Source: an uncultured Alphaproteobacteria bacterium
GTDB taxonomy: Bacteria; Pseudomonadota; Alphaproteobacteria; ATCC43930; CGMCC-115725
NCBI GenBank assembly: GCA_963787425.1
Contig: CAWBCV010000022.1
Location: 39,370 to 103,369 of the forward strand
Reading direction: 5' to 3'
Length of the DNA stretch: 64,000 nucleotides
The notes below the pieces were generated by a model, which was not told the DNA's origin, made no database searches, and saw only the letters and a list, made by a program, of their open reading frames with translations. How positions within the stretch are numbered: position 1 is the stretch's first letter; the number at the start of each line of letters is the position of its first letter. The position numbers were made by a program, and so were the translations under genes. Shown here piece after piece: positions 1 to 64,000 of the stretch.

Positions 1-770
1 AGCCCGGCGCCGGCTCGGATGTCGTCTCGATGCGCCTGCGCGCCGACAAAAGGGGCAACCACTACGTCCTGAATGGCACCAAACTATGGATCACCAATGG
101 CCATTACGCCAACACCTTGGTGGTTTATGCCAAGACTCGCCCCGACGCCGGACCGCGCGGCATCACCGCCTTTCTGATCGAAAAGGGATTCAAAGGATTC
201 CGGCCGGCGCAGAAACTCGACAAATTGGGCATGCGCGGCTCGCCCACTTCGGAACTGGTCTTCGAGGATTGCGAAGTACCGGCCGAGAACGTGTTCGGCA
301 CGGTCGACGAAGGCGTGCAGGTGCTGATGAGCGGGCTCGATTACGAGCGCGTCGTGTTGGCCGCGGGTCCGCTCGGCATCATGCAGGCCTGCCTCGACGT
401 CGTGATCCCCTACATTCACGACCGCAGGCAATTCGGCCAGGCGATCGGCGAATTTCAGCTGATCCAGGGCAAGATCGCCGATATGTACACGACGATGAAC
501 GCCTGCAAATCCTACGTCTACGCGGTGGCCAGAGCCTGCGACCGGGGGCAGACGACGCGCAAGGATGCGGCGGGCGCCATCCTCTACGCCGCCGAGAAAG
601 CGACGGCGCTCGCGCTCGACGCGGTGCAGATCCTCGGCGGCAACGGCTATATCAACGACTATCCGACAGGCAGGCTGCTGCGCGACGCCAAGCTCTATGA
701 GATCGGCGCCGGCACCTCGGAGATCCGCCGCATGCTGATCGGCCGCGAAATCTTCGCCGAGACCGCGTGA
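1..770 (+). CDS. ivd: isovaleryl-CoA dehydrogenase, 5' end cut by the window edge
   Basis: The frame is open from base 3 ([14 protein letters not shown]...). The C-terminus [39 protein letters not shown] is typical of IVD-type acyl-CoA dehydrogenases. Stop TGA at 768-770. Confidence 0.85.
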
Positions 771-788
771 GATGACCCACTCTCAAGC

Positions 789-859
789 GAGATTGCTTCT
801 TCGCTCCGCTCCTCGCGATGACAGACAGGTGCGTCATTGCGAGCGCAGCGAATCAATTC
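789..859. repeat. REP-like imperfect palindrome (gtcattgcgagcgcagcgaa class)
   Basis: Left arm gagattgcttcttcgctccgctcctcgcgatgac and right arm gtcattgcgagcgcagcgaatcaattc are imperfect reverse complements. It lies between ivd and the RidA gene. Confidence 0.7.
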
Positions 860-875
860 CGATCCCGCCAGTGCT

Positions 876-1265
876 ATGCGCCGGCTGATCTCCTCCGGAT
901 CGCCCTTCGAGGCCGAAACCGGCTACAGCCGTGCCGTCGTCGACGGCGAGTGGATCTTTGTCGCCGGCACGACCGGGTTTGATTATGCGCAGATGACCAT
1001 AGTAGACGATCCTGCGGAGCAGGCGCGCCACGCCTTTCGCAACATCGAAACGGCTCTGACCGAGGCGGGCGCCAGCCTCGCCGATGTCGTGCGGGTGAAA
1101 TATTACGTCCCGGACGCCGCGGATTGGCCTGCGATCGTGCCGGTTCTGGGCGAGGTGTTCGGAGCGATCCGCCCCGCAGCGACGGCCTTGATCTGCGGCC
1201 TAATCGACCCGCGGATGAAAATTGAGATCGAGGTCACCGGTAGACGCGGCAGTGGTTCGCCATGA
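876..1265 (+). CDS. RidA/YjgF family protein
   Basis: The ORF 837..1265 translation (GYSRAVVDGEWIFVAGTTG...AEQARHAFRNIETAL...VVRVKYYV) is RidA-like. I prefer the ATG at 876 because the upstream Met lies inside the REP palindrome. Confidence 0.75.
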   Translation: MRRLISSGSPFEAETGYSRAVVDGEWIFVAGTTGFDYAQMTIVDDPAEQARHAFRNIETALTEAGASLADVVRVKYYVPDAADWPAIVPVLGEVFGAIRPAATALICGLIDPRMKIEIEVTGRRGSGSP

Positions 1266-2398
1266 GGCTGTCAGACGAGCGGCGCATGCTGCGCGATGTC
1301 GCTCGCGACTTTGCCCGGACGCGGCTCGCGCCATTTTCCGCGGAGCGGGATCGCGAGGAGAAGTTTCCGGCCGATGAGGTGGCCGAGCTCGGCAAGCTCG
1401 GCTTTTTGGGCATGCTGGTGCCCGAGGAATATGGCGGGGCGGGCGCCGATCATGTCGGCTACGCTCTGGTCATGGAGGAAATCGCCGCGGGCGAGGGTGC
1501 GGTCGCGACCATTCTGAGCGTGCAGAACTCGGTCGGCTGCATCCCGGTCTTGCAATACGGCTCGGACGAGCAGAAGCGGCGGTTCCTAGTTCCGATGGCG
1601 AAGGGCGAGATGCTCGCCTGCTTCTGTCTGACCGAGCCGCAGGCCGGCTCCGACGCCGCGGCGATCAAGACCAGGGCGCGGCGCCACGGCAACCGCTGGG
1701 TGCTGAGCGGCACCAAGCAGTTCATCTCCTCAGGCAAGCATGCGCAGATCGCGATCGTCTTTGCGGTGACCGACCCCGAACAAGGCAAGAGGGGAATCAG
1801 CGCCTTTCTCGTGCCGACCGACAGCCCCGGTTTTCGGGTGGCCCGGGTCGAGCACAAGCTCGGCCAGCGCGCCTCCGACACCGCGCAGCTCGTCTTCGAG
1901 GACGTCGAGCTGACCCCCGATCTGATGCTGGGCGCGGAAGGCCAAGGCTACAAGATTGCGCTCTCCAACCTGGAAGGCGGCCGCATCGGGATCGCCGCGC
2001 AGTCGGTCGGCATGGCGCGCGCCGCCTATGAGGCCGCCCTTGCCTATGCCCGCGATCGCGAGGCTTTCGGCAAGCCGATCATCGAGCAGCAGGCTGTGGC
2101 CTTCCGCCTCGCCGACATGGCGACTCAGATCGCCGCGGCGCGCGGTCTAGTGCTCGACGCCGCGGAGCGGCGAGACGCCGGCGAGCCCTGCATCAAAGAG
2201 GCGTCGATGGCTAAGCTCTTCGCCTCCGAGATGGCCGAACGGGTCGCCTCGGACGCAATTCAAATCCATGGCGGCTACGGCTATGTCGCCGATTTCCCGG
2301 TCGAACGCATCTACCGCGATGTCCGTGTCTGCCAAATTTACGAGGGCACCAGCGACATCCAGCGCCTCGTCATCGCCCGCGAGATCGCGAAGGACTGA
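1262..2398 (+). CDS. acyl-CoA dehydrogenase (short/branched-chain type)
   Basis: Full-length 378-aa ACAD (CFCLTEPQAGSDAAA, QIHGGYGYVADFPVERIYRDVRVCQIYEGTSDIQRLVIA). ATGA start/stop overlap with the RidA gene. Confidence 0.9.
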   Translation: MRLSDERRMLRDVARDFARTRLAPFSAERDREEKFPADEVAELGKLGFLGMLVPEEYGGAGADHVGYALVMEEIAAGEGAVATILSVQNSVGCIPVLQYGSDEQKRRFLVPMAKGEMLACFCLTEPQAGSDAAAIKTRARRHGNRWVLSGTKQFISSGKHAQIAIVFAVTDPEQGKRGISAFLVPTDSPGFRVARVEHKLGQRASDTAQLVFEDVELTPDLMLGAEGQGYKIALSNLEGGRIGIAAQSVGMARAAYEAALAYARDREAFGKPIIEQQAVAFRLADMATQIAAARGLVLDAAERRDAGEPCIKEASMAKLFASEMAERVASDAIQIHGGYGYVADFPVERIYRDVRVCQIYEGTSDIQRLVIAREIAKD

Positions 2399-2495
2399 GC
2401 GAGGCTGCAACGGCATCCTGCGTGCTTCGAGAGGCGCCCTTCGGGTGCTCCTCAGCATGAGGGGAGACCTCGATGGCATCAAGAAAACCCCTCAA

Positions 2496-4134
2496 CCTGA
2501 GAGCCTGTGAATGTTTAGTCTGCTTGGTGTAGTGGGTTCGGCGACGGCATTTCGCGGGCGGCGCTTGACGATGGCTTGGCCCGCGAGCGGTCTGGCCTTT
2601 CGACTGGTGGATAGAGAGCGAGCGGCGAGCGAGCGAGCAGGTGCCATCGGTCATTGAGTTGATGTCTTTGGTAACCATCTCAAGTCGCAGAGGCCCTGGC
2701 GGCCTGCTGCAGTACGAACGCACGCAGCATGTTGTGGGCGAGCGCGAACCACAGCAGCACGGCGCGGGCCTTCTCTTTGCCGCGCACCGACAGCCGGCTG
2801 AGCCCCATGCGGCGCGCCCAAGCGTTGGGGCACTCGGCCTTTGCGCGTTGCTTGTAGAGCGCCTTGCCCGGCTCGCTGGCCATGCGCTGGCGCCAATCCG
2901 CCACCCGCGGTTTGTCGTCGGCCCGCGGCGCGTAAGGATCGCTGCCATGCTTGCTGTGCACCGGCGGGCACCACAAGGCGATGCCGCTCGCATGCGCCCA
3001 TTCGATGTCGTCGTTCTTGGCGAAGCCGCCATCGACCAGGTAATCGGACGGCGTCGCCCTCGCCGCGCTCAATTGCTCCAATGCCGGGCGCGCCAAGCCG
3101 CGATCCGAGCCGGTGGTGTCGATGTCGACCGCGACGATGACCTGACCCCCTTGGCGCCGACACAATCTGCATGTTGTAGGCCGGCCGAAACCCGCCATCG
3201 GCCAGTTTCATCGCCCGGGCCTCGGCATCGGTGGTCGAGGCGCGCGGCTCCTTCTGCCGGCTGACCTCGGCCTTGTTGGTCTTCTCGCGACGCGTGCGCT
3301 CGGCCTCGAGCTCGCTCATCCGGTCGAGCGCCGCCTGCACCCGCTCCTCGCGCTCGCGCGCGGCGCGCTGTTGCGCCGCCTGCTGGCGCCGATCGCCCGC
3401 CGCCGGATCGGCTTCCAGCTCGGCGCGCAACCGCTCAACCCGCGCCTCGGCCGCCGCCGCCAGCTTGCCCAACCGCTCGCGCCGGCGGAACGAGCCGGCC
3501 CCCGCCGCCGCGCGTACCCTGATCCCGTCCTGCGCCAGCACATCGAGCGCCACAAGACCTTGCGCCACCAGCGTCGCCACCCCGCCGGCTAGCAACCGGT
3601 CGAGCACCACGGCATGCGCCACGCGAAAATCCGACAGTGTGTGGTAGTTCATCGACACCCCGCCGCACAGCCAGCGATAGGCGAGATGCTGCTCGCACAG
3701 CCGCGCCAGCTGCCGCGCGCTGCCGACCCCCTCCACCGTCGCCCACAGCCACAGCGCCATCATCAGCTCGGGCGCCGGCGGCGCCTGCCCCGGCACCCCC
3801 TCGCGCGCCTTCACCGCATCGTGCAAGGCGCGCAAATCGAGCCCCTGGACAAACGCCCACACCGCCCGCACCGGGTGATCGCGCGCCACCAAGTCGTCGA
3901 TTGTCGCGGCATACCAGCCCAGCTGGTGCCGTTCCGGCTGCCGCAACCGCGGCATTCCCCGACCCGGCACCTCCGGCACCAGCTGCTCCGGCAAATCCCC
4001 AAACAGTTCGCTATTGCCCGACACAGACCGGCTCCCCCTCAGACCAGTCGTCCCCGCCACGCAATAGCACCACCACAACTTGTTGCAACCCCTCAATCCT
4101 GCAAAAATGCGCGAAACATTCACAGGCTCTGAGG
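2496..4134 (-). mobile_element. IS1182-family (IS5-like) insertion sequence
   Basis: Terminal inverted repeats cctgagagcctgtgaatgttt (2496..2516) and aaacattcacaggctctgagg (4114..4134) match at 20 of 21 positions. They enclose an IS1182-type DDE transposase gene. Confidence 0.8.
2680..4024 (-). pseudogene. IS1182-family transposase, one frameshift
   Basis: GTG start at 4024 (VSGNSELFGDLPEQLVPE...HPVRAVWAFVQGLDL...YRWLCGGVSMNYHTLSDFR...GGFRPAYNMQIVSAP). The reading then continues in another frame (GGQVIVAVDIDTTGSD...YLVDGGFAKNDDI..., track ORF 2680..3198). The switch lies at the C5/G5 run 3146..3150. Confidence 0.8.
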
Positions 4135-4214
4135 AGACCGCCCACGGGTCCGCGCTTCGCGCGGCCAGGCTCTGCGGTCGTCTCGAAGGACGCACCCCGT
4201 CGCCCAGCGATCGG

Positions 4215-5180
4215 TCAACTGGGCTCGTCTTCCGCCAGCACTTCGGCGAATAGGGCGCGGTCGATGTTGCCGCCGGATTGGATGACGGCGACCCGCTTGC
4301 CGGCGAGGCGGCCGCGCTCCTGCAATGCCGCGGCGAGGGCCGCGGCGCCGGCGCCCTCGGCGGTGTTGTGCGTGTCGCTGAACAGGATGCGCATCGCACG
4401 GCGCATCCCCGCTTCGGAGACGGCGACAATCCGCGCAGCGCCGCGGCGGATGACGTCGAGCGCCTCCGGGTTCGGCACCCGCACGGCGAGCCCGCCGGCC
4501 ATCGTGTCGGCTGAGTTGGTGCTGACCGGTGCACCAGCGGCGAAGGACAGCGCGTAGGTCGGGGCATTGGCGGCGACGACCCCGACGATCTCGGTGCGAA
4601 GCCCCAGCGCATCACGCGCCGCGATCACCCCCGAGATGCCGCTGCCGAGCCCAATGGGGACATAGACCACATCGAGATCGGGAACCGCGCGGAACAGTTC
4701 GAGCGCGTAGCTGGCGACACCGCGCACCAGCAGCGGATCATAGGAGTGGACGAAATGCCGGTTTTCGCACTCGGCCATTTCGGTCGCGTGCTCGAACGCG
4801 GCCTGGAAATCGTGCCCGGCCTCGACGAGCCGCGCACCGAAGCCTGCCATCGCCCGGTTCTTCTCGATGCTGTTGCCGTGGGGCACGACGATCGTCGCAT
4901 CGAGTCCCAATCGCGCGGCGGCGAGCGCGATGCTCTGACCGTGATTACCCGTGGTCGCGGTCACGACCCCCCGAATATCCGGCTGCGACCGCCTGACCGC
5001 GTCGAGGTAGACGAGGCCGCCGCGGATCTTGAAGGAGCCGATCGGCGTGTGGTTCTCGTGCTTGACCCATAATTCGGCGCCGAGCCGCCTGGACAGCAAT
5101 GGCCAGCAATATTGCGGGGTCGGCGGCACCATCCGATGAACGAGCGAGGCGGCGGCCTCCAAGCTGTCGAGGTCGATCAC
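4215..5180 (-). CDS. PLP-dependent threonine/serine dehydratase (short IlvA/TdcB-like form)
   Basis: VIDLDSLEAAASLVHRMVPPTP...HENHTPIGSFKIRGG...TATTGNHGQSIA. GTG start at 5180 overlaps the TGA of the upstream gene (GTGA). The 508-aa track ORF is an artefactual N-terminal extension. Confidence 0.85.
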   Translation of the reverse strand: MIDLDSLEAAASLVHRMVPPTPQYCWPLLSRRLGAELWVKHENHTPIGSFKIRGGLVYLDAVRRSQPDIRGVVTATTGNHGQSIALAAARLGLDATIVVPHGNSIEKNRAMAGFGARLVEAGHDFQAAFEHATEMAECENRHFVHSYDPLLVRGVASYALELFRAVPDLDVVYVPIGLGSGISGVIAARDALGLRTEIVGVVAANAPTYALSFAAGAPVSTNSADTMAGGLAVRVPNPEALDVIRRGAARIVAVSEAGMRRAMRILFSDTHNTAEGAGAAALAAALQERGRLAGKRVAVIQSGGNIDRALFAEVLAEDEPS

Positions 5181-6604
5181 CGCTTCTTCGCCTCGGACCC
5201 GGTGCTCTCGGCAGGTCCGCCGGCGTGCTCGGCGGGCGGGCCCTTGTAGGAGATCCGCCAGATCGTGCCGCCGGTGTCGTCGGCGACGAGCAAGGAGCCG
5301 TCCTTGGCCACCGCGAGCGCCGCGGGGCGGCCCCAGACCTCGGCGCGCTCTTCGCCGGAAGCCCAGAAGCCGGTCGCGAAATTCTCGTAATAGCCTTCCG
5401 GCCGACCGTCCTTGAACGGCACCCGGACGACCTTGTATCCGGTCGGCACCGAGCGGTTCCACGAGCCCTTCAGCGCGACGAACAAGCTGCCCTTGTATTC
5501 TGACGGAAACTGATCGGCCTCGTAAAACACGAGGTCGAGCAGTGAGGAATGGGCCTGGAATAAGAGATCGGGCGTGATCGTCGCTTCGACTTTGTCGGGC
5601 GCGAGTTGCGCAAATCCCGGTTGCGGGTGCTTGCCGATATAGGCGTAAGGCCAGCCGTAGAACCCACCCTGCTGCACGCGGATCAGATAATCTGAGGGCA
5701 GATTGTCGCCGAGCCCGTCGCGCTCCTGCACCACGGCCCACAACTCGCCGGTCTGCGGTTGAAAGGCAAGCGCTGTCGGGTTGCGCGTGCCCGAGGCAAC
5801 GGTCGTCTGGTTGGAGCCGTCGGGATCGAAGCGCTGGATCGTCGCCTTGGGCTCGGGCTCGACACCGAGATTGCCCGACGATCCGACACCGACATAGAGC
5901 CCGCCGGTCTTCGGATCGATCGCCAGATGCCGGTTCTGGTGGCCGACCGGAATACCGAAGACGCCTTTCTTCGTCAGCAACTCCGCGCCATAGGCGCCCG
6001 GCACCGGCTTGCGCTGGTCGGGCGGCACGTCCTCAGCCTTCTGCGGCGGCACTGGGCGGCCCGCGCGCAGTGCGCCGACGACGTGCGGCACGCGCCAGAT
6101 GGCGTCCTGGTCGGCGATGAGGATCTCGTCGCCCCGCAGCGCGAGGCCGTAGGGCCGGTTGAGGTCCTCGACATGCCGGTCGATCCACTTGGCGCGGCCC
6201 TCGCCGTCGTCGCGCAGCAAGGTGAGGTATCCAGCGCTCTGCTCAGCGACCAATACGTCGCCATTGGGCAGCACCAGGAGGCGCCGCGGATTGACGAGGC
6301 CGGTCGCGAATGGCGTCGCGACGAACCCCGGGGGCACCTCCAGCGCTTGCCCGTTATAAGGCACGACCAAGGAACGGTTGGTGACGATCGCACCGGTCTT
6401 AGGCGCCGGCAAGTCATTGGGGTCGATGTGGAAGCGTCGTCCGATCTCGTGCTCGGCCTGGAAATTCTGCGCCAGCTCTTCCTTCGTAACAGAGCCTTGT
6501 CCCGGCGCCGGCGACTGTTGCTGTGCGGAGGCCGACGACAGCGCCAAGACGGCTGCAGCGCTTGCCGCCAGGGCAATCAATGAGATGCCGGATTTCATTG
6601 CCAT
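5177..6604 (-). CDS. secreted PQQ-dependent sugar dehydrogenase (sorbosone dehydrogenase family beta-propeller)
   Basis: Signal peptide MAMKSGISLIALAASAAAVLALSSASAQ, plus GFYGWPYAYIG and other motifs of soluble glucose/sorbosone dehydrogenases. The ATG at 6604 is preceded by GGAGAGGG. Confidence 0.8.
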   Translation of the reverse strand: MAMKSGISLIALAASAAAVLALSSASAQQQSPAPGQGSVTKEELAQNFQAEHEIGRRFHIDPNDLPAPKTGAIVTNRSLVVPYNGQALEVPPGFVATPFATGLVNPRRLLVLPNGDVLVAEQSAGYLTLLRDDGEGRAKWIDRHVEDLNRPYGLALRGDEILIADQDAIWRVPHVVGALRAGRPVPPQKAEDVPPDQRKPVPGAYGAELLTKKGVFGIPVGHQNRHLAIDPKTGGLYVGVGSSGNLGVEPEPKATIQRFDPDGSNQTTVASGTRNPTALAFQPQTGELWAVVQERDGLGDNLPSDYLIRVQQGGFYGWPYAYIGKHPQPGFAQLAPDKVEATITPDLLFQAHSSLLDLVFYEADQFPSEYKGSLFVALKGSWNRSVPTGYKVVRVPFKDGRPEGYYENFATGFWASGEERAEVWGRPAALAVAKDGSLLVADDTGGTIWRISYKGPPAEHAGGPAESTGSEAKKR

Positions 6605-6771
6605 GTCCCTCTCCAACAGAGTTCCGGGCAGAACTCCTAACGTACCAGCAATCGAGCCGCTGGCGAAGTTCCGACGGGCCGACTACTCAAACCTGACGGC
6701 GGCCGCCCTCAAAACCGCGAGGGCCGACCTTTTCCTTGGTGTACAGACATAGAACCGCGGTCGCTGATATC

Positions 6772-6786
6772 GCTGTTAAATACAGC
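6772..6786. promoter_or_regulatory. 15-bp perfect palindrome GCTGT-N5-ACAGC (copy 1)
   Basis: gctgttaaatacagc is read directly. A second copy, gctgtaaataacagc, lies at 6893..6907. Both are upstream of the PQQ sugar dehydrogenase start. Confidence 0.25.
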
Positions 6787-6892
6787 AAAATAACAGCCGG
6801 GGGACCGCGCCACCACCGCGGAGATCCTCGCTTTCCGGCTACGCCAAAGGCGGTAAAACAACGAAACCGGTCGCTTATTCTGGCTGCTCTCA

Positions 6893-6907
6893 GCTGTAAA
6901 TAACAGC
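6893..6907. promoter_or_regulatory. 15-bp perfect palindrome GCTGT-N5-ACAGC (copy 2)
   Basis: gctgtaaataacagc. It shares aaataacagc with the sequence that follows copy 1. Confidence 0.25.
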
Positions 6908-7035
6908 AAAGGGCGCTGCGGTATCGGCCCAAGGTCGCTCTTTTACCCGACACGAGAAAAGAAATTTTTCCACCTAGTGCTCAGACTTATTCGGATGATT
7001 TGGTCCTGTTCATCGGTCATGCGCGGCCTCATGCC

Positions 7036-7075
7036 ACGGCTATCCGGTTTAGAGTACGGCTATCCGGTTTAGAGT
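7036..7075. repeat. perfect tandem duplication, 2 x 20 bp (acggctatccggtttagagt)
   Basis: Read directly: 7036..7055 is identical to 7056..7075. Confidence 0.95.
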
Positions 7076-7118
7076 AATGGGTTGCGGCACCGCCGATTGT
7101 CTCTGTCAAAAGTCGTCA

Positions 7119-7208
7119 TCACCGGGCTTGACCCGGTGATTGAGCCTGCTGGCACGCCGATCCAGTGAGGTGGCGAAGGCGTGGGATGGCCGGATCAAGT
7201 CCGGCCAT
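7119..7208. repeat. REP-type hairpin pair
   Basis: Hairpins tcaccgggcttgacccggtga (7119..7139) and atggccggatcaagtccggccat (7186..7208). The same hairpin class recurs at 37354..37370 and 38599..38616. Confidence 0.7.
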
Positions 7209-7630
7209 GACCGAGTGGGTGAATCGTGTCTGCATCCGAGCATAGTAAGCCGCTTAGTTGTTCTTGATGCTCGATAGCATGCCATTATGGCAATTTTAGG
7301 GTTATGGATGTTTTCGCCGCTGCCTGGAACGTCGACCCCTTTCATGCTTTGGTCCGAATAACGTCCGCGAATACCACGATCTGCATACCCGTTTTGCCGA
7401 AGAGGACTGAAACGGGCGGCTAGACTTGAACCAGGCAGCGGGGTTTGTGCCGGCCAGTAGCGGATTTCGGCGCTTTTGTCCACGCAACCCGCGCCCACTC
7501 GCGCATCGCGCAAAACCGGTTGAACGCAACCAAAGCAGGCGCGACAGTGTTCCGCTACGCTGACGATGCCGAGTTACAGGGGAAAGAGCATCCAGAGGGG
7601 GGCTCGGGCCGTACCCGGCCCGACTTGCCA

Positions 7631-8716
7631 ATGAGCACGCTCGCGTGCCTGTTGCTCGGCGCCGCGATGGCCGGGCTCTACCATCTGCTTCCACGCGCGC
7701 CCCCGGGTCGCCCGTTCCGCGCCCCGCTGCTCGCCCTCGGCGGTTTCATCCTGGCCCAGGGCGGCTTGTCCGCCGCAATCGCGGGGCTCGGGCTGGTCCC
7801 TAAGGGCCCTTTCCACGACCTGCTGCAGCAACTGACCGATTACGACGGCGAGCGACCGGTCGTTCTTCTCATCGGGTCGAGCTTTAGCGAAGCGGGGATC
7901 GACCCGAACATGCTCGCCGAAGCGCTCGGCAGCTCCGGACGCGCCGCCGCGGTGCAGCGCCTCGCGGTCGGCGGCGCGCCGCATCTCGAGCGGCTGCATT
8001 ACCTCAAGGAGTACTTGGCCGGCGCCAAGCGAAGGCCACAACTCGTGCTGTTCGAAATCGCCGGTGGCTACGACAGCGGCCCGTTGTACCAGGTTCACCA
8101 AATGCGCTTCAGCGATCGCATGGTCGCGATGATGGACGGGTCGAGCGCGTGGTGGGCATTACGCTGGTTGGCGGCCGCCGATGGCCTCAGCCTGTTTCAG
8201 CGCTTTACGCTGGGGAGCGAAATCCTCGGCCAGTTGGCCCTTCACGTCAGCCACATCGGGTTTTTGTGGAACAGCTCACCGGTCCGCGAGACCGTTACCC
8301 CCTATGACAGCGGCGGGTCGCCGCCGGCGACGCGGTTCAGCGACGACGATGCCGCCGAGCTGCTCGAGCAAGCGGCCGCCGCGCGGGATCTGAAACCAGA
8401 CTGGCCGGCGGACGTGCCGACGCGGTGGACGAGCGCCTTCCTAGCGGAAGAGATCGCGATATTGCAGCGCCACGGCGTCGGACGGTTTGCCTTTTACTCG
8501 GTCCCAAGTATGCAGGGCGCTAACGTCGCCTATGCCCGCCGCTTCTGCGCCGCGATAACCAAGTTTGCCTGCATCATCGGCGAGGATCCCAATCTTCTTG
8601 CCGACCTGCGGCACGGCGCCGACTGGTACGATTTCGACCACCTGCAAGGCGCCGCACGCGAGGTCTTCACGAGGTGGCTGGGCGACCGCCTTGTCGAAAT
8701 GGGCGTGTGGCCATGA
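7631..8716 (+). CDS. hypothetical membrane-anchored protein, translationally coupled to the MBOAT gene
   Basis: ATG at 7631 followed by hydrophobic segments (MSTLACLLLGAAMAGLYHLL...LLALGGFILAQGGLSAAIAGLGLV). The stop overlaps the MBOAT start (ATGA at 8713..8716). I recognise no domain by eye. Confidence 0.6.
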   Translation: MSTLACLLLGAAMAGLYHLLPRAPPGRPFRAPLLALGGFILAQGGLSAAIAGLGLVPKGPFHDLLQQLTDYDGERPVVLLIGSSFSEAGIDPNMLAEALGSSGRAAAVQRLAVGGAPHLERLHYLKEYLAGAKRRPQLVLFEIAGGYDSGPLYQVHQMRFSDRMVAMMDGSSAWWALRWLAAADGLSLFQRFTLGSEILGQLALHVSHIGFLWNSSPVRETVTPYDSGGSPPATRFSDDDAAELLEQAAAARDLKPDWPADVPTRWTSAFLAEEIAILQRHGVGRFAFYSVPSMQGANVAYARRFCAAITKFACIIGEDPNLLADLRHGADWYDFDHLQGAAREVFTRWLGDRLVEMGVWP

Positions 8717-10125
8717 ACTTCGTCTCGTTCGAGTTCGCGGTGTTTCTCGCCGTCGTCTACGTGCTGCACTGGAGCTGTCGCTACGCAGAAACCCGGAAGG
8801 TGCTGCTGACGATCGCGAGCTACGTATTCTACGCCGTCTGGAACTGGCACTTCTGCTTTCTGATGGTGTTCGTCACCGCGAACGCGTTCGCCGCCGGCCA
8901 GATGCTCGCGCGCGCCACGCGCTCCTGGCGAACGGCCGTGCTGGCGGCGAGCATCGGCCTCGACCTCGCCATACTAGGCTTCTTCAAATATTACGATTTC
9001 TTCCTGTCGAACGTCGCCGCGGCGGTCGCCGATCTTGGCGTCGCCGCCAGCCTGCCGGTGATGCGAATTATTCTTCCGGTCGGCATCAGCTTCTACACAT
9101 TTCACGCGATCAGCTATGTCGTCGACGTGTACCGCGGCAAGGTCGAGCCGGAGCCGTCCTTCCTCAAAATCGCCTTGTATATCAGTTTCTTCCCACAGCT
9201 GATCGCCGGGCCGATTGTGCGAGCGAGCTTCATCATGCCGCAAATCCGGCACCCGCGGTCGTTTTCGCCGGCGCAGCAGGCGATTGGCGTCCGTCTGTTG
9301 CTGCGCGGGTTCATCTACAAGGCGGTGATCGCCGACACGCTTGCGCAGATCGCGGACCCGGTATTCGCGCATGTCGATCAGTACGATGGGCATGCGTTGC
9401 TGACCGCGACGATCGCCTTCTACGGCCAGATCTATTTCGACTTCGCCGGTTATTCGAGCATGGCGATCGGCACGGCGCGGCTGTTCGGCTACCGCTTTCC
9501 GCCGAACTTCAACTACCCGTACCGCGCCGCGTCGGTGACCGAGTTCTGGCGGCGCTGGCACATGTCGCTGTCATTCTGGCTACGCGATTACCTGTATATC
9601 CCGCTCGGCGGCAATCGGGGCGGCACGCTGTTCGTCTGCCGCAATCTGATGATAACAATGCTACTAGGAGGACTATGGCACGGCGCCGCCTGGAATTACG
9701 TGGTCTGGGGCGGGCTGCACGGAATCGGGCTGTGTGCCAACAAGCTGTGGCGCGAGGCGGGGCAGCGCCTCCCGATGCCGATCGACGTGCGCGGCGGCTG
9801 GCATATCGCGGCGCTCGTCCTGACCCAGCTCTGGGTCATGCTCGCCTGGGTGTTCTTCCGCTGTGACAGCGCCGCCCAGGCCACCGAGGTTCTTGCGGCG
9901 ATTCTCGGCCTGCGGCCTCACCCGGGCGCGGGGGTGCTCCCGGTCGAGGGCTGCATCCTCGCGATCATCGGGATCGATCACACGCTTGGGAGCGCTCGCC
10001 TCAGGCTGTCGCTATCGCCCCGATGGGCCCGGACGCTTGCATGGAGCGGGGTCGGAGCGTTGTTTGCCCTCGGACTCGCGGCGATGCCGGTCGTGCAGAA
10101 GCCGTTCATCTACTTCCAGTTCTGA
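8713..10125 (+). CDS. MBOAT family O-acyltransferase (AlgI/DltB-like)
   Basis: MNFVSFEFAVFL..., FWRRWHMSLSFWLRDYLYIPLGGNRGG with the conserved His; multi-pass membrane protein. Confidence 0.9.
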   Translation: MNFVSFEFAVFLAVVYVLHWSCRYAETRKVLLTIASYVFYAVWNWHFCFLMVFVTANAFAAGQMLARATRSWRTAVLAASIGLDLAILGFFKYYDFFLSNVAAAVADLGVAASLPVMRIILPVGISFYTFHAISYVVDVYRGKVEPEPSFLKIALYISFFPQLIAGPIVRASFIMPQIRHPRSFSPAQQAIGVRLLLRGFIYKAVIADTLAQIADPVFAHVDQYDGHALLTATIAFYGQIYFDFAGYSSMAIGTARLFGYRFPPNFNYPYRAASVTEFWRRWHMSLSFWLRDYLYIPLGGNRGGTLFVCRNLMITMLLGGLWHGAAWNYVVWGGLHGIGLCANKLWREAGQRLPMPIDVRGGWHIAALVLTQLWVMLAWVFFRCDSAAQATEVLAAILGLRPHPGAGVLPVEGCILAIIGIDHTLGSARLRLSLSPRWARTLAWSGVGALFALGLAAMPVVQKPFIYFQF

Positions 10126-10258
10126 GGCGTTTCACCCGCCGCCGGCCAGACCACGTTGGCAGGGCCTGGCGCTGTTCGACGTCGGCGGCGCCCAGCCTCG
10201 GCCTTGCTCGAAACGCGGAACAGGCGCATTCTGGATCGAGCAAGTAAGGAGGAAACCG

Positions 10259-10672
10259 ATGCCGCGGATCAAGCATATCGCGTTGACCACAAAGGAGCCC
10301 GCAAAGGTCGCCGCCTTTTACCAGGACGCTTTCGGAATGCAGGAGATCCGGCGTGCCCCGAATGGCGCGGTGTTTCTGACCGACGGCTACATCAACCTGG
10401 CGATCCTGAATTGGAAGACGGAGAAATCCGCCGATGTCGGCGCCAACGGGCCGAACTACAGCGGTATTCATCATTTTGGCTTTGAGGTCGAGGACCTCGA
10501 CGAGGCCGCGGCGAAGCTGGAACGCGCCGAGGGTCAGCGCCTCGAGGAGAAAGCGGGCCTCGATATGGAAATGGCTGCCGGAGGCCACCGCAATTTCGAG
10601 ATGAAATGGGCCGGCCCCGACGGTGTGGTAATCGACATCTCTCACACCGGCTGGGAAACGAAAACCAGATAA
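10259..10672 (+). CDS. VOC (glyoxalase/bleomycin resistance/dioxygenase) family protein
   Basis: MPRIKHIALTTKEPAKVAAFYQDAFGM...GIHHFGFEVEDLDEA. AAGGAGG lies 6 nt upstream of the ATG. Confidence 0.85.
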   Translation: MPRIKHIALTTKEPAKVAAFYQDAFGMQEIRRAPNGAVFLTDGYINLAILNWKTEKSADVGANGPNYSGIHHFGFEVEDLDEAAAKLERAEGQRLEEKAGLDMEMAAGGHRNFEMKWAGPDGVVIDISHTGWETKTR

Positions 10673-10696
10673 GCGAACTTCCGGGAGGAAGCAGCG

Positions 10697-11665
10697 ATGG
10701 CCGATAATTTCACGATCTGTGCCGGCACCATAGGAACCGGCGCCTGGGTCAGCTCCGACGGCGGTGAGAGCTGGCGGCAAGTACGAACCGGATTATGGTC
10801 TGAGAGCCGCGTGTTCGGCTTCGCGATCCACCCGAAACAGCCCCGGACCATTCTGGCCGGAGCAGATGACGGGATCTACCGTACCGAGGACGGCGGGGAG
10901 CACTTCGAGCGGCTCGACTCGCCGATGAATGCAGTGCACGTGTGGAAGGTCGCGTTCGATCCGGCGGACCCCCAGACCATCTTCGCGGGGACCCGGCCGG
11001 CGGCGCTCTTTCGGTCGACCGATGGCGGAGGCCGTTGGGACAAGCTGCCGGCCGATATGGCGGAGGAGTGCCCGAATGTCCGCATTCCGCGAGTGACGGC
11101 GCTGACGGTCGATCCTTCGGACCATCGGATGGTATGGGCCGGTGTCGAGGTCGACGGCGTTCGTCGCAGCCGTGACGGCGGAGAAAGCTGGACGCGGGTC
11201 GCCGGGGTCAACGACCCCGACATCCACGACACGGCGATCAGCATCAATGGCGCCAAGACAGTGCTGACCAGTACCCCGCGCGAGATCTTTGCCAGCACGG
11301 ATGGCGGCGAGAGCTGGCGAGGTTTGGGGGTCGGCAAGCATTTTCGCCTGCCCTATTGCCGCAGCCTGGCGCTCAAACTCGACGAACCCCGGGTGCTGTT
11401 TGTCGCCACGGGCGACGGCGCGCTCGGCAGCACCGGCGCGATCCAGCGCTCCAAGGATGGCGGACAAAGCTGGCAGGCGTTGCCGCTGCCTGTCGAACCC
11501 AACTCGCCGATATGGTCGTTTGCGACCCACCCGGCGAACCCCAACCGGATCCTCGCCTGCAGTCACTATGGCGAAATATTCGCGAGCGAGGACGCCGGCG
11601 ATTCCTGGGTCAAACTGCGCCGCGAGTTCAGTGAGATCCGCGCTCTGGCCTGGACGCCGAATTAA
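10697..11665 (+). CDS. BNR/Asp-box repeat beta-propeller protein
   Basis: Seven S/T-x-D-G-G-x-S/H-W/F repeats (SSDGGESW, TEDGGEHF, STDGGGRW, SRDGGESW, STDGGESW, SKDGGQSW, SEDAGDSW). Confidence 0.8.
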   Translation: MADNFTICAGTIGTGAWVSSDGGESWRQVRTGLWSESRVFGFAIHPKQPRTILAGADDGIYRTEDGGEHFERLDSPMNAVHVWKVAFDPADPQTIFAGTRPAALFRSTDGGGRWDKLPADMAEECPNVRIPRVTALTVDPSDHRMVWAGVEVDGVRRSRDGGESWTRVAGVNDPDIHDTAISINGAKTVLTSTPREIFASTDGGESWRGLGVGKHFRLPYCRSLALKLDEPRVLFVATGDGALGSTGAIQRSKDGGQSWQALPLPVEPNSPIWSFATHPANPNRILACSHYGEIFASEDAGDSWVKLRREFSEIRALAWTPN

Positions 11666-12086
11666 CCCGCCAACCTGTCGCATCCCAGTTTCCACCTCTG
11701 GAAAGCGAGGCGGGTGAGGGTCTTGCACGGGCCAAATTTTCTCCCTGCCTGGTGGGCCCGCGGGTGCGCTGGTTGCGTTGCGGACCAGAAGTCCAGCACT
11801 CGTCTTTGGAGCGAACTGACGGGCGAACCTGAGGGCTTGGCGCTGGTTGCGCTCGATGAACGGCTTAAGGCGGTCCTAACAGGAGGGGTAGGCGGTGCGA
11901 AAATCGCCGCCCGCCCGCTTCAATTAGCCGGCGGCGCTCGGTCATCGAGACGGGTTCGGGGCATTCCTTTCCCTTTTTACCTAAACCGTTTCGCTTGACC
12001 AGTCTCGACGAGCTGATCGAGCGCACTTTATGCGGGTCGGGAAGTGCTCGATCGCGATAGTCGCCCCACGGGGACATCCGGAGCTG

Positions 12087-12824
12087 TTACAGAAGCGCTC
12101 TTCTGCCCGGGGCAGCGCTCTGGGGGATGTACCCAGCGAGGTCCGTCAGCTTCGGCCGGTCGAAAATGACGAGCGTGCCGTTTTGGATTTCGGCTAGCCT
12201 TCGCTCGCGAAGGGAGTCGAGCGTTCGAGCGACATGCACACGCGACAAACCCGCAGCGTCGGCGAGATCGCGCCGCTGCAATGGAAAGGGGCAGGTCGAG
12301 CCACCGTTTACCATCGCGCGTTGCCGCAGCCGGTCGAAGGTCTCAAGCATCAAGTAGGCGATCCGCTGTTCCGCCGTGCTTCGCCCGAGCAGCGAAAGCC
12401 GAACGTCCATGCGCTGCTCCTCCTCGACTCGCGTCTGCAGGATATTTAGCGCCATCGCGGGGTGACCGGTGAACAGATCGGAAAAACCTCGGCCCTGCAG
12501 AACGCAGAGGGTGGCCGTGGTGACCGCTTGAACGGAGTGCTTCACCCTGCCCAGAACCACCGAGGCCATCCCGACCGTGTCGCCCGGGAGTACAATATCG
12601 AGGATTTGACGGGCACCGTTCGGGAGGCGGTGGTAGCGGATCGCCCATCCTTCGAACAGCGTGTAGACCGGCCCCCCCACCTCATCCGCTCGGATGATGT
12701 CGGCGCGGGGCGCGACTACAATGTGGTCTGTCTTCATCTCTGTGATAAAGCCGAGCTCGTGCTCCGAGAAGGGTCTAAAGAGAGTCCTTCGTCGCAGCGG
12801 ACATTGCTCGCAAGGCACGAACAT
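12087..12824 (-). CDS. Crp/Fnr family transcriptional regulator
   Basis: cNMP-binding-like fold followed by a C-terminal HTH (RRDLADAAGLSRVHVARTLDSLRERRL). The N-terminus has C5-x2-C8. Confidence 0.85.
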   Translation of the reverse strand: MFVPCEQCPLRRRTLFRPFSEHELGFITEMKTDHIVVAPRADIIRADEVGGPVYTLFEGWAIRYHRLPNGARQILDIVLPGDTVGMASVVLGRVKHSVQAVTTATLCVLQGRGFSDLFTGHPAMALNILQTRVEEEQRMDVRLSLLGRSTAEQRIAYLMLETFDRLRQRAMVNGGSTCPFPLQRRDLADAAGLSRVHVARTLDSLRERRLAEIQNGTLVIFDRPKLTDLAGYIPQSAAPGRRALL

Positions 12825-12962
12825 CAGCGCGGCCTATCCTCCCAAACCGGCAGCGTTCATATATTATTAACTGAACGAGAAGCAGCTAAATTCCGCAGGA
12901 AAATCAAGCAGATTGGCAACGTAACCGGATAGCTCAGGAAGGCCAATATTGTGCGATCAAAT

Positions 12963-12983
12963 CATGTGAGGCAGCATCACATG
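12963..12983. promoter_or_regulatory. perfect palindrome CATGTGA-N7-TCACATG upstream of the Crp/Fnr gene
   Basis: Read directly. It contains TGTGA/TCACA half-sites, but with a 7-nt spacer rather than the canonical 6. It lies about 140 nt upstream of the start at 12824. Confidence 0.3.
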
Positions 12984-13080
12984 TTCTGAGATCTGCGGCG
13001 GCGCTGTTTACATTCTAACCTAGCGCCGCGCGTTCGGGGTAGAGCGAGGAAAAAGTTGCAGGCTCTGGATTCGGCGTCGG

Positions 13081-14146
13081 TTACTCGGCGCGCCCGCGGA
13101 TGATTTGGAAGGCGTGTTCGATTAGCTCGCGCGCAAGTGTATCGAACTCGGCGCATCTCGTGTTGTGCCCGGGGGACCGGCGAAAGCGGTCGTAAAGTTG
13201 AAGAAAAACGACAGCCGAGCGAAATATTGATAAGACGCGATGGAAGCTGAAGTCACCGACTGTGCGGCAGCTGAGACGCAGATAAGCTGCGAGAACTTCG
13301 TGGCGCCGCCAGAACCCGGGCTGCGCGGTCGGCATTTGCCGCACCCGGTGGAGGCACGCGGGATCCTCGGGTTCGACCCAGTAGCTCAACATTACCGCCA
13401 GGTCCCACAGCGGATCACCGCGTGTCCCCATATCCCAGTCGATCACGGCGGCTGGAGCGAGCGTCCGCGGAGCGAGGATCATGTTGTCGAGCTTGAAGTC
13501 GGAATGAATAAGGCTCGGCGGCGCGTCGGCCGGCACCCGGCGGCGCAGCCAGTCAACCACCTCGGACAAGGCGAGAGGATTGATCGGATCTGCGACGGCA
13601 GCGCTGCGAGCTGCCCAACCGTCGACGGTCCGGGCGAGGAACCCCGCTGGACGTCCAAGAGTCTCCAACCCAACTTGCGCCGGGTCTACGGCATGTAAAG
13701 CAGCAAGACTTCTCGACCAATTGACGGCTCAGCAACATGCCGACCTCGGGCCGGCCGGCCAAGCCCGGCGGCAGAGTGTCGCGGATGACCATCCCAGGGC
13801 GGTACTCGATGATCTGGAACGGCGCGCCGAGCACGCTCGCGTCGTCGCCGAAGAGCATAGCCCGCGGGGCTAGCGGATACTCCCGCCACAGCGACGAGAG
13901 GATGCGGTACTCGCGCGCCATATCGTTGGCGCCATACGGCAAGGGCCCGGCCGGCGGCCGGCGCAAGACCGCCGGCGTGCCGTCTATCTCGATCAAATAG
14001 TTAAGATTCCCATAGCCGCCGGCGAACTGCCGCGGCGGGCTTGGTCCGAACATGATGCCGCGATGTGCGAGATAGTGCGCCAGAGAAGCCCAATCCTGAG
14101 GGATACTGCGGATTACGTCGCTGAATTCCCCCGGGTGCACAGACAT
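13081..14146 (-). pseudogene. phosphotransferase (APH/choline-kinase-like) family gene with one frameshift
   Basis: The N-terminal part is in ORF 13553..14260 from the ATG at 14146 (GYGNLNYLIEIDGTPAVLRRPP...FQIIEYRPG...LSRQLVE). The continuation LAALHAVDPAQVGLETLGRPAGF...LIHSDFKLDNMIL...VIDWDM is in the frame of ORF 13081..13668. The switch is near 13705..13715. Confidence 0.75.
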
Positions 14147-14251
14147 TCTATTAACGCCACCGTCGATATCCTGAGCCGGCACGCGGGTCCCGAGCGGCGT
14201 ATGGGTCGGCGACGGCAAGACGATATTATATCTAAGGCGGGTCGGAGGCGT

Positions 14252-16003
14252 ATGGGACATCAGCTCATGAGTTCAGTTTCGCGGCGCAGACTAACGCTAG
14301 CCGCGACAATGGTGGCTTTCTTCCTCTCGGCGTCCGCGCGAGCGGAGCCGGATGTCGATCGTTTCAAGGCTGAGATCGACGCGTTTATCGGACGGCTCGG
14401 ACCGAGTTCGAACGGCGCGGTCAAATGGGTCAGTTCGGATCCTTACGAGATCCGGCACGACGGCGAAGCGTTGCTGGCGACCATCGAGAATGCTCGGCTG
14501 TCGCTAAACACGCCACAACCAGGCCAGCTCACCCTTGACAGTATCGAGATCAGGGAGACCGCCCGAAAAGACGAGGGCAAGCTGGTCGAGCTCGCCCTCA
14601 CATTGCCAAAAAACATGATACTCAGGGAGGCCGACGGCACCGAAACCAAGATCACCCTGACGGGTGCAAGAGCAAATACGGTCGTAGAGGCCGAGTTGGG
14701 GCGCGGCCGGGAAACTCTTATCGAGATTGCGAGTGCGCGCCTCGATCAGCCTAAAACCGGCACATGGGTCACTCTCGGACCGCTTTCGATGTCCTCGAAG
14801 CTCGCCGCCGAGGCGAATGGCGGCTGGAGCGGGCCGGTTCAATTGGACGTCGAAGGGATAGAATACTTTCTGCCACAGGGTCCTTTCAGCGGCGCGGTCG
14901 ATCGGATCGCATTCACTGGTAGAAGCGCCGGTCCAAGGCTGAACGAACTCGACAAGCTGCGCCACGCGATCGACCAAATGCAAGCTGACGACAGCAAATC
15001 ACCGCAGGCCCGCGGCGCCGCGTTCCTAGCGGCCCTGTCGACAATTTCGGAACCTTTCAGCACCATACGGGGTGAACTCGCGTTGAAAGCTCTGACGGTC
15101 AGGAGCGTGACCGGTGAGACGCTGGTAGCTGTGGCGAAGGCGGGTAGCACCATGGAGGTCAGCGGACTCGACACGGAACAGGCGGCGCTGCGGTTCAGCA
15201 TCAGTCACGAGGGCCTCGACCTCGCGCCATCGCTCATCGAGAACGGGAAGGTGCCCCGCCGCATGGTGCTCGATTTCGGGGTGGCTGACCTCAATACGCA
15301 GGCGCTGACGAACCTGCTCCACGCCCTCATCACCGCGACTGACCAGCGGGTATCGGGGGAGAACGAGAGTGAAGCAAACAAACAGCAGGCTCTTCAGCAG
15401 GCGCTCGGAGCCGCGGCTATGCTCAACCCAACCTTCCATGTCTATGACTTCGCGATCGATACCAAGGAGGTCGGGGTGGATCTGACGGCTCAAGCCAAAG
15501 GTTCGCCCCTCGCGCCAAAAGCCTACACAGCCTCGGGAGATGTGGGGGTCCGGGGGTTTGACGCGATCCCGCAGCTGAGCGGGGCGATACCGTTCGCCCA
15601 ATACCTCCCGGTGCTCCGAGAAATTGGGGTCGAGGGGACGGCGCCGGACGGGACGCCGCGGCTGCAATTCCATCTCACCTCCGCGCCGACGGACTGGATC
15701 GCGATTAACGGTAACGACGTGAGCGCCTGGTTCGACGCGACCGAGACGGCGGCAGGTCAGCCGCGGCTCTTAAGGCCGTCCGATCCGCCTATGCGGGGGA
15801 CCGATGTCAAGAACGTGCAACGCGCCCTCGCGGCCGCAAAGATTTCGATCGAGCAGGACGGTGAGTACAATTCGGCCACAGCCGGCGCGGTTGCTCGTTT
15901 TCAAAAGCAGAACGGCCTGAACGTGAGCGGCTGCGTCGATGCTGCGACTCGACGGCGGCTCGCGGAGTTGGGAGACCCGCCGCGGCAAGGTGGCCGAAAT
16001 TGA
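14252..16003 (+). CDS. secreted protein with C-terminal peptidoglycan-binding (PG_binding_1-like) domain
   Basis: Signal peptide (SRRRLTLAATMVAFFLSASARA). The C-terminus is GTDVKNVQRALAAAKISIEQDGEYNSATAGAVARFQKQNGLNVSGCVDAATRRRL. The roughly 500-aa N-terminal region is unassigned. Start is 14252 or 14267. Confidence 0.7.
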   Translation: MGHQLMSSVSRRRLTLAATMVAFFLSASARAEPDVDRFKAEIDAFIGRLGPSSNGAVKWVSSDPYEIRHDGEALLATIENARLSLNTPQPGQLTLDSIEIRETARKDEGKLVELALTLPKNMILREADGTETKITLTGARANTVVEAELGRGRETLIEIASARLDQPKTGTWVTLGPLSMSSKLAAEANGGWSGPVQLDVEGIEYFLPQGPFSGAVDRIAFTGRSAGPRLNELDKLRHAIDQMQADDSKSPQARGAAFLAALSTISEPFSTIRGELALKALTVRSVTGETLVAVAKAGSTMEVSGLDTEQAALRFSISHEGLDLAPSLIENGKVPRRMVLDFGVADLNTQALTNLLHALITATDQRVSGENESEANKQQALQQALGAAAMLNPTFHVYDFAIDTKEVGVDLTAQAKGSPLAPKAYTASGDVGVRGFDAIPQLSGAIPFAQYLPVLREIGVEGTAPDGTPRLQFHLTSAPTDWIAINGNDVSAWFDATETAAGQPRLLRPSDPPMRGTDVKNVQRALAAAKISIEQDGEYNSATAGAVARFQKQNGLNVSGCVDAATRRRLAELGDPPRQGGRN

Positions 16004-16048
16004 CGGCAGCCGTATGGTCGGCCGTCCGCTTAGCGCAGGAGCACACCC

Positions 16049-16753
16049 ATGGATAAGGTTTACCACGACTCCCATGCCGCGCTTGCCGGCCTGCTGCAAG
16101 ATGGCATGACGGTGATGTCGGGCGGGTTCGGTCTTTGCGGGATTCCGGAGGCGCTCATCGCCGCGATCCGAAGCTCCGGGGTGACGGGCCTAACCGTCAT
16201 CTCTAACAACGCCGGCATTGACGGAGCCGGGCTCGGTCTACTTCTCGAGACCCGCCAAATCCGCAAGATGGTCTCCTCTTATGTCGGCGAAAACAAGCTC
16301 TTTGCCGATCTTTATCTCAGCGGCGAGCTCGAACTCGAATTCAATCCCCAAGGTACTCTCGCCGAGCGGATACGGGCCGGGGGCGCCGGCATTCCGGCAT
16401 TTTTCACCAAGACGGGCGTCGGCACTCTGGTGGCGGAGGGCAAGGAAATTCGCGACTTCGATGGGGAAAGCTACGTTATGGAGCGGGGCCTCGTCGCCGA
16501 TCTCGCAATCATACATGCCTGGAAAGCCGATCGCGAAGGCAACCTCGTTTACCGGAAGACCGCGCGCAACTTCAACCCGGTGATGGCCACGGCCGCGAAG
16601 GTCACCGTTGCAGAGATCGAGCATCTGGTCGAGCCCGGTGTCATCGACCCCGACCACATCCACACGCCCGGCATTTTTGTCAAACGCATCGTGCGCTGCC
16701 CGCCTTACGAAAAGCGCATCGAGCAGCGCACTGTCCGCAAGCGGGGCAATTGA
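16049..16753 (+). CDS. scoA: 3-oxoacid CoA-transferase subunit A
   Basis: MDKVYHDSHAALAGLLQDGMTVMSGGFGLCGIPEALI... is typical of ScoA and is followed by subunit B. Confidence 0.9.
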   Translation: MDKVYHDSHAALAGLLQDGMTVMSGGFGLCGIPEALIAAIRSSGVTGLTVISNNAGIDGAGLGLLLETRQIRKMVSSYVGENKLFADLYLSGELELEFNPQGTLAERIRAGGAGIPAFFTKTGVGTLVAEGKEIRDFDGESYVMERGLVADLAIIHAWKADREGNLVYRKTARNFNPVMATAAKVTVAEIEHLVEPGVIDPDHIHTPGIFVKRIVRCPPYEKRIEQRTVRKRGN

Positions 16754-16771
16754 GGCACAGGAGAAAGAAGA

Positions 16772-17413
16772 ATGGCTTGGTCACGCGACGAAATGGCGCG
16801 CCGCGCCGCGGCGGAGCTCGAGGACGGCTTTTACGTCAATCTCGGCATCGGTATCCCGACCCTGGTATCGAATTTCATTCCGCCGGGGATCACGGTTCAG
16901 CTGCAAAGCGAGAACGGAATGCTCGGCATGGGCCCGTTTCCGTTCGAGGGGGAAGAGGACCCCGACCTGATCAATGCCGGCAAGCAGACAATCACGGAGT
17001 TGCCGTCGACGAGCTATTTCGATAGCGCGCAATCTTTCGGCATGATCCGGGGCGGTCATGTCGACCTGTCGATCCTCGGGGCTATGCAGGTGGCGGAGAA
17101 CGGCGATCTCGCCAACTGGATGATCCCCGGCCGCATGGTCAAAGGGATGGGCGGCGCGATGGACCTCGTCGCCGGGGTGAAGCGGGTCATCGTGCTGATG
17201 GAGCATACAGCGCGCGGTGAGCCGAAATTGCTGCATCGATGCGCACTCCCGCTGACCGGCAAAGGGGTGGTGGACATCGTGATCACCGACCTCGGCGTCT
17301 TCACGATCGATGGCACCGGGATGCTGCTGACGGAACTGGCGCCCGGCGTGTCGCTCGACGAAATCCGGCAAAAGACCGAGGCATCCTTCACGGTGACCTC
17401 CAGCCTCCGCTGA
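16772..17413 (+). CDS. scoB: 3-oxoacid CoA-transferase subunit B
   Basis: [19 protein letters not shown]...[12 protein letters not shown]...[12 protein letters not shown] (catalytic Glu region). Confidence 0.9.
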
Positions 17414-17620
17414 TCGGCCCGGCTGATCACCCACAGGGATCAGGCTGCTCTGGCGCCCGCTTTTCCGATCTCCGCCACCCGGCCGACTTCTATGCTCGTC
17501 ACACCGTTGCCTCCTAATGTTGCCACCGGCGGTGCCGCTCGTATCGACCACGGTGGTAGTTTTTGCTAGACTAACATCGCGCAGCGCGCTGCAACTAACG
17601 CGCAGTTTTCGAGCCCGCCC

Positions 17621-18778
17621 GTGCCTGCTTCGTCGCGCGACCTCCGCCTAGATTTTTTCCGTGGTCTTGCTCTGATATTTATATTCGTGGATCATATCCC
17701 GGAGAATATCCTCAGCTATTTTACCATCCAGGCAGTCGAATTCTTTGATGCAGCCGAGGTCTTCATCTTTATCTCGGGTTACACCGCTGCTCTCGTGTAT
17801 GGGCAGACGCTCGTCTCACAAGGAACGTTATATGCGACTGCCCGGATACTCGGCCGTGCCTGGCAGCTTTACGTCGCTCATATTTTCTTGTTCGTCATGT
17901 TCATCGCCGAAGTGTCTTATACCGTGACGACCTTCAATAATCCAATGTACAACGATGAAATGCGGGTCGGTGATTTTCTCAACGAGCCGCACATCGCGAT
18001 CGTCAAGGCACTCCTTCTCGAGTTTCAGCCGACCTTTCTCGATATCCTCCCGCTCTACATCTTGCTTCTGGTGATCTTCCCGGTCGTCTTGCTTGGCTTG
18101 CGCTTATGGCCGCTGATCGTCTTATTGCCGTCCTTCCTACTTTATCTCATCGTCCAGGCCACCAACCTATCTGTTCCGGCTTATCCGGAGGGTCACGTCT
18201 GGTATTTCAACCCTCTCGCCTGGCAGTTTGTGTTCATCACCGGAGCCGCGCTCGGTTTTCCTGGGCGGCAAGATCGATGGTGGTCGAGTTGGGCTCGGCC
18301 GGCATTGCCGATAGCGGCGGTCGTTGTTGCGGCGGGGTTTGTTGTCAAGCTCAGCTGGACGATCCACGGTATTTGGGACCCGTTCCCCGGACTCCTTCTC
18401 AAGGAGTTGTGGCCGGTGAACAAAAACAACTTGTCCCCGATCCGGGTGATCCCCTTCTTCGCAGCAGTCGCGGTCGTTGCGATCGTCGTACCCGCTAATG
18501 CGGCCATTTTGCGTTCCCTAGCAGCGAAACCTTTGGTCCTGTGCGGTCAACAATCGCTGGAGATCTTCTGCCTTGGAATCCTGCTGTCGGCACTTGGGCA
18601 TTTTGTTCTTTCGGAATACGATTCGGCGATCAGCATCCAGATCCTCGTTAATCTTGCAGGCATTTTCGTGATGTGCCTAACTGCGATAATGTTGAATTGG
18701 TATAAAACCATGGGTCGAACGCAGCTGCCGCGGTCCGCGGCCGCCCAATCCGCTGGCGGCAGTCGTCTCGGCAAATGA
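17621..18778 (+). CDS. OpgC domain-containing membrane acyltransferase
   Basis: GTG start. RDLRLDFFRGLALIFIFVDHIPEN is characteristic of the OpgC family; about 10 hydrophobic segments. Confidence 0.85.
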   Translation: MPASSRDLRLDFFRGLALIFIFVDHIPENILSYFTIQAVEFFDAAEVFIFISGYTAALVYGQTLVSQGTLYATARILGRAWQLYVAHIFLFVMFIAEVSYTVTTFNNPMYNDEMRVGDFLNEPHIAIVKALLLEFQPTFLDILPLYILLLVIFPVVLLGLRLWPLIVLLPSFLLYLIVQATNLSVPAYPEGHVWYFNPLAWQFVFITGAALGFPGRQDRWWSSWARPALPIAAVVVAAGFVVKLSWTIHGIWDPFPGLLLKELWPVNKNNLSPIRVIPFFAAVAVVAIVVPANAAILRSLAAKPLVLCGQQSLEIFCLGILLSALGHFVLSEYDSAISIQILVNLAGIFVMCLTAIMLNWYKTMGRTQLPRSAAAQSAGGSRLGK

Positions 18779-19542
18779 GGTGGCGCGTCTCGACCGGCAG
18801 GTTGGCGCAGCCGGCTCTATTCGCGGCGGGCCTTGCCCTGACCGCACTCCCATCCCTCTCACGGGCCTTTGGCGGAGAGTTTCCCTGCGATGTGCCGGAC
18901 GAGCTTATGCAAGTCGACGACAAGCTGCCGCATTTGACCGAGCGGTTGCGCGCGGACCAGCCCGTCAGGATCGTCGCGATCGGCGGAGCGTCGACGACCG
19001 GATTGGCGGCGGGCTCGTCGGATCTCGCCTACCCCCATCGTCTGCAGGAGATCCTGGCCCGCTGGTATCCTTCCTCTCCGATCACGGTCGTCAATCGGGG
19101 GGTCCCGCGCCAGACCGCCCAACAGATGCTGGAACGGTTCCCCACCGATGTCATACCCGAAGATCCGGTTCTGGTGCTCTGGGAAACCGGCACCACCGAT
19201 GCCGTGCGGGGGGTTGGGGTCGACGATTTTGCGGCGTCACTGCAAACCGGCATAGACGGGCTCAAGGCGCACGGGATCGACATCATGCTCGTCGACATGC
19301 AATTTTCTCACAGTAGCGCGACCGTCATTGATTTCGAGCGATACTTGAACGCGCTACATCGGGTTGGTGACGTCAATGACGTGAATGTCTTTCCGCGCTT
19401 CGAGATGATGCGCTATTGGAGCGAGCAGAACGTGTTCAACTTCGACGGGGTCGCCAAAGACGAACGGGCCAGCCTTGCCGCTAGAGTTTACGAATGCATC
19501 GCCGGCAAGCTCGCGGAAGCTATTCGAGTCGCGCTCCGATGA
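18775..19542 (+). CDS. SGNH/GDSL hydrolase family protein (secreted)
   Basis: Signal peptide, VRIVAIGGASTTG (block I Ser), VLWETGTTDA. ATGA overlap with the OpgC stop. Confidence 0.8.
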   Translation: MRWRVSTGRLAQPALFAAGLALTALPSLSRAFGGEFPCDVPDELMQVDDKLPHLTERLRADQPVRIVAIGGASTTGLAAGSSDLAYPHRLQEILARWYPSSPITVVNRGVPRQTAQQMLERFPTDVIPEDPVLVLWETGTTDAVRGVGVDDFAASLQTGIDGLKAHGIDIMLVDMQFSHSSATVIDFERYLNALHRVGDVNDVNVFPRFEMMRYWSEQNVFNFDGVAKDERASLAARVYECIAGKLAEAIRVALR

Positions 19543-20405
19543 CCGCGGCTCCCACCATTGGGTGCCTTGCTGCGGCGCTCGCCATCGCCTTGGCCGCCGG
19601 GTGCCCCGCGTTCGCCGATGACACGGCGACACTGGTCGCGCCAAATTGCGCCGCCCCGCCGGCGCTTTCGGCAATCGAAGCCGCGCTAGACCGCACCTCA
19701 TCCCGAATCCTGTCCGGGAAGCCGCTCACGATCGTTGCTATGGGGTCCTCGTCGACCCTCGGAATTGGGGCGAGCACCCCGGCTTTGAGCTATCCGAGCC
19801 GCCTCGAGCAGGAATTGAGGCAGCGGTTTCCTGATGTCGACATCCGGGTCGTCAATCACGGCGTAGGCGGTCAGGATGTTCCGGAAGAATTGACCCGTCT
19901 CGGCCGGGACGTCCTTGCCGAGCACCCGGATCTGGTCATCTGGCAAGTCGGCACCAATGCGGTGCTTCGGCGCGACGATCTTTCGGCGGATGAACAGCTC
20001 ATCAGCCGCGGCGTAGCCTTAATGAAAGAGAGCGGCATCGATATAGTCCTGATGGACCTTCAATACGCTCCGCGGGTTCTCGCGCGCCCGGCCTTCAGCG
20101 AAATGGAGCGGCTGATCGCTGACCTTGCGAGACGCACTCAGGTTGGCTTGTTCCACCGATTTGAGATCATGAAGGAATGGGATCGTACGCAGCAGCTCGC
20201 GCCGGCCTCCAGCGTCGGTCCCGACGGGCTGCACATGACCGACGCGGGCTATGCCTGCTTGGCGAACCAGCTCGCCGATGCTTTGGCGTCGAATTGGCGA
20301 TCGCGCGACAAGCTGGCGAAATCGCCTCAACGCAGTCCTGACACGATCGCCGGCGTCGGGCGCCCGACGGGCGTGCCGCCCGCCGTGTCCTCGCCGCCGC
20401 GCTAA
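19539..20405 (+). CDS. SGNH/GDSL hydrolase family protein (secreted), paralogue of the preceding gene
   Basis: MTAAPTIGCLAAALAIALAAGCPAFA signal, LTIVAMGSSSTLG, VIWQVGTNA, GPDGLHMTDAGY. ATGA overlap with the preceding stop. Confidence 0.8.
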   Translation: MTAAPTIGCLAAALAIALAAGCPAFADDTATLVAPNCAAPPALSAIEAALDRTSSRILSGKPLTIVAMGSSSTLGIGASTPALSYPSRLEQELRQRFPDVDIRVVNHGVGGQDVPEELTRLGRDVLAEHPDLVIWQVGTNAVLRRDDLSADEQLISRGVALMKESGIDIVLMDLQYAPRVLARPAFSEMERLIADLARRTQVGLFHRFEIMKEWDRTQQLAPASSVGPDGLHMTDAGYACLANQLADALASNWRSRDKLAKSPQRSPDTIAGVGRPTGVPPAVSSPPR

Positions 20406-20735
20406 CCGTAAGTTACACCGATAGCTTTATAGGCAGCGAACGCGGCGGTTGCTGAGTTCGCCTAAAATCTACCGTGCTGCGACAGAACGCCGCGGTCGGC
20501 GCAGCCCGTTCCAATAGCTGCGGCGGCTCGACTCCAATCGGCGTTGGCATTCCGGGGATTAACCTACATTTCTATTGGGTTTTGGCGCAATCTAATATAT
20601 GCTGCGGGCAGCGTCGGAGTTGACCACAATATATTGTCAGTTCGTGGAGCTTGGGCACATAGGCGACTGCAGCCGCCAACTGGGCGATGGGGTGCCTCCG
20701 AGGATCGTACCATTCGTACTCTCGCCACAAAGTGT

Positions 20736-20751
20736 TGGCATAATGGCCGCA
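20736..20751 (+). promoter_or_regulatory. sigma-54-like -24/-12 element upstream of prkA (TGGCAT-N5-CCGCA)
   Basis: GG and GC are spaced as in TGGCAC-N5-TTGCA. The element lies about 220 nt upstream of the prkA ATG. Weak call based on the motif only. Confidence 0.25.
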
Positions 20752-20972
20752 GCCTGAGTGGACAGCGCGCGATGGAGCCCCGAGGGCAGAGCCGGAGGAT
20801 TGCAACTGGTTGGAAACCGAGAGACTTACGCTGGGAGAACTCGACGTAACAAGGATATTACGAGAATTTACAACGAATTACACTTTCCAGCGGACGTTCG
20901 TTCGGTTTTGTCGTTCTCTGGAATTGTCACGGGAAGCTTCGGGTTGAGCGGGGCATCGGTTGAGGTGAGACA

Positions 20973-22919
20973 ATGAAATTCGATGACGGGATTTTTGGAC
21001 TCTATTCACGGTTGTACGAAAACCGGAGAGATGTCGAGCTCTCCCTCGAGGAGTATCTCGGCAAGTGCTCCGATAATTCGTCATATTATGCGGGCGCCGC
21101 CGAGCGCATGCTGAGCGCTATCGGCGAGCCGGTGATGGTCGACACGAGCCAAGATTCGCGTCTCGGCCGGATTTTCATGAACCGCACGATCAAGGTCTAC
21201 CCGGAATTCGCGGATTTCTTCGGGATGGAGGAGACGATCGAGCGCATCGTCGGCTTCTTCCGTCATGCCGCGCAGGGCCTGGAGGAACGTAAGCAAATTC
21301 TCTATCTGCTAGGCCCGGTCGGCGGCGGCAAATCCTCGCTGGCCGAACGCCTGAAGCAGCTGATGGAGAAAGAGCCGGTCTATGTCTTGAAGGCCGGCAA
21401 GGAAGTCAGTCCGGTTTTTGAGAGCCCGCTCGGTTTGTTCGATCCGGTGACCCTCGGCGAGGAACTTGAAAAGCGTTACAACGTCCCGCGGCGGCGGCTG
21501 ACCGGCACCATTTCGCCGTGGGCGGTCAAGCGGCTCGAAGAATTCGGCGGCGACATCACCAAATTCACGGTGGTTCGCATGCAGCCTTCGCGGCTGAAGC
21601 AAATCTGCATCTCCAAGACCGAGCCCGGCGATGAGAACAACCAGGACGTGTCGAGCCTTGTCGGCAAGGTCGACATTCGCAAGCTCGAATTCTTCAGCCA
21701 GAACGACCCGGACGCCTATTCCTATTCTGGCGGTCTTAACCGGACGACCCAAGGGCTTCTCGAATTTGTCGAGATGTTCAAGGCGCCGATCAAGATGCTG
21801 CATCCGCTATTGACCTCGACGCAGGAAGGCAATTACGTCGGTTCCGAAAATATCGGCGGGATCCCCTATCAGGGGATCGTATTGGCGCACTCGAACGAAG
21901 CCGAATGGCAGAGCTTCAAAAACAACAAGAACAATGAGGCGTTCATCGACCGCATCTCGGTGATCAAGGTCCCGTACTGCTTGCGCGCCACCGAGGAACG
22001 CAAGATCTACGAAAAATTATTGCAGAACAGTGAGCTCTCCAGTTCGCCATGTGCGCCGTCGACCTTGGATATACTCGCACGCTTCAGCGTGCTGTCGCGG
22101 CTGAAATCGCACGAGAATTCGAACCTCTATTCGAAAATGCGGGTCTATGACGGCGAGAGCTTGAAGGACACTGATCCGCGCGCCAAGTCTGTCCAGGAAT
22201 ATCGCGATGCGGCCGGGGTTGACGAGGGAATGGACGGCATTTCCACCCGTTTCGCCTTCAAGGTGTTGTCCAGCACCTTTAACTTCGACACGCAGGAGGT
22301 GGCCGCCGATCCCGTCCATCTGATGTACGTGCTGGAGCAGGCGATCTGGCGTGAGCAATTCCCTGACGACGCCGAAAAGAAATACCTTAACTTCATCAAG
22401 GCCGAGCTGGCGCCGCGCTATGCCGAGTTCATCGGCCATGAGATCCAGAAGGCTTATCTGGAATCCTACTCCGACTACGGTCAGAACCTGTTCGACCGGT
22501 ATGTCGCCTACGCCGATGCTTGGATCGAGGATTCCGACTACAAGGATCCCGACACCGGTCAGCTGATGAATCGCGAGCTGTTGAACCAAGAGCTGTCAAA
22601 GATTGAAAAGCCGGCCGGGATCGCAAACCCCAAGGATTTCCGTAACGAGGTCGTCAAATTCGCGTTGCGCGCGCGGGCCAATAATGCCGGGCGCAACCCG
22701 TCATGGACCTCGTACGAGAAACTGCGCGAGGTCATCGAGCGGCGCATGTTCTCACAAGTCGAGGATCTGTTGCCGGTAATCAGCTTTGGGACCAAGAAGG
22801 ATACCGACACGGAGAAGAAGCACGCCGATTTCCTCGAACGCATGGTCTCCCGGGGTTACACTGAGCGGCAGGTCCGACGGCTAGTCGAGTGGTATATGCG
22901 GGTGAACAAGGCAGGGTAA
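20973..22919 (+). CDS. prkA: PrkA family serine protein kinase
   Basis: 648 aa, LLGPVGGGKSSLAERLK P-loop. Collinear with the YeaG/PrkA family and followed by yeaH and spoVR-type genes. Confidence 0.95.
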   Translation: MKFDDGIFGLYSRLYENRRDVELSLEEYLGKCSDNSSYYAGAAERMLSAIGEPVMVDTSQDSRLGRIFMNRTIKVYPEFADFFGMEETIERIVGFFRHAAQGLEERKQILYLLGPVGGGKSSLAERLKQLMEKEPVYVLKAGKEVSPVFESPLGLFDPVTLGEELEKRYNVPRRRLTGTISPWAVKRLEEFGGDITKFTVVRMQPSRLKQICISKTEPGDENNQDVSSLVGKVDIRKLEFFSQNDPDAYSYSGGLNRTTQGLLEFVEMFKAPIKMLHPLLTSTQEGNYVGSENIGGIPYQGIVLAHSNEAEWQSFKNNKNNEAFIDRISVIKVPYCLRATEERKIYEKLLQNSELSSSPCAPSTLDILARFSVLSRLKSHENSNLYSKMRVYDGESLKDTDPRAKSVQEYRDAAGVDEGMDGISTRFAFKVLSSTFNFDTQEVAADPVHLMYVLEQAIWREQFPDDAEKKYLNFIKAELAPRYAEFIGHEIQKAYLESYSDYGQNLFDRYVAYADAWIEDSDYKDPDTGQLMNRELLNQELSKIEKPAGIANPKDFRNEVVKFALRARANNAGRNPSWTSYEKLREVIERRMFSQVEDLLPVISFGTKKDTDTEKKHADFLERMVSRGYTERQVRRLVEWYMRVNKAG

Positions 22920-22951
22920 GCGATCGCAGTTTTCTGGAAGGGAAGACTAGT

Positions 22952-23053
22952 ATGAGCGACGTCAACCGCCGTCCCAGCCCCAAGGGCAAGAGCCGTGGCA
23001 CAAAACCGAATCGGAGGAGATGGATCGATCAGCGCGGGAGCCTCATGGCATGA
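22952..23053 (+). other. 33-codon ORF that duplicates the 5' end of yeaH (relic start)
   Basis: MSDVNRRPSPKGKS... compared with the yeaH start MNIVDRRPNPKGKS.... At the nucleotide level, gtcaaccgccgtcccagccccaagggcaagagcc compares with gtcgaccgccgtcccaacccgaagggcaagagcc. It starts 33 nt after the prkA stop behind GGAAGGGAAG. Confidence 0.5.
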
Positions 23054-23222
23054 TCAGCATTTCCATGTTCATAGGCTCGCCCGGTCCTGGACCTAGTCCA
23101 GGCAATGACCCGTCGCCGACGCACCAGTGTATTGATGCGGTTGGCTCCTTAGATAGCTAAGTGAGTTCTGGGCTGAGCCTCGCCGGATTAATCGGGTGGG
23201 GCTTTGCCCTGGAGATACACAG

Positions 23223-24512
23223 ATGAATATCGTCGACCGCCGTCCCAACCCGAAGGGCAAGAGCCTCAGCAATCGACAGCGTTTTCTGGCGCGCGCCCGG
23301 GCGGAAGTGAAATCGGCGGTGCAGGAGGCATTGCGCAAACGCAAGGTGGCTGATGTCGGCCACGGCGAAAAGGTGGCGATTCCGACCCGTGGGATTGCCG
23401 AGCCGAATTTTCATCACAGCCGCCGCACCGGGCGAACCGAACATGTCGTCCCCGGCAACAAGGAGTATATCAGAGGCGACGAAATTCCGCGGCCGACCGG
23501 CGGGGAAGGGCGTGGGGGCTCGCAGGGGAGCCCCGACGGGTCGGGCGAGGACGCGTTTGAATTCACGCTTTCGAAGGAAGAGTTCCTCGACATGTTTTTC
23601 GAGGACCTCGAACTCCCCGATCTCGTCAAAAAGAGCCTTAAGGAGACGTTTGCAGTCGATCTGCAGCGTGCCGGGTACACAGTTAGCGGCAGTCCCGCCA
23701 ACCTCAGCATCCGCCGGACGATGCGGAACAGCATGGCGCGCCGGATATCGCTGAAACGGCCGAAACAATCGGATCTGGAGGCGTTGCGCGAGGCGATCGA
23801 TAATGCGCGCTCTCGCGGTGCTGACGAAGAGGCCGAGAGGCTTCTGCGCGAACTCGACCGCCTTGAGCACCGCAGTAAGATCATTCCTTACATCGACCCA
23901 ATCGACGTTCGTTATAACCGCTTTGAGCGGGTTCCCCGCCCGAATACCGAAGCGGTGATGTTCTGCCTGATGGACGTGTCGGGATCGATGACCGAGGCGA
24001 TGAAGGACCTAGCGAAGAGGTTCTTCATGCTCCTGCATGTTTTCCTGATCCGGCGCTATCGGCAGGTCGATATCGTCTTCATTCGCCACACAAGCACCGC
24101 CGAAGAGGTCGACGAAGAGACCTTCTTCTACAGCCGGGAGACCGGCGGTACCGTAGTCTCGACCGCCCTCGAAAAAATGCTGGAGATTGCGCGGGCGCGA
24201 TATCCCACCGACCGGTGGAACATTTACGCGGCTCAGGCGTCCGACGGCGACAATTACGGCGCGGACAGTGGACGTTGCGTATCCTTGTTGGGTGGCGAGG
24301 TTCTTCCGCTCTGTCAATATTTCGCCTACGTCGAAGTCGGTGACGGCATGGGAGGAAGCCTGACCGGATTGTCGCGAGACAGCGACCTGTGGAGAGCCTA
24401 CAACGAGGTAGCGCCGGTCCATCCTCATTTCGTGATGCGCCGGGTCAGCGACCCGTCGCAGATCTTCTCGGTGTTCCACGAATTATTCGCAAAGGGGGGT
24501 ATCCGTGCCTGA
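23223..24512 (+). CDS. yeaH: YeaH/YhbH family protein (DUF444, vWA-like)
   Basis: MNIVDRRPNPKGKSLSNRQRFLARA...FCLMDVSGSM (MIDAS-like). Conserved position between prkA and spoVR. Confidence 0.9.
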   Translation: MNIVDRRPNPKGKSLSNRQRFLARARAEVKSAVQEALRKRKVADVGHGEKVAIPTRGIAEPNFHHSRRTGRTEHVVPGNKEYIRGDEIPRPTGGEGRGGSQGSPDGSGEDAFEFTLSKEEFLDMFFEDLELPDLVKKSLKETFAVDLQRAGYTVSGSPANLSIRRTMRNSMARRISLKRPKQSDLEALREAIDNARSRGADEEAERLLRELDRLEHRSKIIPYIDPIDVRYNRFERVPRPNTEAVMFCLMDVSGSMTEAMKDLAKRFFMLLHVFLIRRYRQVDIVFIRHTSTAEEVDEETFFYSRETGGTVVSTALEKMLEIARARYPTDRWNIYAAQASDGDNYGADSGRCVSLLGGEVLPLCQYFAYVEVGDGMGGSLTGLSRDSDLWRAYNEVAPVHPHFVMRRVSDPSQIFSVFHELFAKGGIRA

Positions 24513-26067
24513 CTCCGTCGCGCTGCGGCTCGAAACCGCCGCCCCGATCTTCACTGGCCCAAATTGGGATTATACGGGGTTGCGCCGGGTCTATGACGCA
24601 GTCGAGCGGATTGCGCTCGACGAGCTCGGGCTCGACGTCTATCCCGTCCAGATCGAGGTGATCACCTCCGAGCAGATGCTCGACGCTTACGCCTCGGTCG
24701 GCTTGCCGCTGATGTATCGCCATTGGAGCTTCGGCAAACGTTTCGCGTACCACGAGACCCTCTACCGAAAGGGATTGCAAGGCCTCGCCTACGAAATCGT
24801 CATCAACTCCAACCCGTGTATCTGCTACATCATGGAAGAAAATTCCATGACCATGCAGACATTAGTCATTGCTCACGCCGCGTTCGGCCATAATCACTTC
24901 TTTAAGAACAATTACCTGTTTCGGCAGTGGACCGACGCCAATGGCATTCTCGATTATCTGAGCTTCGCCCGCGACTACGTGCAGAAATGCGAAGAGCGGC
25001 ACGGGGCGGAGGCGGTGGAGCGCGTGCTGGACGCCGCGCATGCGCTTAAGGATCACGGTGTGAACCGTTACGCCCACCGCACCAAGCCGAATCTCGCCGA
25101 GGAGCGGCGCCGAGCTGAGGAGTGGCGTGCGCATTTCGAGGCGACATACAACGATCTATGGCGCACCGTGCCTGGTGCCGGAAAAGACAAGGAGGACGGC
25201 GGCGACGAGGAGGCGCGGCTCCAGGAAATCAAGCGCGAGCTCGGGCTTCCTGAAGAGAACCTGCTGTATCTGATTGAAAAACGAGCCCCGCGGCTCGAAG
25301 ATTGGCAACGCGAGCTCGTGCGCATCGTCCGCTTGGTCTCTCAGTATTTCTATCCGCAGAAGCAGACGCAGATGATGAACGAGGGGTGCGCGACCTTCGT
25401 GCATTACGAGATTATGCGGCGGCTTCACGACAAGGGGCTGATTACCGAAGGATCGATGCTCGAGTTTCTGCACTCGCATTCGAGCGTCGTATTTCAGCCG
25501 GACTTCGATGACCCGCGGTTCAGCGGCCTCAACCCCTATGCGCTGGGGTTCGCGATGATGAGCGATATCCGGCGCATCTGCGAAGAGCCGACCGGGGAGG
25601 ACCGGGAGTGGTTTCCCGACATAGCCGGCTCGGGAGACGGCTTTGGCGTCTTACGTCACGCCTGGGCGAACTACCGCGACGAAAGTTTCGTCCTGCAACA
25701 TCTCAGCCCGGCGATGATCCGGCGGTTTCGGCTTTTCCATGTCTCCGACGACAGCACAAAGCCGGCGTTGCGCGTCGAGGCGATCCACGACGATGTCGGC
25801 TATCGGAAAGTTCGCAGCGCTCTCTCCCGGCAATATGATCTGTCCCGGCGCGAGCCCGACATTCAGGTGGTCGATGTCGATCTCAGAGGTGATCGCTGCC
25901 TCATTCTTGCGCATTATGTGCATAACGGCGTGCTGCTCGAAGAACAGAGCTGCCGGGCCGTGATCCGGCATACGGCAACGTTGTGGGGCTATTCGGTCAA
26001 GCTGCTCGAGATCGACGCCGCCACCGACAAAACCCTGAAAACCTATGAGGTAGCACCCCCCAGCTGA
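24505..26067 (+). CDS. SpoVR family protein (YcgB-like)
   Basis: 520 aa with [46 protein letters not shown]. 8-nt overlap with yeaH. Confidence 0.9.
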
Positions 26068-26125
26068 CCACCGGGGAGGCCAGTTCGGAGCCCGAAGCCA
26101 AGGCTCCCGAGCGATAGCACGCACG

Positions 26126-27187
26126 ATGGTCGTCCTCGGGATCGAAACCAGCTGCGACGAGAGCGCTGCCGCTGTAGTAGCTGTGACTGAGACGGGACCG
26201 AAGATCCTTTCCAATTTGGTCCGATCCCAGCTCGCGGAGCACGAACCCTATGGCGGTATCGTGCCCGAGATCGCCGCGCGCGCCCATCTCGACCACCTCG
26301 ATCCGCTGATATCGCGCGCGCTCGCCGAGGCCGGCGTTATCCTAGGCGAGGTCGATGGGGTAGCTGCTGCGGCGGGCCCGGGCTTGATCGGGGGCCTGAT
26401 CGTCGGCTCAACAATGGCAAAGGCGTTGGCTTGGGCCGCGGATAAGCCGTTTCTTTCTGTGAACCATCTGGAGGCCCATGCTCTGGCAGTTCGCCTGACC
26501 GAGGGCGTGGATTTCCCGTACCTATTGCTGCTCGTTTCGGGGGGACATTGTCAGCTCCTCGTCTGCTCCGGAGTTGGCCGCTACACGCGTCTCGGGACAA
26601 CGCTCGACGATGCCGCCGGTGAAGCGTTCGACAAGGCGGCAAAGCTGATCGGGCTTGGCTATCCCGGAGGGCCCGCAATTGAGGCGGCCGCGCACAATGG
26701 GGACCCATCCCGTTTCGTCCTGCCGCGCCCGATGAAAGGCAGGCCGGGTTGCGATTTCTCATTCTCGGGCTTGAAGACGGCAGTGCGTCAGATCACTTCC
26801 GCGGTCGACGGCCTTGATCCGCGCGACCAGGCGGATCTCGCGGCCTCGGTTGAGCTCGCGATCTGCGACGCGGTGACCGATCGGACCATGAATGCGGTCG
26901 CGTGGTTCCGCCGCAAATTCCCGAAGGGGAATTCGTTGGTGGTTAGCGGTGGGGTCGCCGCTAACAAAAGGCTGCGAAGCCGTCTTATGGGCCTCGCCGA
27001 TGATATCGGGCTGCGCTTTGTCGCGCCGCCGCCAGGATTGTGCACCGATAATGGAGCAATAATCGCCTGGGCTGGCATCGAGCGGCTTCGACTCGGCCTC
27101 GTCGATGGCCTCGATGCACCGCTCAAGCCGCGATGGCCGCTCGACACTGACGCGCCACCCCGTCCCGGAGCAGGTGTGAAGGGGTGA
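26126..27187 (+). CDS. tsaD: tRNA N6-adenosine threonylcarbamoyltransferase
   Basis: [18 protein letters not shown]...NHLEAHAL...[12 protein letters not shown]. Confidence 0.9.
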
Positions 27188-27211
27188 GCAGTTGGCCTCA
27201 AATGTGATCCG

Positions 27212-28207
27212 ATGAGACGCTTGGCGATCATCGGCGGTGGCGCCTGGGGGACCGCGCTAGCCATGGTCGCTCGTCGCGCGGGCTCACTCCCGGTGCTGTG
27301 GGCTCGGGATCCCGACGTAGTTGCGCAGATAAATCGGCAACATCAGAACCCGCTCTTCCTGCCCGGCGTGAATCTCGACCCCGCCATCGCGGCAACCACG
27401 GACATGGCGTTCGCGACAGAAGGGGTGGAGGCGGCACTAATTGTCGTCCCGGCGCAATTCCTGCGCGGTGTAATCCAGGAGCTCGGCTCTCACCTTCACC
27501 GCGGGGTCCCTTTGCTGCTCTGCGCAAAAGGGATCGAGACCAGCTCGCTGAAATTGATGTCGGAGGTTGCCGCGGAAATTCTGTCCGCCTCCCCCACAGC
27601 GGTGCTCTCGGGGCCGACATTTGCTGCCGAGGTCGCGCGCGAGATGCCGACAGCGGTCACGATTGCGAGCGGCGACGCGTCGCTCGGTCACGCCTTCATC
27701 GAAGCCCTTGGAAGCAGCCGGTTCCGTCCCTACCTGTCGCAGGACCCGGTCGGCGCAGAGGTTGGCGGGGCCGTAAAGAATGTCCTCGCGATTGCGTGCG
27801 GCATCGTTGTCGGTCGCGGCCTCGGCGACAACGCTCGAGCTTCGCTGATCACCCGCGGACTGGCGGAGATGATCCGGCTCGGAGTGGCCAAGGGCGGTCG
27901 AGCCGAAACTTTCCGTGGTCTCTCCGGGCTGGGAGATCTCGTGCTGACCTGCAGTTCCGCTCAATCGCGCAATTTTGGGCTTGGCCTCGCGCTCGGTCGC
28001 GGGAGGGCCCTCGAGACCGCGCTCCGCGGCAGCCGGGCGGTCGTCGAGGGCGTGGCCACGGCTGCGTCAATCGCGCGAGTGACGGAACGGCTCGGCATAG
28101 AGATGCCGATCGCCGCGGGAGTTGATGCGTTACTTCACCGCGGCGAAGCCGTAGACGCCGTTATCGATGTGCTGCTGCGCCGGCCCTACCGGGCCGAACA
28201 GGGATAA
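27212..28207 (+). CDS. gpsA: NAD(P)H-dependent glycerol-3-phosphate dehydrogenase
   Basis: LAIIGGGAWGTALA...GPTFAAEVA...GAVKNVLAIACG. Confidence 0.9.
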   Translation: MRRLAIIGGGAWGTALAMVARRAGSLPVLWARDPDVVAQINRQHQNPLFLPGVNLDPAIAATTDMAFATEGVEAALIVVPAQFLRGVIQELGSHLHRGVPLLLCAKGIETSSLKLMSEVAAEILSASPTAVLSGPTFAAEVAREMPTAVTIASGDASLGHAFIEALGSSRFRPYLSQDPVGAEVGGAVKNVLAIACGIVVGRGLGDNARASLITRGLAEMIRLGVAKGGRAETFRGLSGLGDLVLTCSSAQSRNFGLGLALGRGRALETALRGSRAVVEGVATAASIARVTERLGIEMPIAAGVDALLHRGEAVDAVIDVLLRRPYRAEQG

Positions 28208-28317
28208 GTCGGTAAACCCTCGGGCGCCGGCCAGGTCGGAGGGCGGAAAACACTTTTCTGGACGGGCTGAAAGCCAATATCATTGGGGAGCGAGCAACTC
28301 CACCGGCTCGGACTGAA

Positions 28318-28644
28318 ATGAGCGACAACGGAAAGCGCGGCGATGAGGGACCGGGAACCGGTGTTGTCGTCAAGACAAAGCCGAAGACGAAGAAGCCCTC
28401 GATGTACAAGGTTATTATGTTAAATGACGACTACACTCCGATGGAATTCGTCGTCCACATTCTCGAGCGGTTCTTCAACAAGAACCTGCAGGAGGCGACC
28501 CGCATCATGTTGCATGTGCATCGCCGCGGTGTCGGCATCTGCGGCGTCTACACATACGAGGTCGCGGAGACCAAGGTAACCCAGGTTATGGATTTCGCCC
28601 GGCAGCACCAGCACCCGCTGCAGTGCACGCTGGAAAAGGACTAG
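28318..28644 (+). CDS. clpS: ATP-dependent Clp protease adaptor
   Basis: [27 protein letters not shown]...[27 protein letters not shown]. Confidence 0.92.
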
Positions 28645-28665
28645 GCCAAGGAAGGACAGGCGGGC

Positions 28666-30966
28666 GTGCTGTCACGCAATCTTGAAAAGTCGCTGCATCG
28701 GGCTCTCGCCCACGCCAATGAGCGCCGGCACGAATATGCCACGCTCGAACATCTGCTGCTCGCACTCACCGAGGATCAGGACGCGGTTGCCGTTCTGCGC
28801 GCGTGCAGCGTCGACCTCGACCGTTTGCGCCGCGAGGTGCTGAACTACGTCGATAATGAACTTGCCAACCTTGTCGCGGCCCATAGCGACGACGCGAAGC
28901 CGACGGCGAGCTTCCAGCGCGTGCTGCAACGCGCTGCAATTCACGTCCAGTCGTCGGGCCGCGAGGAGGTGACCGGCGCAAACGTGTTGGTCGCGATGTT
29001 CGCCGAGCGGGAAAGCCACGCTGTTTATTTCCTGCAAGAACAGGACATGACCCAATTCGATGCCGTCAACTATATTTCCCATGGCATTGCCAAGGCGCCC
29101 GGCCGCTCGGAGACCCGTCGTGTTCAGGGCGCCGATGAGGATGACCGCAGCGAAAAGTCGCAGAAGCGCAACCATGACGCCCTCGACGCCTATTGCGTCA
29201 ACCTCAACAAAAAGGCCAAGGGCGGCAAGATCGATCCCCTGATCGGCCGTGAAGCCGAAGTCGACCGCACGATCCAGATCTTATGCCGCCGAGCCAAGAA
29301 CAACCCGCTCTATGTCGGCGACCCCGGCGTTGGCAAGACGGCGATTGCCGAGGGTTTGGCGCGTCGCATCGTGCAGCGCGAAGTCCCCGAGGTTCTGATG
29401 AACGCGACGATCTACGCGCTCGACATGGGGGCATTGCTAGCAGGCACTCGGTATCGCGGCGATTTCGAGGAGCGGCTCAAGGCGGTCTTGTCCGAGCTCG
29501 AGGCGCAGCCCGGTGCGATTTTGTTCATCGACGAGATTCACACCGTAATCGGGGCCGGGGCGACGAGCGGCGGGGCAATGGACGCCTCGAACCTGCTGAA
29601 GCCGGCACTGGCCGGCGGCGTCATCCGCTGCATCGGCTCAACAACTTATAAGGAATACCGCAACTATTTCGAGAAAGATCGCGCGCTTGTTCGCCGCTTC
29701 CAAAAAATCGACGTCAACGAGCCCACGGTTGAGGACTCGGTCAAGATCCTGCGCGGGCTGAAGCCCTATTACGAGCGGCACCACAAGGTGCGATACACGA
29801 GTGACGCATTGCGGGCGGCGGTCGAGCTATCGCATCGCTATATCGGGGATCGCAAACTTCCGGACAAAGCGATCGACGTCATCGACGAGAGTGGCGCAGC
29901 CCAGATGCTGGTGCCCGAAAACCGCCGTCGCAAAACAATAACGGCGCGAGAAGTCGAAGCGGTCATCGCTACGATGGCGCGGATCCCGCCGAAAAGCGTC
30001 TCGCGCGACGATCGCGAGGTGCTGAAGAACCTTCAACGCGACCTGAAGACGATGGTGTTTGGCCAAGATCCGGCGATAGGGGCTCTGGTCTCGGCCATCA
30101 AGCTGGCGCGGGCAGGCCTACGGGATCCGGAAAAGCCGATTGGCTCCTATCTGTTCTCTGGTCCCACCGGGGTCGGCAAGACCGAGGTGGCGCGCCAGCT
30201 CGCGCGTACCCTCGGGATCGAGATCACCCGCTTCGACATGTCCGAATATATGGAGCGGCACACGGTGTCGCGGCTGATCGGCGCCCCGCCCGGCTATGTC
30301 GGCTTCGACCAAGGCGGGTTATTGACGGACGCGATCGATCAACACCCCCATAGCGTGCTGTTGCTGGATGAGATCGAGAAGGCCCATCCCGACCTGTTCA
30401 ATATTCTGCTGCAGGTCATGGACTACGGAAAGCTGACCGATCACAACGGCAAAACTGTCGATTTCCGCAACGTGATCCTGATCATGACGACGAACGCCGG
30501 AGCGTGGGATCTCGCCAAGCCGGCGATCGGCTTTGGCAGCGGCGTCCGGGAGGGCGACGATCAGGAGGCGATCAACCGCATGTTCACGCCGGAGTTCCGC
30601 AACCGGCTCGATGCGGTAATTTCCTTCGCCCCGCTATCCGCCGATACGATTGGACTGGTCGTCGACAAATTCGTGCTGCAGCTCGAAGAGCAGCTCGCCG
30701 ACCGGAATGTCATAATCGAGCTCGATGATGCCGCACGGGCGTGGCTGGCCGACAAAGGTTACGACCGCCTCTTCGGCGCGAGGCCTCTCGCCCGAGTGAT
30801 CCAGGAGCACATCAAGAAGCCGCTCGCCGAGGAGCTCCTGTTTGGGCAGTTGTCGAAGGGCGGGATCGTGCGCGTGACGCGCAAACCCGACGAGGACAAG
30901 CTCTCCTTCGCATACGAAGAGCGCCCGGCCGAACCCACGCCAAAGGAGCCTGAGCTGGTCGGGTGA
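28666..30966 (+). CDS. clpA: ATP-dependent Clp protease ATP-binding subunit
   Basis: GTG start, 766 aa, two AAA+ modules ([15 protein letters not shown]; [15 protein letters not shown]). Follows clpS. Confidence 0.95.
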
Positions 30967-30984
30967 TCAGCTCCCCCGCGCGTA

Positions 30985-32169
30985 TTATTTCTCTCCGGAG
31001 GAATCGCAGGCGGTCTCCTCATGGCGAAATGGGGAATACTCTTCGAGCCCCTCCATCTTGTGCTCGATCATCTGGCGCTCGCGCGCCAGGAATTGGGCGA
31101 CGGCTCGGCGAAACGCTGGATCGGGGATCCAGTGAGCACTGTAGGTGGGCACCGGCAGATAGCCGCGCTGGATCTTGTGCGGGCCCTGCGCACCGGCCTC
31201 GACGCGCTTCAATCCGCAGGTGATCGCGAACTCGATCGCCTGGTAATAGCAGCACTCGAAATGAAGGAATTTGTAATCGCCGTAGCTGCCCCAATTGCGG
31301 CCGTAGATCGTATCCTTGCCGAGCAGGTTGAACGCGCCGGCGACGTAGTTGGCACCACGCCGGGCCATGAAGAGCACGATATTTTCCGGCATCCGCTCGC
31401 CGATCATCGCAAAAAAGCGGCGATTTAGGTAGGCCGACCCCCATTTGCGATCGGAAGTCGCGAGATAGAATTCGAAAAACGCGTCCCAATGGCGCGGCTT
31501 CAGGTCCGACCCGGTCAGCACTTCGATTTCGAGACCACGGGCGAGCGCCTCGCGACGCTCCTTCTTTACCGCTTTGCGTTTTCGCGAATTCAATGCCGCG
31601 AGGAAGTCATCGAAATCGCGGTACCCCTCATTGGTCCAGTGAAATTGCTGGCCGAGCCGTTGCAGAAATCCCGCCTCGGTCAGCGCCTCGGCCTCGGCGG
31701 GGTCGGGAAAGTTCACGTGCAATGACGAGATTCGGCGCCGCTTCGTGAACTCGACCATTCCGGCAAGGAGATGCTCGCGGGTCTCGGCCGGTGCGGATGG
31801 GTGCAGCAGTAAACGGGGGCCCGGCACCGGGGTGAACGGCACGGCCGACAACAGCTTCGGGAAATACCGGCCACCGGCGCGCTCATAGGCATCGGCCCAG
31901 CCATAGTCGAAGATGTATTCGCCATAGGAATGCGTCTTGGCATAGAGCGGTACGACACCGGTGATCTCCCCGTCCGGTCCGGCGAGAGAAAGATGTTGCG
32001 GCGTCCATCCCGTGCGGGTCGTCGTCGAGCCGCTTTCCTCCATCGCATTCAGAAAAGTATGCGTAACGGTCGGATTGACGTCGCCTGCACAGGCATCCCA
32101 CGCAGCGGCCGGTATTTCGGCGATGGCCGCATGGACCCGAATTGTAACAGTTCCGCCGCTGTCGTTCAT
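30985..32169 (-). CDS. GNAT-fold N-acetyltransferase, DUF482/FemAB-like family
   Basis: WDACAG...NPTVTHTFLNAMEESGS...PLYAKTHSYGEYIFDYGWADAYERAGGRYFPKL. Confidence 0.75.
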   Translation of the reverse strand: MNDSGGTVTIRVHAAIAEIPAAAWDACAGDVNPTVTHTFLNAMEESGSTTTRTGWTPQHLSLAGPDGEITGVVPLYAKTHSYGEYIFDYGWADAYERAGGRYFPKLLSAVPFTPVPGPRLLLHPSAPAETREHLLAGMVEFTKRRRISSLHVNFPDPAEAEALTEAGFLQRLGQQFHWTNEGYRDFDDFLAALNSRKRKAVKKERREALARGLEIEVLTGSDLKPRHWDAFFEFYLATSDRKWGSAYLNRRFFAMIGERMPENIVLFMARRGANYVAGAFNLLGKDTIYGRNWGSYGDYKFLHFECCYYQAIEFAITCGLKRVEAGAQGPHKIQRGYLPVPTYSAHWIPDPAFRRAVAQFLARERQMIEHKMEGLEEYSPFRHEETACDSSGEK

Positions 32170-32335
32170 CGCCTGCCCGGCGCCCGGTTTCCGAACGCGT
32201 ACAGCCCGATACTTCTATCCATTTCTGTTGTTCCGTTTCGGCGCAAAGATCCGCGCGAGCAAAGATAGGCTTTGTGAGGCCGCTGTCCAGTCTGCCGCGA
32301 AACCGCCTCATTAGGCGCCTAACAGCGGAATTGAA

Positions 32336-32971
32336 GTGCGCATGCTCCATCAGATCCGGATCGCGTTCCCGCTCGCCGTACTGTCGCTGATCGCGGCACC
32401 GGCATCCGCGGAGACGCTCGGTGATGCTCGCGTCGGGTTCAGCGCGGAGCGGGTGCTGGTCATCGATGGGCAAAGCTACGTGGGCCGGATGTGGCATATG
32501 CCTGGCGAACAGCGCCATGAGCAGGACCTACCGGCCTTAAGGCCGATCTTCATCCTGCGTTCCGCCAGCGCGATCGGCGACATCATCCTGCCGAAGCTGC
32601 ATACCGTCGTCGAATTCGCGCTTCCAAAAGAGCTGTCGATTCTGGCCGACCCCGGCCTGTTGCGCAAACCTATGGGGCAGGAAACCGTCAACGGCATTGC
32701 GACGACGAAATACGACTTGGACGAGGAGAAGCCACAGGGCCGTGCGGTCGGCTCGCTGTGGCTCAGCGAGGAAGGCATCCCGATGAAGTGTGATGCCAGG
32801 CTCACAACCGGCAAAGGCAAGGTTTCGACGATTCGCTGGGAACTGCGCCACGTCAAGATCGGCACGCAAGACGCCGCGTTGTTCGAGATACCGCGCGATT
32901 ACGCAAAGCTGCCCCCGGAGGCGGCTGCCCCGTTGCTCGGTATGCGTCTGGCGCGACCCCCCGCTCGATAA
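32336..32971 (+). CDS. hypothetical periplasmic protein
   Basis: Signal peptide (IRIAFPLAVLSLIAAPASA). No domain recognised. Start is GTG 32336 or ATG 32342. Confidence 0.55.
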   Translation: MRMLHQIRIAFPLAVLSLIAAPASAETLGDARVGFSAERVLVIDGQSYVGRMWHMPGEQRHEQDLPALRPIFILRSASAIGDIILPKLHTVVEFALPKELSILADPGLLRKPMGQETVNGIATTKYDLDEEKPQGRAVGSLWLSEEGIPMKCDARLTTGKGKVSTIRWELRHVKIGTQDAALFEIPRDYAKLPPEAAAPLLGMRLARPPAR

Positions 32972-32978
32972 GTTCTGA

Positions 32979-35066
32979 CTATTCGACGATGACCTGACCG
33001 TACATCCACGGGTGCGGCGTGCAGATGTAGAAATAGGTGCCGGGTTCCTTGAAGGTGATCTCCTTGGATTCGCCCTTGTTCAGAGCACCCGTGTCCCAAT
33101 CGCCGACCTTGCCCTTGTTGAACGCCGTGGCCGTGTGCGGAATGTCGCCGACGTTGGTGAACGTCAAAGTGGTTCCCGCCTTCACCCGAGTGCGGGCCGG
33201 CCAATAGGCGTACTCGACGTTATTGTCGCCGATTTTGACCTTATCCACGCCGTCGGCAACTGCTCCTCCCGGCCCGGCGACGATAGCCGGAGGTGGTGGC
33301 GGCCATAACGGCCCGAGCTGCCCCTTGAGCGAGAAGGCCCATACGGCATCGCCATAGGCACTCCCTTGGATCGAATTGCCGCCGGTGACAATCGCGATGT
33401 ACTGGTCGCCGTCGACTTCATAGACCATCGCGGGGGCGTCGGCGCCAAAGCCGGTCTGGAATTTCCACAGCACCTCCCCGGTCTTGGCGTCGAGCGCGGC
33501 GAAGTTGCCGTCGGGCTCGCCACGTAAGAGGAGGCCTCCGCCAGTCACGGTCGAGCCGCCTCCGCCACCCATGCGGTAAGGCATCTGGTGTTGCCAGGCG
33601 ATCTTGTTTGTCCTGCTGTCGATCGCGGTAAAAGTGCCGCTCAAAGGCGAACCGATCGGCGGCGCCTGGGTGCCGTTCGTATACCGCCGCCCGGTGGTGT
33701 ACTCGCTGGGAACGCGCGAGAACACGCTCGTGCGGATCGTTCCCGGCACGTAGAGATAACCCGTATCGGGATCGTAGGGCATGGGCGACCAATTCGTACC
33801 GCCTTGCCCCGACGGCTGAATGAGAACCGGTTCTTCCCAGAAGGCCTCGAAAATACACCCGGCCTTCTCGTATCCCTCCATCGGCTGCGCGCATTGCGGC
33901 ACCGTCGCGTCGCCGATCGGGTAGGGCTGCGTTTTGGCCGTTTTCTGGCGCGGCTCCTGCGGCACCGGACGCTCCTCGATGCCGATCAGCGGTTTGCCGT
34001 TGGTGCGGTCGAGGATGTAGACCCAGCCGGTGCGTCCGGCTTCGGCTATCGCCTTGCGTGGTTGACCGTCGATCACCGTGTCGAACAATACGACCGGGCT
34101 CGCCGCGTCGTAGTCCCAGATGTCGTGATGCACCTCCTGGAAATGCCAGACGTGTTCGCCGGTCTTGGCGTTCAGCGCGACTATGGAGGCGCAGAACAGA
34201 TTGTCGCCCTCGCGCATCGACCCGTCATAATCGGGCCCGCAATTGCCTGTCGCGAAGTAGATGAGCCCGAGCTGCGGATCGAGGGCAGGCGTGTTCCATA
34301 CAGATGCGCCGCCCCGCATTGCGTGGTCGGTGCCGGCCGGCCAAGTGTCGCTGCCGACCTCGCCCGGGCCGGGAAGGGTAAACCAGCGCCACAGGATCTT
34401 TCCGGTCTTGGCGTCGAGCGCCGTCAGCCGGCTGCGCACCCCGAATTCCCCTCCGGTGTTACCGCTGTAAACGATGCCGTCGTAATAGAGCGGCGCGCTG
34501 GTGACGCCATAGCCGTTACGCCAGTCCTCGATCGGCGTCTTCCACACTTCCTTGCCGGTCTTGATGTCGAGCGCTAGGACATTGGCATCGAGCTGGCCGA
34601 GAAACAGCATGTCCTCGCCCATCGCCAAGCCGCGGTTCAGCCAGCCGCAGCACACCGTCGAGATCTTCTGGTCGATCCCCGACCAACGCTCCCACAAGAA
34701 CTCACCGGTCTTCGCATTGAGCGCGAACACATCGTCGTTTCCCGTGACGACATACATGATCCCGTCTTTGACGAGCGGCGTCGCCTCGGCCGAGTACTTC
34801 CCGCCAAACCCGGAACTTTTGAGGCGGGCCATCCAGGCTCCTTTGAGCTGCTTGACGTTGCTGGTTTCGATCTGCTTCAGCGTGGAGTACCGCTGATTGG
34901 TCATATTGCCGCCGCTGGTGACCCAGTCCTTGCCGACCGGGCTCTGCAGCAAGTGATCGATTTCCGGATCGGCAGCGCGAACCTGCGTTGCCCCCGAAAA
35001 CACCAAACCGCCCGCCAGCATTCCCGCCAGGATTAGTCGGAGTATTCGTTGCACTCGACGTCGCAT
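32979..35066 (-). CDS. PQQ-dependent dehydrogenase (methanol/ethanol family) fused to a C-terminal amicyanin-like cupredoxin domain, paralogue 1
   Basis: Signal peptide, vicinal Cys139-Cys140 (TVCCGWLNRG), GGEFGVRSRL, GDNLFCASIVALNAKTGEHVWHFQEVHHDIWDYD. Pro-rich linker LWPPPPPAIVAGPGG. C-terminal domain with H644 (DIPHTATAF) and C682-T-P-H685-P-W-M688. Confidence 0.9.
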   Translation of the reverse strand: MRRRVQRILRLILAGMLAGGLVFSGATQVRAADPEIDHLLQSPVGKDWVTSGGNMTNQRYSTLKQIETSNVKQLKGAWMARLKSSGFGGKYSAEATPLVKDGIMYVVTGNDDVFALNAKTGEFLWERWSGIDQKISTVCCGWLNRGLAMGEDMLFLGQLDANVLALDIKTGKEVWKTPIEDWRNGYGVTSAPLYYDGIVYSGNTGGEFGVRSRLTALDAKTGKILWRWFTLPGPGEVGSDTWPAGTDHAMRGGASVWNTPALDPQLGLIYFATGNCGPDYDGSMREGDNLFCASIVALNAKTGEHVWHFQEVHHDIWDYDAASPVVLFDTVIDGQPRKAIAEAGRTGWVYILDRTNGKPLIGIEERPVPQEPRQKTAKTQPYPIGDATVPQCAQPMEGYEKAGCIFEAFWEEPVLIQPSGQGGTNWSPMPYDPDTGYLYVPGTIRTSVFSRVPSEYTTGRRYTNGTQAPPIGSPLSGTFTAIDSRTNKIAWQHQMPYRMGGGGGSTVTGGGLLLRGEPDGNFAALDAKTGEVLWKFQTGFGADAPAMVYEVDGDQYIAIVTGGNSIQGSAYGDAVWAFSLKGQLGPLWPPPPPAIVAGPGGAVADGVDKVKIGDNNVEYAYWPARTRVKAGTTLTFTNVGDIPHTATAFNKGKVGDWDTGALNKGESKEITFKEPGTYFYICTPHPWMYGQVIVE

Positions 35067-35087
35067 GGCGTTCTCCCAATTGCCAGT

Positions 35088-37154
35088 TTATTCAACGATT
35101 ATCTGTCCGTACATCCAGGGGTGCGGTGTACAGATGTAGTAGTAGGTGCCGGGCTCAGAGAAGGTGATGGCCTTCAACTCCCCCTTCTCCAATGGGCCAG
35201 TGTCCCATTTGCCCTTTTCGAACGCGGTTGCCGTGTGCTGGACATCACCGACATTGGTGAAGGTCACCGTCGTCCCCGCCTTGACCCGAGTGCGGCCCGG
35301 CCAATAGGCGTATTCGACGTTGTTGTCGCCGATCTTGATCAAGTCGACCCCGTCCGCGACCGGCCCTGTGGGTCCGGCGATGCTCTGTGGGACGGGAGGC
35401 GGCCACAGCGGACCCAATTGCCCCTTCAGCGAGAACACCCACACCGCATCGCCGTTTGCACTGAGCATCCCCTGATTGCCGCCGGTCGCGATGGCGACAT
35501 ACTCGTCTCCGTCTACCTCGTAGACCGCCGGAGGAGCATCGGCCCCGAAACCGGTTTGGAACCGCCATAACTCTTCGCCCGACTTGGCGTTAATCGCCAG
35601 GAAATTGCCGTCAGGCTCGCCGCGGAAGACGAGGCCGCCGGCCGTCGTTGTCGACCCGCCCCCCTGACCGACGCGATATGGCGTCTTGTTCTGCCAGACG
35701 ATCTTGTTGGTGTTGCCGCCCATTGCGGTAAAGGTACCGCTCATCGCCGACCCGATCGGCGCCGCCTGGGTGCCGCCGGTATAGCGCTGCCCGAGCTTGT
35801 AGGTATCGCCGTAACGAGCAAACGCGCTGGTTCGGACCGTGCCGGAAACGAAGAAGCTGCCGGTTTCCGGATTGTAGGACATCGGCGCCCAGTTGGTGCC
35901 GCCGATCCCGGAGGGCTGGATCAGCACCGGCTCTTCCCAGAACGCCTCGAAGATGCAGCCAGCCTTTTCGTAGCCGCTCGCAGGCATCGGCTCGGCACAT
36001 TGCGGCACGATCGCGTCGCCGAGCGGGAAGGGCTGCGTCTTTGCCGTCTTTTGCTTCGGCTCCTGCGGCACCGCGCGCTCCTCGACACCGATCAGCGGTT
36101 TGCCGTTGGTGCGGTCGAGGATGTAGACCCAGCCGGTTCGTCCGGCCTGGGCGATGCCCTTGCGCGGCTGGCCATTGATCACCGTGTCGAAGAGGACGAC
36201 CGGGCTCGCCAAGTCATAATCCCAGATGTCGTGGTGAACCTCCTGAAAATGCCAAGCATACTTGCCGGTCTTGGCGTTCACCGCGAGGACCGAGGCGCAG
36301 AACAAATTATCGCCTTCGCGCATCGATCCATCGTAATCCGGGCCGCAATTGCCGACGGCGAAGTAGACGAGGCCGAGCTCCGGGTCGAGAGCCGGGGTGT
36401 TCCAGATCGACGCCCCGCCGCGCATCGCGTGATCGGTGCCGGAGGGCCAAGTGTCGCTGCCGACCTCGCCCGGCGCCGGCAAAGTGTAGGCCCGCCACAG
36501 GATCTTGCCGGTCTTGGCATCGAGCGCGGTCAGACGCCCGCGTATGCCGAATTCACCGCCGGTGATGCCGCTATAGACAATTCCGTCGTAATAGAGCGGC
36601 GCATTGGTGATTCCGTAACCATTGTGCCAGTCCTCGACCGGGGTCCTCCACACCTCCTTGCCGGTCTTGATGTCGAGCGCGACGACATTTGCGTCCATCT
36701 GGCCGATGAACAGCATCCCTTCGCCCATCGCCAGCCCACGGTTGAGCCAGCCACAGCAGACGGTCGAGATCGTCTGGCCGATGCCGGACCAGTGCTCCCA
36801 AAGGATCTGGCCGGTCTTGGCATCGAGCGCGAAGACATCGTCGTTCCCGGTGCTAATATACATGATGCCGTCTTTGACGAGCGGCGTCGCCTCGAACGAA
36901 TACTTGCCGCCGAGCCCGGAGCCCTTGAGGCGGGTCATCCAGGCTCCTTTGAGCTGTTTGACGTTGCTGGCGTCGATCTGCTTCAGCGTGGAGTACCGCT
37001 CGTTCGTCAGATTTCCGCCGTTCGTCACCCAGTCCTTTCCGACCGGGCTCTGCACCAATTTGTCGATTTCGGGATCGGCTGCCCAAACCGCGCCCGCTCC
37101 CGCGACGAGCACGCCGAGAGCTCCCGATAGGACGATTCGCAGTCCGCACCGCAT
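35088..37154 (-). CDS. PQQ-dependent dehydrogenase fused to an amicyanin-like cupredoxin domain, paralogue 2
   Basis: Collinear with paralogue 1 and identical by eye at most aligned positions. Same CC pair, WDYD (D312, D314), linker LWPPPVPQSIAGPTG, and DVQHTATAF...CTPHPWM. Separated from paralogue 1 by 21 nt that contain GGGAGA. Confidence 0.9.
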   Translation of the reverse strand: MRCGLRIVLSGALGVLVAGAGAVWAADPEIDKLVQSPVGKDWVTNGGNLTNERYSTLKQIDASNVKQLKGAWMTRLKGSGLGGKYSFEATPLVKDGIMYISTGNDDVFALDAKTGQILWEHWSGIGQTISTVCCGWLNRGLAMGEGMLFIGQMDANVVALDIKTGKEVWRTPVEDWHNGYGITNAPLYYDGIVYSGITGGEFGIRGRLTALDAKTGKILWRAYTLPAPGEVGSDTWPSGTDHAMRGGASIWNTPALDPELGLVYFAVGNCGPDYDGSMREGDNLFCASVLAVNAKTGKYAWHFQEVHHDIWDYDLASPVVLFDTVINGQPRKGIAQAGRTGWVYILDRTNGKPLIGVEERAVPQEPKQKTAKTQPFPLGDAIVPQCAEPMPASGYEKAGCIFEAFWEEPVLIQPSGIGGTNWAPMSYNPETGSFFVSGTVRTSAFARYGDTYKLGQRYTGGTQAAPIGSAMSGTFTAMGGNTNKIVWQNKTPYRVGQGGGSTTTAGGLVFRGEPDGNFLAINAKSGEELWRFQTGFGADAPPAVYEVDGDEYVAIATGGNQGMLSANGDAVWVFSLKGQLGPLWPPPVPQSIAGPTGPVADGVDLIKIGDNNVEYAYWPGRTRVKAGTTVTFTNVGDVQHTATAFEKGKWDTGPLEKGELKAITFSEPGTYYYICTPHPWMYGQIIVE

Positions 37155-37353
37155 CGCTTCCTCCCCCTTTCACCGGCCCGTGATCGGTCCGCGCCGTTAA
37201 CCTAATCAGATCCCCGACCGTTTGCCAACCAGCCTGATACTGCAAGGGAAGAACAGGCAGAAACCCCCCTCTGCCGCGGCCGTCGCGCCCAGTTCCGATC
37301 GTCGAGTCGCCTCTCGGTTGGGGACTTGCGGGAATCAACTAATAGTCGTTTTA

Positions 37354-37370
37354 CGCGGACTTGATCCGCG
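37354..37370. repeat. REP-type hairpin (cgcgga-cttga-tccgcg)
   Basis: Read directly. Same loop and class as 7119..7139. It lies in the spacer upstream of the PQQ-cupredoxin operon. Confidence 0.6.
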
Positions 37371-37597
37371 CATACACGCCTCTAATTTCGGGCGCTCGGA
37401 GGCGTGGATGGCCGCGTCATGCCCGGCCCAAGACGAAACCTGGGGCCCTGCGCGTGCGAGTAGACAGGTTCGGTGTGAGGGCTAAGCGCCCGCACCCCCC
37501 AGTCCTCCTGTTCTTGCTACGAATTTCAAGCATGACCTGTTCCTTCGCGATCGTGGCGCGTCTTGCGAGCGCCGTTTCGAGCCACAGAATACGATAA

Positions 37598-37927
37598 TCA
37601 TATGGCAATTTCAGGCCTTGCTATGCGAATAGCGCATCGGCGCGCCATCTCTAGTAACCCCCCACCATGCCAGGTCATCGGCCCAGGCATTTCGCATTGG
37701 TAAGCTGACGAGCCGGAAGCCACCCGGCAGTGCCGCTCAGACATGCATTGATTGAACATGAGATCGGCCGGCATCCCGATCTGTGCGTCCGCGTATTGGC
37801 GGCAGATCTGCTGCATCAAGGCCGTGTAGTCGTAGGATTGGCTCGGCCGCTGCGCAAGCGCAGCGGCACTTGTGCACAGGAAGATGATCGCCGTGAAACG
37901 AAGCCAGCTGAAGCCCAGCACCACCAT
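37598..37927 (-). CDS. hypothetical small secreted Cys-containing protein
   Basis: MVVLGFSWLRFTAIIFLCTSAAALAQ is signal-like, and the mature part has five Cys. The 3' end runs into the attatggcaat-type repeat, so the true stop and coding status are uncertain. Confidence 0.35.
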   Translation of the reverse strand: MVVLGFSWLRFTAIIFLCTSAAALAQRPSQSYDYTALMQQICRQYADAQIGMPADLMFNQCMSERHCRVASGSSAYQCEMPGPMTWHGGGLLEMARRCAIRIARPEIAI

Positions 37928-38022
37928 CGCATCATAAGCAGAAACGCGAATAGGGCGAAGGCGCCGCTGCGGTGACGCGAGTTCCAGCCAAAGCTCGCCG
38001 GGACCGAAACCAGGTTCAAATC

Positions 38023-38568
38023 TCACGAAGAGCGCCCGAGCAAGATAGCGACACACTGGGCTGCGGCTTGCTGCGCGCGCTTGTCGATCTCCTCGTCGGT
38101 CAGAGTGCTGAGCGGGTGTTCGATCACGACAGGGGTGAGATCGCGCATGCCGAGCGCGTCGCGCTGCACCTCCGCCTCGTGCAGGAATTCAGTGGTGACG
38201 ACAACTGCCGTGGGGCGGCCCGCGGCTTCCAATCTGATGCCGTCATGCGTACAGCACGACGTGCACGACCCTCAGTCGCCGATCGCGGTCACCACGATGT
38301 CGTTATCGGCCGCGATGGTCGCGATGAATGCCGGGTCGGCCTCCTTGGCGAAGCTCTCCTTGCGGTAGTAGTTCACGGAAGCAAAGGAGACTTCTTCCTG
38401 AAGTTTCGCCACGGTTTTGCGCAGCAAGCGGTTAGCGTTCCATTTGGTGTTGTCGAGGACACCCAACCGCAGCCCGTCGAGCGTGGCGGGGCGCTCAGAA
38501 AGCGCGAGCGGCTCGGTCTCGACGACGCCGCGTGGATCGAAAACGATCAGATCCGGTTCATTGTTCAT
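38023..38568 (-). CDS. candidate selenoprotein, UGSC-motif family (in-frame TGA at 38274..38272 read as Sec)
   Basis: ATG at 38568 lies behind GGAGA. 98 codons end in ...DNDIVVTAIGD, then TGA, then the same frame continues GSCTSCCTHDGIRLEAAGRPTAVVVTTEF...VVIEHPL to the stop at 38023. This gives U-G-S-C-T-S-C, matching UxxCxxC. The track splits this into ORFs 38272..38880 and 38023..38232, which are exactly in frame (42 nt apart). Confidence 0.7.
38242..38269 (-). promoter_or_regulatory. candidate SECIS-like stem-loop 2 nt downstream of the in-frame UGA
   Basis: In the mRNA, GUCGUGC (38269..38263) pairs with GCAUGAC (38248..38242): 7 bp including one G-U. The 14-nt interior can add 2 bp, leaving an 8-nt GU-containing loop. 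Folded by eye only. Confidence 0.35.
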
Positions 38569-38598
38569 TTCGGGTTCTCCAATAAGACCTCCTCGTCT

Positions 38599-38616
38599 TC
38601 CCGGCGAAGGCCGGGA
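38599..38616. repeat. REP-type hairpin (tcccggc-gaag-gccggga) between the 374-aa gene and the UGSC gene
   Basis: Read directly. No U-tract follows it on the mRNA strand. Confidence 0.6.
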
Positions 38617-38675
38617 CGCACGGCTGCTATGGCCGCCGGGCTTCGCCAGTGTGACGGATTGGGGAGGTCGCACGC

Positions 38676-39800
38676 TTAAAGATAGCACGTGCCGTCGACG
38701 CAGATCGGCGCCCTCGGCTCGGACGCGCTCTCGATGCTGCGCAATACGGGGGACGACATGTGGCCCCAGCCGGGGATGAAGGCGGAAAACCGCCCGGCTT
38801 CGCCGCCGATGACGAATAGGTGGATGTGGTCGGGGCCCGGCACGATCGGGATCCGTGCCTCCGGCTCGCGCTTGTACCATTTCGGCAGATTGCGGTTGTA
38901 GATCTTGCCGTAGCGCTCATTGAAGGTGAGGTCTGAAAAGAGATTGTAAGCGTGCAGCGCCAGATAATTGCGTACGTCGTGCCGGGTCCAGCCCTTGGCG
39001 GCGATTGTGCGGGCATGTTCCGGCCCGATCACGACGGCGCAATGCCCGCTCGACACCGCATTATTGTTGGCGATTGTGCTCATTGCCGAGCAGATGCTGT
39101 CGAGGATGCCTTCCGGGTCGTTCGCGACATGGTTGGTGACGCTGTGCGGCGGCTCCGCGGCCAGCACGAACACTGCGGAGTCTTCGGGACTGAAGCCCTT
39201 CTCGACATGATAGGGCGCCCAGGGGCTGGCCGTCTCGTTCTCGGCGACGCAATAAGTGTATTTGCCCGGGTGCCCGAGCGTGCTCTTGTCAAGGTCGCCG
39301 GGCCTGCCGCCACCGACATTGAGCAGCGCGAGGCGCAGAGCCCGCCCGATTGTCGCATTGGCGCGGTTTCCCGAGCCGAAAGCGTTGCAGTCGCCGTTCA
39401 TGCCGATTTTGCGGGCTATCGGCCCATTGACCACCAAGAGCGGCGCCGCCATGTGGGTCGTCGCTTGCACCCCGTTGAGGTTGAAGGCTTTCGCAGTCAG
39501 TGCCAGCATTGCGGCCCGCACCACCGGCGCGTATTCGGCTTTGCAGCCCGCCATCACCATGTTCATGGCCAGTAGCTCGCGCGTCAAACTGCCGTGCCGC
39601 GGCGGCACTTTGCATTCGATAAGTTGCGGATTCCCGCCGAGCGCCTCGACAAAGGCGTCGACCAGCTCTCGCGTCGGCGGCACGATCGGCAGGCCGTCGG
39701 TCCATCCCTGTTCAAAATACCATTCGACGAGATTCGTGCCTGCCGGCACCCGCAGCACGCACTTCTCAGTCTGCCCGGGCTTTATCGCGGGGCGCGCCAT
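38676..39800 (-). CDS. conserved-looking hypothetical protein (374 aa), function unknown
   Basis: Uninterrupted ORF with non-repetitive, globular-looking composition (GWTDGLPIVPPTRELVDAF...NLNGVQATTHMAAPLLVVNGP...GSGNRANATIGRALRL...ICVDGTCYL). I cannot assign a family by eye. Confidence 0.7.
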   Translation of the reverse strand: MARPAIKPGQTEKCVLRVPAGTNLVEWYFEQGWTDGLPIVPPTRELVDAFVEALGGNPQLIECKVPPRHGSLTRELLAMNMVMAGCKAEYAPVVRAAMLALTAKAFNLNGVQATTHMAAPLLVVNGPIARKIGMNGDCNAFGSGNRANATIGRALRLALLNVGGGRPGDLDKSTLGHPGKYTYCVAENETASPWAPYHVEKGFSPEDSAVFVLAAEPPHSVTNHVANDPEGILDSICSAMSTIANNNAVSSGHCAVVIGPEHARTIAAKGWTRHDVRNYLALHAYNLFSDLTFNERYGKIYNRNLPKWYKREPEARIPIVPGPDHIHLFVIGGEAGRFSAFIPGWGHMSSPVLRSIESASEPRAPICVDGTCYL

Positions 39801-39829
39801 GAGCTAGCTTTGAATTGTGCCGGCAGACT

Positions 39830-40240
39830 TCAATCTATCCGCGCCAATACCTGCTCCAGGGCCGCAAAGAACTGCTGCCACCCGCCCTTGGCGCCCTGGT
39901 AGGCCTGCTGCTGATCCGGCCGGAAGCCCGACTGCTCCATGCGCAGGTGGGTCCCCGTGCTCGTAGGGGTGAGAGTCCAAGTGACGACACTCTCGAGACC
40001 ATAGGCCGCCCACGTGTAAGACAGCGTTTTGTTCGGCTCGACTGCCAGGACCTGACAGTCGACAGCGCCCCAGTCTGCGCGAAGATCGAAACGGTGACCC
40101 ACGACTGGCTTGAAATCGTTCTTCATGAGCCACTCCTCGATCAGGTGCGGTTGTGTGAGCGCGCGCCAGATCTTCTCCGGCGGAAAAGGGATTTCTCGTT
40201 CGACAATGACGGAAAGCGTTTCGGTCGCGGGTTTGCTCAT
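39830..40240 (-). CDS. SRPBCC (AHSA1/START-like) domain protein
   Basis: LSVIVEREIPFPPEKIWRALTQPHLIEEWLM...HRFDL. ATGA-type overlap with the upstream ArsR gene; this is the usual ArsR-SRPBCC pair. Confidence 0.85.
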   Translation of the reverse strand: MSKPATETLSVIVEREIPFPPEKIWRALTQPHLIEEWLMKNDFKPVVGHRFDLRADWGAVDCQVLAVEPNKTLSYTWAAYGLESVVTWTLTPTSTGTHLRMEQSGFRPDQQQAYQGAKGGWQQFFAALEQVLARID

Positions 40241-40560
40241 TGGTCCATCCTTTTGAGTAGATCTTCGAGGTGATCAAACCGGCTCTGCCAGAACCCGACC
40301 ATGTGGCTTGTCCAGTCGATCAGCAGGGCCAAGGCGCCGAGCTGTGCGCTATAGTGCGTCTGGCGACCTTCGTGGCGGTCGCGCACCAGCCCGGCCTGCT
40401 TCAGGACCCCGAGATGCTTTGAGACGGCCGGTTGCGAGACCCCGGCCCGAGCCGTCAGGGCCCCGACCGTCTGCTCTCCTTCGCGGCACAATCGCTCGAA
40501 GATAGCCCGCCGAGTCGGATCGGCGAGCGTTCTGAAGAGCACATCGTGAGCGGTCGGCAT
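40237..40560 (-). CDS. ArsR/SmtB family transcriptional regulator
   Basis: VLFRTLADPTRRAIFERLCREGEQTVGALTARAGVSQPAVSKHLGVLKQAGLV. ATG at 40560. Confidence 0.85.
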   Translation of the reverse strand: MPTAHDVLFRTLADPTRRAIFERLCREGEQTVGALTARAGVSQPAVSKHLGVLKQAGLVRDRHEGRQTHYSAQLGALALLIDWTSHMVGFWQSRFDHLEDLLKRMDQ

Positions 40561-40866
40561 TTGGGATCCATAACCTACTGGATTGACGTATAACCACTGA
40601 GATATGTTTGAGTCAAGCTGAAACGAAACCAGAGAGCTTTCGAGATTTCCTCCTTCGAACAACGTCCGGGAGTCCGCTAGATTGCACAGCCGGCTCGCCG
40701 TTCCGTAAGCGGCACCACTCCTGAATAGGTATCCTTGATTGCCATACCCGTTGGTTATGCATCATGCATTATCTTATCGATCATACGTGGTCGTGGCGGC
40801 GTGGTGACGCGCTTCATATTGCCGCTATCCGCAGATGCCTACGCTATGCAACTTTGTAAACAGGGC

Positions 40867-41836
40867 CTAGTCTCCGCCGATCGTCATCGAACTCCGGCCA
40901 ATCCAGAAACGGTTCAGAACCCGTGTCAAGGGTGCCGGACGGTTCCGCCCGGCAAGTCGCGCGAGCGCCTCGTGATAGGGCGCGACATAACGCAATCGGG
41001 CCGGCACCCAGGGATGGACGTGGCGGAACACGGTAAGCACCCGCTCGACCGAGCGCAGCTCCGCGGGACCATACGGCAACTCGAACGCATCCCGCAGCCG
41101 AGGCGGCAACAGGCTGGCGGTCAAAGCTCGATACCAAAACGGCGCGCGTAGGCGAGTTCCGGCACCGGAGAAGAGCTCGGCGGCGATGCTGCCGGCGGCG
41201 CTGCTCACCGCGAGCATGTCCGATCTGAACATGTCGTCGACGTACCGGGCAAAGTCCGGCCAGCTCTGCGGCAGCGCGCTCTGTGGAATGCCAAACAGCG
41301 CCGCGAACAGTCGGGCATCGGTGTAATAGCGCTCCCGATCCCGGGCCGACAGCGGCGGGTTGACGAGCTGGTAGGCCAGGAGGGCGGTCTCGACCAGCGT
41401 GGCGTGAACCCAGCGCAGCGCCGCGACATCATTGGCGCAATAAGGCGAGCCGACGGCAAAAGCGCCTGCATCCTCCCCCAGTGCGCCACTGATCGCGGTA
41501 TGGCGGCGATGCAGGCGGCGGGCGGCCGCGAGTGCCTGGCCCGTCGTGCCGAACACCATCGTAAAGACGATGCTGAAGGTCCGGTGAAACCGGCCAATCG
41601 GGTCGGTGAGAACTCCGGGAATGCTGGGCGATCGCGTCGGCGACCCAGGGATGGGCGAGCTGGAGCAGCAATGCGCGACCCGCTCCAAGGAAAACCGCCG
41701 CCTCGCGGTCGATGCGCCAAATGACCGAATTCGGGCCAAAGATGCCCGCCGGTCCGCCTGCCGAGGCAGACCGGACCATCGCTAGCTCGCGCTCGAGCTC
41801 GGCCTCGTTGACGATGGCGGACGATCCCGGCGTCAT
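40867..41836 (-). pseudogene. MpaB/DUF2236-family oxygenase gene with one frameshift
   Basis: The N-terminal part starts at ATG 41836 (IFGPNSVIWRIDREAAVFLGAGRALLLQLAHPWVADAIAQHS, frame of ORF 41429..42013). It continues as VLTDPIGRFHRTFSIVFTMVFG...RRLHRRH... in the frame of ORF 40867..41739. The switch is near 41610..41625. Confidence 0.7.
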
Positions 41837-41855
41837 TCGGCGAGAAGAGGCGGTA

Positions 41856-42257
41856 TCAGCCTCTCCTGAAATCCTCGAGCGAGAGCCCAAGGGCAGAGGC
41901 CCCCTCTTCGAGGTAGTCGGGGAGGAGCGGCGTGCCGACCAGATAACTGGTGACATTCGCAATGTTTGTTTCCGCGGCTTCGCGCAACGCCTCCGGCCAG
42001 CTGCCCGCGTCATAGTCGCCGCGGCCGAGCCACATCAGCGCGAGCAACTCCTGACGCTCGGGCGGGCCGAGCCCGTCGATGGCGTCGCGCAGCTCCTCCT
42101 CGGTCGGATTGTCCGGCGTGTCGAGCAGGACCTGCCGCTCATCATCGTCGGGCGGGTCCGAGCCGGTCACCGCATCCGGCTCGACCGGCACCTCGGCATC
42201 GAACTCGCGCGCCTTGGCGATGATAAAGGCAAGTGTTTCGGGCGGAATGACCAGCAT
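41856..42257 (-). CDS. DUF3775 domain protein
   Basis: ETLAFIIAKAREFDAEV...ELRDAIDGLGPPERQELLALMWLGRGDY. Confidence 0.7.
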   Translation of the reverse strand: MLVIPPETLAFIIAKAREFDAEVPVEPDAVTGSDPPDDDERQVLLDTPDNPTEEELRDAIDGLGPPERQELLALMWLGRGDYDAGSWPEALREAAETNIANVTSYLVGTPLLPDYLEEGASALGLSLEDFRRG

Positions 42258-43000
42258 TAGGGTTTCTCTTTGATGCTTCGAAGTTGAACACTAAACGCCG
42301 GCTCGGGCCAGCGCCACTGCTTGACCTCCGGCATATCGTCACCATAGCGGGTGATGTACTGCTTGTGCTCGATCAGCTTGTCGCGCATCTCTTGCTTGGC
42401 GTAAGCGGCGAGGTAACCGAGCGTCGGCACGCGGTCGATCACATTGTTGACGAGATGGAAGCGGTCGAGATCGTTACGCACGACCATGTCGAAGGGCGTG
42501 GTCATCGTCCCTTCCTCCTTGTAGCCGAGAACATGAATGTTGCGATGGTTGGTACGCCGGTATGTCAATCGGTGGATGAGCCAGGGATAGCCGTGATGGG
42601 CAAAGATCACCGGTTTGTCGGTCGTGAACAACGCGTCGAAATCGTGGTCGGTAATACGCTCCTCGTATGGCTGCAGGGTCATCAGATCGACGACATTGAC
42701 GACTCGGATCTTGAGGTTGGGGATGTGGCGGCGCAGCAGATCGACCGCCGCCGAGGTCTCCATAGTCGGAACATCGCCGGTGCAAGCCATCACGACATCG
42801 GGCTCACCGCCGCGGTCGTTGCTCGCCCATTCCCAAATGCCGATCCCGGCATCGCAGTACTTGATCGCGGCGTCGATGTCGAGCCATTGCGGCGCAGGCT
42901 GCGTGCCGGCGACGATCACATTGATGCGGTCCCAGCTGCGCAGGCAATGATCGGTGACCCACAGCTGCCGGACATCCCCAGCCTCCCCCTGCGCTCGCAA
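42257..43000 (-). pseudogene. phosphoketolase (Xfp) C-terminal remnant, about 240 of about 790 aa
   Basis: [48 protein letters not shown]...[45 protein letters not shown]. Only the C-terminal third of the family is present, and similarity starts about 10 codons after the ORF Met. Confidence 0.85.
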
Positions 43001-43048
43001 ACAGCCTAAACCGAAGGTTGATAGAAAACCAAGGTATTTATTTGAATT

Positions 43049-43093
43049 GAAGCTAGTGTCGCGCTAATTATCGAAGCTAGTGTCGGGCTAATT
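43049..43093. repeat. tandem 24-bp-period repeat (gaagctagtgtcgNgctaatt x2) at the truncation junction
   Basis: 43049..43069 and 43073..43093 differ at one base. An AT-rich stretch (aaggtatttatttgaatt) lies just to the left. Confidence 0.9.
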
Positions 43094-43180
43094 TAGGCGG
43101 CGGGCCCCTTCCGCGTCACATTCGTGCAGCGTCGCGCAGCGCTACCGTAGAACTTGTGCCTCGCAACTCGGAGGAGCGTG

Positions 43181-43561
43181 ATGAAGCTGTCGGGCATCTT
43201 GAGCGGGGCGGTGGTTCTACTCCCGTTAGGCCTGGTCGCGCAGGCGCAAGGTGTAGGTGACGCGCAACGCGGGGCGCAGGTGTTTGCCCAATGCAAGATT
43301 TGCCACAGCCTCGAGGCCGGCAAGAACATGCTCGGGCCCAGCCTGCAAGGGCTCATCGGGCGCAAGGCCGGCAGCGTGCCCGGCTACGCTTATTCGCCGG
43401 CGATGAAGAACGCCGACGTCATCTGGAACGACGACACGCTCGGCAAATACTTGTCCGATCCCAAGGCGTTCGTGCCGGGCGACAAGATGGCGTTCGTCGG
43501 CATCAAAGATCCGACCAGGCTCGGGGACCTGCTTGCCTATCTAAATCAAGCCACCAGGTAG
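43181..43561 (+). CDS. class I c-type cytochrome (c2/c550-like), periplasmic
   Basis: Signal peptide, CKICH haem motif, and GDKMAF (Met ligand region). GGAGGA lies upstream of the ATG at 43181. Confidence 0.9.
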   Translation: MKLSGILSGAVVLLPLGLVAQAQGVGDAQRGAQVFAQCKICHSLEAGKNMLGPSLQGLIGRKAGSVPGYAYSPAMKNADVIWNDDTLGKYLSDPKAFVPGDKMAFVGIKDPTRLGDLLAYLNQATR

Positions 43562-43591
43562 GACCAGCCGGGTAAGTTCAGAACGCAACGG

Positions 43592-43611
43592 AAGCCGCAC
43601 CGCAGCGGCTT
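43592..43611. terminator. candidate bidirectional hairpin between convergent genes
   Basis: aagccgc-accgca-gcggctt (7-bp stem). No clear T-tract. Confidence 0.3.
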
Positions 43612-43617
43612 AGGCGC

Positions 43618-44057
43618 TCATTTGACCAGAGTCATGGGCATGCGAGCGAGCTGAACGACCTTGGCGGCAACCGAGCCGAGGAACAGTCCGCGTAATGCGC
43701 CCGGCCCGCGCGTCCCCATCACGATCTGATCGGCTTTGGGTTGGCGTACAACCCAGACGATCGTTTTGCGACTTGACTCAACTCGGCTCGCGTCTCGAAT
43801 TTGACAGCAGTCTCGCGACATAGAACGATCGGCGGTCGCAGAGCCTTTTTCGATTGACGCGCAGCAGCCTCTCGAGCCGCATCGGCGGTGATGACGGCAA
43901 CGATGCCTGAAACCTCGAGCGTCTCCCGGCTTTGCACGTTCACTAAATAATCTCGGTCTCCGGTCGGTGACCGGCGAGCGACAATGCATAGGCGACGGCG
44001 TAGTTCGCTCGCCGTCGAGCCATCGACCGGGACAATGATTCCCACGGCGAGAGCCAC
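43618..44057 (-). pseudogene. universal stress protein (UspA family) gene with one frameshift
   Basis: The N-terminal part is MALAVGIIVPVDGSTAS...VKFETRAE (ORF 43719..44057). The C-terminal part is KTIVWVVRQPKADQIVMGTRGPGALRGLFLGSVAAKVVQLARMPMTLV (ORF 43618..43989). The switch is near 43760..43790. Confidence 0.65.
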
Positions 44058-44094
44058 TCCGGTATTCGTTAGCCCTCCAACCGTACCTCTTTGG

Positions 44095-44958
44095 TCAATG
44101 CATCATCAGCACGGGCACCGCGGCGCCGCGCAGCACGCGCTCGGTAAAGCCGCCGAAAATCCATTCGCGGAACCGGCTGTGGCCGTAGGCGCCCATAACG
44201 ACGAGGGCACCTTCTTCGGCAGCGGTCGCGAGGAGGGTGTCGGCAGCGCCCAGCCGATCCGGCCGCAGGTGACGGGTCGACGCGGCGAGACCATGCCAAG
44301 TGAGACTGGTCATCAGCCGAGCACTCTCCTCGTCCGAGAGTCCCTCTTCCTCGGCCACGGTCACGATCAGGATCTGCTTCGCCTTCGACAGAAGAGGCAT
44401 CCCAGCGGTTACCGCCCGGGCGGCTTCCGGCGCCGCCTTCCAGGCGATGACGATGGTTTCGGGAAGTGCGACGAGCGGGGCGGCGGGCACGATCAGCACC
44501 GGCCTCCCGGCGCCGACGAGCGCCGCCTCAATCGTATCGATCGAGACGCCCTGATCGTCGGCCGGGCGTCCAATCACCAGAAGATCTGCCGCTCGGCCAT
44601 ATTCCCGAACCCAATAGACCTCGTCGCCGATCTGCCGGAGCCATTGTGCCGTGGGGCTCTGCTGGCCGGCCGGAGTATCCTCGATCGCCACCCGCTCACG
44701 CTCACAGAAGCGTTGGAACAGCCGCCTGGCCGTGTCCTCGCGCCGGGTGGCTTCCTCGTCTATCCGCTCGACTAGGCCGGTGACCATCGCTGCACCGCTT
44801 CCGTCGGTCGCCATCGCCGCGACCATGGCGGCGGCGTCGACGCGGACATGAAGTGCGGCGAGGTGCGCGTCGAATGCGCGGGCCACAACCAGGGCTGATG
44901 TGAAAACGGTGTCGTCGGTCTGGTTTCCGGTCGCCGGTACGAGAATTGTCTTGATCAT
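44095..44958 (-). CDS. tandem-domain universal stress protein
   Basis: MIKTILVPATGN... and the C-terminus VVMGAYGHSRFREWIFGGFTERVLRGAAVPVLMMH. Confidence 0.85.
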   Translation of the reverse strand: MIKTILVPATGNQTDDTVFTSALVVARAFDAHLAALHVRVDAAAMVAAMATDGSGAAMVTGLVERIDEEATRREDTARRLFQRFCERERVAIEDTPAGQQSPTAQWLRQIGDEVYWVREYGRAADLLVIGRPADDQGVSIDTIEAALVGAGRPVLIVPAAPLVALPETIVIAWKAAPEAARAVTAGMPLLSKAKQILIVTVAEEEGLSDEESARLMTSLTWHGLAASTRHLRPDRLGAADTLLATAAEEGALVVMGAYGHSRFREWIFGGFTERVLRGAAVPVLMMH

Positions 44959-45029
44959 CGGGTCTCCACTAGCCGGTGGTGACGAGAACTCTAATGAATC
45001 GCCGCTGATCGAGTTTGATCTAGGTCATT

Positions 45030-45866
45030 TTACGGCACGAGGCGGCGTGCGACCGCCACCGCAACCGGCAATGCCGCGCGCTGTGTGCGCGGACCCAGCG
45101 CCAGCGGCTTCAGCAGCATGCGTACGCTCATCTCGTGCGGAAAGTGATCGCGAACGAGATCACGGCATTTACGGCGCAGGTCGCGGTTTACCGCGGCATC
45201 GAAGGCGGCCTCGGGATAACGCGCACGATAAACATTTTTCAGAACAATAAAGCTGTCGTTCCCGCCGGTCATCCGCAACCGCCGCCACAGCGCGGGAATG
45301 ATCGCGGCGCGGCTCGGGCATTCGGCCTCGCGGTATCGTCGGAAAAAACGATAGAAATGTTTGTAGTGCCGAACCTCGTCTTCGACGATGCGGCGCGCCA
45401 GCAGCGACAGCACCGGCTCGGGGCTGGCGCGCGACAGGGTCGTGTAATAGCTGGCCGTACCCATTTCGACGACACAACGCGAGGCCATTTCGAGGCTGCG
45501 CGTGGTCTCGAGCGACGTGTCGCAGAAGGGCCTGAATTCCTCGACGAACCGCAGGTAGGCGGGTTCCCACTCGAATTCCGGCCACGCAGTTTCGACATAA
45601 CGGCGCAATGCCCGGCCGTGTTGCAATTCTTCCGGCAGCCAGTAATGCTCCAGCCATGACGTGACTTCGTCGTCGCCGGCAAGAAACTCGATCAGATTTT
45701 CGGTGTATAGGTCCGTAGCGCTTTCCATCAGCGACGCCGAGGCGACCAGATAAAAGAACGCGTCGCTGTTCGCCACCCTATCATGGTGGATTGCCTGCCA
45801 TGGAATATCGTCGAGCGACCAGCGCTGCCGGGCAAAAGAGCGGTGAGGTGCAATGCGTTCTGCCAT
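45030..45866 (-). CDS. ferritin-like di-iron carboxylate protein (oxygenase/desaturase-like)
   Basis: Two E...ExxH pairs (MESATDLY...EELQHGR; EMGTASYY...EDEVRHYK). Start is ATG 45866, or TTG 45875 overlapping the upstream stop. Confidence 0.65.
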   Translation of the reverse strand: MAERIAPHRSFARQRWSLDDIPWQAIHHDRVANSDAFFYLVASASLMESATDLYTENLIEFLAGDDEVTSWLEHYWLPEELQHGRALRRYVETAWPEFEWEPAYLRFVEEFRPFCDTSLETTRSLEMASRCVVEMGTASYYTTLSRASPEPVLSLLARRIVEDEVRHYKHFYRFFRRYREAECPSRAAIIPALWRRLRMTGGNDSFIVLKNVYRARYPEAAFDAAVNRDLRRKCRDLVRDHFPHEMSVRMLLKPLALGPRTQRAALPVAVAVARRLVP

Positions 45867-45871
45867 GGCGG

Positions 45872-47050
45872 TCAAAATGTGAACATCGTGCCTTCGGCCT
45901 GAAGGCCGAGCAGAACCTGGCCGACTGTTGCGAAATGCGCGTGGCGGCCTTGATATTGCTGGATCACGGTGTGGACATCGCGGAAGCGACGCTCGAACGG
46001 GTTGTTCTCGAAAATCGCCGTCGCGCCCGCCGCATGATAGGCCGTGTCGACGACGTCCTTTGCCTGATGGATCGCCCAGGTCGAGGCCAGCCGGATTGTC
46101 GTGTTGTGATCGAGGGTCAGCCGCTCCGACCGTACGACGTCTCGCCAGATCTGCTCGAGGGAACCCAACAGGAAAGCGCGCGCCGCTCTGAGCCGCGCTT
46201 CAGATTGGGCGACTTGCGACTGGACGACATTATCGTCGCGCAACGTGCGTTTGGCGCCGCGCGGGATCTTGTCGCGCGCGAGCTCGATAAAAGCGTCCAG
46301 AGTGCTTCGCGCAATGCCGAGCGCGACCCCCGCGAAACCGGCGGAGTACATGTTGCTGCTGCTGAAGGCGTAGAGCAGACCCGGCTGATGAGGCTTCGGC
46401 TCGGCTTCCCGCAAAACAGTATGACTTTCCGGCACGAACAGATCGGCGACGGTGTAGCTGTCGCTTCCCGTGCCGCGCAACCCGATGACGTGCCAGATGT
46501 CGGAAAATTTGGCGTTGGCTTTTGGGAAAAGCAGTGTGCGCATCACCGGGCCACCGTCCGGCCGCAGCCGTGGCGTCCCATCCTCGCCGAGGATCGCCAC
46601 ATGGGCGCCGAGCCAGGTCGCATGATGACTGCCGCTGGCGAAGCTCCAGGTGCCGGTCAGCCGGTAGCCGCCCCCGACTGCGCGGGCCTCGCCCGGCCCC
46701 GGCGGCCCCCAGGCGACGATGCCCCGCCTCCCCCCGAAAATCTCTTGCGCCGCTTCCGGGTCGAGCAGGGCCGCAGTCATTGTGCAGCCGTTCGCCTGGC
46801 CGAGGCACCATGCGGTGCTGGCGTCGTGCTTCGCCACCTCCTCGATGACTTGCACATAGGCCGCCGGCGGCAATTCGGCGCCGCCCAGCGCGCGCGGCAA
46901 CAGCAGGCGGAAGAGGCCGCGCTCGACCAGGGCTTCGACGATCGGCTCGGGAAGCTCGCGGCGCTGTTCGATCTCCTCGGCCGCCGTGTCCAATTCCGGG
47001 CCGAGCTCCCGTGCGCGCTCGATGTACTCGATCCCCGGAAATCCCGTCAT
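45872..47050 (-). CDS. acyl-CoA dehydrogenase-fold flavoprotein, probably a flavin-dependent monooxygenase type
   Basis: 392 aa from the ATG at 47050 (GLFRLLLPRALGGAEL...YRLTGTWSFASGSHHATW...IGLRGTGSDSYTV...RRFRDVHT). The 554-aa track ORF is an extension into the amidase gene. Confidence 0.75.
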   Translation of the reverse strand: MTGFPGIEYIERARELGPELDTAAEEIEQRRELPEPIVEALVERGLFRLLLPRALGGAELPPAAYVQVIEEVAKHDASTAWCLGQANGCTMTAALLDPEAAQEIFGGRRGIVAWGPPGPGEARAVGGGYRLTGTWSFASGSHHATWLGAHVAILGEDGTPRLRPDGGPVMRTLLFPKANAKFSDIWHVIGLRGTGSDSYTVADLFVPESHTVLREAEPKPHQPGLLYAFSSSNMYSAGFAGVALGIARSTLDAFIELARDKIPRGAKRTLRDDNVVQSQVAQSEARLRAARAFLLGSLEQIWRDVVRSERLTLDHNTTIRLASTWAIHQAKDVVDTAYHAAGATAIFENNPFERRFRDVHTVIQQYQGRHAHFATVGQVLLGLQAEGTMFTF

Positions 47051-47058
47051 CGAACCGT

Positions 47059-48453
47059 CTAGGACTCCAGCCGCGGGCGAACCGAGCGCCACTGTGTGGC
47101 CGCCTCGTAAGCGTGCGCGGCGCGCAGCACCGTCGCCTCGTCGAACGGCTTGCCGCACAGCTGGAAGGCGAGCGGCAATCCGGCCACGCTGTAGCCGCAA
47201 CACACCGACATCGCCGGAGTGCCGGTGACGTTGAACGGCATCGTCAGCATCGGACGCTCGAAGGTCGCGAATTTGCCGACGGCGCCGATGGCCGGCGCCT
47301 CGCCCGGGGCGGCGGCGGTGATCGCGATGTCGAGATCGGCCATTGCCGTCGCGAATTCGGCGGCCAGCTCGCGGCGGCGCCGCACCGCCTGGACGTAGTC
47401 GCCGCCGCTGACCAGGGCGGCGAGCGCCATGCGGTCGCGGAACAGCTCGCCGTAATCGCCGAACCGCTCGCGCAACGTCGCCTGATGGATCGCGTAGGCC
47501 TCGCTCAGCATGATTAGCACGCCGCACGCCGCCCAATCAGCGAGCGGCGACAGACGCAATTCGCGCACCGAGCAGCCGAGATCCTCGAAGAGCTTGACGG
47601 CCGCAGCGATGCCCTGCCGCGTCGCCTCGTCGGCCGGATTGTCGTTCTCGTAGAAGTGCCGGATCAGCCCGACGCGGAGTCCTTTGACGTCGCCCGAAAG
47701 CGCGGCGCGATAGTCGGGCACCGGGCGGTCGGCGCTCGCCGGATCGGCGGGGTCGTGTCCGGCCATCGCCTGCAGCATGATAGCGCAATCCTCCGCGGTC
47801 CATGCCATCGGCCCGGCATGGTCGAGCGAGAAGGCGAGCGGCAGGACGCCGGCGCGGCTGATCCGGCCGTAGCTCGGCTTCAACCCGGCGAGACCGCAAA
47901 ACGCGGCGGGGCCGCGGATCGAGCCGCCGGTGTCGCTGCCGGTGCCGCCGAGCACGAGGCCCGCGGCGACGGCCGCCCCGGTGCCGCTGCTCGACCCGCC
48001 GGTGAAACGGCTGGTGTCCCAAGGGTTGCGCGCCGGCGGCCAAGGCAGATCGAAAGAGGGACCGCCGAGCGCGAATTCATGGGTGGCGAGCTTGCCGACC
48101 ACGATCGCGCCGGCATCGGTCAGACGCCGGACCGATGCCGCATCCTGCTGCGGCACATGGTCGATCAGAATTTTCGAATGGCCGGTCGTCGGCACGCCCT
48201 TGGTTTCGTAGATATCCTTGAGGCCGATCGGGATGCCGTGCAGCGGGCCACGGTAATTGCCGCCCATGATCTCGGCCTCGGCGCGCCGAGCCGCAGCGAG
48301 GGCGGGCTCTCGCAGCACCCGGATAAAGCTGTGGAGCTTGTCGTCGAAACGCTCGATGCGCGCGAGTCGACTCTCGGTGAGCTCGACCGGAGACAGCTCG
48401 CGCTTGCCGATCAGCGCAGCGGCCTCGGCGATCGTCAGGAAGCCGGGGACCAT
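47059..48453 (-). CDS. amidase-signature amidohydrolase (AtzE/GatA-like)
   Basis: GIPIGLKDIYETKGVPTTGHS, GGSSSGTGAAVAAGL..GTGSDTGGSIRGPAAFCGLAGLKPSYGRIS. Confidence 0.9.
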   Translation of the reverse strand: MVPGFLTIAEAAALIGKRELSPVELTESRLARIERFDDKLHSFIRVLREPALAAARRAEAEIMGGNYRGPLHGIPIGLKDIYETKGVPTTGHSKILIDHVPQQDAASVRRLTDAGAIVVGKLATHEFALGGPSFDLPWPPARNPWDTSRFTGGSSSGTGAAVAAGLVLGGTGSDTGGSIRGPAAFCGLAGLKPSYGRISRAGVLPLAFSLDHAGPMAWTAEDCAIMLQAMAGHDPADPASADRPVPDYRAALSGDVKGLRVGLIRHFYENDNPADEATRQGIAAAVKLFEDLGCSVRELRLSPLADWAACGVLIMLSEAYAIHQATLRERFGDYGELFRDRMALAALVSGGDYVQAVRRRRELAAEFATAMADLDIAITAAAPGEAPAIGAVGKFATFERPMLTMPFNVTGTPAMSVCCGYSVAGLPLAFQLCGKPFDEATVLRAAHAYEAATQWRSVRPRLES

Positions 48454-48457
48454 GCCG

Positions 48458-48649
48458 TCACCCCCGGGGAGGCGGGAAGATGTGGGCGGGCTCGGCGCTC
48501 ATCGCGCGCCTTCCGCGCACCCGTTCTGCCATTTCCTCGATGAAATGGGCTGCGGCGGCGATTTCCGACTTTTCGCGCTCCGGCACTTCAAGCCCGGCGC
48601 GGGCGAGCGCCGCCTCGACCTCGGCGCGGGTCATGTCTTGCGTTTTCAC
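48458..48649 (-). CDS. small DUF4089/AtzG-like (GatC-like) protein coupled to the amidase
   Basis: 63 codons (TRAEVEAALARAGLEVPEREKSEIAAAAHFIEEMAERVR) ending 4 nt before the amidase ATG. I prefer the GTG at 48649 behind GGGGAGA. Upstream alternative starts exist as far as 48712. Confidence 0.5.
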   Translation of the reverse strand: MKTQDMTRAEVEAALARAGLEVPEREKSEIAAAAHFIEEMAERVRGRRAMSAEPAHIFPPPRG

Positions 48650-48800
48650 GATGCCGTCTCCCCAATGCTCCGGCTGCTTCATTCTGGCGGAATTCACCGC
48701 GCGGCGGAACAAAATATCTGGCAGCAGATGCGCATTGCGCAGCGATCGCGCGGGTGTGAGAGTCGCACTCGGTCAGGATCAACGAATCGGAGGAGACCCC

Positions 48801-49634
48801 ATGGCGGGCGAACGGCAGGTCGCGATCGTGACGGGTGCCGCGAGCGGCATCGGGCGGGCGATGAGTTTGGGCCTTCTCGAAGGCGGCATCGATGTCGCCG
48901 CGGTCGACAGGGAGGCGGCTTGGCTCGACGAGCTGAAGGCGGCTGCGATCGGCAGAAGCTTCAGCGGCGCGTTGCAGACAATCCGGGCCGATTTGACGGA
49001 GCACGCCTCGTTCGACGCGATTGTATCGGCGGTGCTCGGCGAGTTCGGCCGGATCGACATCCTGGTCAACAACGCCGGGATCGGACAGGGTTCGATCCGC
49101 GCCGACCAGCGGCGCAATCCGCTGCGCTTCTGGGAAATCACGCCGGAGCAATGGAGCCGCTTCGTCGCGGTCAATGCGACGGGGCCTTTGATGATGGCGC
49201 GAGCGGTCGTGCCGCACATGCTGCGCGCCAAGCGCGGCCGCATTGTCACGGTCACCACCAGCCTCGGCACGATGCTGCGCGAAGGCTACATCCTCTATGG
49301 CGCCAGCAAGGCGTCGGCCGAGGCGGCGACCGCGATTATGTCGGCCGACCTCGCAGGGACCGGGGTCACCGCCAATGTGCTGGTGCCGGGCGGAATGACC
49401 GATACGCGGATCATCGCGGATGGTGCCGTCGCCGACCGAAGCCGGCTGCTGCGCCCCGAGATCATGGCCCCGCCGCTGCTGTGGCTGGTCTCCGACGCCG
49501 CCTCCCAAGTGACCGGGCGGCGCTTTCTGGCCGTGCACTGGGATACCTCGCTGCCGCCCGCCGAAGCGGCGGAGAAATGCGGCGCGCCGATCGCCTGGAA
49601 GAGCATCGCGACAATGCCTATCGAGCCGGACTGA
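48801..49634 (+). CDS. SDR family oxidoreductase
   Basis: VAIVTGAASGIGRA, NNAGI, YGASKAS. GGAGGA lies upstream of the ATG at 48801. Divergent from the amidase operon. Confidence 0.9.
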   Translation: MAGERQVAIVTGAASGIGRAMSLGLLEGGIDVAAVDREAAWLDELKAAAIGRSFSGALQTIRADLTEHASFDAIVSAVLGEFGRIDILVNNAGIGQGSIRADQRRNPLRFWEITPEQWSRFVAVNATGPLMMARAVVPHMLRAKRGRIVTVTTSLGTMLREGYILYGASKASAEAATAIMSADLAGTGVTANVLVPGGMTDTRIIADGAVADRSRLLRPEIMAPPLLWLVSDAASQVTGRRFLAVHWDTSLPPAEAAEKCGAPIAWKSIATMPIEPD

Positions 49635-49647
49635 GGAGGCATCGGAC

Positions 49648-50514
49648 ATGAACACTGCAGCCAATGCCGACCAGCAAGAATATTGGAACACTGTTGCCGG
49701 CCCACGCTGGGTCGGGCTAGCCGGTTTTGTCGAAAAACGCGTGCAGAAGGTCAACGATCTGCTGCTGGCGCGATCGGCGGTCGCGCCCGGAGAAAAGGTG
49801 CTGGAGGTCGGCTGCGGCACCGGCGCCGCTACGGTACCCTTGGCCGAAGCCGTCGGCGACACCGGCGAGGTCGTCGGGATCGACATCTCCGAGCCGATGC
49901 TGGCCGGCACGCGCGAGCGGATCTCGCAAAGCGGGCTGCGCAACATCACGCTGCTGCGGGCGGACGCGCAGGTTCACGCCTTCGAGCCCGACCGCTTCGA
50001 CCTGATCGCGTCGCGCTTTGGCGTCATGTTCTTTGCCGATCCGGCAGCCGCTTTCCAAAACCTGCTCGGTGCGGCGCGTCCCGGCGGGCGGCTGTGTTTT
50101 GCCTGCTGGGCAACGCTCGATGAAAATCGGCACTGGCTGATCCCCTACGAAGTTGCTCTCCGGCATTTAGGACCACCGGCGCCAAAGCCTCCCCACGCGC
50201 CCGGCCCCATGGCTTTCGCCGACCCGGAATACGTGCGCTCGGTCCTCGAAGGGGCGGGGTACGAAGGCATCGAGATCCGGCGCGAGACGCCCGAAATTAT
50301 CGGCGCGAGCCCCCGGGAGGAGGCCGAGCACGCCTGCATCATGGGTCCCTCGGGCCGGCTGATCGAGGAGAAGAAGCCGCAGGAAAGCGTTCGTGAGCTG
50401 ATCAAGCAGGAAATGACCGATGCCTTCGCAGTCTGGGCGAAGGGCGAAGATATGGTGCTTCCTTCCACCATCTTTCTGGTGACGGCCCGCCGCGCCATTG
50501 CCGCAGTCCCGTAA
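49648..50514 (+). CDS. class I SAM-dependent methyltransferase
   Basis: VLEVGCGTGAAT motif I, DLIASRFGVMFF. Confidence 0.85.
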   Translation: MNTAANADQQEYWNTVAGPRWVGLAGFVEKRVQKVNDLLLARSAVAPGEKVLEVGCGTGAATVPLAEAVGDTGEVVGIDISEPMLAGTRERISQSGLRNITLLRADAQVHAFEPDRFDLIASRFGVMFFADPAAAFQNLLGAARPGGRLCFACWATLDENRHWLIPYEVALRHLGPPAPKPPHAPGPMAFADPEYVRSVLEGAGYEGIEIRRETPEIIGASPREEAEHACIMGPSGRLIEEKKPQESVRELIKQEMTDAFAVWAKGEDMVLPSTIFLVTARRAIAAVP

Positions 50515-50590
50515 ACCTCCGACCCAATCTGGACAGAATGCCGCATGGTGGTAGTAATGGTCCGCGATTGCCTGTCGTCAGGCAATCTCG

Positions 50591-53500
50591 ATGAATGTAG
50601 CCGAATGGCTGCGCGGGCTCGGGCTCGAGCAATACGTACCCGCGTTCCGCGCCAACGACATTGACGAGGAGGTATTACGCCGGCTCACGGGCGAGGATCT
50701 GCGCGAGCTGGGTGTCATCTCGATCGGCCATCGTCGCAGACTGCTCGACGGCATCGCAGCGCTCAGCACGGCCGAAGCGCCGGCGACGCCGCCACCGGTC
50801 CCCATCGCCGCGAGCGAAGCTGAGCGCCGCCAGCTGACGGTGATGTTTTGCGACCTCGTCGGCTCGACGGCGCTGTCGGTACGCTTCGACCCCGAGGATC
50901 TGCGCGAGATCATCGGGGCCTATCACCGCTGCGTCGCCGACACCGTCGGCCGGTTCGCCGGGTTTGTCGCCAAATACATGGGCGACGGGGTGCTGATCTA
51001 TTTCGGCTATCCCGAGGCGCACGAGGACGATGCCGAGCGAGCTGTCCGGGCCGGGCTCGCAGTCATTGACGCGATCAATGGGCTATCGGCGTCGGAACGG
51101 CTGAATGTGCGCCTCGGGGTCGCCAGCGGCCTCGTTGTGGTCGGTGATCTGATCGGCGCGGGCGCGGCGCAGGAGCGCGGGGTGGTCGGCGAAACTCCAA
51201 ACCTCGCTGCCCGGCTGCAGACGCTGGCCCAACCGGGCACGCTCGTGATTGCCGAGAGCACGCGACGGCAAATCGGCGCGCTGTTCGAGATAGAGGACCT
51301 CGGGCCGCAAAGGCTCGCCGGTTTTGCCGATCTGCAGCATGCCTGGCGCGTCGCCGGCGAAAGCGGGATCGTCAGCCGTTTCGAGGCATTACGCTCGGAC
51401 GCGACGCCGCTCGTCGGGCGCGATGAAGAACTCGAACTCCTGCTGCGGCGCTGGCATCAAACGAAAGCCGGCGAGGGGCGGGTGGTACTGATTTCGGGCG
51501 AGCCGGGAATCGGCAAATCGCGCCTGACCGCAGAGCTGTCGCAGCGCATCGGGAGCGATCCGCACACGCGGCTGCGCTATTTCTGCTCGCCCTACCACCA
51601 GGACAGCGCGCTCCACCCGTTCATCGTTCAGCTTGAACGCGCCGCCGGTTTTGCCCGCGACGACACGCGCGAAAAAAAGCTCGGCAAGCTGAAGGAACTG
51701 CTGGCGCCCGCAACGCCTGGAGAAGACGAGATTGCTCTGATGGCCGAGCTGCTGTCGTTGCCGAGTTCCGCCGCCAACCTAAACTTCAGCCCGCAACGCA
51801 AGCGCGAAAGATTGTTCGAAGCGCTGCTGCGTCAGCTCGCAGCCCTGGCCCGCGACCGGCCTGTTTTGATGATATTCGAAGATGCGCATTGGATCGACCC
51901 GACCTCGCGCGAGTTGCTCGACCTGACTTTCGACCGGGTCGCGCAGATGCCGATCCTGCTTCTCGTCACCTTCCGGTCCGAATTTCAACACCCCTGGGGA
52001 GGCCAGCCGCATGCGTCGGTGCTGGCGCTGAACCGGCTCGGAGGAATTGAAGGCGCGGCTCTCGTTGAACGGGTCTCCGGTAATGCTGGTCTCGCCCGCG
52101 AAACGGTCGACGAGATCGTCAAACGCGCAGATGGTGTGCCGCTGTTTGTCGAGGAGCTGACCAAAGCCGTACTCGAAAGCAGGGCGCGCGACGACCGGGT
52201 GGCTGCGGTGCTGGCGGCAGGCCCATCGCCGGCCCTCGCCATTCCCGCGACCTTGCACGCCTCGCTTATCGCACGTCTCGATCGGCTGGGGCCCATCGCC
52301 AAGGAGGTCGCGCAAATTGGCGCCGTGATCAGCCGCGAGTTCTCCTACGAGCTGGTCCAGCCGGTGGCGCAGCGGCCGGCGCCGGAATTGCAAATAGCCC
52401 TCGGCCGCCTGACCGATGCCGGGCTTCTGTTCTGCCGCGGCGAGCCACCGCATTCCTCGTATCTCTTCAAGCATGCGCTGGTGCAGGACGCGGCCTACGG
52501 CACGTTGCTGCGGGCCAGACGGCAGGAATTGCACGCCCGCATCGCCGACGTTCTTGAAGACCAGTTCCCGGAGATTGTCGACAACCAGCCGGAGATCTTA
52601 GCGCGCCATTTCACGCAAGCGGGCCAGGTCGATCCGGGAATCGAGTTCTGGCGCCGCGCCGGTATGCGCAGCATCGCCCAATCCGCCCATTCCGAGGCGG
52701 CCGCTCACCTTGAGAGCGCGCTCGATCTGCTTGGAAAGCGGGCCCCGTGCGAAGAGCGTGACGAGCGCGAGCTCGAACTCACTCTATCGCTCGCCGTGCC
52801 TCTGATTGCCGTCCACGGCTTTGGATCGTTACGTGTGGAGGAGTGCGCACAGAGGGCTAAGGAGCTTTCGGACAAGCTCCGCCACTCGTCCCGCCGGTTC
52901 GCGGCCCAGCGGGTCGCGTGGAATTCATGCTTGATGCGCCAGCCGGTTCCGAAGACCGTCACATTGGCCCGCGAACTCGTCGAATTGGCGGAGGGGGATG
53001 AGGATCCGGCAAAAATTGCCGTGGCACAGCGCGCGTTGGGGTATTCGTTGTTCGTCGCAGGCGAATTTCGAGAGGCCGTCGAACGCCTCGAGAGGGGAAT
53101 AACGCTGGCGGACACTCTTTCGGATCGCGAATTCGCGGTCTATGGCGAACACCCCGGCATGGTCTGCCGAGTTTATGCGGGGCAGGCGAAGATCCTGATG
53201 GGGTTTCCGGAAACCGGGGCGAGGCTCATCGACGCTGCAATAACGCATGCACGTCACGAACAGAATGCACACAGCCTTGCTTGGGCGCTGGCTGTGGCTG
53301 CGCACAGTCTCGTGACGCAGCATGAGGCGCAGGCCACGCTCCGCTTTGCATCGGAGGCGATCGACACCGCGCGAGAGCACCGCTTGCCCCAGTGGCTCGC
53401 TCTCGGCGAGCGATGCAAAGGCTGGGCGATCCACCGGGTCGGCGATTTTTCGGCGGGGCTCGACTTGCAGAAAAAGGGTGTGAACCGCTGGTACGAGACC

Positions 53501-53917
53501 GGAGCGGCGCTCCATAACACGCATTGCGAGATCATTCTCGCGGAGAGCCTCCTGCGGGAGGGCCGGACCGCATCGGCCAGCGCCCACTTGGATCGGGCAC
53601 GGGCCCACCGCGCGGGTTACGGCGAAGATTATGTCGCCGCGGAAATCGACCGGCTGGAAGCCCTGCTGCTGCAATCCGAACAGGCTCCCACCGAGATCGT
53701 CGAAGAGTGTCTGGTCAACTCCTTGATCACAGCCCGCCGACAAGGAGCCCGCCTGCTTGAACTCCGCGCCGCCAGAACATTGGCGCGAATTCTGGCCGAA
53801 AAAGGCAAACGCCGCAGGGCTGGCGATCTGCTCGCCCCCGTTTATGGCTGGTTCACCGAGGGCTTCGACACCGCCGATCTGATGGAGGCGAAGGCGCTGC
53901 TCGATGAGCTGAGCTGA
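50591..53917 (+). CDS. SAM domain / class III adenylate-guanylate cyclase / P-loop STAND ATPase / TPR multidomain protein
   Basis: The N-terminal sterile-alpha-motif-like region is WLRGLGLEQYVPAFRANDIDEEVLRRLTGEDLRELGV. The cyclase region is RRQLTVMFCDLVGST...KYMGDGVLIYFGYP...GETPNLAARL. The P-loop is SGEPGIGKSRL. The C-terminus is a long helical repeat region. Confidence 0.9.
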   Translation: MNVAEWLRGLGLEQYVPAFRANDIDEEVLRRLTGEDLRELGVISIGHRRRLLDGIAALSTAEAPATPPPVPIAASEAERRQLTVMFCDLVGSTALSVRFDPEDLREIIGAYHRCVADTVGRFAGFVAKYMGDGVLIYFGYPEAHEDDAERAVRAGLAVIDAINGLSASERLNVRLGVASGLVVVGDLIGAGAAQERGVVGETPNLAARLQTLAQPGTLVIAESTRRQIGALFEIEDLGPQRLAGFADLQHAWRVAGESGIVSRFEALRSDATPLVGRDEELELLLRRWHQTKAGEGRVVLISGEPGIGKSRLTAELSQRIGSDPHTRLRYFCSPYHQDSALHPFIVQLERAAGFARDDTREKKLGKLKELLAPATPGEDEIALMAELLSLPSSAANLNFSPQRKRERLFEALLRQLAALARDRPVLMIFEDAHWIDPTSRELLDLTFDRVAQMPILLLVTFRSEFQHPWGGQPHASVLALNRLGGIEGAALVERVSGNAGLARETVDEIVKRADGVPLFVEELTKAVLESRARDDRVAAVLAAGPSPALAIPATLHASLIARLDRLGPIAKEVAQIGAVISREFSYELVQPVAQRPAPELQIALGRLTDAGLLFCRGEPPHSSYLFKHALVQDAAYGTLLRARRQELHARIADVLEDQFPEIVDNQPEILARHFTQAGQVDPGIEFWRRAGMRSIAQSAHSEAAAHLESALDLLGKRAPCEERDERELELTLSLAVPLIAVHGFGSLRVEECAQRAKELSDKLRHSSRRFAAQRVAWNSCLMRQPVPKTVTLARELVELAEGDEDPAKIAVAQRALGYSLFVAGEFREAVERLERGITLADTLSDREFAVYGEHPGMVCRVYAGQAKILMGFPETGARLIDAAITHARHEQNAHSLAWALAVAAHSLVTQHEAQATLRFASEAIDTAREHRLPQWLALGERCKGWAIHRVGDFSAGLDLQKKGVNRWYETGAALHNTHCEIILAESLLREGRTASASAHLDRARAHRAGYGEDYVAAEIDRLEALLLQSEQAPTEIVEECLVNSLITARRQGARLLELRAARTLARILAEKGKRRRAGDLLAPVYGWFTEGFDTADLMEAKALLDELS

Positions 53918-53951
53918 TCGCCCCGCCTTCGGCTCCAGAATCGACCTCGCG

Positions 53952-54782
53952 TTAGACCGCGCGGCAGATGATTTCGATCGGTGCGATCAGGCCTTTTTCG
54001 AGATTGCCGACCATGTTGGCAATCTTTTGCGGCGCCGTCGGACCCATCAAGATGTGAAGACCCAACGCCGGCGGTCCGCTTTGCGCCGCTTGCGCGCGCC
54101 TTCGCTGGAAAAAGTCGATGGCGAAATCTCTGCGGCTGCGTTCCCGCTCCACGGTAAACCCGGCTTCCTCCAGGAGGCGCCGATAGGTCGCGGCACTGTC
54201 GACAAAGCTGTTTTCGGTGCTTGCCGCCCAGGGCACCGGGAAGGCGAGCTCGCCATCCGCCTCGCGCATCACATCATAGACCCCGAGGACGCCCTGTGGT
54301 TTGAGCACCCGGCGCGTCTCGGCGAAGAGCGCCGCTTTGTCGGCAATGTTCATGCCGACATGGAGCATGTAGGCGCCGTCGAAAGTCCCGGATGCAAAGG
54401 GGAGCGAAAGCGCGCTTCCCTCGCGATAGGAGACGCGCTCGCCGAGCCCCACCCACCGCGCTAAGCTTGCGGCGACCCTGACATATTCCTCGGTCAGATC
54501 GATCCCGCTGACCCGGCACTCGAGCGCGTGCGCAAAATAGCGTGACGCGCCGCCGAGACCACAACCGATATCGAGAAGATGCGTGTCGCGCGGGGTGCCC
54601 AATTGTTCGGCGAAATCGATCGTCGCTTGACGTCCGCCGATATGGAATTCGTCGACCGGTGCCAGATCGGCCGGTTCGAGGCGGTTGATGTCCTTGCCCG
54701 AGGAGGTCAATGCTCGCAGGATCTCGTCTTCGAGCGAGCCATGCGTGTAATGGCGCGCGACGCTCTGCTCGATGCTCTTCAT
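53952..54782 (-). CDS. class I SAM-dependent methyltransferase
   Basis: LLDIGCGLGGASRYFA motif I, FDGAYMLHVGMNI. Confidence 0.85.
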   Translation of the reverse strand: MKSIEQSVARHYTHGSLEDEILRALTSSGKDINRLEPADLAPVDEFHIGGRQATIDFAEQLGTPRDTHLLDIGCGLGGASRYFAHALECRVSGIDLTEEYVRVAASLARWVGLGERVSYREGSALSLPFASGTFDGAYMLHVGMNIADKAALFAETRRVLKPQGVLGVYDVMREADGELAFPVPWAASTENSFVDSAATYRRLLEEAGFTVERERSRRDFAIDFFQRRRAQAAQSGPPALGLHILMGPTAPQKIANMVGNLEKGLIAPIEIICRAV

Positions 54783-54991
54783 GCTGTCTCTCCCCTTCGG
54801 CTATCAGCCGCCGACCAGCGGGCTTACCACAGCGATCCCTGCAAAACGGCCGAAATCTCTGTCAGCCGACCATAACTCACGACGCCATGTGTCCGGATTT
54901 GCGACGTCGGCAACCATCGAATTGCCGTAATCACATTTTATGTTGCCGACCCCGAATAGCCGGCGACATCATCGAGTGGCGGTTGGCGTCA

Positions 54992-55025
54992 CCTGATCTC
55001 GACCTGATAAAACAGGCGGAACAGG
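54992..55025. repeat. copy of the intergenic repeat cctgttcc-N-cctgttttatc-N-ggtcgagatcagg (reverse orientation)
   Basis: The reverse complement of 54992..55025 matches 62907..62940 with two mismatches. gattacggcaat (reverse complement of 54921..54932) parallels attatggcaat at 63011..63021. Confidence 0.75.
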
Positions 55026-55086
55026 AGTGGGACCGGCGCAGCCGCTCGATCAATCCGAAGGTGATGATGATGTTCCAGGTGACGCG

Positions 55087-56301
55087 GTGAGCGAAGCGAG
55101 ACCAGGGCCGCTTGCCGGGATCAAGACCCTCGATTTGACGACGGTCGTGCTGGGGCCGCTTGCGACGCAGATCCTGGGCGATCTTGGCGCCGAGGTGATC
55201 AAGATCGAGGCGCCGGGTGGCGACATCATGCGCTATGCCGAGCCGGCCCGGCACCGCGAGATGGGGCATGTCTTCCTCAATCTCAACCGCAACAAACGAT
55301 CGCTGGTTCTCGATTTGAAACATCAAGATGCGGCGCCGGTGCTGTTGGCCTTGGTCCGGCAGAGCGATGTTCTGATGCACAATATGCGGCCGCAAGCGAT
55401 GGCGCGGCTCGGCTTTGCCTGGGAACGGCTGCGCGAGGTCAACCCGCGGCTCGTCTACTGCTCGGCGCACGGTTACGGGCAGGATGGCCCATTCGCCGAC
55501 CGGCCGGCCTTCGACGACATCATCCAGGGCGGCTGCGGGCTCGTCGCGCTCGAAGCGGCGACGGGCGGCGAGGCGCGCTTCGTGCCGACCTTGATCGGCG
55601 ACAAGACCGTCGGGCTGACGATGGTTTATGCGGTCATGGCGGCGCTTTTGCAGCGCGAGCGCACCGGAGAGGGTCAGGCGGTCGAAGTGCCGATGCTGGA
55701 GACGATGACCGCGTTCGTCATGGCCGAGCACATGGGCGGGCTGACCTTCGACCCGCCGAGTGGGGAGCCCGGCTATTCTCGGATGCTCGCGCCGGACCGC
55801 CGGCCGCACCAGACGGCGGACGGGCATATCTGTATCCTTCCCTACACCGATCGGCACTGGAGGGATTTCTTCCGCATTGCCGGGCGCCCGGAGCTCGCCG
55901 ACGACCCGCGGCTTGCCGACGCGCAAACCAGGAGCCGCCACGTCGCCGAGCTTTATGCGTTGATCGCCGAATGCGTGCGCGACGGGTCGACCGCGTTCTG
56001 GCTCGAAAAGCTCAAATCGGCCGACATCCCCTCCGGACCGGTCAACCTGCTCGGCGGATTGCCGGCCGACGAGCACCTTGCTGCCGTGGAGATGTTCCCG
56101 CGGACCGACCATCCCACCGAAGGCAGCATCCGGATCGTCCGGCCGCCGGTGCGGTTCGGCGAGGCGGACTGCGGGCTGCGCCGTCCGGCGCCGCGATTGG
56201 GTGAGCATTCGCGCGAGATCCTGCGCGAAGCCGGGTTCGCCGATGACAAAATCGTGGATCTGCTCGCCCGCAAGGTCGCGATCGAAGCGATCGAACTGTG
56301 A
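55087..56301 (+). CDS. family III CoA-transferase (CaiB/BaiF family)
   Basis: GPLAGIKTLDLTTVVLGPLATQILGDLGAEVIKIEAPGGD. I prefer the GTG at 55087 because the ATG at 55027 abuts the intergenic repeat. Confidence 0.85.
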   Translation: MSEARPGPLAGIKTLDLTTVVLGPLATQILGDLGAEVIKIEAPGGDIMRYAEPARHREMGHVFLNLNRNKRSLVLDLKHQDAAPVLLALVRQSDVLMHNMRPQAMARLGFAWERLREVNPRLVYCSAHGYGQDGPFADRPAFDDIIQGGCGLVALEAATGGEARFVPTLIGDKTVGLTMVYAVMAALLQRERTGEGQAVEVPMLETMTAFVMAEHMGGLTFDPPSGEPGYSRMLAPDRRPHQTADGHICILPYTDRHWRDFFRIAGRPELADDPRLADAQTRSRHVAELYALIAECVRDGSTAFWLEKLKSADIPSGPVNLLGGLPADEHLAAVEMFPRTDHPTEGSIRIVRPPVRFGEADCGLRRPAPRLGEHSREILREAGFADDKIVDLLARKVAIEAIEL

Positions 56302-56333
56302 TAGGATCTCAAAAGTAATCCAAGGAGAACGCG

Positions 56334-57212
56334 ATGGACCCCGTTCGTTCCAACAACGGCCCCCGTTACAAGCATCTCGCCGACGAACCGGCGGGGTACG
56401 ACACAATTACCGTCGACAAGCTGACGCCGATCATCGGCGGCGAGATCGGCGGGGTCGATTTGTCGCGGCCGCTCGGCAATCGCACGCTCGACGAGATCCA
56501 CCGCGCGCTGGCCGAGAACCTCGTGATCTTCTTCCGCGACCAGCATTTGACCCAGGACCAGCACCTCGCCTTTGGCCGGCTGTTCGGCGACCTCCACCTC
56601 CATCCGGCGGCGCCGCATGAGCCGGGCAAGCCCGGGTTAATGATCATCCACGCCGACAAGGACTCGCCGCGCGCCAATGGCGAGGGCTGGCACAGCGACG
56701 TGTCCTGCGATCCCGAGCCGCCGATGGGCAGCATCCTCTACATCAGGAAATGCCCGCCGCGCGGCGGCGATACTCTGTTCGCCAGCATGTACGCCGCCTA
56801 TGAGGCGCTGTCGGACCGCATGAAGACCTATCTCAACGGGCTGACCGCGATCCATGATGGCGAGCATTATCGCGGCCAATACGCGAATTACGGGATCGCC
56901 GACAAGCCGAGCTACCCGCGCGCCGAGCACCCGGTCGTCCGCACCCATCCCGTGACCGGCCGGAAAGCGCTTTACGTGAACAAGGGGTTTACGCGGCGGA
57001 TTCTGGGGATTCCACGTGACGAGAGCGACGGCATGCTGCGTTGTCTCTACGAGCACATGGCCAATCCGCTATTCCAGTGCCGCTTCCGCTGGACCGAGAA
57101 CTCGATCGCGTTCTGGGACAACCGCTGCGTCCAGCATCACGCAATGTGGGACTATTGGCCCCACACGCGCTCGGGAAACCGCGTAACCGTCGCAGGCGAC
57201 CGGCCAGTCTAA
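56334..57212 (+). CDS. TauD/TfdA family Fe(II)/2-oxoglutarate dioxygenase
   Basis: GEGWHSDVSCDPEPP (HxD), GGDTLFASMYAAYEAL, WDNRCVQHHA. Confidence 0.9.
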   Translation: MDPVRSNNGPRYKHLADEPAGYDTITVDKLTPIIGGEIGGVDLSRPLGNRTLDEIHRALAENLVIFFRDQHLTQDQHLAFGRLFGDLHLHPAAPHEPGKPGLMIIHADKDSPRANGEGWHSDVSCDPEPPMGSILYIRKCPPRGGDTLFASMYAAYEALSDRMKTYLNGLTAIHDGEHYRGQYANYGIADKPSYPRAEHPVVRTHPVTGRKALYVNKGFTRRILGIPRDESDGMLRCLYEHMANPLFQCRFRWTENSIAFWDNRCVQHHAMWDYWPHTRSGNRVTVAGDRPV

Positions 57213-57519
57213 CACGCGTCTCCCTCGCGCCCCGCTTGGGGGCAGAGGGCTGGGCGAGTGGCCTCTTCTTCGGGCTGTGGCTTGACCATTGGTAGCGCGA
57301 CGGACATATAGAGAACGCAGCGTTCGTGCTCCTTCTTCGAGTCACGTGGCCGAACACGCGTGAGCGATCCCACCACCACGGTGGGAAGTGGGTTCGGTCT
57401 TTATGCCTGCCACGCCCGGACAACCCTGTTCACGCGGGTCGTCTTCCGACCCGCCAGGTGCCTGCGCATAGATGCAGTGCGCCTGTTGGGCCTCATGTAA
57501 TTTTTGAGAGATCACAAAC

Positions 57520-58863
57520 TTGTCTAGGTTTTCCGATTTTGGACTTGCACCCCTGATACTCAAGGCCGTCGCCGCCGAAGGCTATACGATACCTACCCCG
57601 ATCCAATCACAGGCCATCCCACAGGTGCTCCGCGGCTGCGATCTTTGCGGCATCGCCCAGACAGGGACCGGCAAAACAGCCGCTTTCGCATTGCCGATTC
57701 TGCAACGCCTCTCCAGCGCACCGGCACGGAGAACAGCTGGCGCCTGCCGAGCGCTCGTGCTCAGCCCGACGCGAGAGCTGGCCAGCCAAATCGCCGAGAG
57801 CTTCCGCGCCTATGGGCGCGAACTGCCGCTCTCCACAGCGGTTGTGTTCGGCGGTGTCCCGATTGGTGCCCAGCAGCGGCGGCTCGCGTCAGGTGTCGAC
57901 ATCTTGGTGGCGACACCCGGGCGCTTGCTCGACCTCATCGACCGCAAATCTCTTACTTTGTCGAGTGTCCAAATTCTGGTTCTCGACGAGGCGGATCGAA
58001 TGCTCGACCTGGGCTTCATCCATGCCCTGAGGCGTATCGTGAAATTGTTGCCGCTCCGGCGTCAAACACTGTTGTTCTCGGCGACTATGCCGAGGACGAT
58101 CGCCTCTCTTGCCGAGGAATACCTCAAGGACCCGGTCAAGGTGGCCGTCACACCGGCCGCGACGACGGTCGAACTGGTGGATCAAGGGGTCCTTTTTGTT
58201 CCGAGCGATCGGAAACGGGACGCTCTCGCGACATTGCTGGGAGATCCGGCATTTGAACGTGTGCTCGTCTTCACCCGCACAAAGCACGGTGCGGACCGGG
58301 TCGTGCGGCATCTGAGCGCGGCCGGTATCGAGGCGATCGCCATCCATGGAAACAAGTCGCAGCCCCAACGCGAACGCGCACTGGCCGGCTTTCGCGCCGG
58401 CGGCAGCAGGGTCCTCGTGGCTACCGACATTGCCGCGCGAGGGATCGATGTGGAAGGCGTATCGCACGTCATCAACTTCGAGCTGCCGAACGTTCCCGAA
58501 GACTATGTTCACCGCATCGGCCGAACTGCGCGTGCCGGTGCGGCCGGCGTAGCGATTTCGTTGTGCAGCGACGAGGAACGCGGTTACCTGCGCGACATCG
58601 AAAAGCTGACCCGACTCGGGGTCCGGCAGCTTCACGTCCAACTCGTTCCAATTAACCAGGATCGCTTTCCATTACCGCAGGAGCGGAGCGAGAGCGCACC
58701 TGCGCGAGATTTGCGAGCCTCGGCATTCAAGACCGCCGCCCCAAGACGCCCGGGTGGCGGCAGTCGCGGAGCGCGACGCGCTGGGAGGACTACTCCTTCA
58801 TCAGCTGCCGCTTCGCCTGTTCGGCGAAGTGGTCGAGTTCGAACTGGACCTGCGCCGGCGTGA
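57520..58863 (+). CDS. rhlE: DEAD-box ATP-dependent RNA helicase
   Basis: TTG start, Q-motif, AQTGTGKT, DEAD, SAT, HRIGRTARAG. Basic C-terminal tail. Confidence 0.9.
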   Translation: MSRFSDFGLAPLILKAVAAEGYTIPTPIQSQAIPQVLRGCDLCGIAQTGTGKTAAFALPILQRLSSAPARRTAGACRALVLSPTRELASQIAESFRAYGRELPLSTAVVFGGVPIGAQQRRLASGVDILVATPGRLLDLIDRKSLTLSSVQILVLDEADRMLDLGFIHALRRIVKLLPLRRQTLLFSATMPRTIASLAEEYLKDPVKVAVTPAATTVELVDQGVLFVPSDRKRDALATLLGDPAFERVLVFTRTKHGADRVVRHLSAAGIEAIAIHGNKSQPQRERALAGFRAGGSRVLVATDIAARGIDVEGVSHVINFELPNVPEDYVHRIGRTARAGAAGVAISLCSDEERGYLRDIEKLTRLGVRQLHVQLVPINQDRFPLPQERSESAPARDLRASAFKTAAPRRPGGGSRGARRAGRTTPSSAAASPVRRSGRVRTGPAPA

Positions 58864-59110
58864 TCGTTTGGCCTTTGGCAGCGAGATCGTTGACGATCTT
58901 GTCGAGGACGCGCTTGTCGCCCCCCGGCTCGAACTGAGCGGCGAGGACATCCTTGACGTAAGTCTCGGCATCGGCGTCGGTCAGCCCCATTTTCTGCGCC
59001 GCCCACAGGCCCGATAGCCGGTTGCGCCGAGAGGTGACCTTGAATTTGAAATCCTGATCGTGCTTGAACCGAGCCTCGAACTCTTTTTCACGGTCGGCGA
59101 AGGTGGTCAT
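58790..59110 (-). CDS. DUF1476 protein / F1Fo-ATPase inhibitor zeta subunit homologue
   Basis: MTTFADREKEFEARFKHDQDFKFKVTSRRNRLSGLWAAQKMGL resembles the alphaproteobacterial zeta subunit. The 269-aa track ORF is an artefactual extension. Confidence 0.8.
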   Translation of the reverse strand: MTTFADREKEFEARFKHDQDFKFKVTSRRNRLSGLWAAQKMGLTDADAETYVKDVLAAQFEPGGDKRVLDKIVNDLAAKGQTITPAQVQFELDHFAEQAKRQLMKE

Positions 59111-59185
59111 GGCGCTCTCATTCGAATCGATGCCGCAGGGGACGACGATACCATATCTATCGCGCCCCTGTGCGAGAGCGTGAAT

Positions 59186-59932
59186 GTGTGTACCCTGGTG
59201 ATCTTGCGCCGGCCAGAGCACCGTTGGCCGGTGCTGATCGGGGCCAATCGCGACGAAATGATCGACCGGCCATGGGAGCCTCCGGGCCGCCATTGGCCGG
59301 ACCGGCCGGAAGTAGTGGCGGGGCTCGACCGGCTCGCCGGCGGGTCGTGGCTCGGAGTCAACGATTGGGGGGTCGCCGCCGCAATCCTCAACCGGCACGG
59401 CTCGCTGGGCCCGGCACCCGGTCAGCGTTCGCGCGGCGAGCTGGTTCTCGAGGCGCTCGACCATGCCGATGCGGTCGCCGCCGCCGAGGCCCTCTCGCAT
59501 CTCGACCCCGCGGCCTATCGCACCTTCAACCTGATCGTCGCCGACGAGCGCGATGCCTTCTGGCTGCGTCATGCCGGGGGCGTCCGGGTCGACTTGCATC
59601 CGCTCAAGGACGGGCTGTCGATGATTGCGGCGGGCGATCTCGACGACCTCGCTACCCGGAGGCTCGAATTGGCGCTGCCGGCGTTTCGCGCATGGCCCGT
59701 GCCCGACCCCGATCGCGATGATTGGTCGGCGTGGGAATCGCTGCTCGGCAGCACCCGGGCGCCGCCCGGCGAGCCGGCGACCGCGGCCATGTGTTTCCGG
59801 TCGGACGGGTACGGGACCGTGTCGAGCGCGGTGATCGCCCTTCCCATGCTCGGCGAGCCGGAGCGCCGGCCGATCTTCCGCTTCGCCGGGTGGCTGCCTG
59901 AGGTCACACCCTGGCGCAACATCCCTTTCTGA
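59186..59932 (+). CDS. NRDE family protein (DUF833/TANGO2-like)
   Basis: GTG start gives (M)CTLVILRRPEHRWPVLIGANRDE, with the nucleophile-type Cys at position 2 and the NRDE motif. Confidence 0.8.
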   Translation: MCTLVILRRPEHRWPVLIGANRDEMIDRPWEPPGRHWPDRPEVVAGLDRLAGGSWLGVNDWGVAAAILNRHGSLGPAPGQRSRGELVLEALDHADAVAAAEALSHLDPAAYRTFNLIVADERDAFWLRHAGGVRVDLHPLKDGLSMIAAGDLDDLATRRLELALPAFRAWPVPDPDRDDWSAWESLLGSTRAPPGEPATAAMCFRSDGYGTVSSAVIALPMLGEPERRPIFRFAGWLPEVTPWRNIPF

Positions 59933-59948
59933 GCGACGAGGAGAGGAA

Positions 59949-60191
59949 ATGAGGGCGTTGGTTCACGTGAAGCTAAAGGCGGGGGTGCTCGACCCGCAAG
60001 GCAAGGTGATCGGCAACGCGCTTGCCGGTTTGGGGTTCACCGGGATCGGCGAGGTGCGGCAGGGCAAGCTGATCGAGCTGGAGCTCGACGAAACCGATGC
60101 GGTCCGCGCCCGCGAGCGGGTCGAGGCGATGTGCCGCGAGCTTCTCGCCAACCCGGTGATCGAAGACTATGCGATCGAGTTCTCGGCGTAG
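59949..60191 (+). CDS. purS: phosphoribosylformylglycinamidine synthase subunit PurS
   Basis: 80 aa, VHVKLKAGVLDPQGKVIGNALAGLGF...VRQGKLIELELD. Confidence 0.9.
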   Translation: MRALVHVKLKAGVLDPQGKVIGNALAGLGFTGIGEVRQGKLIELELDETDAVRARERVEAMCRELLANPVIEDYAIEFSA

Positions 60192-60412
60192 CTCGCGGCC
60201 CGGCGCAGGCTTCCCGCCAACACTTCTTCGAGTTTTTGCTCCAGTGCCGCCCCGCGGTAGGGCTTGGCAATGAAGGGGAAGTCGCCGCGCGCCGATCGCA
60301 ACTGGTTCGCCTCGCGCGTATAACCCGAACTCAGCAGGATCTTGAGGTCGGGCCGCAGGCGGGACGCCTCGCGCGCCAAGTCGGTGCCGCTTATTCCCGC
60401 CGGCATGACGTG
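60167..60412 (-). pseudogene. C-terminal remnant of a response-regulator receiver domain
   Basis: VMPAGISGTDLAREASRLRPDLKILLSSGYT...FPFIAKPY matches only the second half of a REC domain. No phospho-acceptor half lies upstream. Confidence 0.45.
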
Positions 60413-60540
60413 CTGGGAGCGGACACTTATCGACGTCTTACCTCGACGCGGGAGCAGCTGTGATCGTCGCCGCGCCGGATGCGGCTCGTCGCAGCGGTCC
60501 ACCACTATTGGCGCCGACAGGGTTCCTTCCACCATCGGAG

Positions 60541-61782
60541 TTATTTTCTCGCCTCGGTGTACGGGTAGATCATCTCACCGGTTTTGTATTTGGCGGGCGC
60601 CAGGATCGTAACCGTCGTCGGCCCGCGGAACTGCTCGACATCGTGCCCTTTGATGCCGTGGTACTGAACCCAGATCGGCCGCGCCTCGGTCCACTCGCCG
60701 TCAGGCCCGAAGGCGATGTCGCCCTCGATCGTGTGGAACGGGTGCGAGTGCAGGTATTCGGCGAGCTTGTCGTCGTCGAGGGTCTTCGTCGCCGCGATCG
60801 CGTCGCCGAGGATCTGCAATTCGCTGTAGGCGAAGGGCGGCAGGAAATAGCCGAGCAGGTCGACCCCTTCGGCCGGCGCCTTCGCCTGGTATTTCTTGAC
60901 GAAATCCATGACGCCGGGGAATTGCATTGTCGGGACCGGTTCCCACAAATCGACATTGACGATGCCGTTGGCCGCCTCGCCGAGCTGCATCTTGATCGCT
61001 GCCGCCTGCAATCCGGCAAGGCCGCCGCCGAGCATTTTGGTGTCGAGGCCGAGTTCGCCGACCGAACGCAGGATGCCGACCGTGTCCGACGGATACGAGG
61101 AGATGTAAACCAGATCCGGTTGGGCCGCCTGCACAGAGCGGATTATCGGCGTGAAGTCGACCGTGGTCGGCGGATACGCTCGGTCGTAGACGATGTCGAT
61201 CCCTTTGGCCTTGGCGTGCCCGCGCGCGCTTTCCGCCGCTTTGTGCTGGAATTCGGCGTCGGTGGCGATGATCGCAACCGTCTTCGGCTTTGGGTTCTGC
61301 GCCGCCGCCAAGTCGAACCAGCCCTCGGCGAAGGTCTTCACCGGCTCGGGGCCGAAGGGCAGCATCGAGAAGTATTTCGGATAATGGAAATTGTCGTTGG
61401 CCGCCAGCGCGAACAGGCCGAAGAACAGCCGGTTGTGCGAGATCGCGACCGGCATCGCCGGGACGACGAGATTGGTGCCGTAGCTCGAAATCAACAGGTC
61501 GACCTTGTCGATATCGATCAGCTTGGTGTAGATGGCCGGCACCAGCGAGGGGTTGCTCTGGTCGTCGTAATAGACCAGCTTGACCGGCCGGCCGAGGAGG
61601 CCGCCCTCGGCATTGACCTCGTCTTCCCAGATCTTGAACGCGAGCAGCCCGGTCTTGCCAACGACCGCGAACGGGCCGGTCAATTCCATGCTGAAGCCGA
61701 TCTTGATCGGCTCCGCCGCCTGAGCTGCTGCTGCTCCCCCCAGGAGCATTGCACCGAACAGCATGCGCCAGAGGCGTTTCAT
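60541..61782 (-). CDS. ABC transporter substrate-binding protein (branched-chain amino acid/LivK-like family)
   Basis: Signal peptide MKRLWRMLFGAMLLGGAAAAQA, IKIGFSMELTGPFAVVGK, VKLVYYDDQSNP. ATGA overlap with the aldolase gene stop. Confidence 0.9.
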   Translation of the reverse strand: MKRLWRMLFGAMLLGGAAAAQAAEPIKIGFSMELTGPFAVVGKTGLLAFKIWEDEVNAEGGLLGRPVKLVYYDDQSNPSLVPAIYTKLIDIDKVDLLISSYGTNLVVPAMPVAISHNRLFFGLFALAANDNFHYPKYFSMLPFGPEPVKTFAEGWFDLAAAQNPKPKTVAIIATDAEFQHKAAESARGHAKAKGIDIVYDRAYPPTTVDFTPIIRSVQAAQPDLVYISSYPSDTVGILRSVGELGLDTKMLGGGLAGLQAAAIKMQLGEAANGIVNVDLWEPVPTMQFPGVMDFVKKYQAKAPAEGVDLLGYFLPPFAYSELQILGDAIAATKTLDDDKLAEYLHSHPFHTIEGDIAFGPDGEWTEARPIWVQYHGIKGHDVEQFRGPTTVTILAPAKYKTGEMIYPYTEARK

Positions 61783-62399
61783 CCCTGCAGCTCCATGACT
61801 TGCGACCGCGTTAGATAGCGGGTCTCGGCGCCGCGCAGCAGCAGGTAAAGTTTCGCGGTCTCCTCGAGCTCCTCGATCGCGTTGACGGCGGCATCGAGGT
61901 TCGACCCAGCGACGACCGGGCCGTGATTGGCGAGGAGCACAGCATGGTGCTGGCCGGCAAAGCCGCGCACCGCCGCGGCGAGCGCGAGATCGCCCGGGCG
62001 GAAATAGGGGACGAGCGGCAAACGGCCGACCCGCATCACATAATAAGCCGTGATCGGCGGCAAGACGTCTGCGGGGTCGATTTCCGCAAGGCAAGAAACC
62101 GCGACCGAATGCGTCGAGTGCAGATGCACGACCGCGCCGGTCCCGGACCGCTCTTCGTACATGACGCGGTGCAGAAAATTTTCCTTGGTCGGCGCATCAC
62201 CCGAGACGAGATGCCCGTCGTGGTCAAGCTTCGACAGCCGCGCCGGGTCGAGGCGGCCGAGCGAGGCGTTGGTCGGCGTCATCAGCCAGCCGTCGCCGGT
62301 CCGCACACTGATGTTGCCGGAAGACCCGGCGGTCAGGCCGCGCGCAAAGATCGACTGGCCGATCGTGCAGATCGCCTCGCGCTCCGTCGCCTCGCTCAT
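61779..62399 (-). CDS. class II aldolase/adducin-family protein (OtnC-like decarboxylase/aldolase)
   Basis: GLTAGSSGNISVR...VVHLHSTHSVAVS...LLANHGPVVAG. Confidence 0.8.
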   Translation of the reverse strand: MSEATEREAICTIGQSIFARGLTAGSSGNISVRTGDGWLMTPTNASLGRLDPARLSKLDHDGHLVSGDAPTKENFLHRVMYEERSGTGAVVHLHSTHSVAVSCLAEIDPADVLPPITAYYVMRVGRLPLVPYFRPGDLALAAAVRGFAGQHHAVLLANHGPVVAGSNLDAAVNAIEELEETAKLYLLLRGAETRYLTRSQVMELQG

Positions 62400-62904
62400 C
62401 TCGTCTCTTCCCCGTTATTCACAAATTGTCCTATGGCTCCTGCGCCGCTCAAAACTATTCGCTCTGAGCGCAATCCGAACCGAGTTGGAGTGCCGTCCCT
62501 CCCACACTGAAACTGGATTCAACGCCACCACCCACCCATCGATCGAAGGCCATCTTTACCCTTAGTTCTCGAGTATATCAGCTATCGCGCAACCGCTCAT
62601 CCACTGCTCGCGTTCGCTCGGCTTCCGTGCCGACCTCGTTGTCGGCGCATATCATGCCAGCGGCGCGGCGGGCCGGGTGGGATTGCCGAAGGGCTGGAAG
62701 AATGTCGTGCGTCCTTCGAGGCCCCGCTTCGCGACGCACCTCAGGATGCGGCGTTTTTCTTACTACAATCAATATCATACCCTAATGCTGAGGAGTGAGC
62801 GGCGCAGCCGCGGCGCATCTCGAAGCATGCACCGCACCCGATGCACCGCAATCGTGCCCAGCCTCTGAGCGGCTCTTGGCAAACCGTCCGCCCCGGTCCC
62901 GCGT

Positions 62905-63021
62905 CACCTGTTCCCCCTGTTTTATCTGGTCGAGATCAGGCTTCGCCAACCTCCCATTCCCTGCTTTCGCACCCGCTCAGAGGCGCTCGATGCCGCGAGG
63001 GTATAATACGATTATGGCAAT
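62905..63021. repeat. intergenic repeat element (cacctgttccccctgttttatctggtcgagatcagg ... aatacgattatggcaat)
   Basis: The left module recurs inverted at 54992..55025. The right module recurs at 37588..37609 (aatacgataatcatatggcaat), 7284..7294 (attatggcaat) and inverted at 54921..54932. Confidence 0.7.
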
Positions 63022-63233
63022 AGTATGCTTGTTGACCCCGCAATCCTTTCTCGATCAGTGACGTGGGAAATCCGATTTCCGCGCCATCGTCGGGCAATTT
63101 TTCGGAATTACGTAGCAAACTCAGATCGTTGCGTGCGCCCGTTACTTCACAATCGGGACATGAGCTGACTGATGGCCCCGGCTGCTGCTGGCAAGGCGGC
63201 CCAGCCGCCACGGCTGCTTGAAAATACCGGCCG

Positions 63234-64000
63234 CTAGCCCTCTCCTGAGAGCACGGAAAAGGCGCGCAGGAAGAAGTCGGGCGCGCCGAAATTGCCGGAT
63301 TTGAGCGCCAACGCCAGGGCCGGCTCGCCGAGGCTCCGGGAGACTACGGTCCACGGCACGCCGGGATCGATCTGCCGGCCGATGCGCAAGCCCGGTGACG
63401 CCGAGCGCCTGGACGATCGCCCCGGCGGTCTCGCCGCCGGCGATGACGAACCGGCGCGCCCCTTTTTCGGCAAGGCCGCGCGGCAATCGCGGCGAGAGTC
63501 TCCTCGACCAGCGCGCCGGCGCGCTCGCGGCCGAGCGCCTGCCTGGATCGCGGCGACCTCCTCGGGCGGCGCTGTCGCGCTGATCAGGACCGGCCGATCG
63601 CCGAGCCGCGGCGTCGCCCAGGCGAGCGCCTCCTCGGCAATCGTCGCGCCCTGCGGCCGCCGCGATCGGGTCGACCGTGAAGAGCGGCGCGCGCTCGCGC
63701 ATATAGGCGACCTGGGCACGCGTCGCTTCCGAGCACGAGCCCGATAGCACCACGGCCGCGCCTGCGACCGGCGGCAGCGCATCGGCGGCGGCGCTGTCGC
63801 CGAGCAGGCCTTGGCGGCGGAAATTCTCGGGCAGCCCCAGCGCGATCCCCGATCCGCCGGTGATCAGCGGGAAGTCGGCCGCGGCCTCGCCGATCGCTTC
63901 GAGATTATCGGTCGTCGATCGCATCGACGATCGCGTGGCGAAAACCGGCCTGCCGCAGCGACGCGAAAGGCGTCGCGGATGGCCGCCGCGCCTCGCGACA
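63234..64000 (-). pseudogene. four-carbon acid sugar kinase (DUF1537/OtnK-like) gene, multiply frameshifted, 5' end beyond the window
   Basis: Family-like segments alternate among three frames. They read FPLITGGSGIALGLPENF...CSEATRAQVAYMRERAPLFTVDP, then IAEEALAWATPRLGDRPVLISATAPPEEVAAIQA, then ALGRERAGALVEETLAAIA, then LAEKGARRFVIAGGETAGAIVQALGV, then RIGRQIDPGVPWTVV...LKSGNFG. The stop is at 63234. Confidence 0.7.

Follow-up and report, generated by a model that had tools for sequence, protein, structure and literature searches.

Introduction

How does an exported PQQ dehydrogenase dispose of its electrons when the propeller is followed, in the same polypeptide, by a candidate blue-copper domain? 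The question is raised by two adjacent genes, A and B, in a 64-kb window (the whole stretch of DNA analysed here) from an uncultured alphaproteobacterium. To our knowledge, the characterised quinoprotein alcohol dehydrogenases (ADHs) all pass their electrons first to ubiquinone or to a cytochrome c, either free or fused; in the XoxG and ExaB/PedF systems, the electrons go to a cytochrome c with a gene of its own. The blue-copper proteins known to work with quinone dehydrogenases are all untethered: azurin takes over from the haem of ADH-IIB, and amicyanin, a free product of the mau cluster with ~105 aa, is the acceptor of the TTQ-dependent methylamine dehydrogenase. An earlier note, made from the sequence alone, had set gene A apart from ADHs that deliver electrons to cytochrome c. 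That contrast holds in part: a copper acceptor has a precedent in free azurin, the natural acceptor of a type II quinohaemoprotein ADH (PMC8348568), and it is the tethering that is new. The novel feature is thus the tethering of blue copper together with the loss of the haem step, copper itself not being foreign to quinoprotein ADHs. The note had also held that no such enzyme has been characterised biochemically, and a full-text literature search returned neither a biochemical nor a bioinformatic description of a PQQ-cupredoxin fusion, a passing mention in surveys being possible.

Results

Two fused genes in tandem

The open reading frame that the earlier note had reported at 32979-35066 was recovered at exactly those positions on the minus strand, and the features read from it (a signal peptide, Cys139-Cys140 in TVCCGWLNRG, GGEFG and a Pro-rich linker) are present in the sequence (Table 1). 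The linker reads LWPPPPPAIVAGPGG, and the motifs GGEFG (E207), GDNLF (N289), IPH(644)TAT and C(682)TPH(685)PWM(688) are all in place. The N-terminus has the appearance of a predicted Sec-type signal peptide, with a cleavage site placed by eye and not by a dedicated predictor; the N-termini examined among relatives are mostly signal-peptide-like. Gene B, which lies 21 nt upstream, is 78% identical to gene A (82% in the copper domain) and carries the corresponding motifs in a sequence scan (CC 133-134, WDYD 311-314, H640, C675-TPH-PWM681), bearing out the claim that the fusion occurs twice in tandem. The two genes are likely co-transcribed, judging from their arrangement; a scan for promoters and terminators gave counts at chance level across the operon. 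The source contig's gene annotation in ENA, made independently, has the same 695-aa and 688-aa genes.

Table 1. Positions of genes A and B and of their features in the window.
Feature	Position	Strand	Basis
Gene A, PQQ dehydrogenase::cupredoxin fusion, 695 aa	32979..35066	(-)	ORF list, PF01011 + PF00127
Gene A stop codon	32979-32981	(-)	
Gene B, paralog of A with equal architecture, 688 aa	35088..37154	(-)	PF01011 + PF00127
Spacer between B and A, 21 nt, with GGGAGAA Shine-Dalgarno-like motif	35067..35087	(-)	sequence
Predicted Sec-type signal peptide, gene A residues 1-31 (…TQVRA|ADPEID)	34974..35066	(-)	read from sequence
Predicted eight-bladed PQQ propeller, gene A residues ~44-582	33321..34937	(-)	PF01011, TIGR03075, Foldseek
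Vicinal Cys139-Cys140, gene A	34647..34652	(-)	alignment
W317-D318-Y319-D320, gene A: putative catalytic Asp318 and lanthanide-type Asp320	34107..34118	(-)	alignment
Pro-rich linker, gene A residues 583-608, LGPLWPPPPPAIVAGPGGAVADGVDKV	33243..33320	(-)	sequence
Amicyanin-like putative type-1 cupredoxin domain, gene A residues 609-695	32982..33242	(-)	PF00127, amicyanin matches
His644, first putative Cu ligand, gene A	33135..33137	(-)	aligned to amicyanin His53 ('MPHN')
Putative ligand loop C682-T-P-H685-P-W-M688, gene A	33003..33023	(-)	aligned to amicyanin C92-T-P-H95-P-F-M98
Gene B cupredoxin domain, residues ~602-688	35091..35351	(-)	PF00127

A PQQ propeller with a lanthanide-type marker

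Domain searches, which the note had proposed, placed both domains above the Pfam cut-offs in each protein: PF01011 (PQQ; cut-off 26.7 bits) with 337 bits over residues 48-557 of A and 323 bits in B, and PF00127 (Copper-bind; cut-off 21.2 bits) with 42.7 bits over residues 611-695 of A and 33.3 bits in B. The assignment of the propeller to the methanol/ethanol family is upheld by these scores and by TIGR03075, the top NCBIfam model for the propeller, which gave 451.1 bits for A (residues 44-562) and 448.6 bits for B without reaching its curated cut-off of 480.05. Scores below that cut-off mark A and B as a divergent subfamily, and the generic NCBI name of close relatives ('PQQ-binding-like beta-propeller repeat protein') is in keeping with them. 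In a Foldseek search against the PDB, the top matches were PedH (6zcv) and ADH-IIB (1kv9), at E = 1e-47; the propeller alone aligned, and no solved structure with the propeller-cupredoxin arrangement was returned.

Residues C139-C140, E207, N289 and D318 line up with the vicinal cysteines, the Glu and Asn metal ligands and the catalytic Asp of solved PQQ-ADHs. The cysteine pair, which in known enzymes forms a disulfide ring over PQQ, aligns with the CC pairs of 1kv9, 1yiq and PedH and is invariant in a 55-sequence alignment that includes members down to 43% identity. The W-D-Y-D of gene A aligns with WDFD of PedH (6zcw/6zcv), at a site that reads WDYT or WDFT in 1yiq, 1kb0 and 1kv9, and an Asp at +2 from the predicted catalytic Asp was found in 118/118 and 103/103 family members. 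The DYD motif has been cited as the lanthanide marker (PMC7300363). By this single marker residue, Asp320, on which the lanthanide assignment hangs, genes A and B carry a predicted lanthanide-type metal site. HHDIWDYD served as a scan pattern, so that the conservation of DIWDYD among genome loci partly reflects ascertainment bias; the protein-based homologue sets are less affected.

An amicyanin-like copper domain, probably docked on the propeller

The best NCBIfam model for the copper domain of A was that of amicyanin (TIGR02657, E = 2e-14), and phmmer against the PDB returned the amicyanins 1id2 and 3c75 at ~1e-13, with 37-40% identity over ~90 residues. The note had named His644, Cys682, His685 and Met688 as copper ligands and had said that its reading would fail if these were missing on proper alignment; all four match amicyanin H53, C92, H95 and M98 column for column. 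The note's likeness to amicyanin therefore stands. The domain is not an amicyanin proper (MauC): with 53.7 bits for A and 47.6 for B, TIGR02657 stayed under its equivalog cut-off of 110.2, the domain forms one chain with a ~580-aa propeller, and mau context is absent. We thus describe the C-terminal domain, from these sequence comparisons, as amicyanin-like: most similar to amicyanin, yet not one.

The AlphaFold2 (AF2) model of chain A (pLDDT 84, pTM 0.86) has a helix at residues 3-19, is of low confidence over residues 19-31, and folds the copper domain into beta-sandwich strands (pLDDT 77-95). In the linker region 581-610, the three 10-residue blocks have mean pLDDT values of 91, 82 and 92, which suggests a linker packed on the propeller rather than floppy; together with the pTM, this order suggests that the copper domain would be docked in a fixed position on the propeller.

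A widespread family without a conserved neighbourhood

The survey of the architecture that the note had recommended yielded more than 200 cluster representatives. PF01011 and PF00127 occur together in 117/120 and 108/120 homologous representatives, drawn from independent metagenome contigs (JGI, ENA, NCBI, Logan), and the fusion is full-length in genomes of ~15 GTDB species from two phyla. The architecture is widespread among uncultured soil bacteria and falls into two clades, one of uncultured Alphaproteobacteria and one of Chloroflexota/Thermomicrobiales, with the putative copper ligands kept in both. Ten residues are invariant across the 55 aligned sequences (C139, C140, E207, N289, D318, D320, R354, H644, C682 and M688), and His685 is found in 55/55 once a longer loop is allowed for in three. 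The spacing C-x2-H-x2-M is present in 116/118 close homologues, and the ligand loop is kept in 90/103 homologues of the second set; conservation of the predicted copper ligands is, at the sequence level, far beyond chance. Copper domains of the two clades share 42-44% identity, slightly more than either shares with amicyanin, and one sequence (P0241) bridges them at 50-52%. The alphaproteobacterial and Chloroflexota clades stand apart in a neighbour-joining tree of the propeller, which carries no bootstrap support.

Genes A and B are flanked by ClpS/ClpA, a FemAB-like protein and a UGSC-family gene, and the 64-kb window holds only housekeeping or unrelated genes: it lacks pqqA-E, mau genes and any gene for cytochrome c or lanthanide uptake. 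When open reading frames within 7 kb of the fusion were clustered over 16 loci, none was shared except between the near-identical genomes L011 and L056, and no cytochrome or other partner gene was conserved beside the fusion. The surroundings of the fusion therefore say nothing about its partner or substrate.

Relatives with haem, with both domains and with decayed ligands

The closest non-cupredoxin relatives of A and B are quinohaemoproteins: most relatives at 45-54% identity end in a ~100-aa tail with one CxxCH. Neither protein A nor B contains a CxxCH motif in a sequence scan or matches a cytochrome domain in a Pfam scan, and membership among the quinohaemoprotein ADHs was rejected on these grounds. 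The cupredoxin thus stands in the position that the haem domain holds in sister proteins and replaces it. The source labels 'quinohemoprotein ethanol dehydrogenase' and 'alcohol dehydrogenase (cytochrome c)' are wrong for these proteins, which by their sequences are haem-less.

Five relatives (P0263, P0272, P0273, P0287 and P0302) combine a propeller, a cupredoxin fold and a C-terminal Cytochrome_CBB3 domain (Pfam). The copper ligands are lost entirely in four of them; P0263, with 37% identity in the propeller and 42% in the middle cupredoxin-fold domain, has lost the axial Met only. Decay of ligands alongside a cytochrome c domain is expected if copper and haem share one job. Three further relatives (P0255, P0270 and P0310) retain the cupredoxin fold with neither copper ligands nor a haem domain, which implies that the fold can persist for non-redox reasons. 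Other PQQ relatives carry cupredoxins of different types, namely a sulfocyanin (SoxE) domain in P0282 (70 bits) and long-loop domains in P0256 and P0264; these fusions apparently arose independently, a pattern which suggests that a copper exit was selected more than once. The decayed and cytochrome-bearing relatives, the other cupredoxin types, the breadth of the family, the quinohaemoprotein nature of the nearest non-cupredoxin relatives and the lanthanide-type Asp320 had all escaped the earlier note.

Discussion

Among known systems, the type II quinohaemoprotein ADHs (ADH-IIB 1kv9 and ADH-IIG 1yiq of Pseudomonas putida HK5, and qhEDH 1kb0 of Comamonas testosteroni) rank first or close to first among the matches to A in sequence and fold. 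They share with it a soluble, exported single polypeptide, an eight-bladed propeller with vicinal cysteines, and a linker leading to a ~100-aa C-terminal one-electron redox domain. They differ in having haem c in place of the putative type-1 copper domain and Thr in place of Asp320, at ~30% identity in the Foldseek alignment. The lanthanide-dependent PedH (6zcv/6zcw) shares the W-D-x-D signature and is the top Foldseek match; PedH, ExaF and XoxF (6dam, 4mae) belong to the same propeller family but have no fused redox domain, whereas A has a cupredoxin built in and no adjacent cytochrome gene. Amicyanin offers the same H…C-T-P-H-P-x-M ligand set and serves a quinone-cofactor dehydrogenase as a dedicated one-electron acceptor, the role proposed here for the fused domain, which unlike amicyanin is covalently tethered, pairs with PQQ rather than TTQ and lacks mau context. 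The tethered copper nitrite reductases (PDB 9cck and 6hbe) are a parallel in which a free carrier, cupredoxin or cytochrome c by lineage, became a tethered domain. Both match the copper domain of A (the C-terminal domain of 9cck at E = 3e-11); their core, however, is a two-domain NirK instead of a PQQ propeller, and electrons flow in, not out.

We consider it probable, from the sequence comparisons, that A and B are lanthanide/PQQ alcohol dehydrogenases with a tethered type-1 copper as electron exit, and we infer the following scheme. Each protein would be an exported single-polypeptide dehydrogenase that oxidises an alcohol, possibly an aldehyde, at a PQQ and metal site in the propeller, where the catalytic base would be Asp318 and a lanthanide ion would be bound by Glu207, Asn289 and the additional Asp320. 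The two electrons of PQQH2 would pass singly to Cu(II) of the amicyanin-like domain, which the ~26-residue Pro-rich linker would keep against the propeller, the part played by the haem-c domain in type II ADHs. Reoxidation of Cu(I) could then fall to a partner in the periplasm, for which a cytochrome c, a second cupredoxin and a terminal oxidase or reductase are among the candidates.

An artefactual fusion, in which chimeric assembly, a frameshift or an overlooked stop codon had run a PQQ-ADH gene into a separate cupredoxin gene, is so improbable that we reject it: an uninterrupted reading frame occurs twice in tandem, the source-contig gene call agrees, 117/120 and 108/120 cluster representatives on independent contigs share both domains, and the full-length protein recurs in ~15 GTDB species genomes of two phyla. 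The note had likewise thought an artefact implausible. The split open reading frames of L056 are frameshifts within the propeller of a near-identical locus, away from the domain junction, and are what assembly errors would be expected to leave. A calcium-dependent enzyme resembling the classical quinohaemoprotein ADHs, in which the extra Asp would be non-diagnostic for this clade, is unlikely but has points in its favour, since the propeller scores almost equally against ADH-IIB (1kv9, 286 bits) and lanthanide-dependent PedH (6zcv, 285 bits), and lanthanide-uptake genes are absent from the 64-kb window. Against calcium, the PedH Asp has its aligned counterpart in an invariant Asp320, at a site occupied by Thr in 1kv9, 1yiq and 1kb0, all homologues inspected carry Asp at +2, and DYD is the accepted lanthanide marker (PMC7300363).

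The cupredoxin might instead be mainly a structural cap or docking module, with the PQQ electrons passed to a free-standing soluble cytochrome c, the route of PedH, ExaA and XoxF, and with a copper site that is dispensable or only a side branch. We give this reading little credence. The ligand-less, haem-less P0255, P0270 and P0310 do indicate that the fold has a selectable role of its own. However, the four ligands are conserved in both clades although the rest of the domain has drifted to 42-44% identity, the fusion has no conserved cytochrome gene next to it, and the ligands have decayed in four of the five relatives that carry a haem domain. These patterns argue for copper as the electron exit, and we lean towards regarding the family, on its sequence features, as 'quino-cupro-proteins': lanthanide/PQQ dehydrogenases in which type-1 copper takes the place of haem c as the built-in exit.

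If this is true, Ln3+, PQQ and Cu would stand together in one polypeptide, and the covalent pairing of PQQ with type-1 copper would be a compact model of intramolecular quinone-to-copper electron transfer that can be read from the blue chromophore. Biosensors and biofuel cells now rely on haem-tethered PQQ enzymes, and the fusion would be a candidate for direct-electron-transfer versions of both. Recognition of the family would also mend the systematic misannotation of haem-less proteins as quinohemoprotein or cytochrome c dehydrogenases. Relatives with decayed copper sites and added cytochromes would form a comparative series on the choice between copper and haem by lineage, and the family would record repeated swaps of the relay, through ligand decay alongside cytochrome c and independent captures of amicyanin-like, long-loop and sulfocyanin-like cupredoxins. 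For the organisms, the fusion would enlarge the set of lanthanide-type enzymes known from soil bacteria other than methylotrophs, and would let abundant uncultured soil Alphaproteobacteria and Chloroflexota feed electrons from alcohol oxidation into the respiratory chain by a wire that needs no haem.

Genes A and B

Genes A and B are separated by a 21-nt spacer carrying a Shine-Dalgarno-like GGGAGAA motif, and each encodes a PQQ propeller and a copper-binding domain in a single chain. In protein A, Pfam placed the propeller (PF01011) at residues 48–557 (337 bits) and Copper-bind (PF00127) at residues 611–695 (42.7 bits; gathering score 21.2). Protein B, 78% identical to A across the full length, scored 323 and 33.3 bits on the same models. 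The fusion and its tandem repetition, both proposed in an earlier note, were thus borne out, as were the exact coordinates, motifs and residue numbers given there for gene A, whose frame is uninterrupted. An identical protein A is recorded on one 310-kb ENA metagenome contig, where independent gene calling yielded the same A and B genes. The AlphaFold2 model of A, built from a 55-sequence alignment (mean pLDDT 84, pTM 0.86), shows the copper domain as a beta-sandwich (pLDDT 77–95) behind a well-ordered linker. Foldseek searches against the PDB returned lanthanide-dependent PedH and ADH-IIB as top matches (E = 1e-47), covering the propeller alone.

Features in the window and in one related locus
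Feature	Coordinates	Strand	Description
Gene A	32979..35066	-	uninterrupted ORF, 695 aa
Gene B	35088..37154	-	second ORF, 688 aa
UGSC-family gene (PF24696)	~38017..38568	-	in-frame TGA at 38272-38274
374-aa ORF	38676..39800	-	directly upstream of the UGSC candidate; no Pfam match
211-aa ORF	32336..32971	+	signal-peptide-like N-terminal segment; no Pfam match
PrkA–DUF444–SpoVR	20973..26067	+	gene triad; PrkA with AAA and kinase domains
Signalling protein	50591..53917	+	1108 aa; N-terminal SAM (sterile alpha motif), adenylate/guanylate cyclase and AAA_16 ATPase domains
DUF772 and PF07995 matches	2651..4615; 5177..6616	-	transposase-like DUF772 match where GC content peaks in the window (0.687), with the partial PF07995 match nearby
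Locus L056 (96%-identical MAG)	9531..13703		two fusion genes split into four ORF fragments

The propeller of A matched ADH-IIB (1kv9, 286 bits), PedH (6zcv, 285), ADH-IIG (1yiq, 281) and XoxF (6dam, 250) best, and in those alignments Cys139-Cys140, the GGEFG glutamate E207, the GDN asparagine N289 and the catalytic Asp318 were all matched. Judged by Pfam and these active-site residues, A and B belong to the PQQ methanol/ethanol superfamily, just under the curated NCBIfam threshold (TIGR03075, the best propeller model for A, 451 bits against a 480-bit cut-off). Two positions past Asp318, in W-D-Y-D, lies Asp320, on which the earlier note had not remarked; PedH has W-D-F-D at this site, like A, whereas the three quinohaemoprotein ADHs (1kv9, 1yiq and 1kb0) have Thr. 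The DYD motif that this extra Asp creates is the accepted sign of lanthanide dependence in PQQ enzymes (PMC7300363). Protein A carries this marker of PedH and XoxF, and its predicted lanthanide dependence is based on that one residue.

The C-terminal 109 residues of A matched amicyanins at about 1e-13 (37–40% identity over ~90 residues). His644 aligned with the histidine of amicyanin 'MPHN', and C682-T-P-H685-P-W-M688 with 'C-T-P-H-P-F-M', so all four proposed copper ligands fell on amicyanin ligands. A true amicyanin was nevertheless rejected: the domain is amicyanin-like because it scores far below the equivalog cut-off of TIGR02657, its best NCBIfam model (53.7 against 110 bits), is fused, and lacks mau context. 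A and B may work like type II quinohaemoprotein ADHs, though without a haem motif. Membership of that class was rejected, since CxxCH is absent from both sequences, and the source annotations 'quinohemoprotein ethanol dehydrogenase' and 'alcohol dehydrogenase (cytochrome c)' are incorrect for the fusion proteins. The nearest conceptual analogues are copper nitrite reductases with tethered cupredoxins or cytochromes; the tethered domain of one (9cck) matches the copper domain of A at E = 3e-11.

Conservation and distribution

Across 55 sequences from both clades (95% to 43% identity to A, mean column identity 52%), C139, C140, E207, N289, D318, D320, R354, H644, C682 and M688 were invariant. 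H685 was present in 52, and in the remaining three the His is merely shifted within a longer C-x4-H-x4-M loop. Among full-length homologues retrieved, C-x2-H-x2-M occurred in 116/118 of the alphaproteobacterial clade and a ligand loop in 90/103 of the Chloroflexota clade, while Asp at the +2 metal position was present in every one of both clades. Purifying selection therefore acts on the ligands, which are kept although the copper domains of the two clades share only 42–44% identity. Most N-termini of 11 homologues inspected were signal-peptide-like.

Searches with protein A found both domains in 117 of the 120 best-matching 90%-cluster representatives (at least 78% identity). Recurrence of the architecture in representatives from JGI, ENA, NCBI and Logan contigs effectively rules out an assembly artefact, which the earlier note had thought unlikely because the fusion occurs twice in tandem, and the survey of its spread that the note called for showed it to be widespread. 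Scanning one genome per GTDB species gave full-length matches in ~12 uncultured alphaproteobacterial MAGs of Acetobacteraceae/Stellaceae type (72–96% identity) and in one MAG labelled Rokuibacteriota, and 45–47%-identity matches in Chloroflexia, Chloroflexota and Thermomicrobiales MAGs. With a Thermomicrobiales protein as seed, 108 of another 120 representatives (50–100% identity) carried the copper domain. When 1.84 billion 50%-identity representatives were searched exhaustively with HMMER, ~25 distinct clusters in the top 150 had alignments extending to residues 682–695. All carriers seen were MAGs or metagenome contigs, none cultured. Tandem arrays recur at other loci: L011 and L056 each carry two copies, and L002 carries three. 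In a neighbor-joining (NJ) tree orthologues of both A-type and B-type copies were found in other MAGs; the A/B duplication is therefore old. The fragments in L056 fit frameshift errors of that assembly rather than real pseudogenes.

Genomic context

No gene family was conserved beside the fusion in related loci, two near-identical genomes excepted. The 64-kb window holds ClpS/ClpA, TsaD, GpsA-like, FemAB-like, PrkA-DUF444-SpoVR and other unrelated genes, and lacks genes for PQQ synthesis (pqq), cytochrome c, the mau cluster and lanthanide uptake. The context therefore supports a self-contained enzyme. Promoter and terminator scans at the fusion operon stayed at chance level. The 211-aa ORF converges on gene A, with 7 nt between stop codons, and is conserved only in the near-identical L011 and L056. 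The PrkA–DUF444–SpoVR triad is a conserved stress-associated operon. Near the DUF772 match, where overlapping ORFs leave reading frames uncertain, lies a partial match to PF07995, the six-bladed PQQ family of glucose/sorbosone dehydrogenases.

The UGSC-family gene is probably a selenoprotein gene cut short by ORF callers, judging by its reading frame: read-through gives …TAIGD-U-GSCTSCC…, where U-G-S-C is the motif that gave the family its name, and extends the PF24696 match from positions 2–92 (80 bits) to 2–171 (197 bits) of 172. In locus L081, ENA calls a UGSC-annotated gene at the edge. A hairpin starting 11 nt past the UGA folds no more stably than shuffled controls (z = -0.3) and so does not establish a SECIS element. 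The 374-aa ORF on the same strand is conserved in near-identical L056, and its product may function together with the UGSC protein.

Proposed electron exit through copper or haem

Proteins A and B would be exported by Sec and loaded with cofactors in the periplasm. For alcohol oxidation at PQQ/Ln3+, a step whose underlying residues are conserved, Asp318 would act as the base. PQQH2 would then reduce the tethered type-1 copper in two successive one-electron transfers via the Cys139-Cys140 region, probably entering at a solvent-exposed His685 in a Pro/Trp patch, analogous to amicyanin accepting from TTQ, and a periplasmic partner would reoxidise Cu(I). In type II ADHs electrons pass from PQQ through a fused haem c to free azurin (PMC8348568), whereas A and B carry a tethered cupredoxin and dispense with the haem step. 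The closest published idea is the hypothesis that free blue-copper proteins may take electrons from archaeal PQQ dehydrogenases (PMC7300363; PMC6657660). Our full-text literature searches, which took in a preprint of July 2026 on diverse lanthanide PQQ enzymes and an ocean survey of 2025, turned up no PQQ dehydrogenase–cupredoxin fusion, in line with the earlier note's view that it is biochemically uncharacterised; an earlier passing mention is possible, and the architecture is visible to anyone who browses Pfam domain combinations. The fusion is real, widespread and uncharacterised, and conceptually adjacent to known systems.

Relatives at 45–54% identity came from Gammaproteobacteria, Acidobacteriota, Actinomycetota and Bacillaceae. 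Nearly all carry a ~100-residue C-terminal tail with a single CxxCH and are thus type-II-like quinohaemoproteins; given these haem-tailed sister proteins, the cupredoxin occupies the position of the haem-c domain. They also carry D-x-W-D-Y-D, a conservation biased by the use of HHDIWDYD as a DNA scan pattern. Those type II quinohaemoprotein ADHs that have been characterised are of the Ca type. The quinohaemoprotein-type PQQ-ADHs (propeller plus one-CxxCH tail) at loci L013–L080, e.g. L018 Bacillus sp. JJ1562, L025 Lentibacillus salicampi, L034 SAR86 and L029/L030 Gaiellaceae, mostly have the lanthanide-type D-x-W-D-Y-D motif, partly through the same ascertainment bias, and are widespread, Bacillaceae isolates included.

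Architectures among 50%-cluster representatives of metagenome proteins
Type	Architecture	Representatives
(a)	PQQ + cupredoxin, full ligands	P0241, P0243, P0155, P0277
(b)	PQQ + same fold, ligands lost	P0255, P0270, P0310
(c)	PQQ + same fold + Cytochrome_CBB3-type domain, ligands gone	P0272, P0273, P0287, P0302
(c)	only axial Met gone, 'CKDHPWS'	P0263
(d)	cytochrome c + PQQ + cupredoxin-like fold	P0262
(e)	PQQ + sulfocyanin SoxE (PF06525, 70 bits), CGVPGHAxSGM loop	P0282 (752 aa)
(e)	PQQ + long-loop Cupredoxin_1 or Copper-bind domains	P0256, P0264

The sulfocyanin fusion of P0282 seems to have arisen independently, with a domain from another cupredoxin subfamily; P0304 (741 aa) shares its loop. 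In a rough NJ tree the window clade groups with P0241 and P0243, beside the proteins of type (c), with the Chloroflexota clade elsewhere and type (e) fusions spread over the tree; as its branches carry no support values, we claim no number of fusion events. Copper ligands have decayed in most relatives that have a haem domain, and the capture of unrelated cupredoxin types seems to have occurred repeatedly; both patterns are to be expected if copper and haem share one job, the one-electron relay out of PQQ. We found no description in the literature of the architectures of the 780–831-aa three-domain proteins of type (c) or of P0262. Together, these proteins form a natural series for the evolution of copper-versus-haem relays.

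Follow-up and report, generated by a model that had tools for sequence, protein, structure and literature searches.

Two adjacent genes in the 64-kb window (the whole stretch of DNA that was analyzed) encode proteins in which a PQQ propeller is joined to a blue-copper domain, and both carry a WDYD motif like that of lanthanide-dependent PQQ dehydrogenases. Are these rare-earth-dependent quinoproteins wired to copper, as a sequence-only reading had proposed? The best explanation for the pair is that they encode secreted (periplasmic) quinoprotein dehydrogenases, and an enzyme that uses PQQ, a lanthanide and copper together is a plausible prediction, to which we assign a probability of about 0.5.

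Two tandem genes encode PQQ propellers fused to a cupredoxin

The features of the two genes are collected in Table 1. Pfam profile searches identify a PQQ domain (PF01011, E=2.4e-100 in paralog 1, far over the Pfam cut-off) followed by a Copper-bind domain (PF00127, E=7.9e-11 in paralog 1; 42.7 and 33.3 bits for the two proteins, over the cut-off of 21.2). The paralogs are 79–80% identical to one another and, because paralog 2 lies only 21 bp upstream of paralog 1 on the same strand, they are probably co-transcribed. The match to TIGR03075 (PQQ dehydrogenase, methanol/ethanol family), at 451.1 and 448.6 bits, falls under the curated cut-off of 480.05. The signal peptide at the N-terminus indicates export to the periplasm as the probable route. 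The N-terminus includes MRRRVQ, a possible twin-arginine export signal, although the motif is not canonical.

Table 1. Positions in the window of the two genes and of the residues discussed in the text.
Feature	Position	Strand	Description and basis
Paralog 1	32979..35066	−	695 aa ORF: signal peptide, 8-bladed PQQ beta-propeller, Pro-rich linker, C-terminal type-1 Cu cupredoxin
Signal peptide, paralog 1	34974..35066	−	MRRRVQRILRLILAGMLAGGLVFSGATQVRA, then AD; read from sequence, cleavage site predicted
C139-C140 (TVCCGW), paralog 1	34647..34652	−	vicinal pair, predicted disulfide ring over PQQ; alignment; invariant in 122 homologs
E207 (GGEFG), paralog 1	34446..34448	−	predicted metal ligand; aligned to XoxF SolV Glu172, PedH GGEFGV
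N275 (ATGNCG), paralog 1	34242..34244	−	predicted metal ligand; aligned to XoxF SolV Asn256 (TSN), PedH TGN
W317-D318-Y319-D320, paralog 1	34107..34118	−	catalytic-base Asp and +2 Asp; W317 34118-34116, D318 34115-34113, Y319 34112-34110, D320 34109-34107; aligned to XoxF D299/D301, PedH WDFD
Pro-rich linker, paralog 1	33267..33320	−	contains GPLWPPPPPAIVAGPGG; joins propeller to cupredoxin; read from sequence
Cupredoxin, paralog 1	32982..33266	−	amicyanin-like, ~residues 601-695; Cu ligands H644 33135-33137, C682 33021-33023, H685 33012-33014, M688 33003-33005
Paralog 2	35088..37154	−	688 aa ORF, architecture as paralog 1
C133-C134, paralog 2	36753-36758	−	vicinal pair
E201, paralog 2	36552-36554	−	counterpart of E207
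N269, paralog 2	36348-36350	−	counterpart of N275
W311-D312-Y313-D314, paralog 2	36213..36224	−	D312 36221-36219, D314 36215-36213; translation and alignment
Cupredoxin, paralog 2	35091..35366	−	Cu ligands H640 35235-35237, C675 35130-35132, H678 35121-35123, M681 35112-35114

The predicted metal site has the ligands of lanthanide enzymes

The proposal had rested on a catalytic-base Asp and a second Asp two residues further on, and translation places both exactly at the codons claimed for them in each paralog (Table 1). On the reverse strand of 34060..34180, the codons CAT CAC GAC ATC, then TGG GAC TAC GAC, then GCG GCG AGC CCG translate as HHDIWDYDAASP in paralog 1; the corresponding segment of paralog 2 is HHDIWDYDLASP. 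This region aligns with solved PQQ dehydrogenases over 72 residues, ungapped and with high confidence. Because of this alignment and the invariance of the motif in 122 close homologs, the WDYD motif is not a chance match.

We compared the site with three lanthanide references (4mae, 6dam and 6zcw) and three Ca references (1kv9, 1yiq and 1kb0); the Ca-annotated structures 4cvb, 7wmd, 9m2c and 4mh1 stood outside the motif comparison. Residues E207, N275, D318 and D320 correspond to E172, N256, D299 and D301 of XoxF (4mae), and likewise to the ligands of XoxF (6dam) and PedH (6zcw). The predicted equivalence of the +2 Asp with the lanthanide-coordinating Asp (Asp301 in 4mae) is thus borne out by the alignment, as is the assignment of the Glu of GGEFG as a metal ligand. 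Ca-type enzymes had been expected to carry Ala, Ser or Thr at the +2 position, and all three quinohemoprotein alcohol dehydrogenases (ADHs) compared have Thr. The Asn had been misplaced: the sequence-only reading named the Asn of VWNTP (N258), a position filled by Gly, Leu or Asp in the references, whereas the residue that aligns with the Asn ligand of XoxF is N275 in ATGNCG. The residue preceding the metal-site Glu also separates the two groups, being Gly (GGEFGV) here and in the three lanthanide references and Ala (GAE[YF]GV) in the three Ca references. The PQQ-contact residues E94, R145, W257 and R345 are kept in the alignment.

An AF2 model built from a 48-sequence alignment of close homologs was dropped as a check of site geometry because its quality is too poor (mean pLDDT 56.9); all of the metal-site segments have pLDDT values <50, as does the linker region (residues 583-602).

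The copper domain

The claim that the propeller is wired to copper is supported by the C-terminal domain. His644, Cys682, His685 and Met688 align with the copper ligands of amicyanin in a PH…C-x2-H-x2-M arrangement and are invariant in the family. With all four type-1 ligands kept, the domain looks functional. Both paralogs score under the cut-off of the amicyanin equivalog (53.7 bits versus 110.2). Inspection of both sequences found no CxxCH heme motif. The IMG name 'quinohemoprotein ethanol dehydrogenase' is wrong on heme, because CxxCH is absent and the C-terminal domain is PF00127. We found no description of a PQQ–cupredoxin fusion in the open-access literature.

Conservation, phylogeny and genomic context

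Across 122 homologs of at least 78% identity, the CC pair and the four metal ligands do not vary, apart from one exception at Glu207. Of the 48 genome loci with at least 71% identity, 46 also keep them intact, and the other two have Asn in place of the catalytic Asp. The PQQ contacts are likewise conserved across these homologs and in the 46 loci. Conservation of the +2 Asp extends much further. Of the 140 nearest cluster representatives at 50% identity, 135 have it. It is also the majority state over an NJ tree, in which the DxT enzymes of the Ca type branch from within. The +2 Asp therefore fails here as a distinguishing signature, the use to which the sequence-only reading had put it. As judged from this distribution, it is an inherited default of this branch of the family and no specific adaptation. 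It follows that lanthanide use is a reasonable prediction for these proteins and an unsurprising one. Published surveys already term most PQQ dehydrogenase families lanthanide-type, and blanket predictions of this sort are already in print.

In the same NJ tree, which is distance-based, without bootstrap and built with few references, paralogs 1 and 2 fall in a separate HHDxWDxD clade, outside the XoxF1-5 and ExaF/PedH clades with which they had been proposed to be compared. They are 32–38% identical to any solved enzyme. The HHDxWDxD clade is uncharacterized. The fusion is abundant in uncultured soil Alphaproteobacteria (Stellaceae, Acetobacteraceae, Xanthobacteraceae and Bradyrhizobium), Rokubacteria and Chloroflexi, and there is a cultured carrier, Bradyrhizobium sp. 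dw_411 (73% identity).

The genomic context for lanthanide use is mixed. In the 64-kb window we found no pedA1A2BC/lut, TonB receptor, xoxG/J, pqq or cytochrome genes, and the neighbors that are present (ClpA, FemAB-like, AHSA1, hypotheticals and others) offer no functional clue. At seven sister-clade loci, the fused gene has pedA1A2BC-type genes (TIGR03866, 03864, 03861 and 03863) no more than 10 kb away, and a PedA2/PedB pair adjoins a 77%-identical ortholog at one further locus. PedA1A2BC is required for growth that depends on the lanthanide enzyme PedH (PMC6839425). The sister clade with most of these transporter associations has Asp in place of Glu207. Xanthine-DH-family Mo enzymes flank five close orthologs; these are possibly aldehyde oxidoreductases that act as a pathway partner.

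Predicted metal and proposed mechanism

In the mechanism that we favor, the eight-bladed propeller would bind PQQ beneath the vicinal Cys139-Cys140 disulfide, with a Lewis-acid metal ion held by Glu207, Asn275, Asp318 (which would also be the catalytic base) and Asp320. The metal would most likely be a light lanthanide (Ln3+) rather than Ca2+, because the predicted protein ligand set is exactly that of XoxF and PedH/ExaF. Substrate, probably an alcohol or aldehyde, would be oxidized at PQQ C5. The tethered amicyanin-like type-1 Cu center (His644, Cys682, His685 and Met688) would then re-oxidize PQQH2 by taking its electrons one at a time, in two steps, and would hand them to an external periplasmic acceptor. 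As a one-electron acceptor, the cupredoxin would do what a cytochrome c domain, likewise fused, does in type II quinohemoprotein ADHs. The sequence comparisons establish the domain architecture, the homology at each ligand position and the conservation; the metal, substrate, electron path and export route are inferred.

The same architecture and electron path could instead operate with Ca2+ or with a promiscuous metal site, if the +2 Asp is an ancestral feature of an HHDxWDxD/mGDH-like branch that is kept for structure or catalysis and carries no lanthanide signal. We regard this as possible but not probable. It would account for a motif that is near-invariant over diverse subfamilies, including some that lack the Glu and the CC pair, and it fits the absence of lanthanide-uptake genes from the window, although such genes do adjoin relatives. 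The corresponding segment of E.coli Gcd (mGDH) reads HHDLWDMD, and activity of this enzyme with Ca, Mg, Zn or Sr has been reported (PMC11996626), but it is an imperfect control because Asp-Asn and Thr replace the Glu and Asn ligands. Among the methanol/ethanol-like enzymes compared, by contrast, the E/N/D/D references are all lanthanide-dependent and the Ca enzymes are all D-x-T. The +2 Asp is needed for the lanthanide function of XoxF1 and ExaF, and XoxF1 made without La can bind Ca2+ but has little or no activity with it (Good et al., bioRxiv 10.1101/2020.02.25.964783).

It is very improbable that the paralogs are non-working 'empty' quinoprotein-like propellers or binding proteins in which an ancestral motif is merely retained: a sub-threshold match to TIGR04528 ('acido-empty-quinoprotein group A', 374 bits versus a cut-off of 650), the lack of pqq genes in the window and the two homologs with Asn for the catalytic Asp point that way, but the catalytic Asp, metal ligands, Cys pair and PQQ contacts are otherwise conserved as described above, and the equally conserved, redox-competent type-1 Cu site fused to them makes sense only if electrons are produced.

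We retain the PQQ/lanthanide/copper assignment as plausible. Lanthanide dependence is a prediction within it, because the +2 Asp is the default state, mGDH also has D-x-D, the paralogs lie outside the known lanthanide clades and the window holds no lanthanide genes. More tentatively, and with somewhat less than even confidence, these may be the first known 'quinocuproproteins', uniting PQQ, a lanthanide ion and type-1 Cu in one self-contained periplasmic dehydrogenase in which a blue-copper domain replaces the XoxG/PedF-type cytochrome as first acceptor. If this is borne out, the range of experimentally proven lanthanide enzymes would grow beyond XoxF and ExaF/PedH to include a large clade from soil, with a new electron exit from Ln-PQQ to tethered blue copper and with rare-earth and copper requirements joined in one enzyme. 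The results also indicate that D-x-D is ancestral and near-universal in this part of the PQQ dehydrogenase family, and that metagenome surveys taking it as proof of lanthanide dependence rely on a character that discriminates poorly except within the XoxF/MxaF and ExaF/ExaA pairs.

Comparison with known systems

PedH/ExaF, the lanthanide PQQ ethanol dehydrogenases (PDB 6zcw and 6zcv), have in common with the paralogs the 8-bladed propeller, the vicinal CC pair, GGEFGV, TGN and WD[FY]D, and PedH ranks near the top of the PDB matches (285 bits, ~34–35% identity). The two belong to different major clades, with PHDGWDFD in PedH and HHDIWDYD here, and PedH, whose lanthanide dependence is demonstrated where that of the paralogs is predicted from sequence, has a separate cytochrome c and no fused electron-transfer domain. 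The four protein ligands of XoxF (PDB 4mae, 6dam and 6oc5) match one-to-one at 32–38% identity; XoxF itself has no fused cupredoxin, and membership is rejected on the position of the paralogs outside the XoxF clade in the NJ tree. The paralogs have no xoxG/xoxJ neighbors in the window.

The best PDB matches are the type II quinohemoprotein ADHs (ADH IIB 1kv9, 286 bits; ADH IIG 1yiq, 281; qhEDH 1kb0, 264), which follow the same overall plan: a propeller that carries PQQ is joined through a linker to a C-terminal one-electron redox domain within a single periplasmic chain. Their redox domain is a cytochrome c with CxxCH whereas here it is amicyanin-like type-1 Cu, and they are Ca-type (D-x-T, GAE) where the paralogs have D-x-D and GGE. 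Membership in this group is ruled out by the missing CxxCH and the C-terminal PF00127 domain. E.coli Gcd has the extended motif HHD[LI]WD[MY]D in common with the paralogs, +2 Asp included, but is only 26% identical, has an N-terminal membrane domain and lacks the CC pair. The paralogs are not mGDHs: they score 229 bits against TIGR03074 (membrane-bound PQQ glucose/quinate dehydrogenase; cut-off 832.65) and have only a signal peptide at the N-terminus.

For the copper domain, the closest parallel is amicyanin, the acceptor of methylamine dehydrogenase, with which the last 95 residues align over their full length (E=1.5e-13) and keep PH…CTPHP[FW]M; the difference is that the cupredoxin is fused here to a PQQ enzyme. 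The Cu nitrite reductase 9cck likewise has a cupredoxin tethered at its C-terminus.

A PQQ dehydrogenase fused to a copper domain

Both tandem genes (paralogues 1 and 2; see the table) encode a PQQ dehydrogenase propeller (PF01011, residues ∼45–560, E ∼1e-100) and a C-terminal domain of the plastocyanin/azurin copper-binding family (PF00127). The layout also includes a signal peptide at the N-terminus and, at residues ∼583–600, a Pro-rich linker. The exact proteins are present in NCBI/ENA. Their nearest NCBIfam, TIGR03075 (methanol/ethanol family), scores below threshold (451 versus a cut-off of 480 bits), and that of the C-terminus is amicyanin; the pair belongs to an uncharacterized clade outside curated family thresholds.

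The last 95 residues of paralogue 1 align to amicyanin along their full length, with PH…CTPHPWM falling on PH…CTPHPFM, and H644, C682, H685 and M688 coincide with its type-1 Cu ligands. None of the four varies in the family alignments, bearing out the copper domain proposed in the sequence-only reading. Inspection of both protein sequences revealed no CxxCH haem motif in either paralogue. Homologous proteins in the same clusters (P0001-P0120, P0272-P0299) are called 'quinohemoprotein ethanol dehydrogenase' or 'alcohol dehydrogenase (cytochrome c)' by IMG and 'PQQ-binding-like beta-propeller repeat protein' by NCBI; the IMG names are wrong about the electron-transfer domain because CxxCH is absent and a cupredoxin stands in its place. 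We are highly confident of this architecture and of the PQQ and Cu assignment. In five Rokubacteria homologues (loci L010, L011, L027, L034 and L043) the copper site reads CLPHPWQ, with Gln replacing the axial Met as in stellacyanin-type sites, an exchange that would give the fused cupredoxin a different redox potential.

Features of the window and motif residues of the two dehydrogenases
Feature	Position	Strand	Description
Transposase-domain ORF	2651-4615	-	654 aa; DUF772
Propeller ORF	5177-6616	-	479 aa; weak partial PF07995 match (glucose/sorbosone dehydrogenase, six-bladed PQQ-type propellers; E=6e-14) and NHL repeat; from these matches, a possible second quinoprotein of the window
ORFs upstream of SpoVR-like gene	20973-24512		may form one cluster with it; a PrkA/YeaH/SpoVR set is a guess
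SpoVR-like gene	24505-26067	+	
Secreted hypothetical protein	32336-32971	+	211 aa; no Pfam match; convergent to paralogue 1, 8 bp between ends
Paralogue 1	32979..35066	-	695 aa
Paralogue 1 motif region	34180..34060	-	HHDIWDYDAASP; D318 at 34115-34113, D320 at 34109-34107
Paralogue 2	35088..37154	-	688 aa; tandem, 21 bp upstream of paralogue 1
Paralogue 2 motif		-	HHDIWDYDLASP; D312 at 36221-36219, D314 at 36215-36213
Phosphoketolase C-terminal domain alone	42257-43000	-	247 aa; XFP_C, E=3e-89; possible explanations are a gene fragment, a frameshift in a phosphoketolase and a wrongly called start
Multidomain protein	50591-53917	+	1108 aa; SAM, adenylate/guanylate cyclase and AAA_16 domains

The metal site

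On re-reading the sequence, the residues and coordinates of the WDYD motif match exactly those first noted for both paralogues. A phmmer search against the PDB aligned the motif ungapped and with high posterior confidence to WDFD in the Ln enzyme PedH and to WDFT, WDYT and WDYT in the Ca enzymes ADH IIB, ADH IIG and qhEDH, respectively. We also built a multiple alignment from PDB sequences reconstructed from the printed alignments, both paralogues and ∼100 representatives. The metal ligands of XoxF from M. fumariolicum SolV, which we take to be Glu172, Asn256, Asp299 and Asp301 (numbers that agree with a residue count along the 4mae chain), share columns with E207, N275, D318 and D320 of paralogue 1 and E201, N269, D312 and D314 of paralogue 2. 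The proposed alignment with solved XoxF, PedH and Ca-type enzymes thus holds: the second Asp, two residues after the catalytic one (+2 Asp), lies in the Ln-ligand column, and the Glu of GGEFG lies in that of Glu172. The Asn of VWNTP, also put forward as a ligand, is misassigned; this residue, N258, adjoins the conserved Trp257 at a position where the references have Gly, Leu or Asp, and the conserved ligand Asn is N275 in ATGNCG. The residue preceding the Glu is Gly in both paralogues (GGEFGV) and in all three Ln references but Ala in all three Ca references (GAE[YF]GV), a contrast based on six references only. Conservation extends to the vicinal Cys pair and to the residues that contact PQQ (E94, R145, W257 and R345). 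An AF2 model on a shallow alignment (mean pLDDT 56.9, ligand segments <50) was set aside as a test of metal-site geometry.

WDYD is less informative as a lanthanide-type signature than the sequence-only reading assumed. We scanned 1.84 billion cluster representatives in full with HMMER; of the 150 nearest clusters, 140 include the motif and 135 of these have the +2 Asp, among them subfamilies from which the Glu, the Cu ligands or the CC pair has been lost. The paralogues do not group with XoxF or ExaF/PedH enzymes: in a neighbour-joining tree, made without bootstrap and with few references, they fall in an HHDxWDxD clade and all solved Ln and Ca references in another, P-x-D-x-WDxD. Within the latter, the DxT enzymes of Ca type branch from among DxD sequences, which argues that D-x-D is common and probably ancestral.

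The main rival explanation, a Ca or promiscuous metal site with an inherited +2 Asp, is possible but somewhat doubtful. E. coli membrane glucose dehydrogenase, whose VHHDLWDMD aligns to VHHDIWDYD, is reported to function with Ca, Mg, Zn or Sr (PMC11996626). It is an imperfect counter-example because its Glu and Asn ligand positions differ, being Asp-Asn and Thr, respectively. Calling a lanthanide from the motif is routine, and large surveys already do so: D-x-D has been taken as a blanket Ln indicator and occurs in 61% of ocean PQQ dehydrogenases and 14 of 17 families (PMC11996626), and 15 Ln clades are predicted from weathered rock and soil (bioRxiv 10.64898/2026.07.10.737718). The need for the +2 Asp is experimentally proven for XoxF1 and ExaF only (bioRxiv 10.1101/2020.02.25.964783). 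We estimate the probability that a lanthanide is the physiological metal of the paralogues at about 0.5–0.55.

Distribution of homologues

Homologues at ≥78% identity form more than 120 soil-metagenome clusters. A genome scan yielded 79 loci, carried mainly by uncultured Alphaproteobacteria (Stellaceae, Acetobacteraceae, Xanthobacteraceae), Rokubacteria, Thermomicrobiales and Dormibacterota, with one cultured carrier, Bradyrhizobium sp. dw_411 (L026, 73% identity). The CC pair, GGE[FYL]G, GN[CG]G (GNCG with a single exception) and HHD[IL]WD[YF]DA are retained in 46 of the 48 loci of the paralogue 1 clade (≥71% identity). The other two, both from Rokubacteria (L033 and L044, 71–73% identity), have Asn for the catalytic Asp (HHD[IL]WNYDAS) and retain the +2 Asp; their products may be paralogues that are inactive or act differently. 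Full-length fusions at ∼35–37% identity are found on replicons of Streptomyces, Nonomuraea and Variovorax. Homologues from Neobacillus, Bacillus, Oceanobacillus and Robertmurraya (L070-L072, L074, L075, L077), ∼53% identical, lack the cupredoxin and keep CC, GGEYG and HHDIWD[LY]D; Gram-positive Bacillaceae are an unusual home for a PQQ-type dehydrogenase.

Genomic context

No pqq, cytochrome c, xoxG/J, TonB receptor or pedA1A2BC/lut genes were found within the 64-kb window, and tblastn of the window with four Ped-type proteins gave no match. At low La, PedH (Ln)-dependent growth requires PedA1A2BC, homologues of which are present in every known Ln-ADH producer (PMC6839425). Genes of this type lie within 10 kb of the fusion in seven loci (e.g. 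L055:14602-18934) of a sister clade of PQQ–cupredoxin genes, which is 50–55% identical and has GGDR instead of GGEFG, and HHDLWDFDC. The families are TIGR03866 (YVTN propeller, PedA2), TIGR03864 (PedB), TIGR03861 (PedC) and TIGR03863 (PedA1), three of the four scoring above curated cut-offs; the set is complete in L049, L055 and L057 and partial in L053, L061, L064 and L068, and L055 and L057 contain no PQQ dehydrogenase other than the fusion. Closer to the paralogues, an orthologue of 77% identity (L038) lies 4 kb from a PedA2/PedB pair, and a weaker YVTN homologue occurs near PQQ genes in five Rokubacteria loci, adjoining the fused gene in L010. This neighbourhood is real but indirect support for a lanthanide, since PQQ-ADH clusters as a whole are associated with these transporter families. 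Several of the sister-clade loci also have an NMT1-type ABC transporter directly downstream of the dehydrogenase.

Five close orthologues, L003 (87%) among them, are flanked by Mo enzymes of the xanthine-dehydrogenase family, made up of Fer2_2, MoCoBD and a third subunit. Beside orthologues of 77–87% identity (L003:6952-16436, L008:2440-9301, L038:1799-9328), this three-subunit enzyme is accompanied by a Rieske protein. The Mo enzyme may act as an aldehyde oxidoreductase and so complete the oxidation of an alcohol, and its position is compatible with an alcohol–aldehyde–acid sequence. Further PQQ dehydrogenases of ∼600 aa occur in 19 of 76 loci. A homologue of the 211-aa secreted protein adjoins the dehydrogenase in five loci (e.g. 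L005:12033-12668).

A candidate three-cofactor enzyme

In the reading that we favour, the paralogues are periplasmic PQQ dehydrogenases with a Ln-type metal site, in which electrons would pass intramolecularly from PQQH2 to the tethered type-1 Cu and then to an external acceptor. A PQQ/Ln/Cu tri-cofactor enzyme, which we propose tentatively, would make a good experimental target; we found no description of a PQQ–cupredoxin fusion in the open-access literature searched. The design is analogous to that of the type II quinohemoprotein ADHs, which match best by sequence in the PDB, except that those enzymes have a cytochrome c domain where the paralogues have a cupredoxin.

Follow-up and report, generated by a model that had tools for sequence, protein, structure and literature searches.

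A UGSC-family selenoprotein gene and its conserved upstream partner in an uncultured alphaproteobacterium

Results and Discussion

The UGSC Gene and Its Reading Frame

The window, by which we mean the whole stretch of 64,000 nucleotides analysed here, carries on its minus strand a single gene for a 181-residue selenoprotein of the UGSC family, directly downstream of a gene for a 374-residue protein (Table 1). Its start codon, ATG at 38568..38566, opens a run of 98 sense codons closing with ...ADNDIVVTAIGD, after which an in-frame TGA is encountered. On the 3′ side of this codon the frame runs on as GSCTSCCTHDGIRLEAAGRPTAVVVTTEF...IEHPLS... until the terminal TGA, and the flanks of the residue at the internal TGA read ...VVTAIGD-U-GSCTSCCTHDGIR.

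Table 1. Features of the UGSC locus in the window
Feature	Position	Strand	Remarks
UGSC-family selenoprotein gene	38023..38568	-	181 codons, Sec at codon 99; terminal TGA 38025..38023
Ribosome-binding site GGAGA	38576..38580	-	8 nt 5′ of the UGSC-gene ATG; read from sequence
In-frame UGA (Sec codon)	38272..38274	-	U of the U-G-S-C-T-S-C motif
SECIS-like hairpin	38237..38266	-	MFE fold and comparative data
Hairpin lower stem	38266..38263 with 38240..38237	-	bulged A at 38262
Hairpin upper stem	38261..38254 with 38248..38241	-	apical loop UGUAC at 38253..38249
Spacer between partner gene and UGSC gene	38569..38675	-	107 nt
Conserved partner gene	38676..39800	-	374 aa; directly upstream of the UGSC gene

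The listed open reading frames 38023..38232 and 38272..38880 share one frame. The sequence-only reading had taken these two ORFs to be probably a single selenoprotein gene, and this is borne out by the common frame, by the TGA kept throughout the alignment described below and by an HMM match that spans the stop. The part of the second ORF that reaches from 38568 up to its start at 38880 is spurious: it overlaps the 3′ end of the partner gene in a different frame. Sequences of the closest relatives align with the N-terminus MNNEPD... from its first residue onwards. Throughout the 64 kb, this is the only locus at which a single in-frame TGA joins two coding-like segments. In comparison with the five closest relatives (L002–L006), dN/dS amounts to 0.10–0.17 upstream of the UGA and 0.07–0.11 downstream. 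Relatives with 91–94% identity occur in the MAGs CAVSTA01, CAWBIT01, CAVXLL01 and CAVOWQ01. The expectation that automatic callers would split such a gene was also correct, as generic callers split or truncate these genes, and database entries stop at or begin after the Sec codon.

Conservation of the UGA Codon

To the window we added 81 related loci that were fetched, giving 82 sequences from Alpha-, Beta- and Gammaproteobacteria, Chloroflexota and Methylomirabilales. All 82 have TGA at the aligned Sec column, with conserved protein on both sides, and TGA-GGN-TCN-TGY is present at each of the 81 related loci. Directly 3′ of the UGA, and ahead of any start codon, the encoded amino acids do not vary. 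Among the 120 best full-length homologues, 119 have Cys opposite the UGA, as C-G-S-C; the remaining one is the closest relative (P0001), whose TGA was printed as W by JGI. The alignment thereby places Sec or Cys at this column, and the locus displays the combination by which a bacterial selenoprotein gene is recognised, namely an in-frame UGA, coding conservation on both sides of it and Cys in homologues.

Termination at the UGA would leave a 98-residue product and a remnant ORF (38023..38232), untranslated or separately initiated, as in a pseudogene or after a sequencing error. This would agree with the two entries in generic ORF lists and with the lack of Sec machinery in the 64-kb window, but it cannot easily be reconciled with a TGA kept in every sequence, with invariant codons ahead of any start, with the low dN/dS downstream, with an HMM match extending across the stop, or with a hairpin that is tied to the UGA forms and missing from the Cys forms. 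We therefore regard termination as extremely improbable.

The codon UGA also ends 18 of the 37 long ORFs of the window, which makes it the commonest stop, and it terminates the UGSC gene itself. A genome-wide reassignment of UGA was therefore rejected, since the codon is used as an ordinary stop in the window.

A SECIS-like Hairpin Downstream of the UGA

The UGA is followed, 5 nt downstream, by a hairpin whose loop of 5 nt reads UGUAY. The hairpin was found in all 78 sequences examined, in agreement with the earlier claim that a SECIS-like element lies 3′ of the UGA. In the upper-stem register given in Table 1, 95% of the cells are paired and 7 are compensatory, and single-sequence folding chooses this register in 74 of the 78 sequences. 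The 7-bp stem proposed beforehand (38269..38263 with 38248..38242) can form because GUCGUGC is present twice, but it is the less supported register, with 89% of the cells paired and 0 compensatory cells. One upper-stem pair shows compensation from G-C to A-U (45 vs 7). Covariation is limited in extent, as an element that hardly varies and shares its sequence with conserved codons leaves little room for it.

At codons +5 to +7, within the apical part of the hairpin, synonymous positions are fixed (Ser TCG in 80/82, Cys TGC in 82/82 and Cys TGT in 80/80), unlike the codons of other invariant residues, the third positions of which do vary. At two loci (L072 and L074) the peptide has changed to CS[VL]HD, yet the stem is kept by an exchange of G-U for A-U, and the GU of the loop is also kept. 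The hairpin is not present in three Cys-form genes, where the same 32 nt reach only −3.9 to −6.1 kcal/mol, compared with an average of −14.4 for the Sec forms. Taken on its own, the window hairpin is unexceptional (z = −1.46). No Rfam match was obtained at the gathering thresholds, nor at E ≤ 10 near the UGSC gene. As looked for in selenoprotein genes, a stable hairpin with a conserved G(U) in its apical loop follows soon after the UGA.

The element shares with the E. coli fdhF-type SECIS its location within the coding sequence directly 3′ of the UGA, the G-U in the apical loop and a conserved apical stem-loop of about 17 nt. Its upper stem begins 10 nt after the UGA; the corresponding distance in E. 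coli is reportedly 11 nt. In contrast to the fdhF type, the upper stem has no bulged U and a bulged A is situated beneath it, while the loop comprises 5 nt (UGUAY or AGUNU) and has no Rfam model.

Selenocysteine Machinery near UGSC Genes

Neither the window nor the closest relatives' loci contain tRNA-Sec, selA, selB or selD. In related loci of other lineages, tRNA-Sec lies at most 10 kb from the UGSC gene in 13 cases, selB is linked in 17 and selA in 11, and 14 of the 25 tRNA genes found in related loci are tRNA-Sec. At one locus (L061), selC, selB and selA adjoin the UGSC-partner module in divergent orientation.

These observations also bear on a read-through of the UGA that would not require selenium, whereby Trp or Cys would be inserted through a near-cognate or suppressor tRNA or under a reassigned code. 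The W printed by JGI at the UGA of P0001 and of the GrdB-like proteins P0241 and P0242 is in line with such decoding, as is a window in which Sec machinery was not seen. However, UGA is an ordinary and indeed the commonest stop here, the homologues carry Cys and not Trp at the Sec column, the module is physically linked to selC, selB and selA in 13–17 loci, and both the hairpin position and the G-U of its loop are as expected of a SelB-binding element. We give this alternative next to no weight, and the in-frame UGA of the UGSC gene almost certainly encodes selenocysteine.

Membership in the UGSC Family

When U was entered as C, the product matched NF041046, “UGSC family (seleno)protein”, with 152.6 bits (cut-off 125) over profile positions 2–146 of 147, and PF24696 with 197 bits (cut-off 25) over positions 2–171 of 172. 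The RefSeq product name given in the sequence-only reading was thus the right one, and the window product has the U-G-S-C motif of the family. Since fused UGSC members have Trp in place of the third Cys of the longer motif, the core of the family is [U/C]-G-S-C.

A UGSC-containing family was catalogued in 2007; among its listed members is one from Hyphomonas neptunium, an aerobic alphaproteobacterium (PMC1976440). The 2008 GOS paper recorded 255 Sec forms versus 21 Cys forms, proposed that the fold is Trx-like and the role a generic redox one, and displayed a UGSC/Unknown_1 fusion in its Figure S1A (PMC2398784). Unknown_1 is likely the partner domain described below. A curated UGSC model exists in NCBIfam, the model library behind NCBI genome annotation. 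With the family catalogued in 2007, Hyphomonas neptunium included, and with a curated model at hand, the initial claim of novelty had to be withdrawn.

The window gene itself is in no way distinct from the known family of Zhang and Gladyshev (2007/2008): Sec forms outnumber Cys forms here as in the GOS data, and occurrence in aerobic Alphaproteobacteria is shared with Hyphomonas neptunium. What is new is found at the family level and consists of the conserved upstream partner, the sel genes (selC, selB and selA) linked to it in some lineages, the defined SECIS hairpin, and a fold that is predicted from modelling to be flavodoxin-like, in place of the Trx-like suggestion of 2008.

The Conserved Upstream Partner

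In 74 of the 81 loci the partner gene precedes UGSC in the same orientation, with 65–93% identity, and it also adjoins UGSC in Cys-form loci; loci L009, L034, L035, L039 and L056 have no partner upstream. Cys forms are carried by Parapusillimonas sp. JC17 (L083) and a Rhodococcus strain (L085), a Sec form by Reyranella sp. CPCC 100927 (L046). Among the loci the partner is the only gene conserved alongside UGSC. Recurrent neighbours include genes for a family III CoA-transferase, a TPP enzyme, a MaoC dehydratase and a beta-eliminating lyase. The spacer between both genes is just 16–60 nt in many relatives, and no promoter-like or terminator-like site was found in the 107-nt spacer of the window. 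The two genes are probably co-transcribed.

The partner protein has no Pfam or NCBIfam match (for Pfam even at E ≤ 10) and no PDB sequence match. Its structural model, which is moderately confident (pLDDT 68), gave no significant Foldseek match (best E 0.33), and the resemblance of weak top matches to 4Fe-4S hydro-lyases or PrpD/IRG1 was dismissed as noise. The family comprises 5,529 clusters at 50% identity. Family-wide, Cys86 (96%) and Cys184 (89%) are conserved and Arg153 and Glu187 are also kept. The window partner ends in C-V-D-G-T-C-Y-L, the cysteines being Cys367 and Cys372, and the pattern C-x-[DS]-G-[TS]-C-x-L is present in 100% of 69 orthologues. The layout of this tail matches that of the ribonucleotide reductase R1 protein NrdA of E. 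coli (CESGACKI), a likeness which extends over 8 residues and is one of analogy, not homology. In NrdA, the C-terminal tail acts as a redox shuttle.

Predicted Fold of the UGSC Protein

An AF2 model was built on P0001, a 79%-identical Sec-type orthologue with Trp at the Sec position, in place of the window protein. The model has a pLDDT of 88.9 and places the Sec position at a strand-helix junction. The top Foldseek matches in the PDB were azoreductase, flavodoxin, lumazine synthase, RpiB and PTS-IIB, with TM values of 0.4–0.5 and E values of 3e-5 to 1e-3, while no Trx-fold protein occurs among the 50 PDB matches listed. Based on this model, the UGSC fold is predicted to be flavodoxin-like and not thioredoxin-like.

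Domain Fusions and the Redox-Module Interpretation

Among the 150 best representatives of the partner family, about 14 join UGSC and partner in a fusion, and a further 14 are cut at the Sec codon. Five fusions are reverse-ordered and end exactly at ...TAIGD. P0307 is one example of a natural fusion. In other members of the partner family, the position of UGSC is occupied by CxxC AhpC/TSA-Redoxin domains or by a ferredoxin:thioredoxin reductase beta domain (FeThRed_B). This is evidence, drawn from domain architecture, that the UGSC slot may be equivalent to a CxxC redoxin. Gene context and fusions combined suggest that UGSC most likely serves this partner as its dedicated selenol/thiol redox module.

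Two longer proteins that resembled fusions were discarded: P0191 (450 aa) turned out to be a frameshift read-through, and P0166 (594 aa) is a chimera with a phosphofructokinase. N-terminally longer UGSC homologues have no partner fused.

Conversely, UGSC might act as a free-standing general antioxidant or thioredoxin-like protein, in which case its adjacency to the 374-aa gene would be functionally meaningless. The generic redox role and Trx-like fold suggested in 2008 (PMC2398784) point in this direction, as do the five loci without an upstream partner; against them stand flavodoxin-like top matches with no Trx fold in the 50 listed, adjacency in 74 of 81 loci across phyla, and repeated fusions in both orders. 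Such an independent function is very unlikely.

Comparison with GrdB and PrdB

The motif U-x-x-C-x-x-C, present in the window product as U-G-S-C-T-S-C, is carried by GrdB (PMC13188914). The sequence-only reading had noted a resemblance to GrdB; the shared motif stands, but kinship does not follow. Pfam GRDB (PF07355) gave no match to the UGSC product at E ≤ 10, and the positive control, a GrdB read from GOS, reached 27 bits (cut-off 22). With a GrdB profile made of four GOS reads, hhalign returned an E value of 0.56 and a probability of 0.1%, with the Sec columns in register. Neither the window neighbours nor the recurrent neighbours of 85 loci contain a homologue of GrdA, GrdC, GrdE or PrdA. 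A homology search with the GOS GrdB read found 21 near-identical proteins only, mostly truncated at the Sec codon. A PDB sequence search with the GRDB-family protein P0259 revealed no related chain, and the Foldseek negative is therefore uninformative on GrdB.

In general layout, the UGSC pair and GrdB/PrdB (PF07355) share U-x-x-C(-x-x-C) after a hydrophobic β-strand, a second protein as partner (a putative one for UGSC), and Sec and Cys variants. They differ in that no significant similarity was seen in sequence or, with the four-read GrdB profile, between profiles, that UGSC has 181 aa compared with a Pfam GRDB model of 347 positions up to Sec, and that the third Cys is not conserved across the UGSC family. 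Moreover, UGSC genes occur in aerobic soil and freshwater Proteobacteria, whereas GrdB and PrdB belong to amino-acid-fermenting anaerobes.

It is nevertheless conceivable that UGSC acts as a GrdB/PrdB-like selenoprotein B. The upstream protein would then hold a substrate on which Sec acts as catalytic nucleophile, as in the cooperation of GrdB with pyruvoyl GrdE. Together the two proteins would form an enzyme for the reductive cleavage of C-N or C-X bonds, in which UGSC is no simple redox carrier. Besides the common motif and the register of the Sec columns, this would suit the like layout of GOS GrdB reads (hydrophobic strand, U-x-x-C, helix and an E-x-x-G-[IP]-x-T strand) and a two-subunit set-up with an unannotated partner. 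In Rhodococcus (L085), the module is followed on the same strand by genes for a TrxR-like flavoprotein and a thioredoxin, and thioredoxin-system genes occur within grd operons. The missing Pfam match, the non-significant hhalign result, the lack of grd- or prd-type neighbours and the Trp in place of the third Cys in fused members argue against it. In addition, ordinary CxxC redoxin domains occupy the UGSC slot in other family members, and therefore an electron carrier fits better than a substrate-specific catalytic subunit. Taken together, we judge a GrdB-like catalytic role to be unlikely.

Proposed Mechanism

In the redox-module interpretation, which we consider likely as a whole, the gene encodes a UGSC selenoprotein that is Sec-decoded and flavodoxin-like and serves the upstream 374-aa enzyme. 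When the ribosome arrives at the UGA at 38274..38272, the hairpin, whose 5-nt apical loop presents G-U (38252..38251), would recruit SelB with Sec-tRNA(Sec), as we infer for this genome; selenocysteine would be inserted in place of termination, and translation would end at the ordinary UGA. In the model, Sec99 and Cys102 are situated where a β-strand ends and a helix starts, which would suit a reversible selenenyl-sulfide couple. The product would team up with the putative enzyme encoded at 38676..39800, which retains two cysteines, and its selenol/thiol pair may be exchanged with a disulfide of this partner. The exchange could possibly proceed via the invariant C-terminal C-x-x-G-x-C tail acting as a shuttle. 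Fused UGSC-partner forms lack this tail, and therefore the shuttle idea covers at most the unfused subfamily.

This arrangement resembles the dedicated redoxins of thiol-dependent enzymes, such as thioredoxin, glutaredoxin or NrdH acting on the C-terminal CxxxxC tail of RNR R1, where a small [U/C]xxC protein likewise stands beside a larger Cys-containing enzyme. As with such redoxins, the UGSC slot is interchangeable with CxxC Trx-fold domains. In contrast to them, UGSC uses Sec and is predicted to adopt a flavodoxin-like instead of a thioredoxin fold, and its partner is unrelated to RNR.

We further propose, tentatively and as a real possibility, that UGSC and the 374-aa protein constitute an undescribed two-component selenium-dependent oxidoreductase. 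Its catalytic part would come from a family of more than 5,500 clusters (50% identity) that has neither a Pfam or NCBIfam model nor a solved relative. UGSC would represent a new class of redoxin on a flavodoxin-like fold, evolutionarily interchangeable with CxxC Trx-fold and FTR-beta modules and, in several lineages, inherited together with selC, selB and selA within a single island for selenium use.

The window gene is ordinary, being one further member of a known selenoprotein family, and the context at the family level is of more interest. The function of UGSC is now experimentally approachable through a defined partner, a SECIS element and the candidate cysteines Cys86, Cys184 and Cys367/Cys372. 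At the same time, the analysis of the partner flags a very large protein family that lacks coverage in Pfam or NCBIfam.

Reading Frame, Family Membership and Conservation of the In-Frame UGA

On the minus strand, 98 codons from ATG 38568 end in ...ADNDIVVTAIGD and are followed by TGA 38274..38272, past which the same frame continues as GSCTSCCTHDGIRLEAAGRPTAVVVTTEFLHEAEVQRDALGMRDLTPVVIEHPLS... and closes at TGA 38025..38023. In the ORF list, this gene was split into the pieces 38272..38880 and 38023..38232. The longer piece has its ATG at 38880, and its frame runs from the 3′ end of the upstream gene (the partner gene) into the UGSC gene, but everything beyond 38568 is merely an out-of-frame overlap with the partner. 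A six-frame scan of the whole 64 kb showed 38274..38272 to be the sole site where a coding-like pair is joined by one TGA. The in-frame UGA proposed by the sequence-only reading is confirmed, and its interpretation of the two ORFs as one UGSC-family selenoprotein gene is supported. A database protein of 450 aa, P0191, is a frameshift partner-UGSC fusion of the 38880-ORF kind with the junction ...ADLRRRHLLSV..., illustrating how false fusions of this type arise from assembly errors.

Features of the window around the UGSC gene (window coordinates)
Feature	Position	Strand	Remark
Tandem PQQ-dependent dehydrogenases (695 and 688 aa)	32979..35066, 35088..37154	minus	PF01011 + PF00127
Small ORF downstream of UGSC gene	37598..38056	minus	longest reading from GTG 38056; overlaps UGSC 3′ end
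Hairpin lower stem	38266..38263 with 38240..38237	minus	fold of 76 nt
Hairpin bulged A	38262	minus	fold of 76 nt
Hairpin upper stem	38261..38254 with 38248..38241	minus	fold of 76 nt
Hairpin apical loop UGUAC	38253..38249	minus	fold of 76 nt
UGSC gene start	ATG 38568	minus	GGAGA 8 nt before; sequence reading
Partner gene (374 aa)	38676..39800	minus	immediately upstream of UGSC gene, same strand
AHSA1/SRPBCC gene and ArsR-type regulator	39830..40662	minus	between partner and MpaB/Lcp-like genes
MpaB/Lcp-like gene	40867..41739
Phosphoketolase C-terminal domain (XFP_C) alone	42296..42964	minus	ORF 42257..43000

For profile scoring of the 181-residue product, U was entered as C. The product reached 152.6 bits with NCBIfam NF041046, "UGSC family (seleno)protein" (cut-off 125), so that the family name given in the earlier reading proved correct, and 197 bits with Pfam PF24696 (cut-off 25). 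UGSC has been described as a major selenoprotein family of the GOS data set, comprising 255 Sec forms against 21 Cys forms (PMC2398784, 2008), and was later counted at 33 genes from 26 sequenced organisms (PMC5029168, 2016). The claim of novelty is therefore not supported, and the window gene is a further member of this already known family, which reviews from 2022 and 2026 still treat as functionally uncharacterised.

The UGA column had been expected to hold Sec or Cys, and the alignment agrees. Cys occupies it in 119 of the 120 best full-length database homologues; the remaining one, P0001 (79% identical), shows a W there in its database entry, and its DNA reads TGA. Scanning a single genome for each species yielded 80 loci (55–94% protein identity) from Alphaproteobacteria (uncultured Alphaproteobacteria, Stellaceae, Reyranella and Rhodospirillaceae), Burkholderiales and other Betaproteobacteria, Gammaproteobacteria, Chloroflexota and Methylomirabilales. 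Together with the related locus L001 and the window, TGA is found at the aligned codon in 82/82 sequences, and the flanking frame is conserved on both sides in the loci. Compared with the five closest relatives (dS 0.33–0.53), dN/dS after the UGA (codons +16 to +78) is 0.07–0.11, equally low as in the 90 codons before it (0.10–0.17); therefore, the part after the UGA is translated in the window's lineage. We regard it as very nearly certain that this is a true Sec gene.

Reassignment of UGA was rejected, as it is the ordinary stop of 18 of the 37 long window ORFs, the UGSC gene's own end included. Some source pipelines print W for a Sec UGA, both in UGSC (P0001, ...IGDWGSC...) and in GrdB-like proteins (P0241 and P0242, ...VAAWPVC...), and selenoproteins are thereby mistaken for full-length Trp-containing proteins.

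A SECIS-like Hairpin Downstream of the UGA

Folding of 76 nt around the UGA gave a hairpin consisting of CGUCGUGC, the loop UGUAC and GCAUGACG, with a GUGC/GCAU extension beneath a bulged A. It is unremarkable in the window sequence alone (z = -1.46), and its strength as evidence comes from the comparison with other sequences. It forms the core of the MFE fold in 74/78 sequences, and its pairs are possible in all 78. Pairing across the upper stem reaches 95% in the ungapped alignment A1; six pairs hold at 100%, five of them invariant and one alternating between G-U and G-C, and one upper-stem pair shows compensation (G-C 45, A-U 7). A three-helix model with the UGA itself within the lower stem is 85.9% paired, one pair occurring as C-G (n = 19) or G-C (n = 15).

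The codons following the UGA are frozen at Ser+5 (TCG, 80/82), Cys+6 (TGC, 82/82) and Cys+7 (TGT, 80/80), although TGT is the minority Cys codon (Cys+3 is TGC in 76 vs TGT in 6). As third positions are free at other invariant residues, e.g., Gly+1, Ser+2 and Thr+4, the constraint acts on the RNA. In two loci (L072 and L074) the peptide CC[TM]HD is changed to CS[VL]HD, yet the stem is kept, with UCG/CAU replaced by UCA/CAU (G-U to A-U), and the loops AGUGU and AGUCU retain G-U. Over the equivalent 32 nt, three Cys-form genes reach only -3.9 to -6.1 kcal/mol, compared with a mean of -14.4 kcal/mol (range -10.1 to -18.5) for the 78 Sec forms. The 7-bp stem proposed earlier thus stands as to a hairpin after the UGA, but its register is the weaker of two: it uses the first copy of a duplicated GUCGUGC, is 89% paired with no compensatory change, and has two of its seven pairs mismatched, in 23/75 and 34/75 sequences. 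No Rfam family matched the hairpin.

Linkage to the Sec Machinery

In other genomes, the UGSC family is physically linked to the Sec machinery. Across the related loci, 14 of the 25 tRNA genes are tRNA-Sec (13 loci), and selB lies within 10 kb of the UGSC gene in 17 loci and selA in 11. At locus L061, selC, selB (375.8 bits, TIGR00475) and selA (583.2 bits, TIGR00474) share one strand and are followed on the other by the two-gene module of partner and UGSC. The 64-kb window itself contains no tRNA genes, and selA, selB and selD were not found within it. While tRNA-Sec is normally single-copy, a betaproteobacterial MAG contig (L068) carries two such genes, 2256..2349 and 3728..3821 (minus strand), about 1.4 kb apart and adjoining selB, selA and the UGSC module.

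Relationship to GrdB and Predicted Fold

The sequence-only reading had compared the motif with that of GrdB, and UxxCxxC is indeed common to both (review PMC13188914); GrdB reads of the GOS set also show a similar local layout. A minority reading would on these grounds make UGSC functionally GrdB-like. However, kinship is unsupported, since UGSC has no match to Pfam GRDB, hhalign against GrdB is not significant, grd and prd genes are missing from the module's surroundings, and the third Cys of the motif is not conserved in the UGSC family. Membership of UGSC in the GrdB family is thus not supported.

UGSC was termed "likely" Trx-like and is at times fused to a domain named Unknown_1 (PMC2398784, 2008). 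A confident model calculated for the orthologue P0001 (pLDDT 88.9, pTM 0.84) consists of five beta-alpha units, with Sec placed where strand 91-97 gives way to helix 100-115. Foldseek against the PDB returned flavodoxin-like matches with TM 0.4–0.5 (azoreductase, flavodoxin, lumazine synthase, RpiB, PTS-IIB), and no thioredoxin-fold protein was among the 50 matches listed.

Genomic Neighbourhood

The UGSC gene and its partner are flanked on one side by the small ORF and two PQQ dehydrogenase-cupredoxin genes, and on the other by the AHSA1/SRPBCC-ArsR pair and the MpaB/Lcp-like gene; conservation with the module is seen for none of them. The small ORF has no Pfam match and is conserved only in the closest loci (L002-L006). 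Its N-terminus has a hydrophobic stretch and it contains several cysteines; possibly it encodes a small secreted protein that starts at a later codon. Both dehydrogenases, a pair also present in L002, L003 and L006, end in a plastocyanin/azurin-type copper-binding domain. Quinohaemoprotein dehydrogenases carry cytochrome c at this place, and the architecture with a cupredoxin instead is unusual. In L003-L006 nothing separates the MpaB-like gene from the partner gene, so the AHSA1/SRPBCC-ArsR pair looks like a lineage-specific insertion. The XFP_C piece corresponds to residues 566-791 of the relatives' 794-aa phosphoketolase, the N-terminal 565 residues being missing, and is probably the gene remnant of a deletion or rearrangement near 43000.

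Minor recurrent neighbours include a family III CoA-transferase directly downstream of the module (11 loci and the Cys-form Rhodococcus locus L085), a TPP enzyme (10 loci and L085), a beta-eliminating lyase (10) and a MaoC dehydratase (8), a weak hint of organic-acid or CoA-thioester metabolism. The Rhodococcus locus also has TrxR-like flavoprotein and thioredoxin genes. In seven Stellaceae-type loci, a molybdopterin oxidoreductase of ~960 aa lies ~4-5 kb downstream of the module (e.g., L045, 15129..18023, plus strand).

The Partner Family

Beyond the closest relatives, the partner alone among the window's genes is conserved with UGSC. A same-strand homologue lies upstream of UGSC, nearly always immediately adjacent, in 74 of 81 loci, with an identity (65–93%) exceeding UGSC's own, and the partner also accompanies the Cys-form UGSC genes of Parapusillimonas and Rhodococcus. 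It has no Pfam match even at E <= 10 and no NCBIfam match, and its moderate model (pLDDT 68, pTM 0.71) has no significant structural match. More than 7,500 homologues are found in databases, all those with a source name being hypothetical, and an exhaustive profile search (E <= 1e-3) gave 5,529 clusters at 50% identity.

Among the best 150 representatives, 87 consist of the partner domain alone. A full or nearly full UGSC domain precedes the partner in about 14; in another 14, Sec-type fusions truncated at the TGA, it is preceded by post-Sec UGSC sequence alone, and in five the partner is followed by UGSC ending exactly in ...TAIGD. The partner-UGSC fusion is probably the "Unknown_1" fusion of the 2008 paper. 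Tandem partner domains make up five, and the remaining 25 have another N-terminal extension. Family members that duplicate the partner domain in tandem and carry no redox domain are P0275, P0286, P0292, P0371 and P0381 (709-741 aa). A Pfam scan of twelve forms that have long extensions but lack a local match to UGSC found AhpC/TSA-Redoxin domains in five (of three read, two have CxxC, CPTC and CATC, and one CPTS), the ferredoxin:thioredoxin reductase catalytic beta chain in one, a post-Sec UGSC fragment in one and no match in five, two of these being tandem duplications. The UGSC slot is thus filled elsewhere by established thiol-disulfide modules.

Residues conserved family-wide in the partner are Asp35-Gly-Leu-Pro38, Cys86 (96%), Asn148, Arg153 (100%), Cys184 (89%), Glu187 and His262. 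Without exception, 69 orthologues of the unfused subfamily end in C-x-[DS]-G-[TS]-C-x-L; this C-terminus has the same layout as the E. coli NrdA tail CESGACKI, an analogy over eight residues. The NrdA tail shuttles reducing equivalents. The best explanation, towards which we lean, is that a very widespread, uncharacterised enzyme family has UGSC as its dedicated selenol/thiol redox module. For the UGSC family as a whole, this reading is the most useful result of the analysis.
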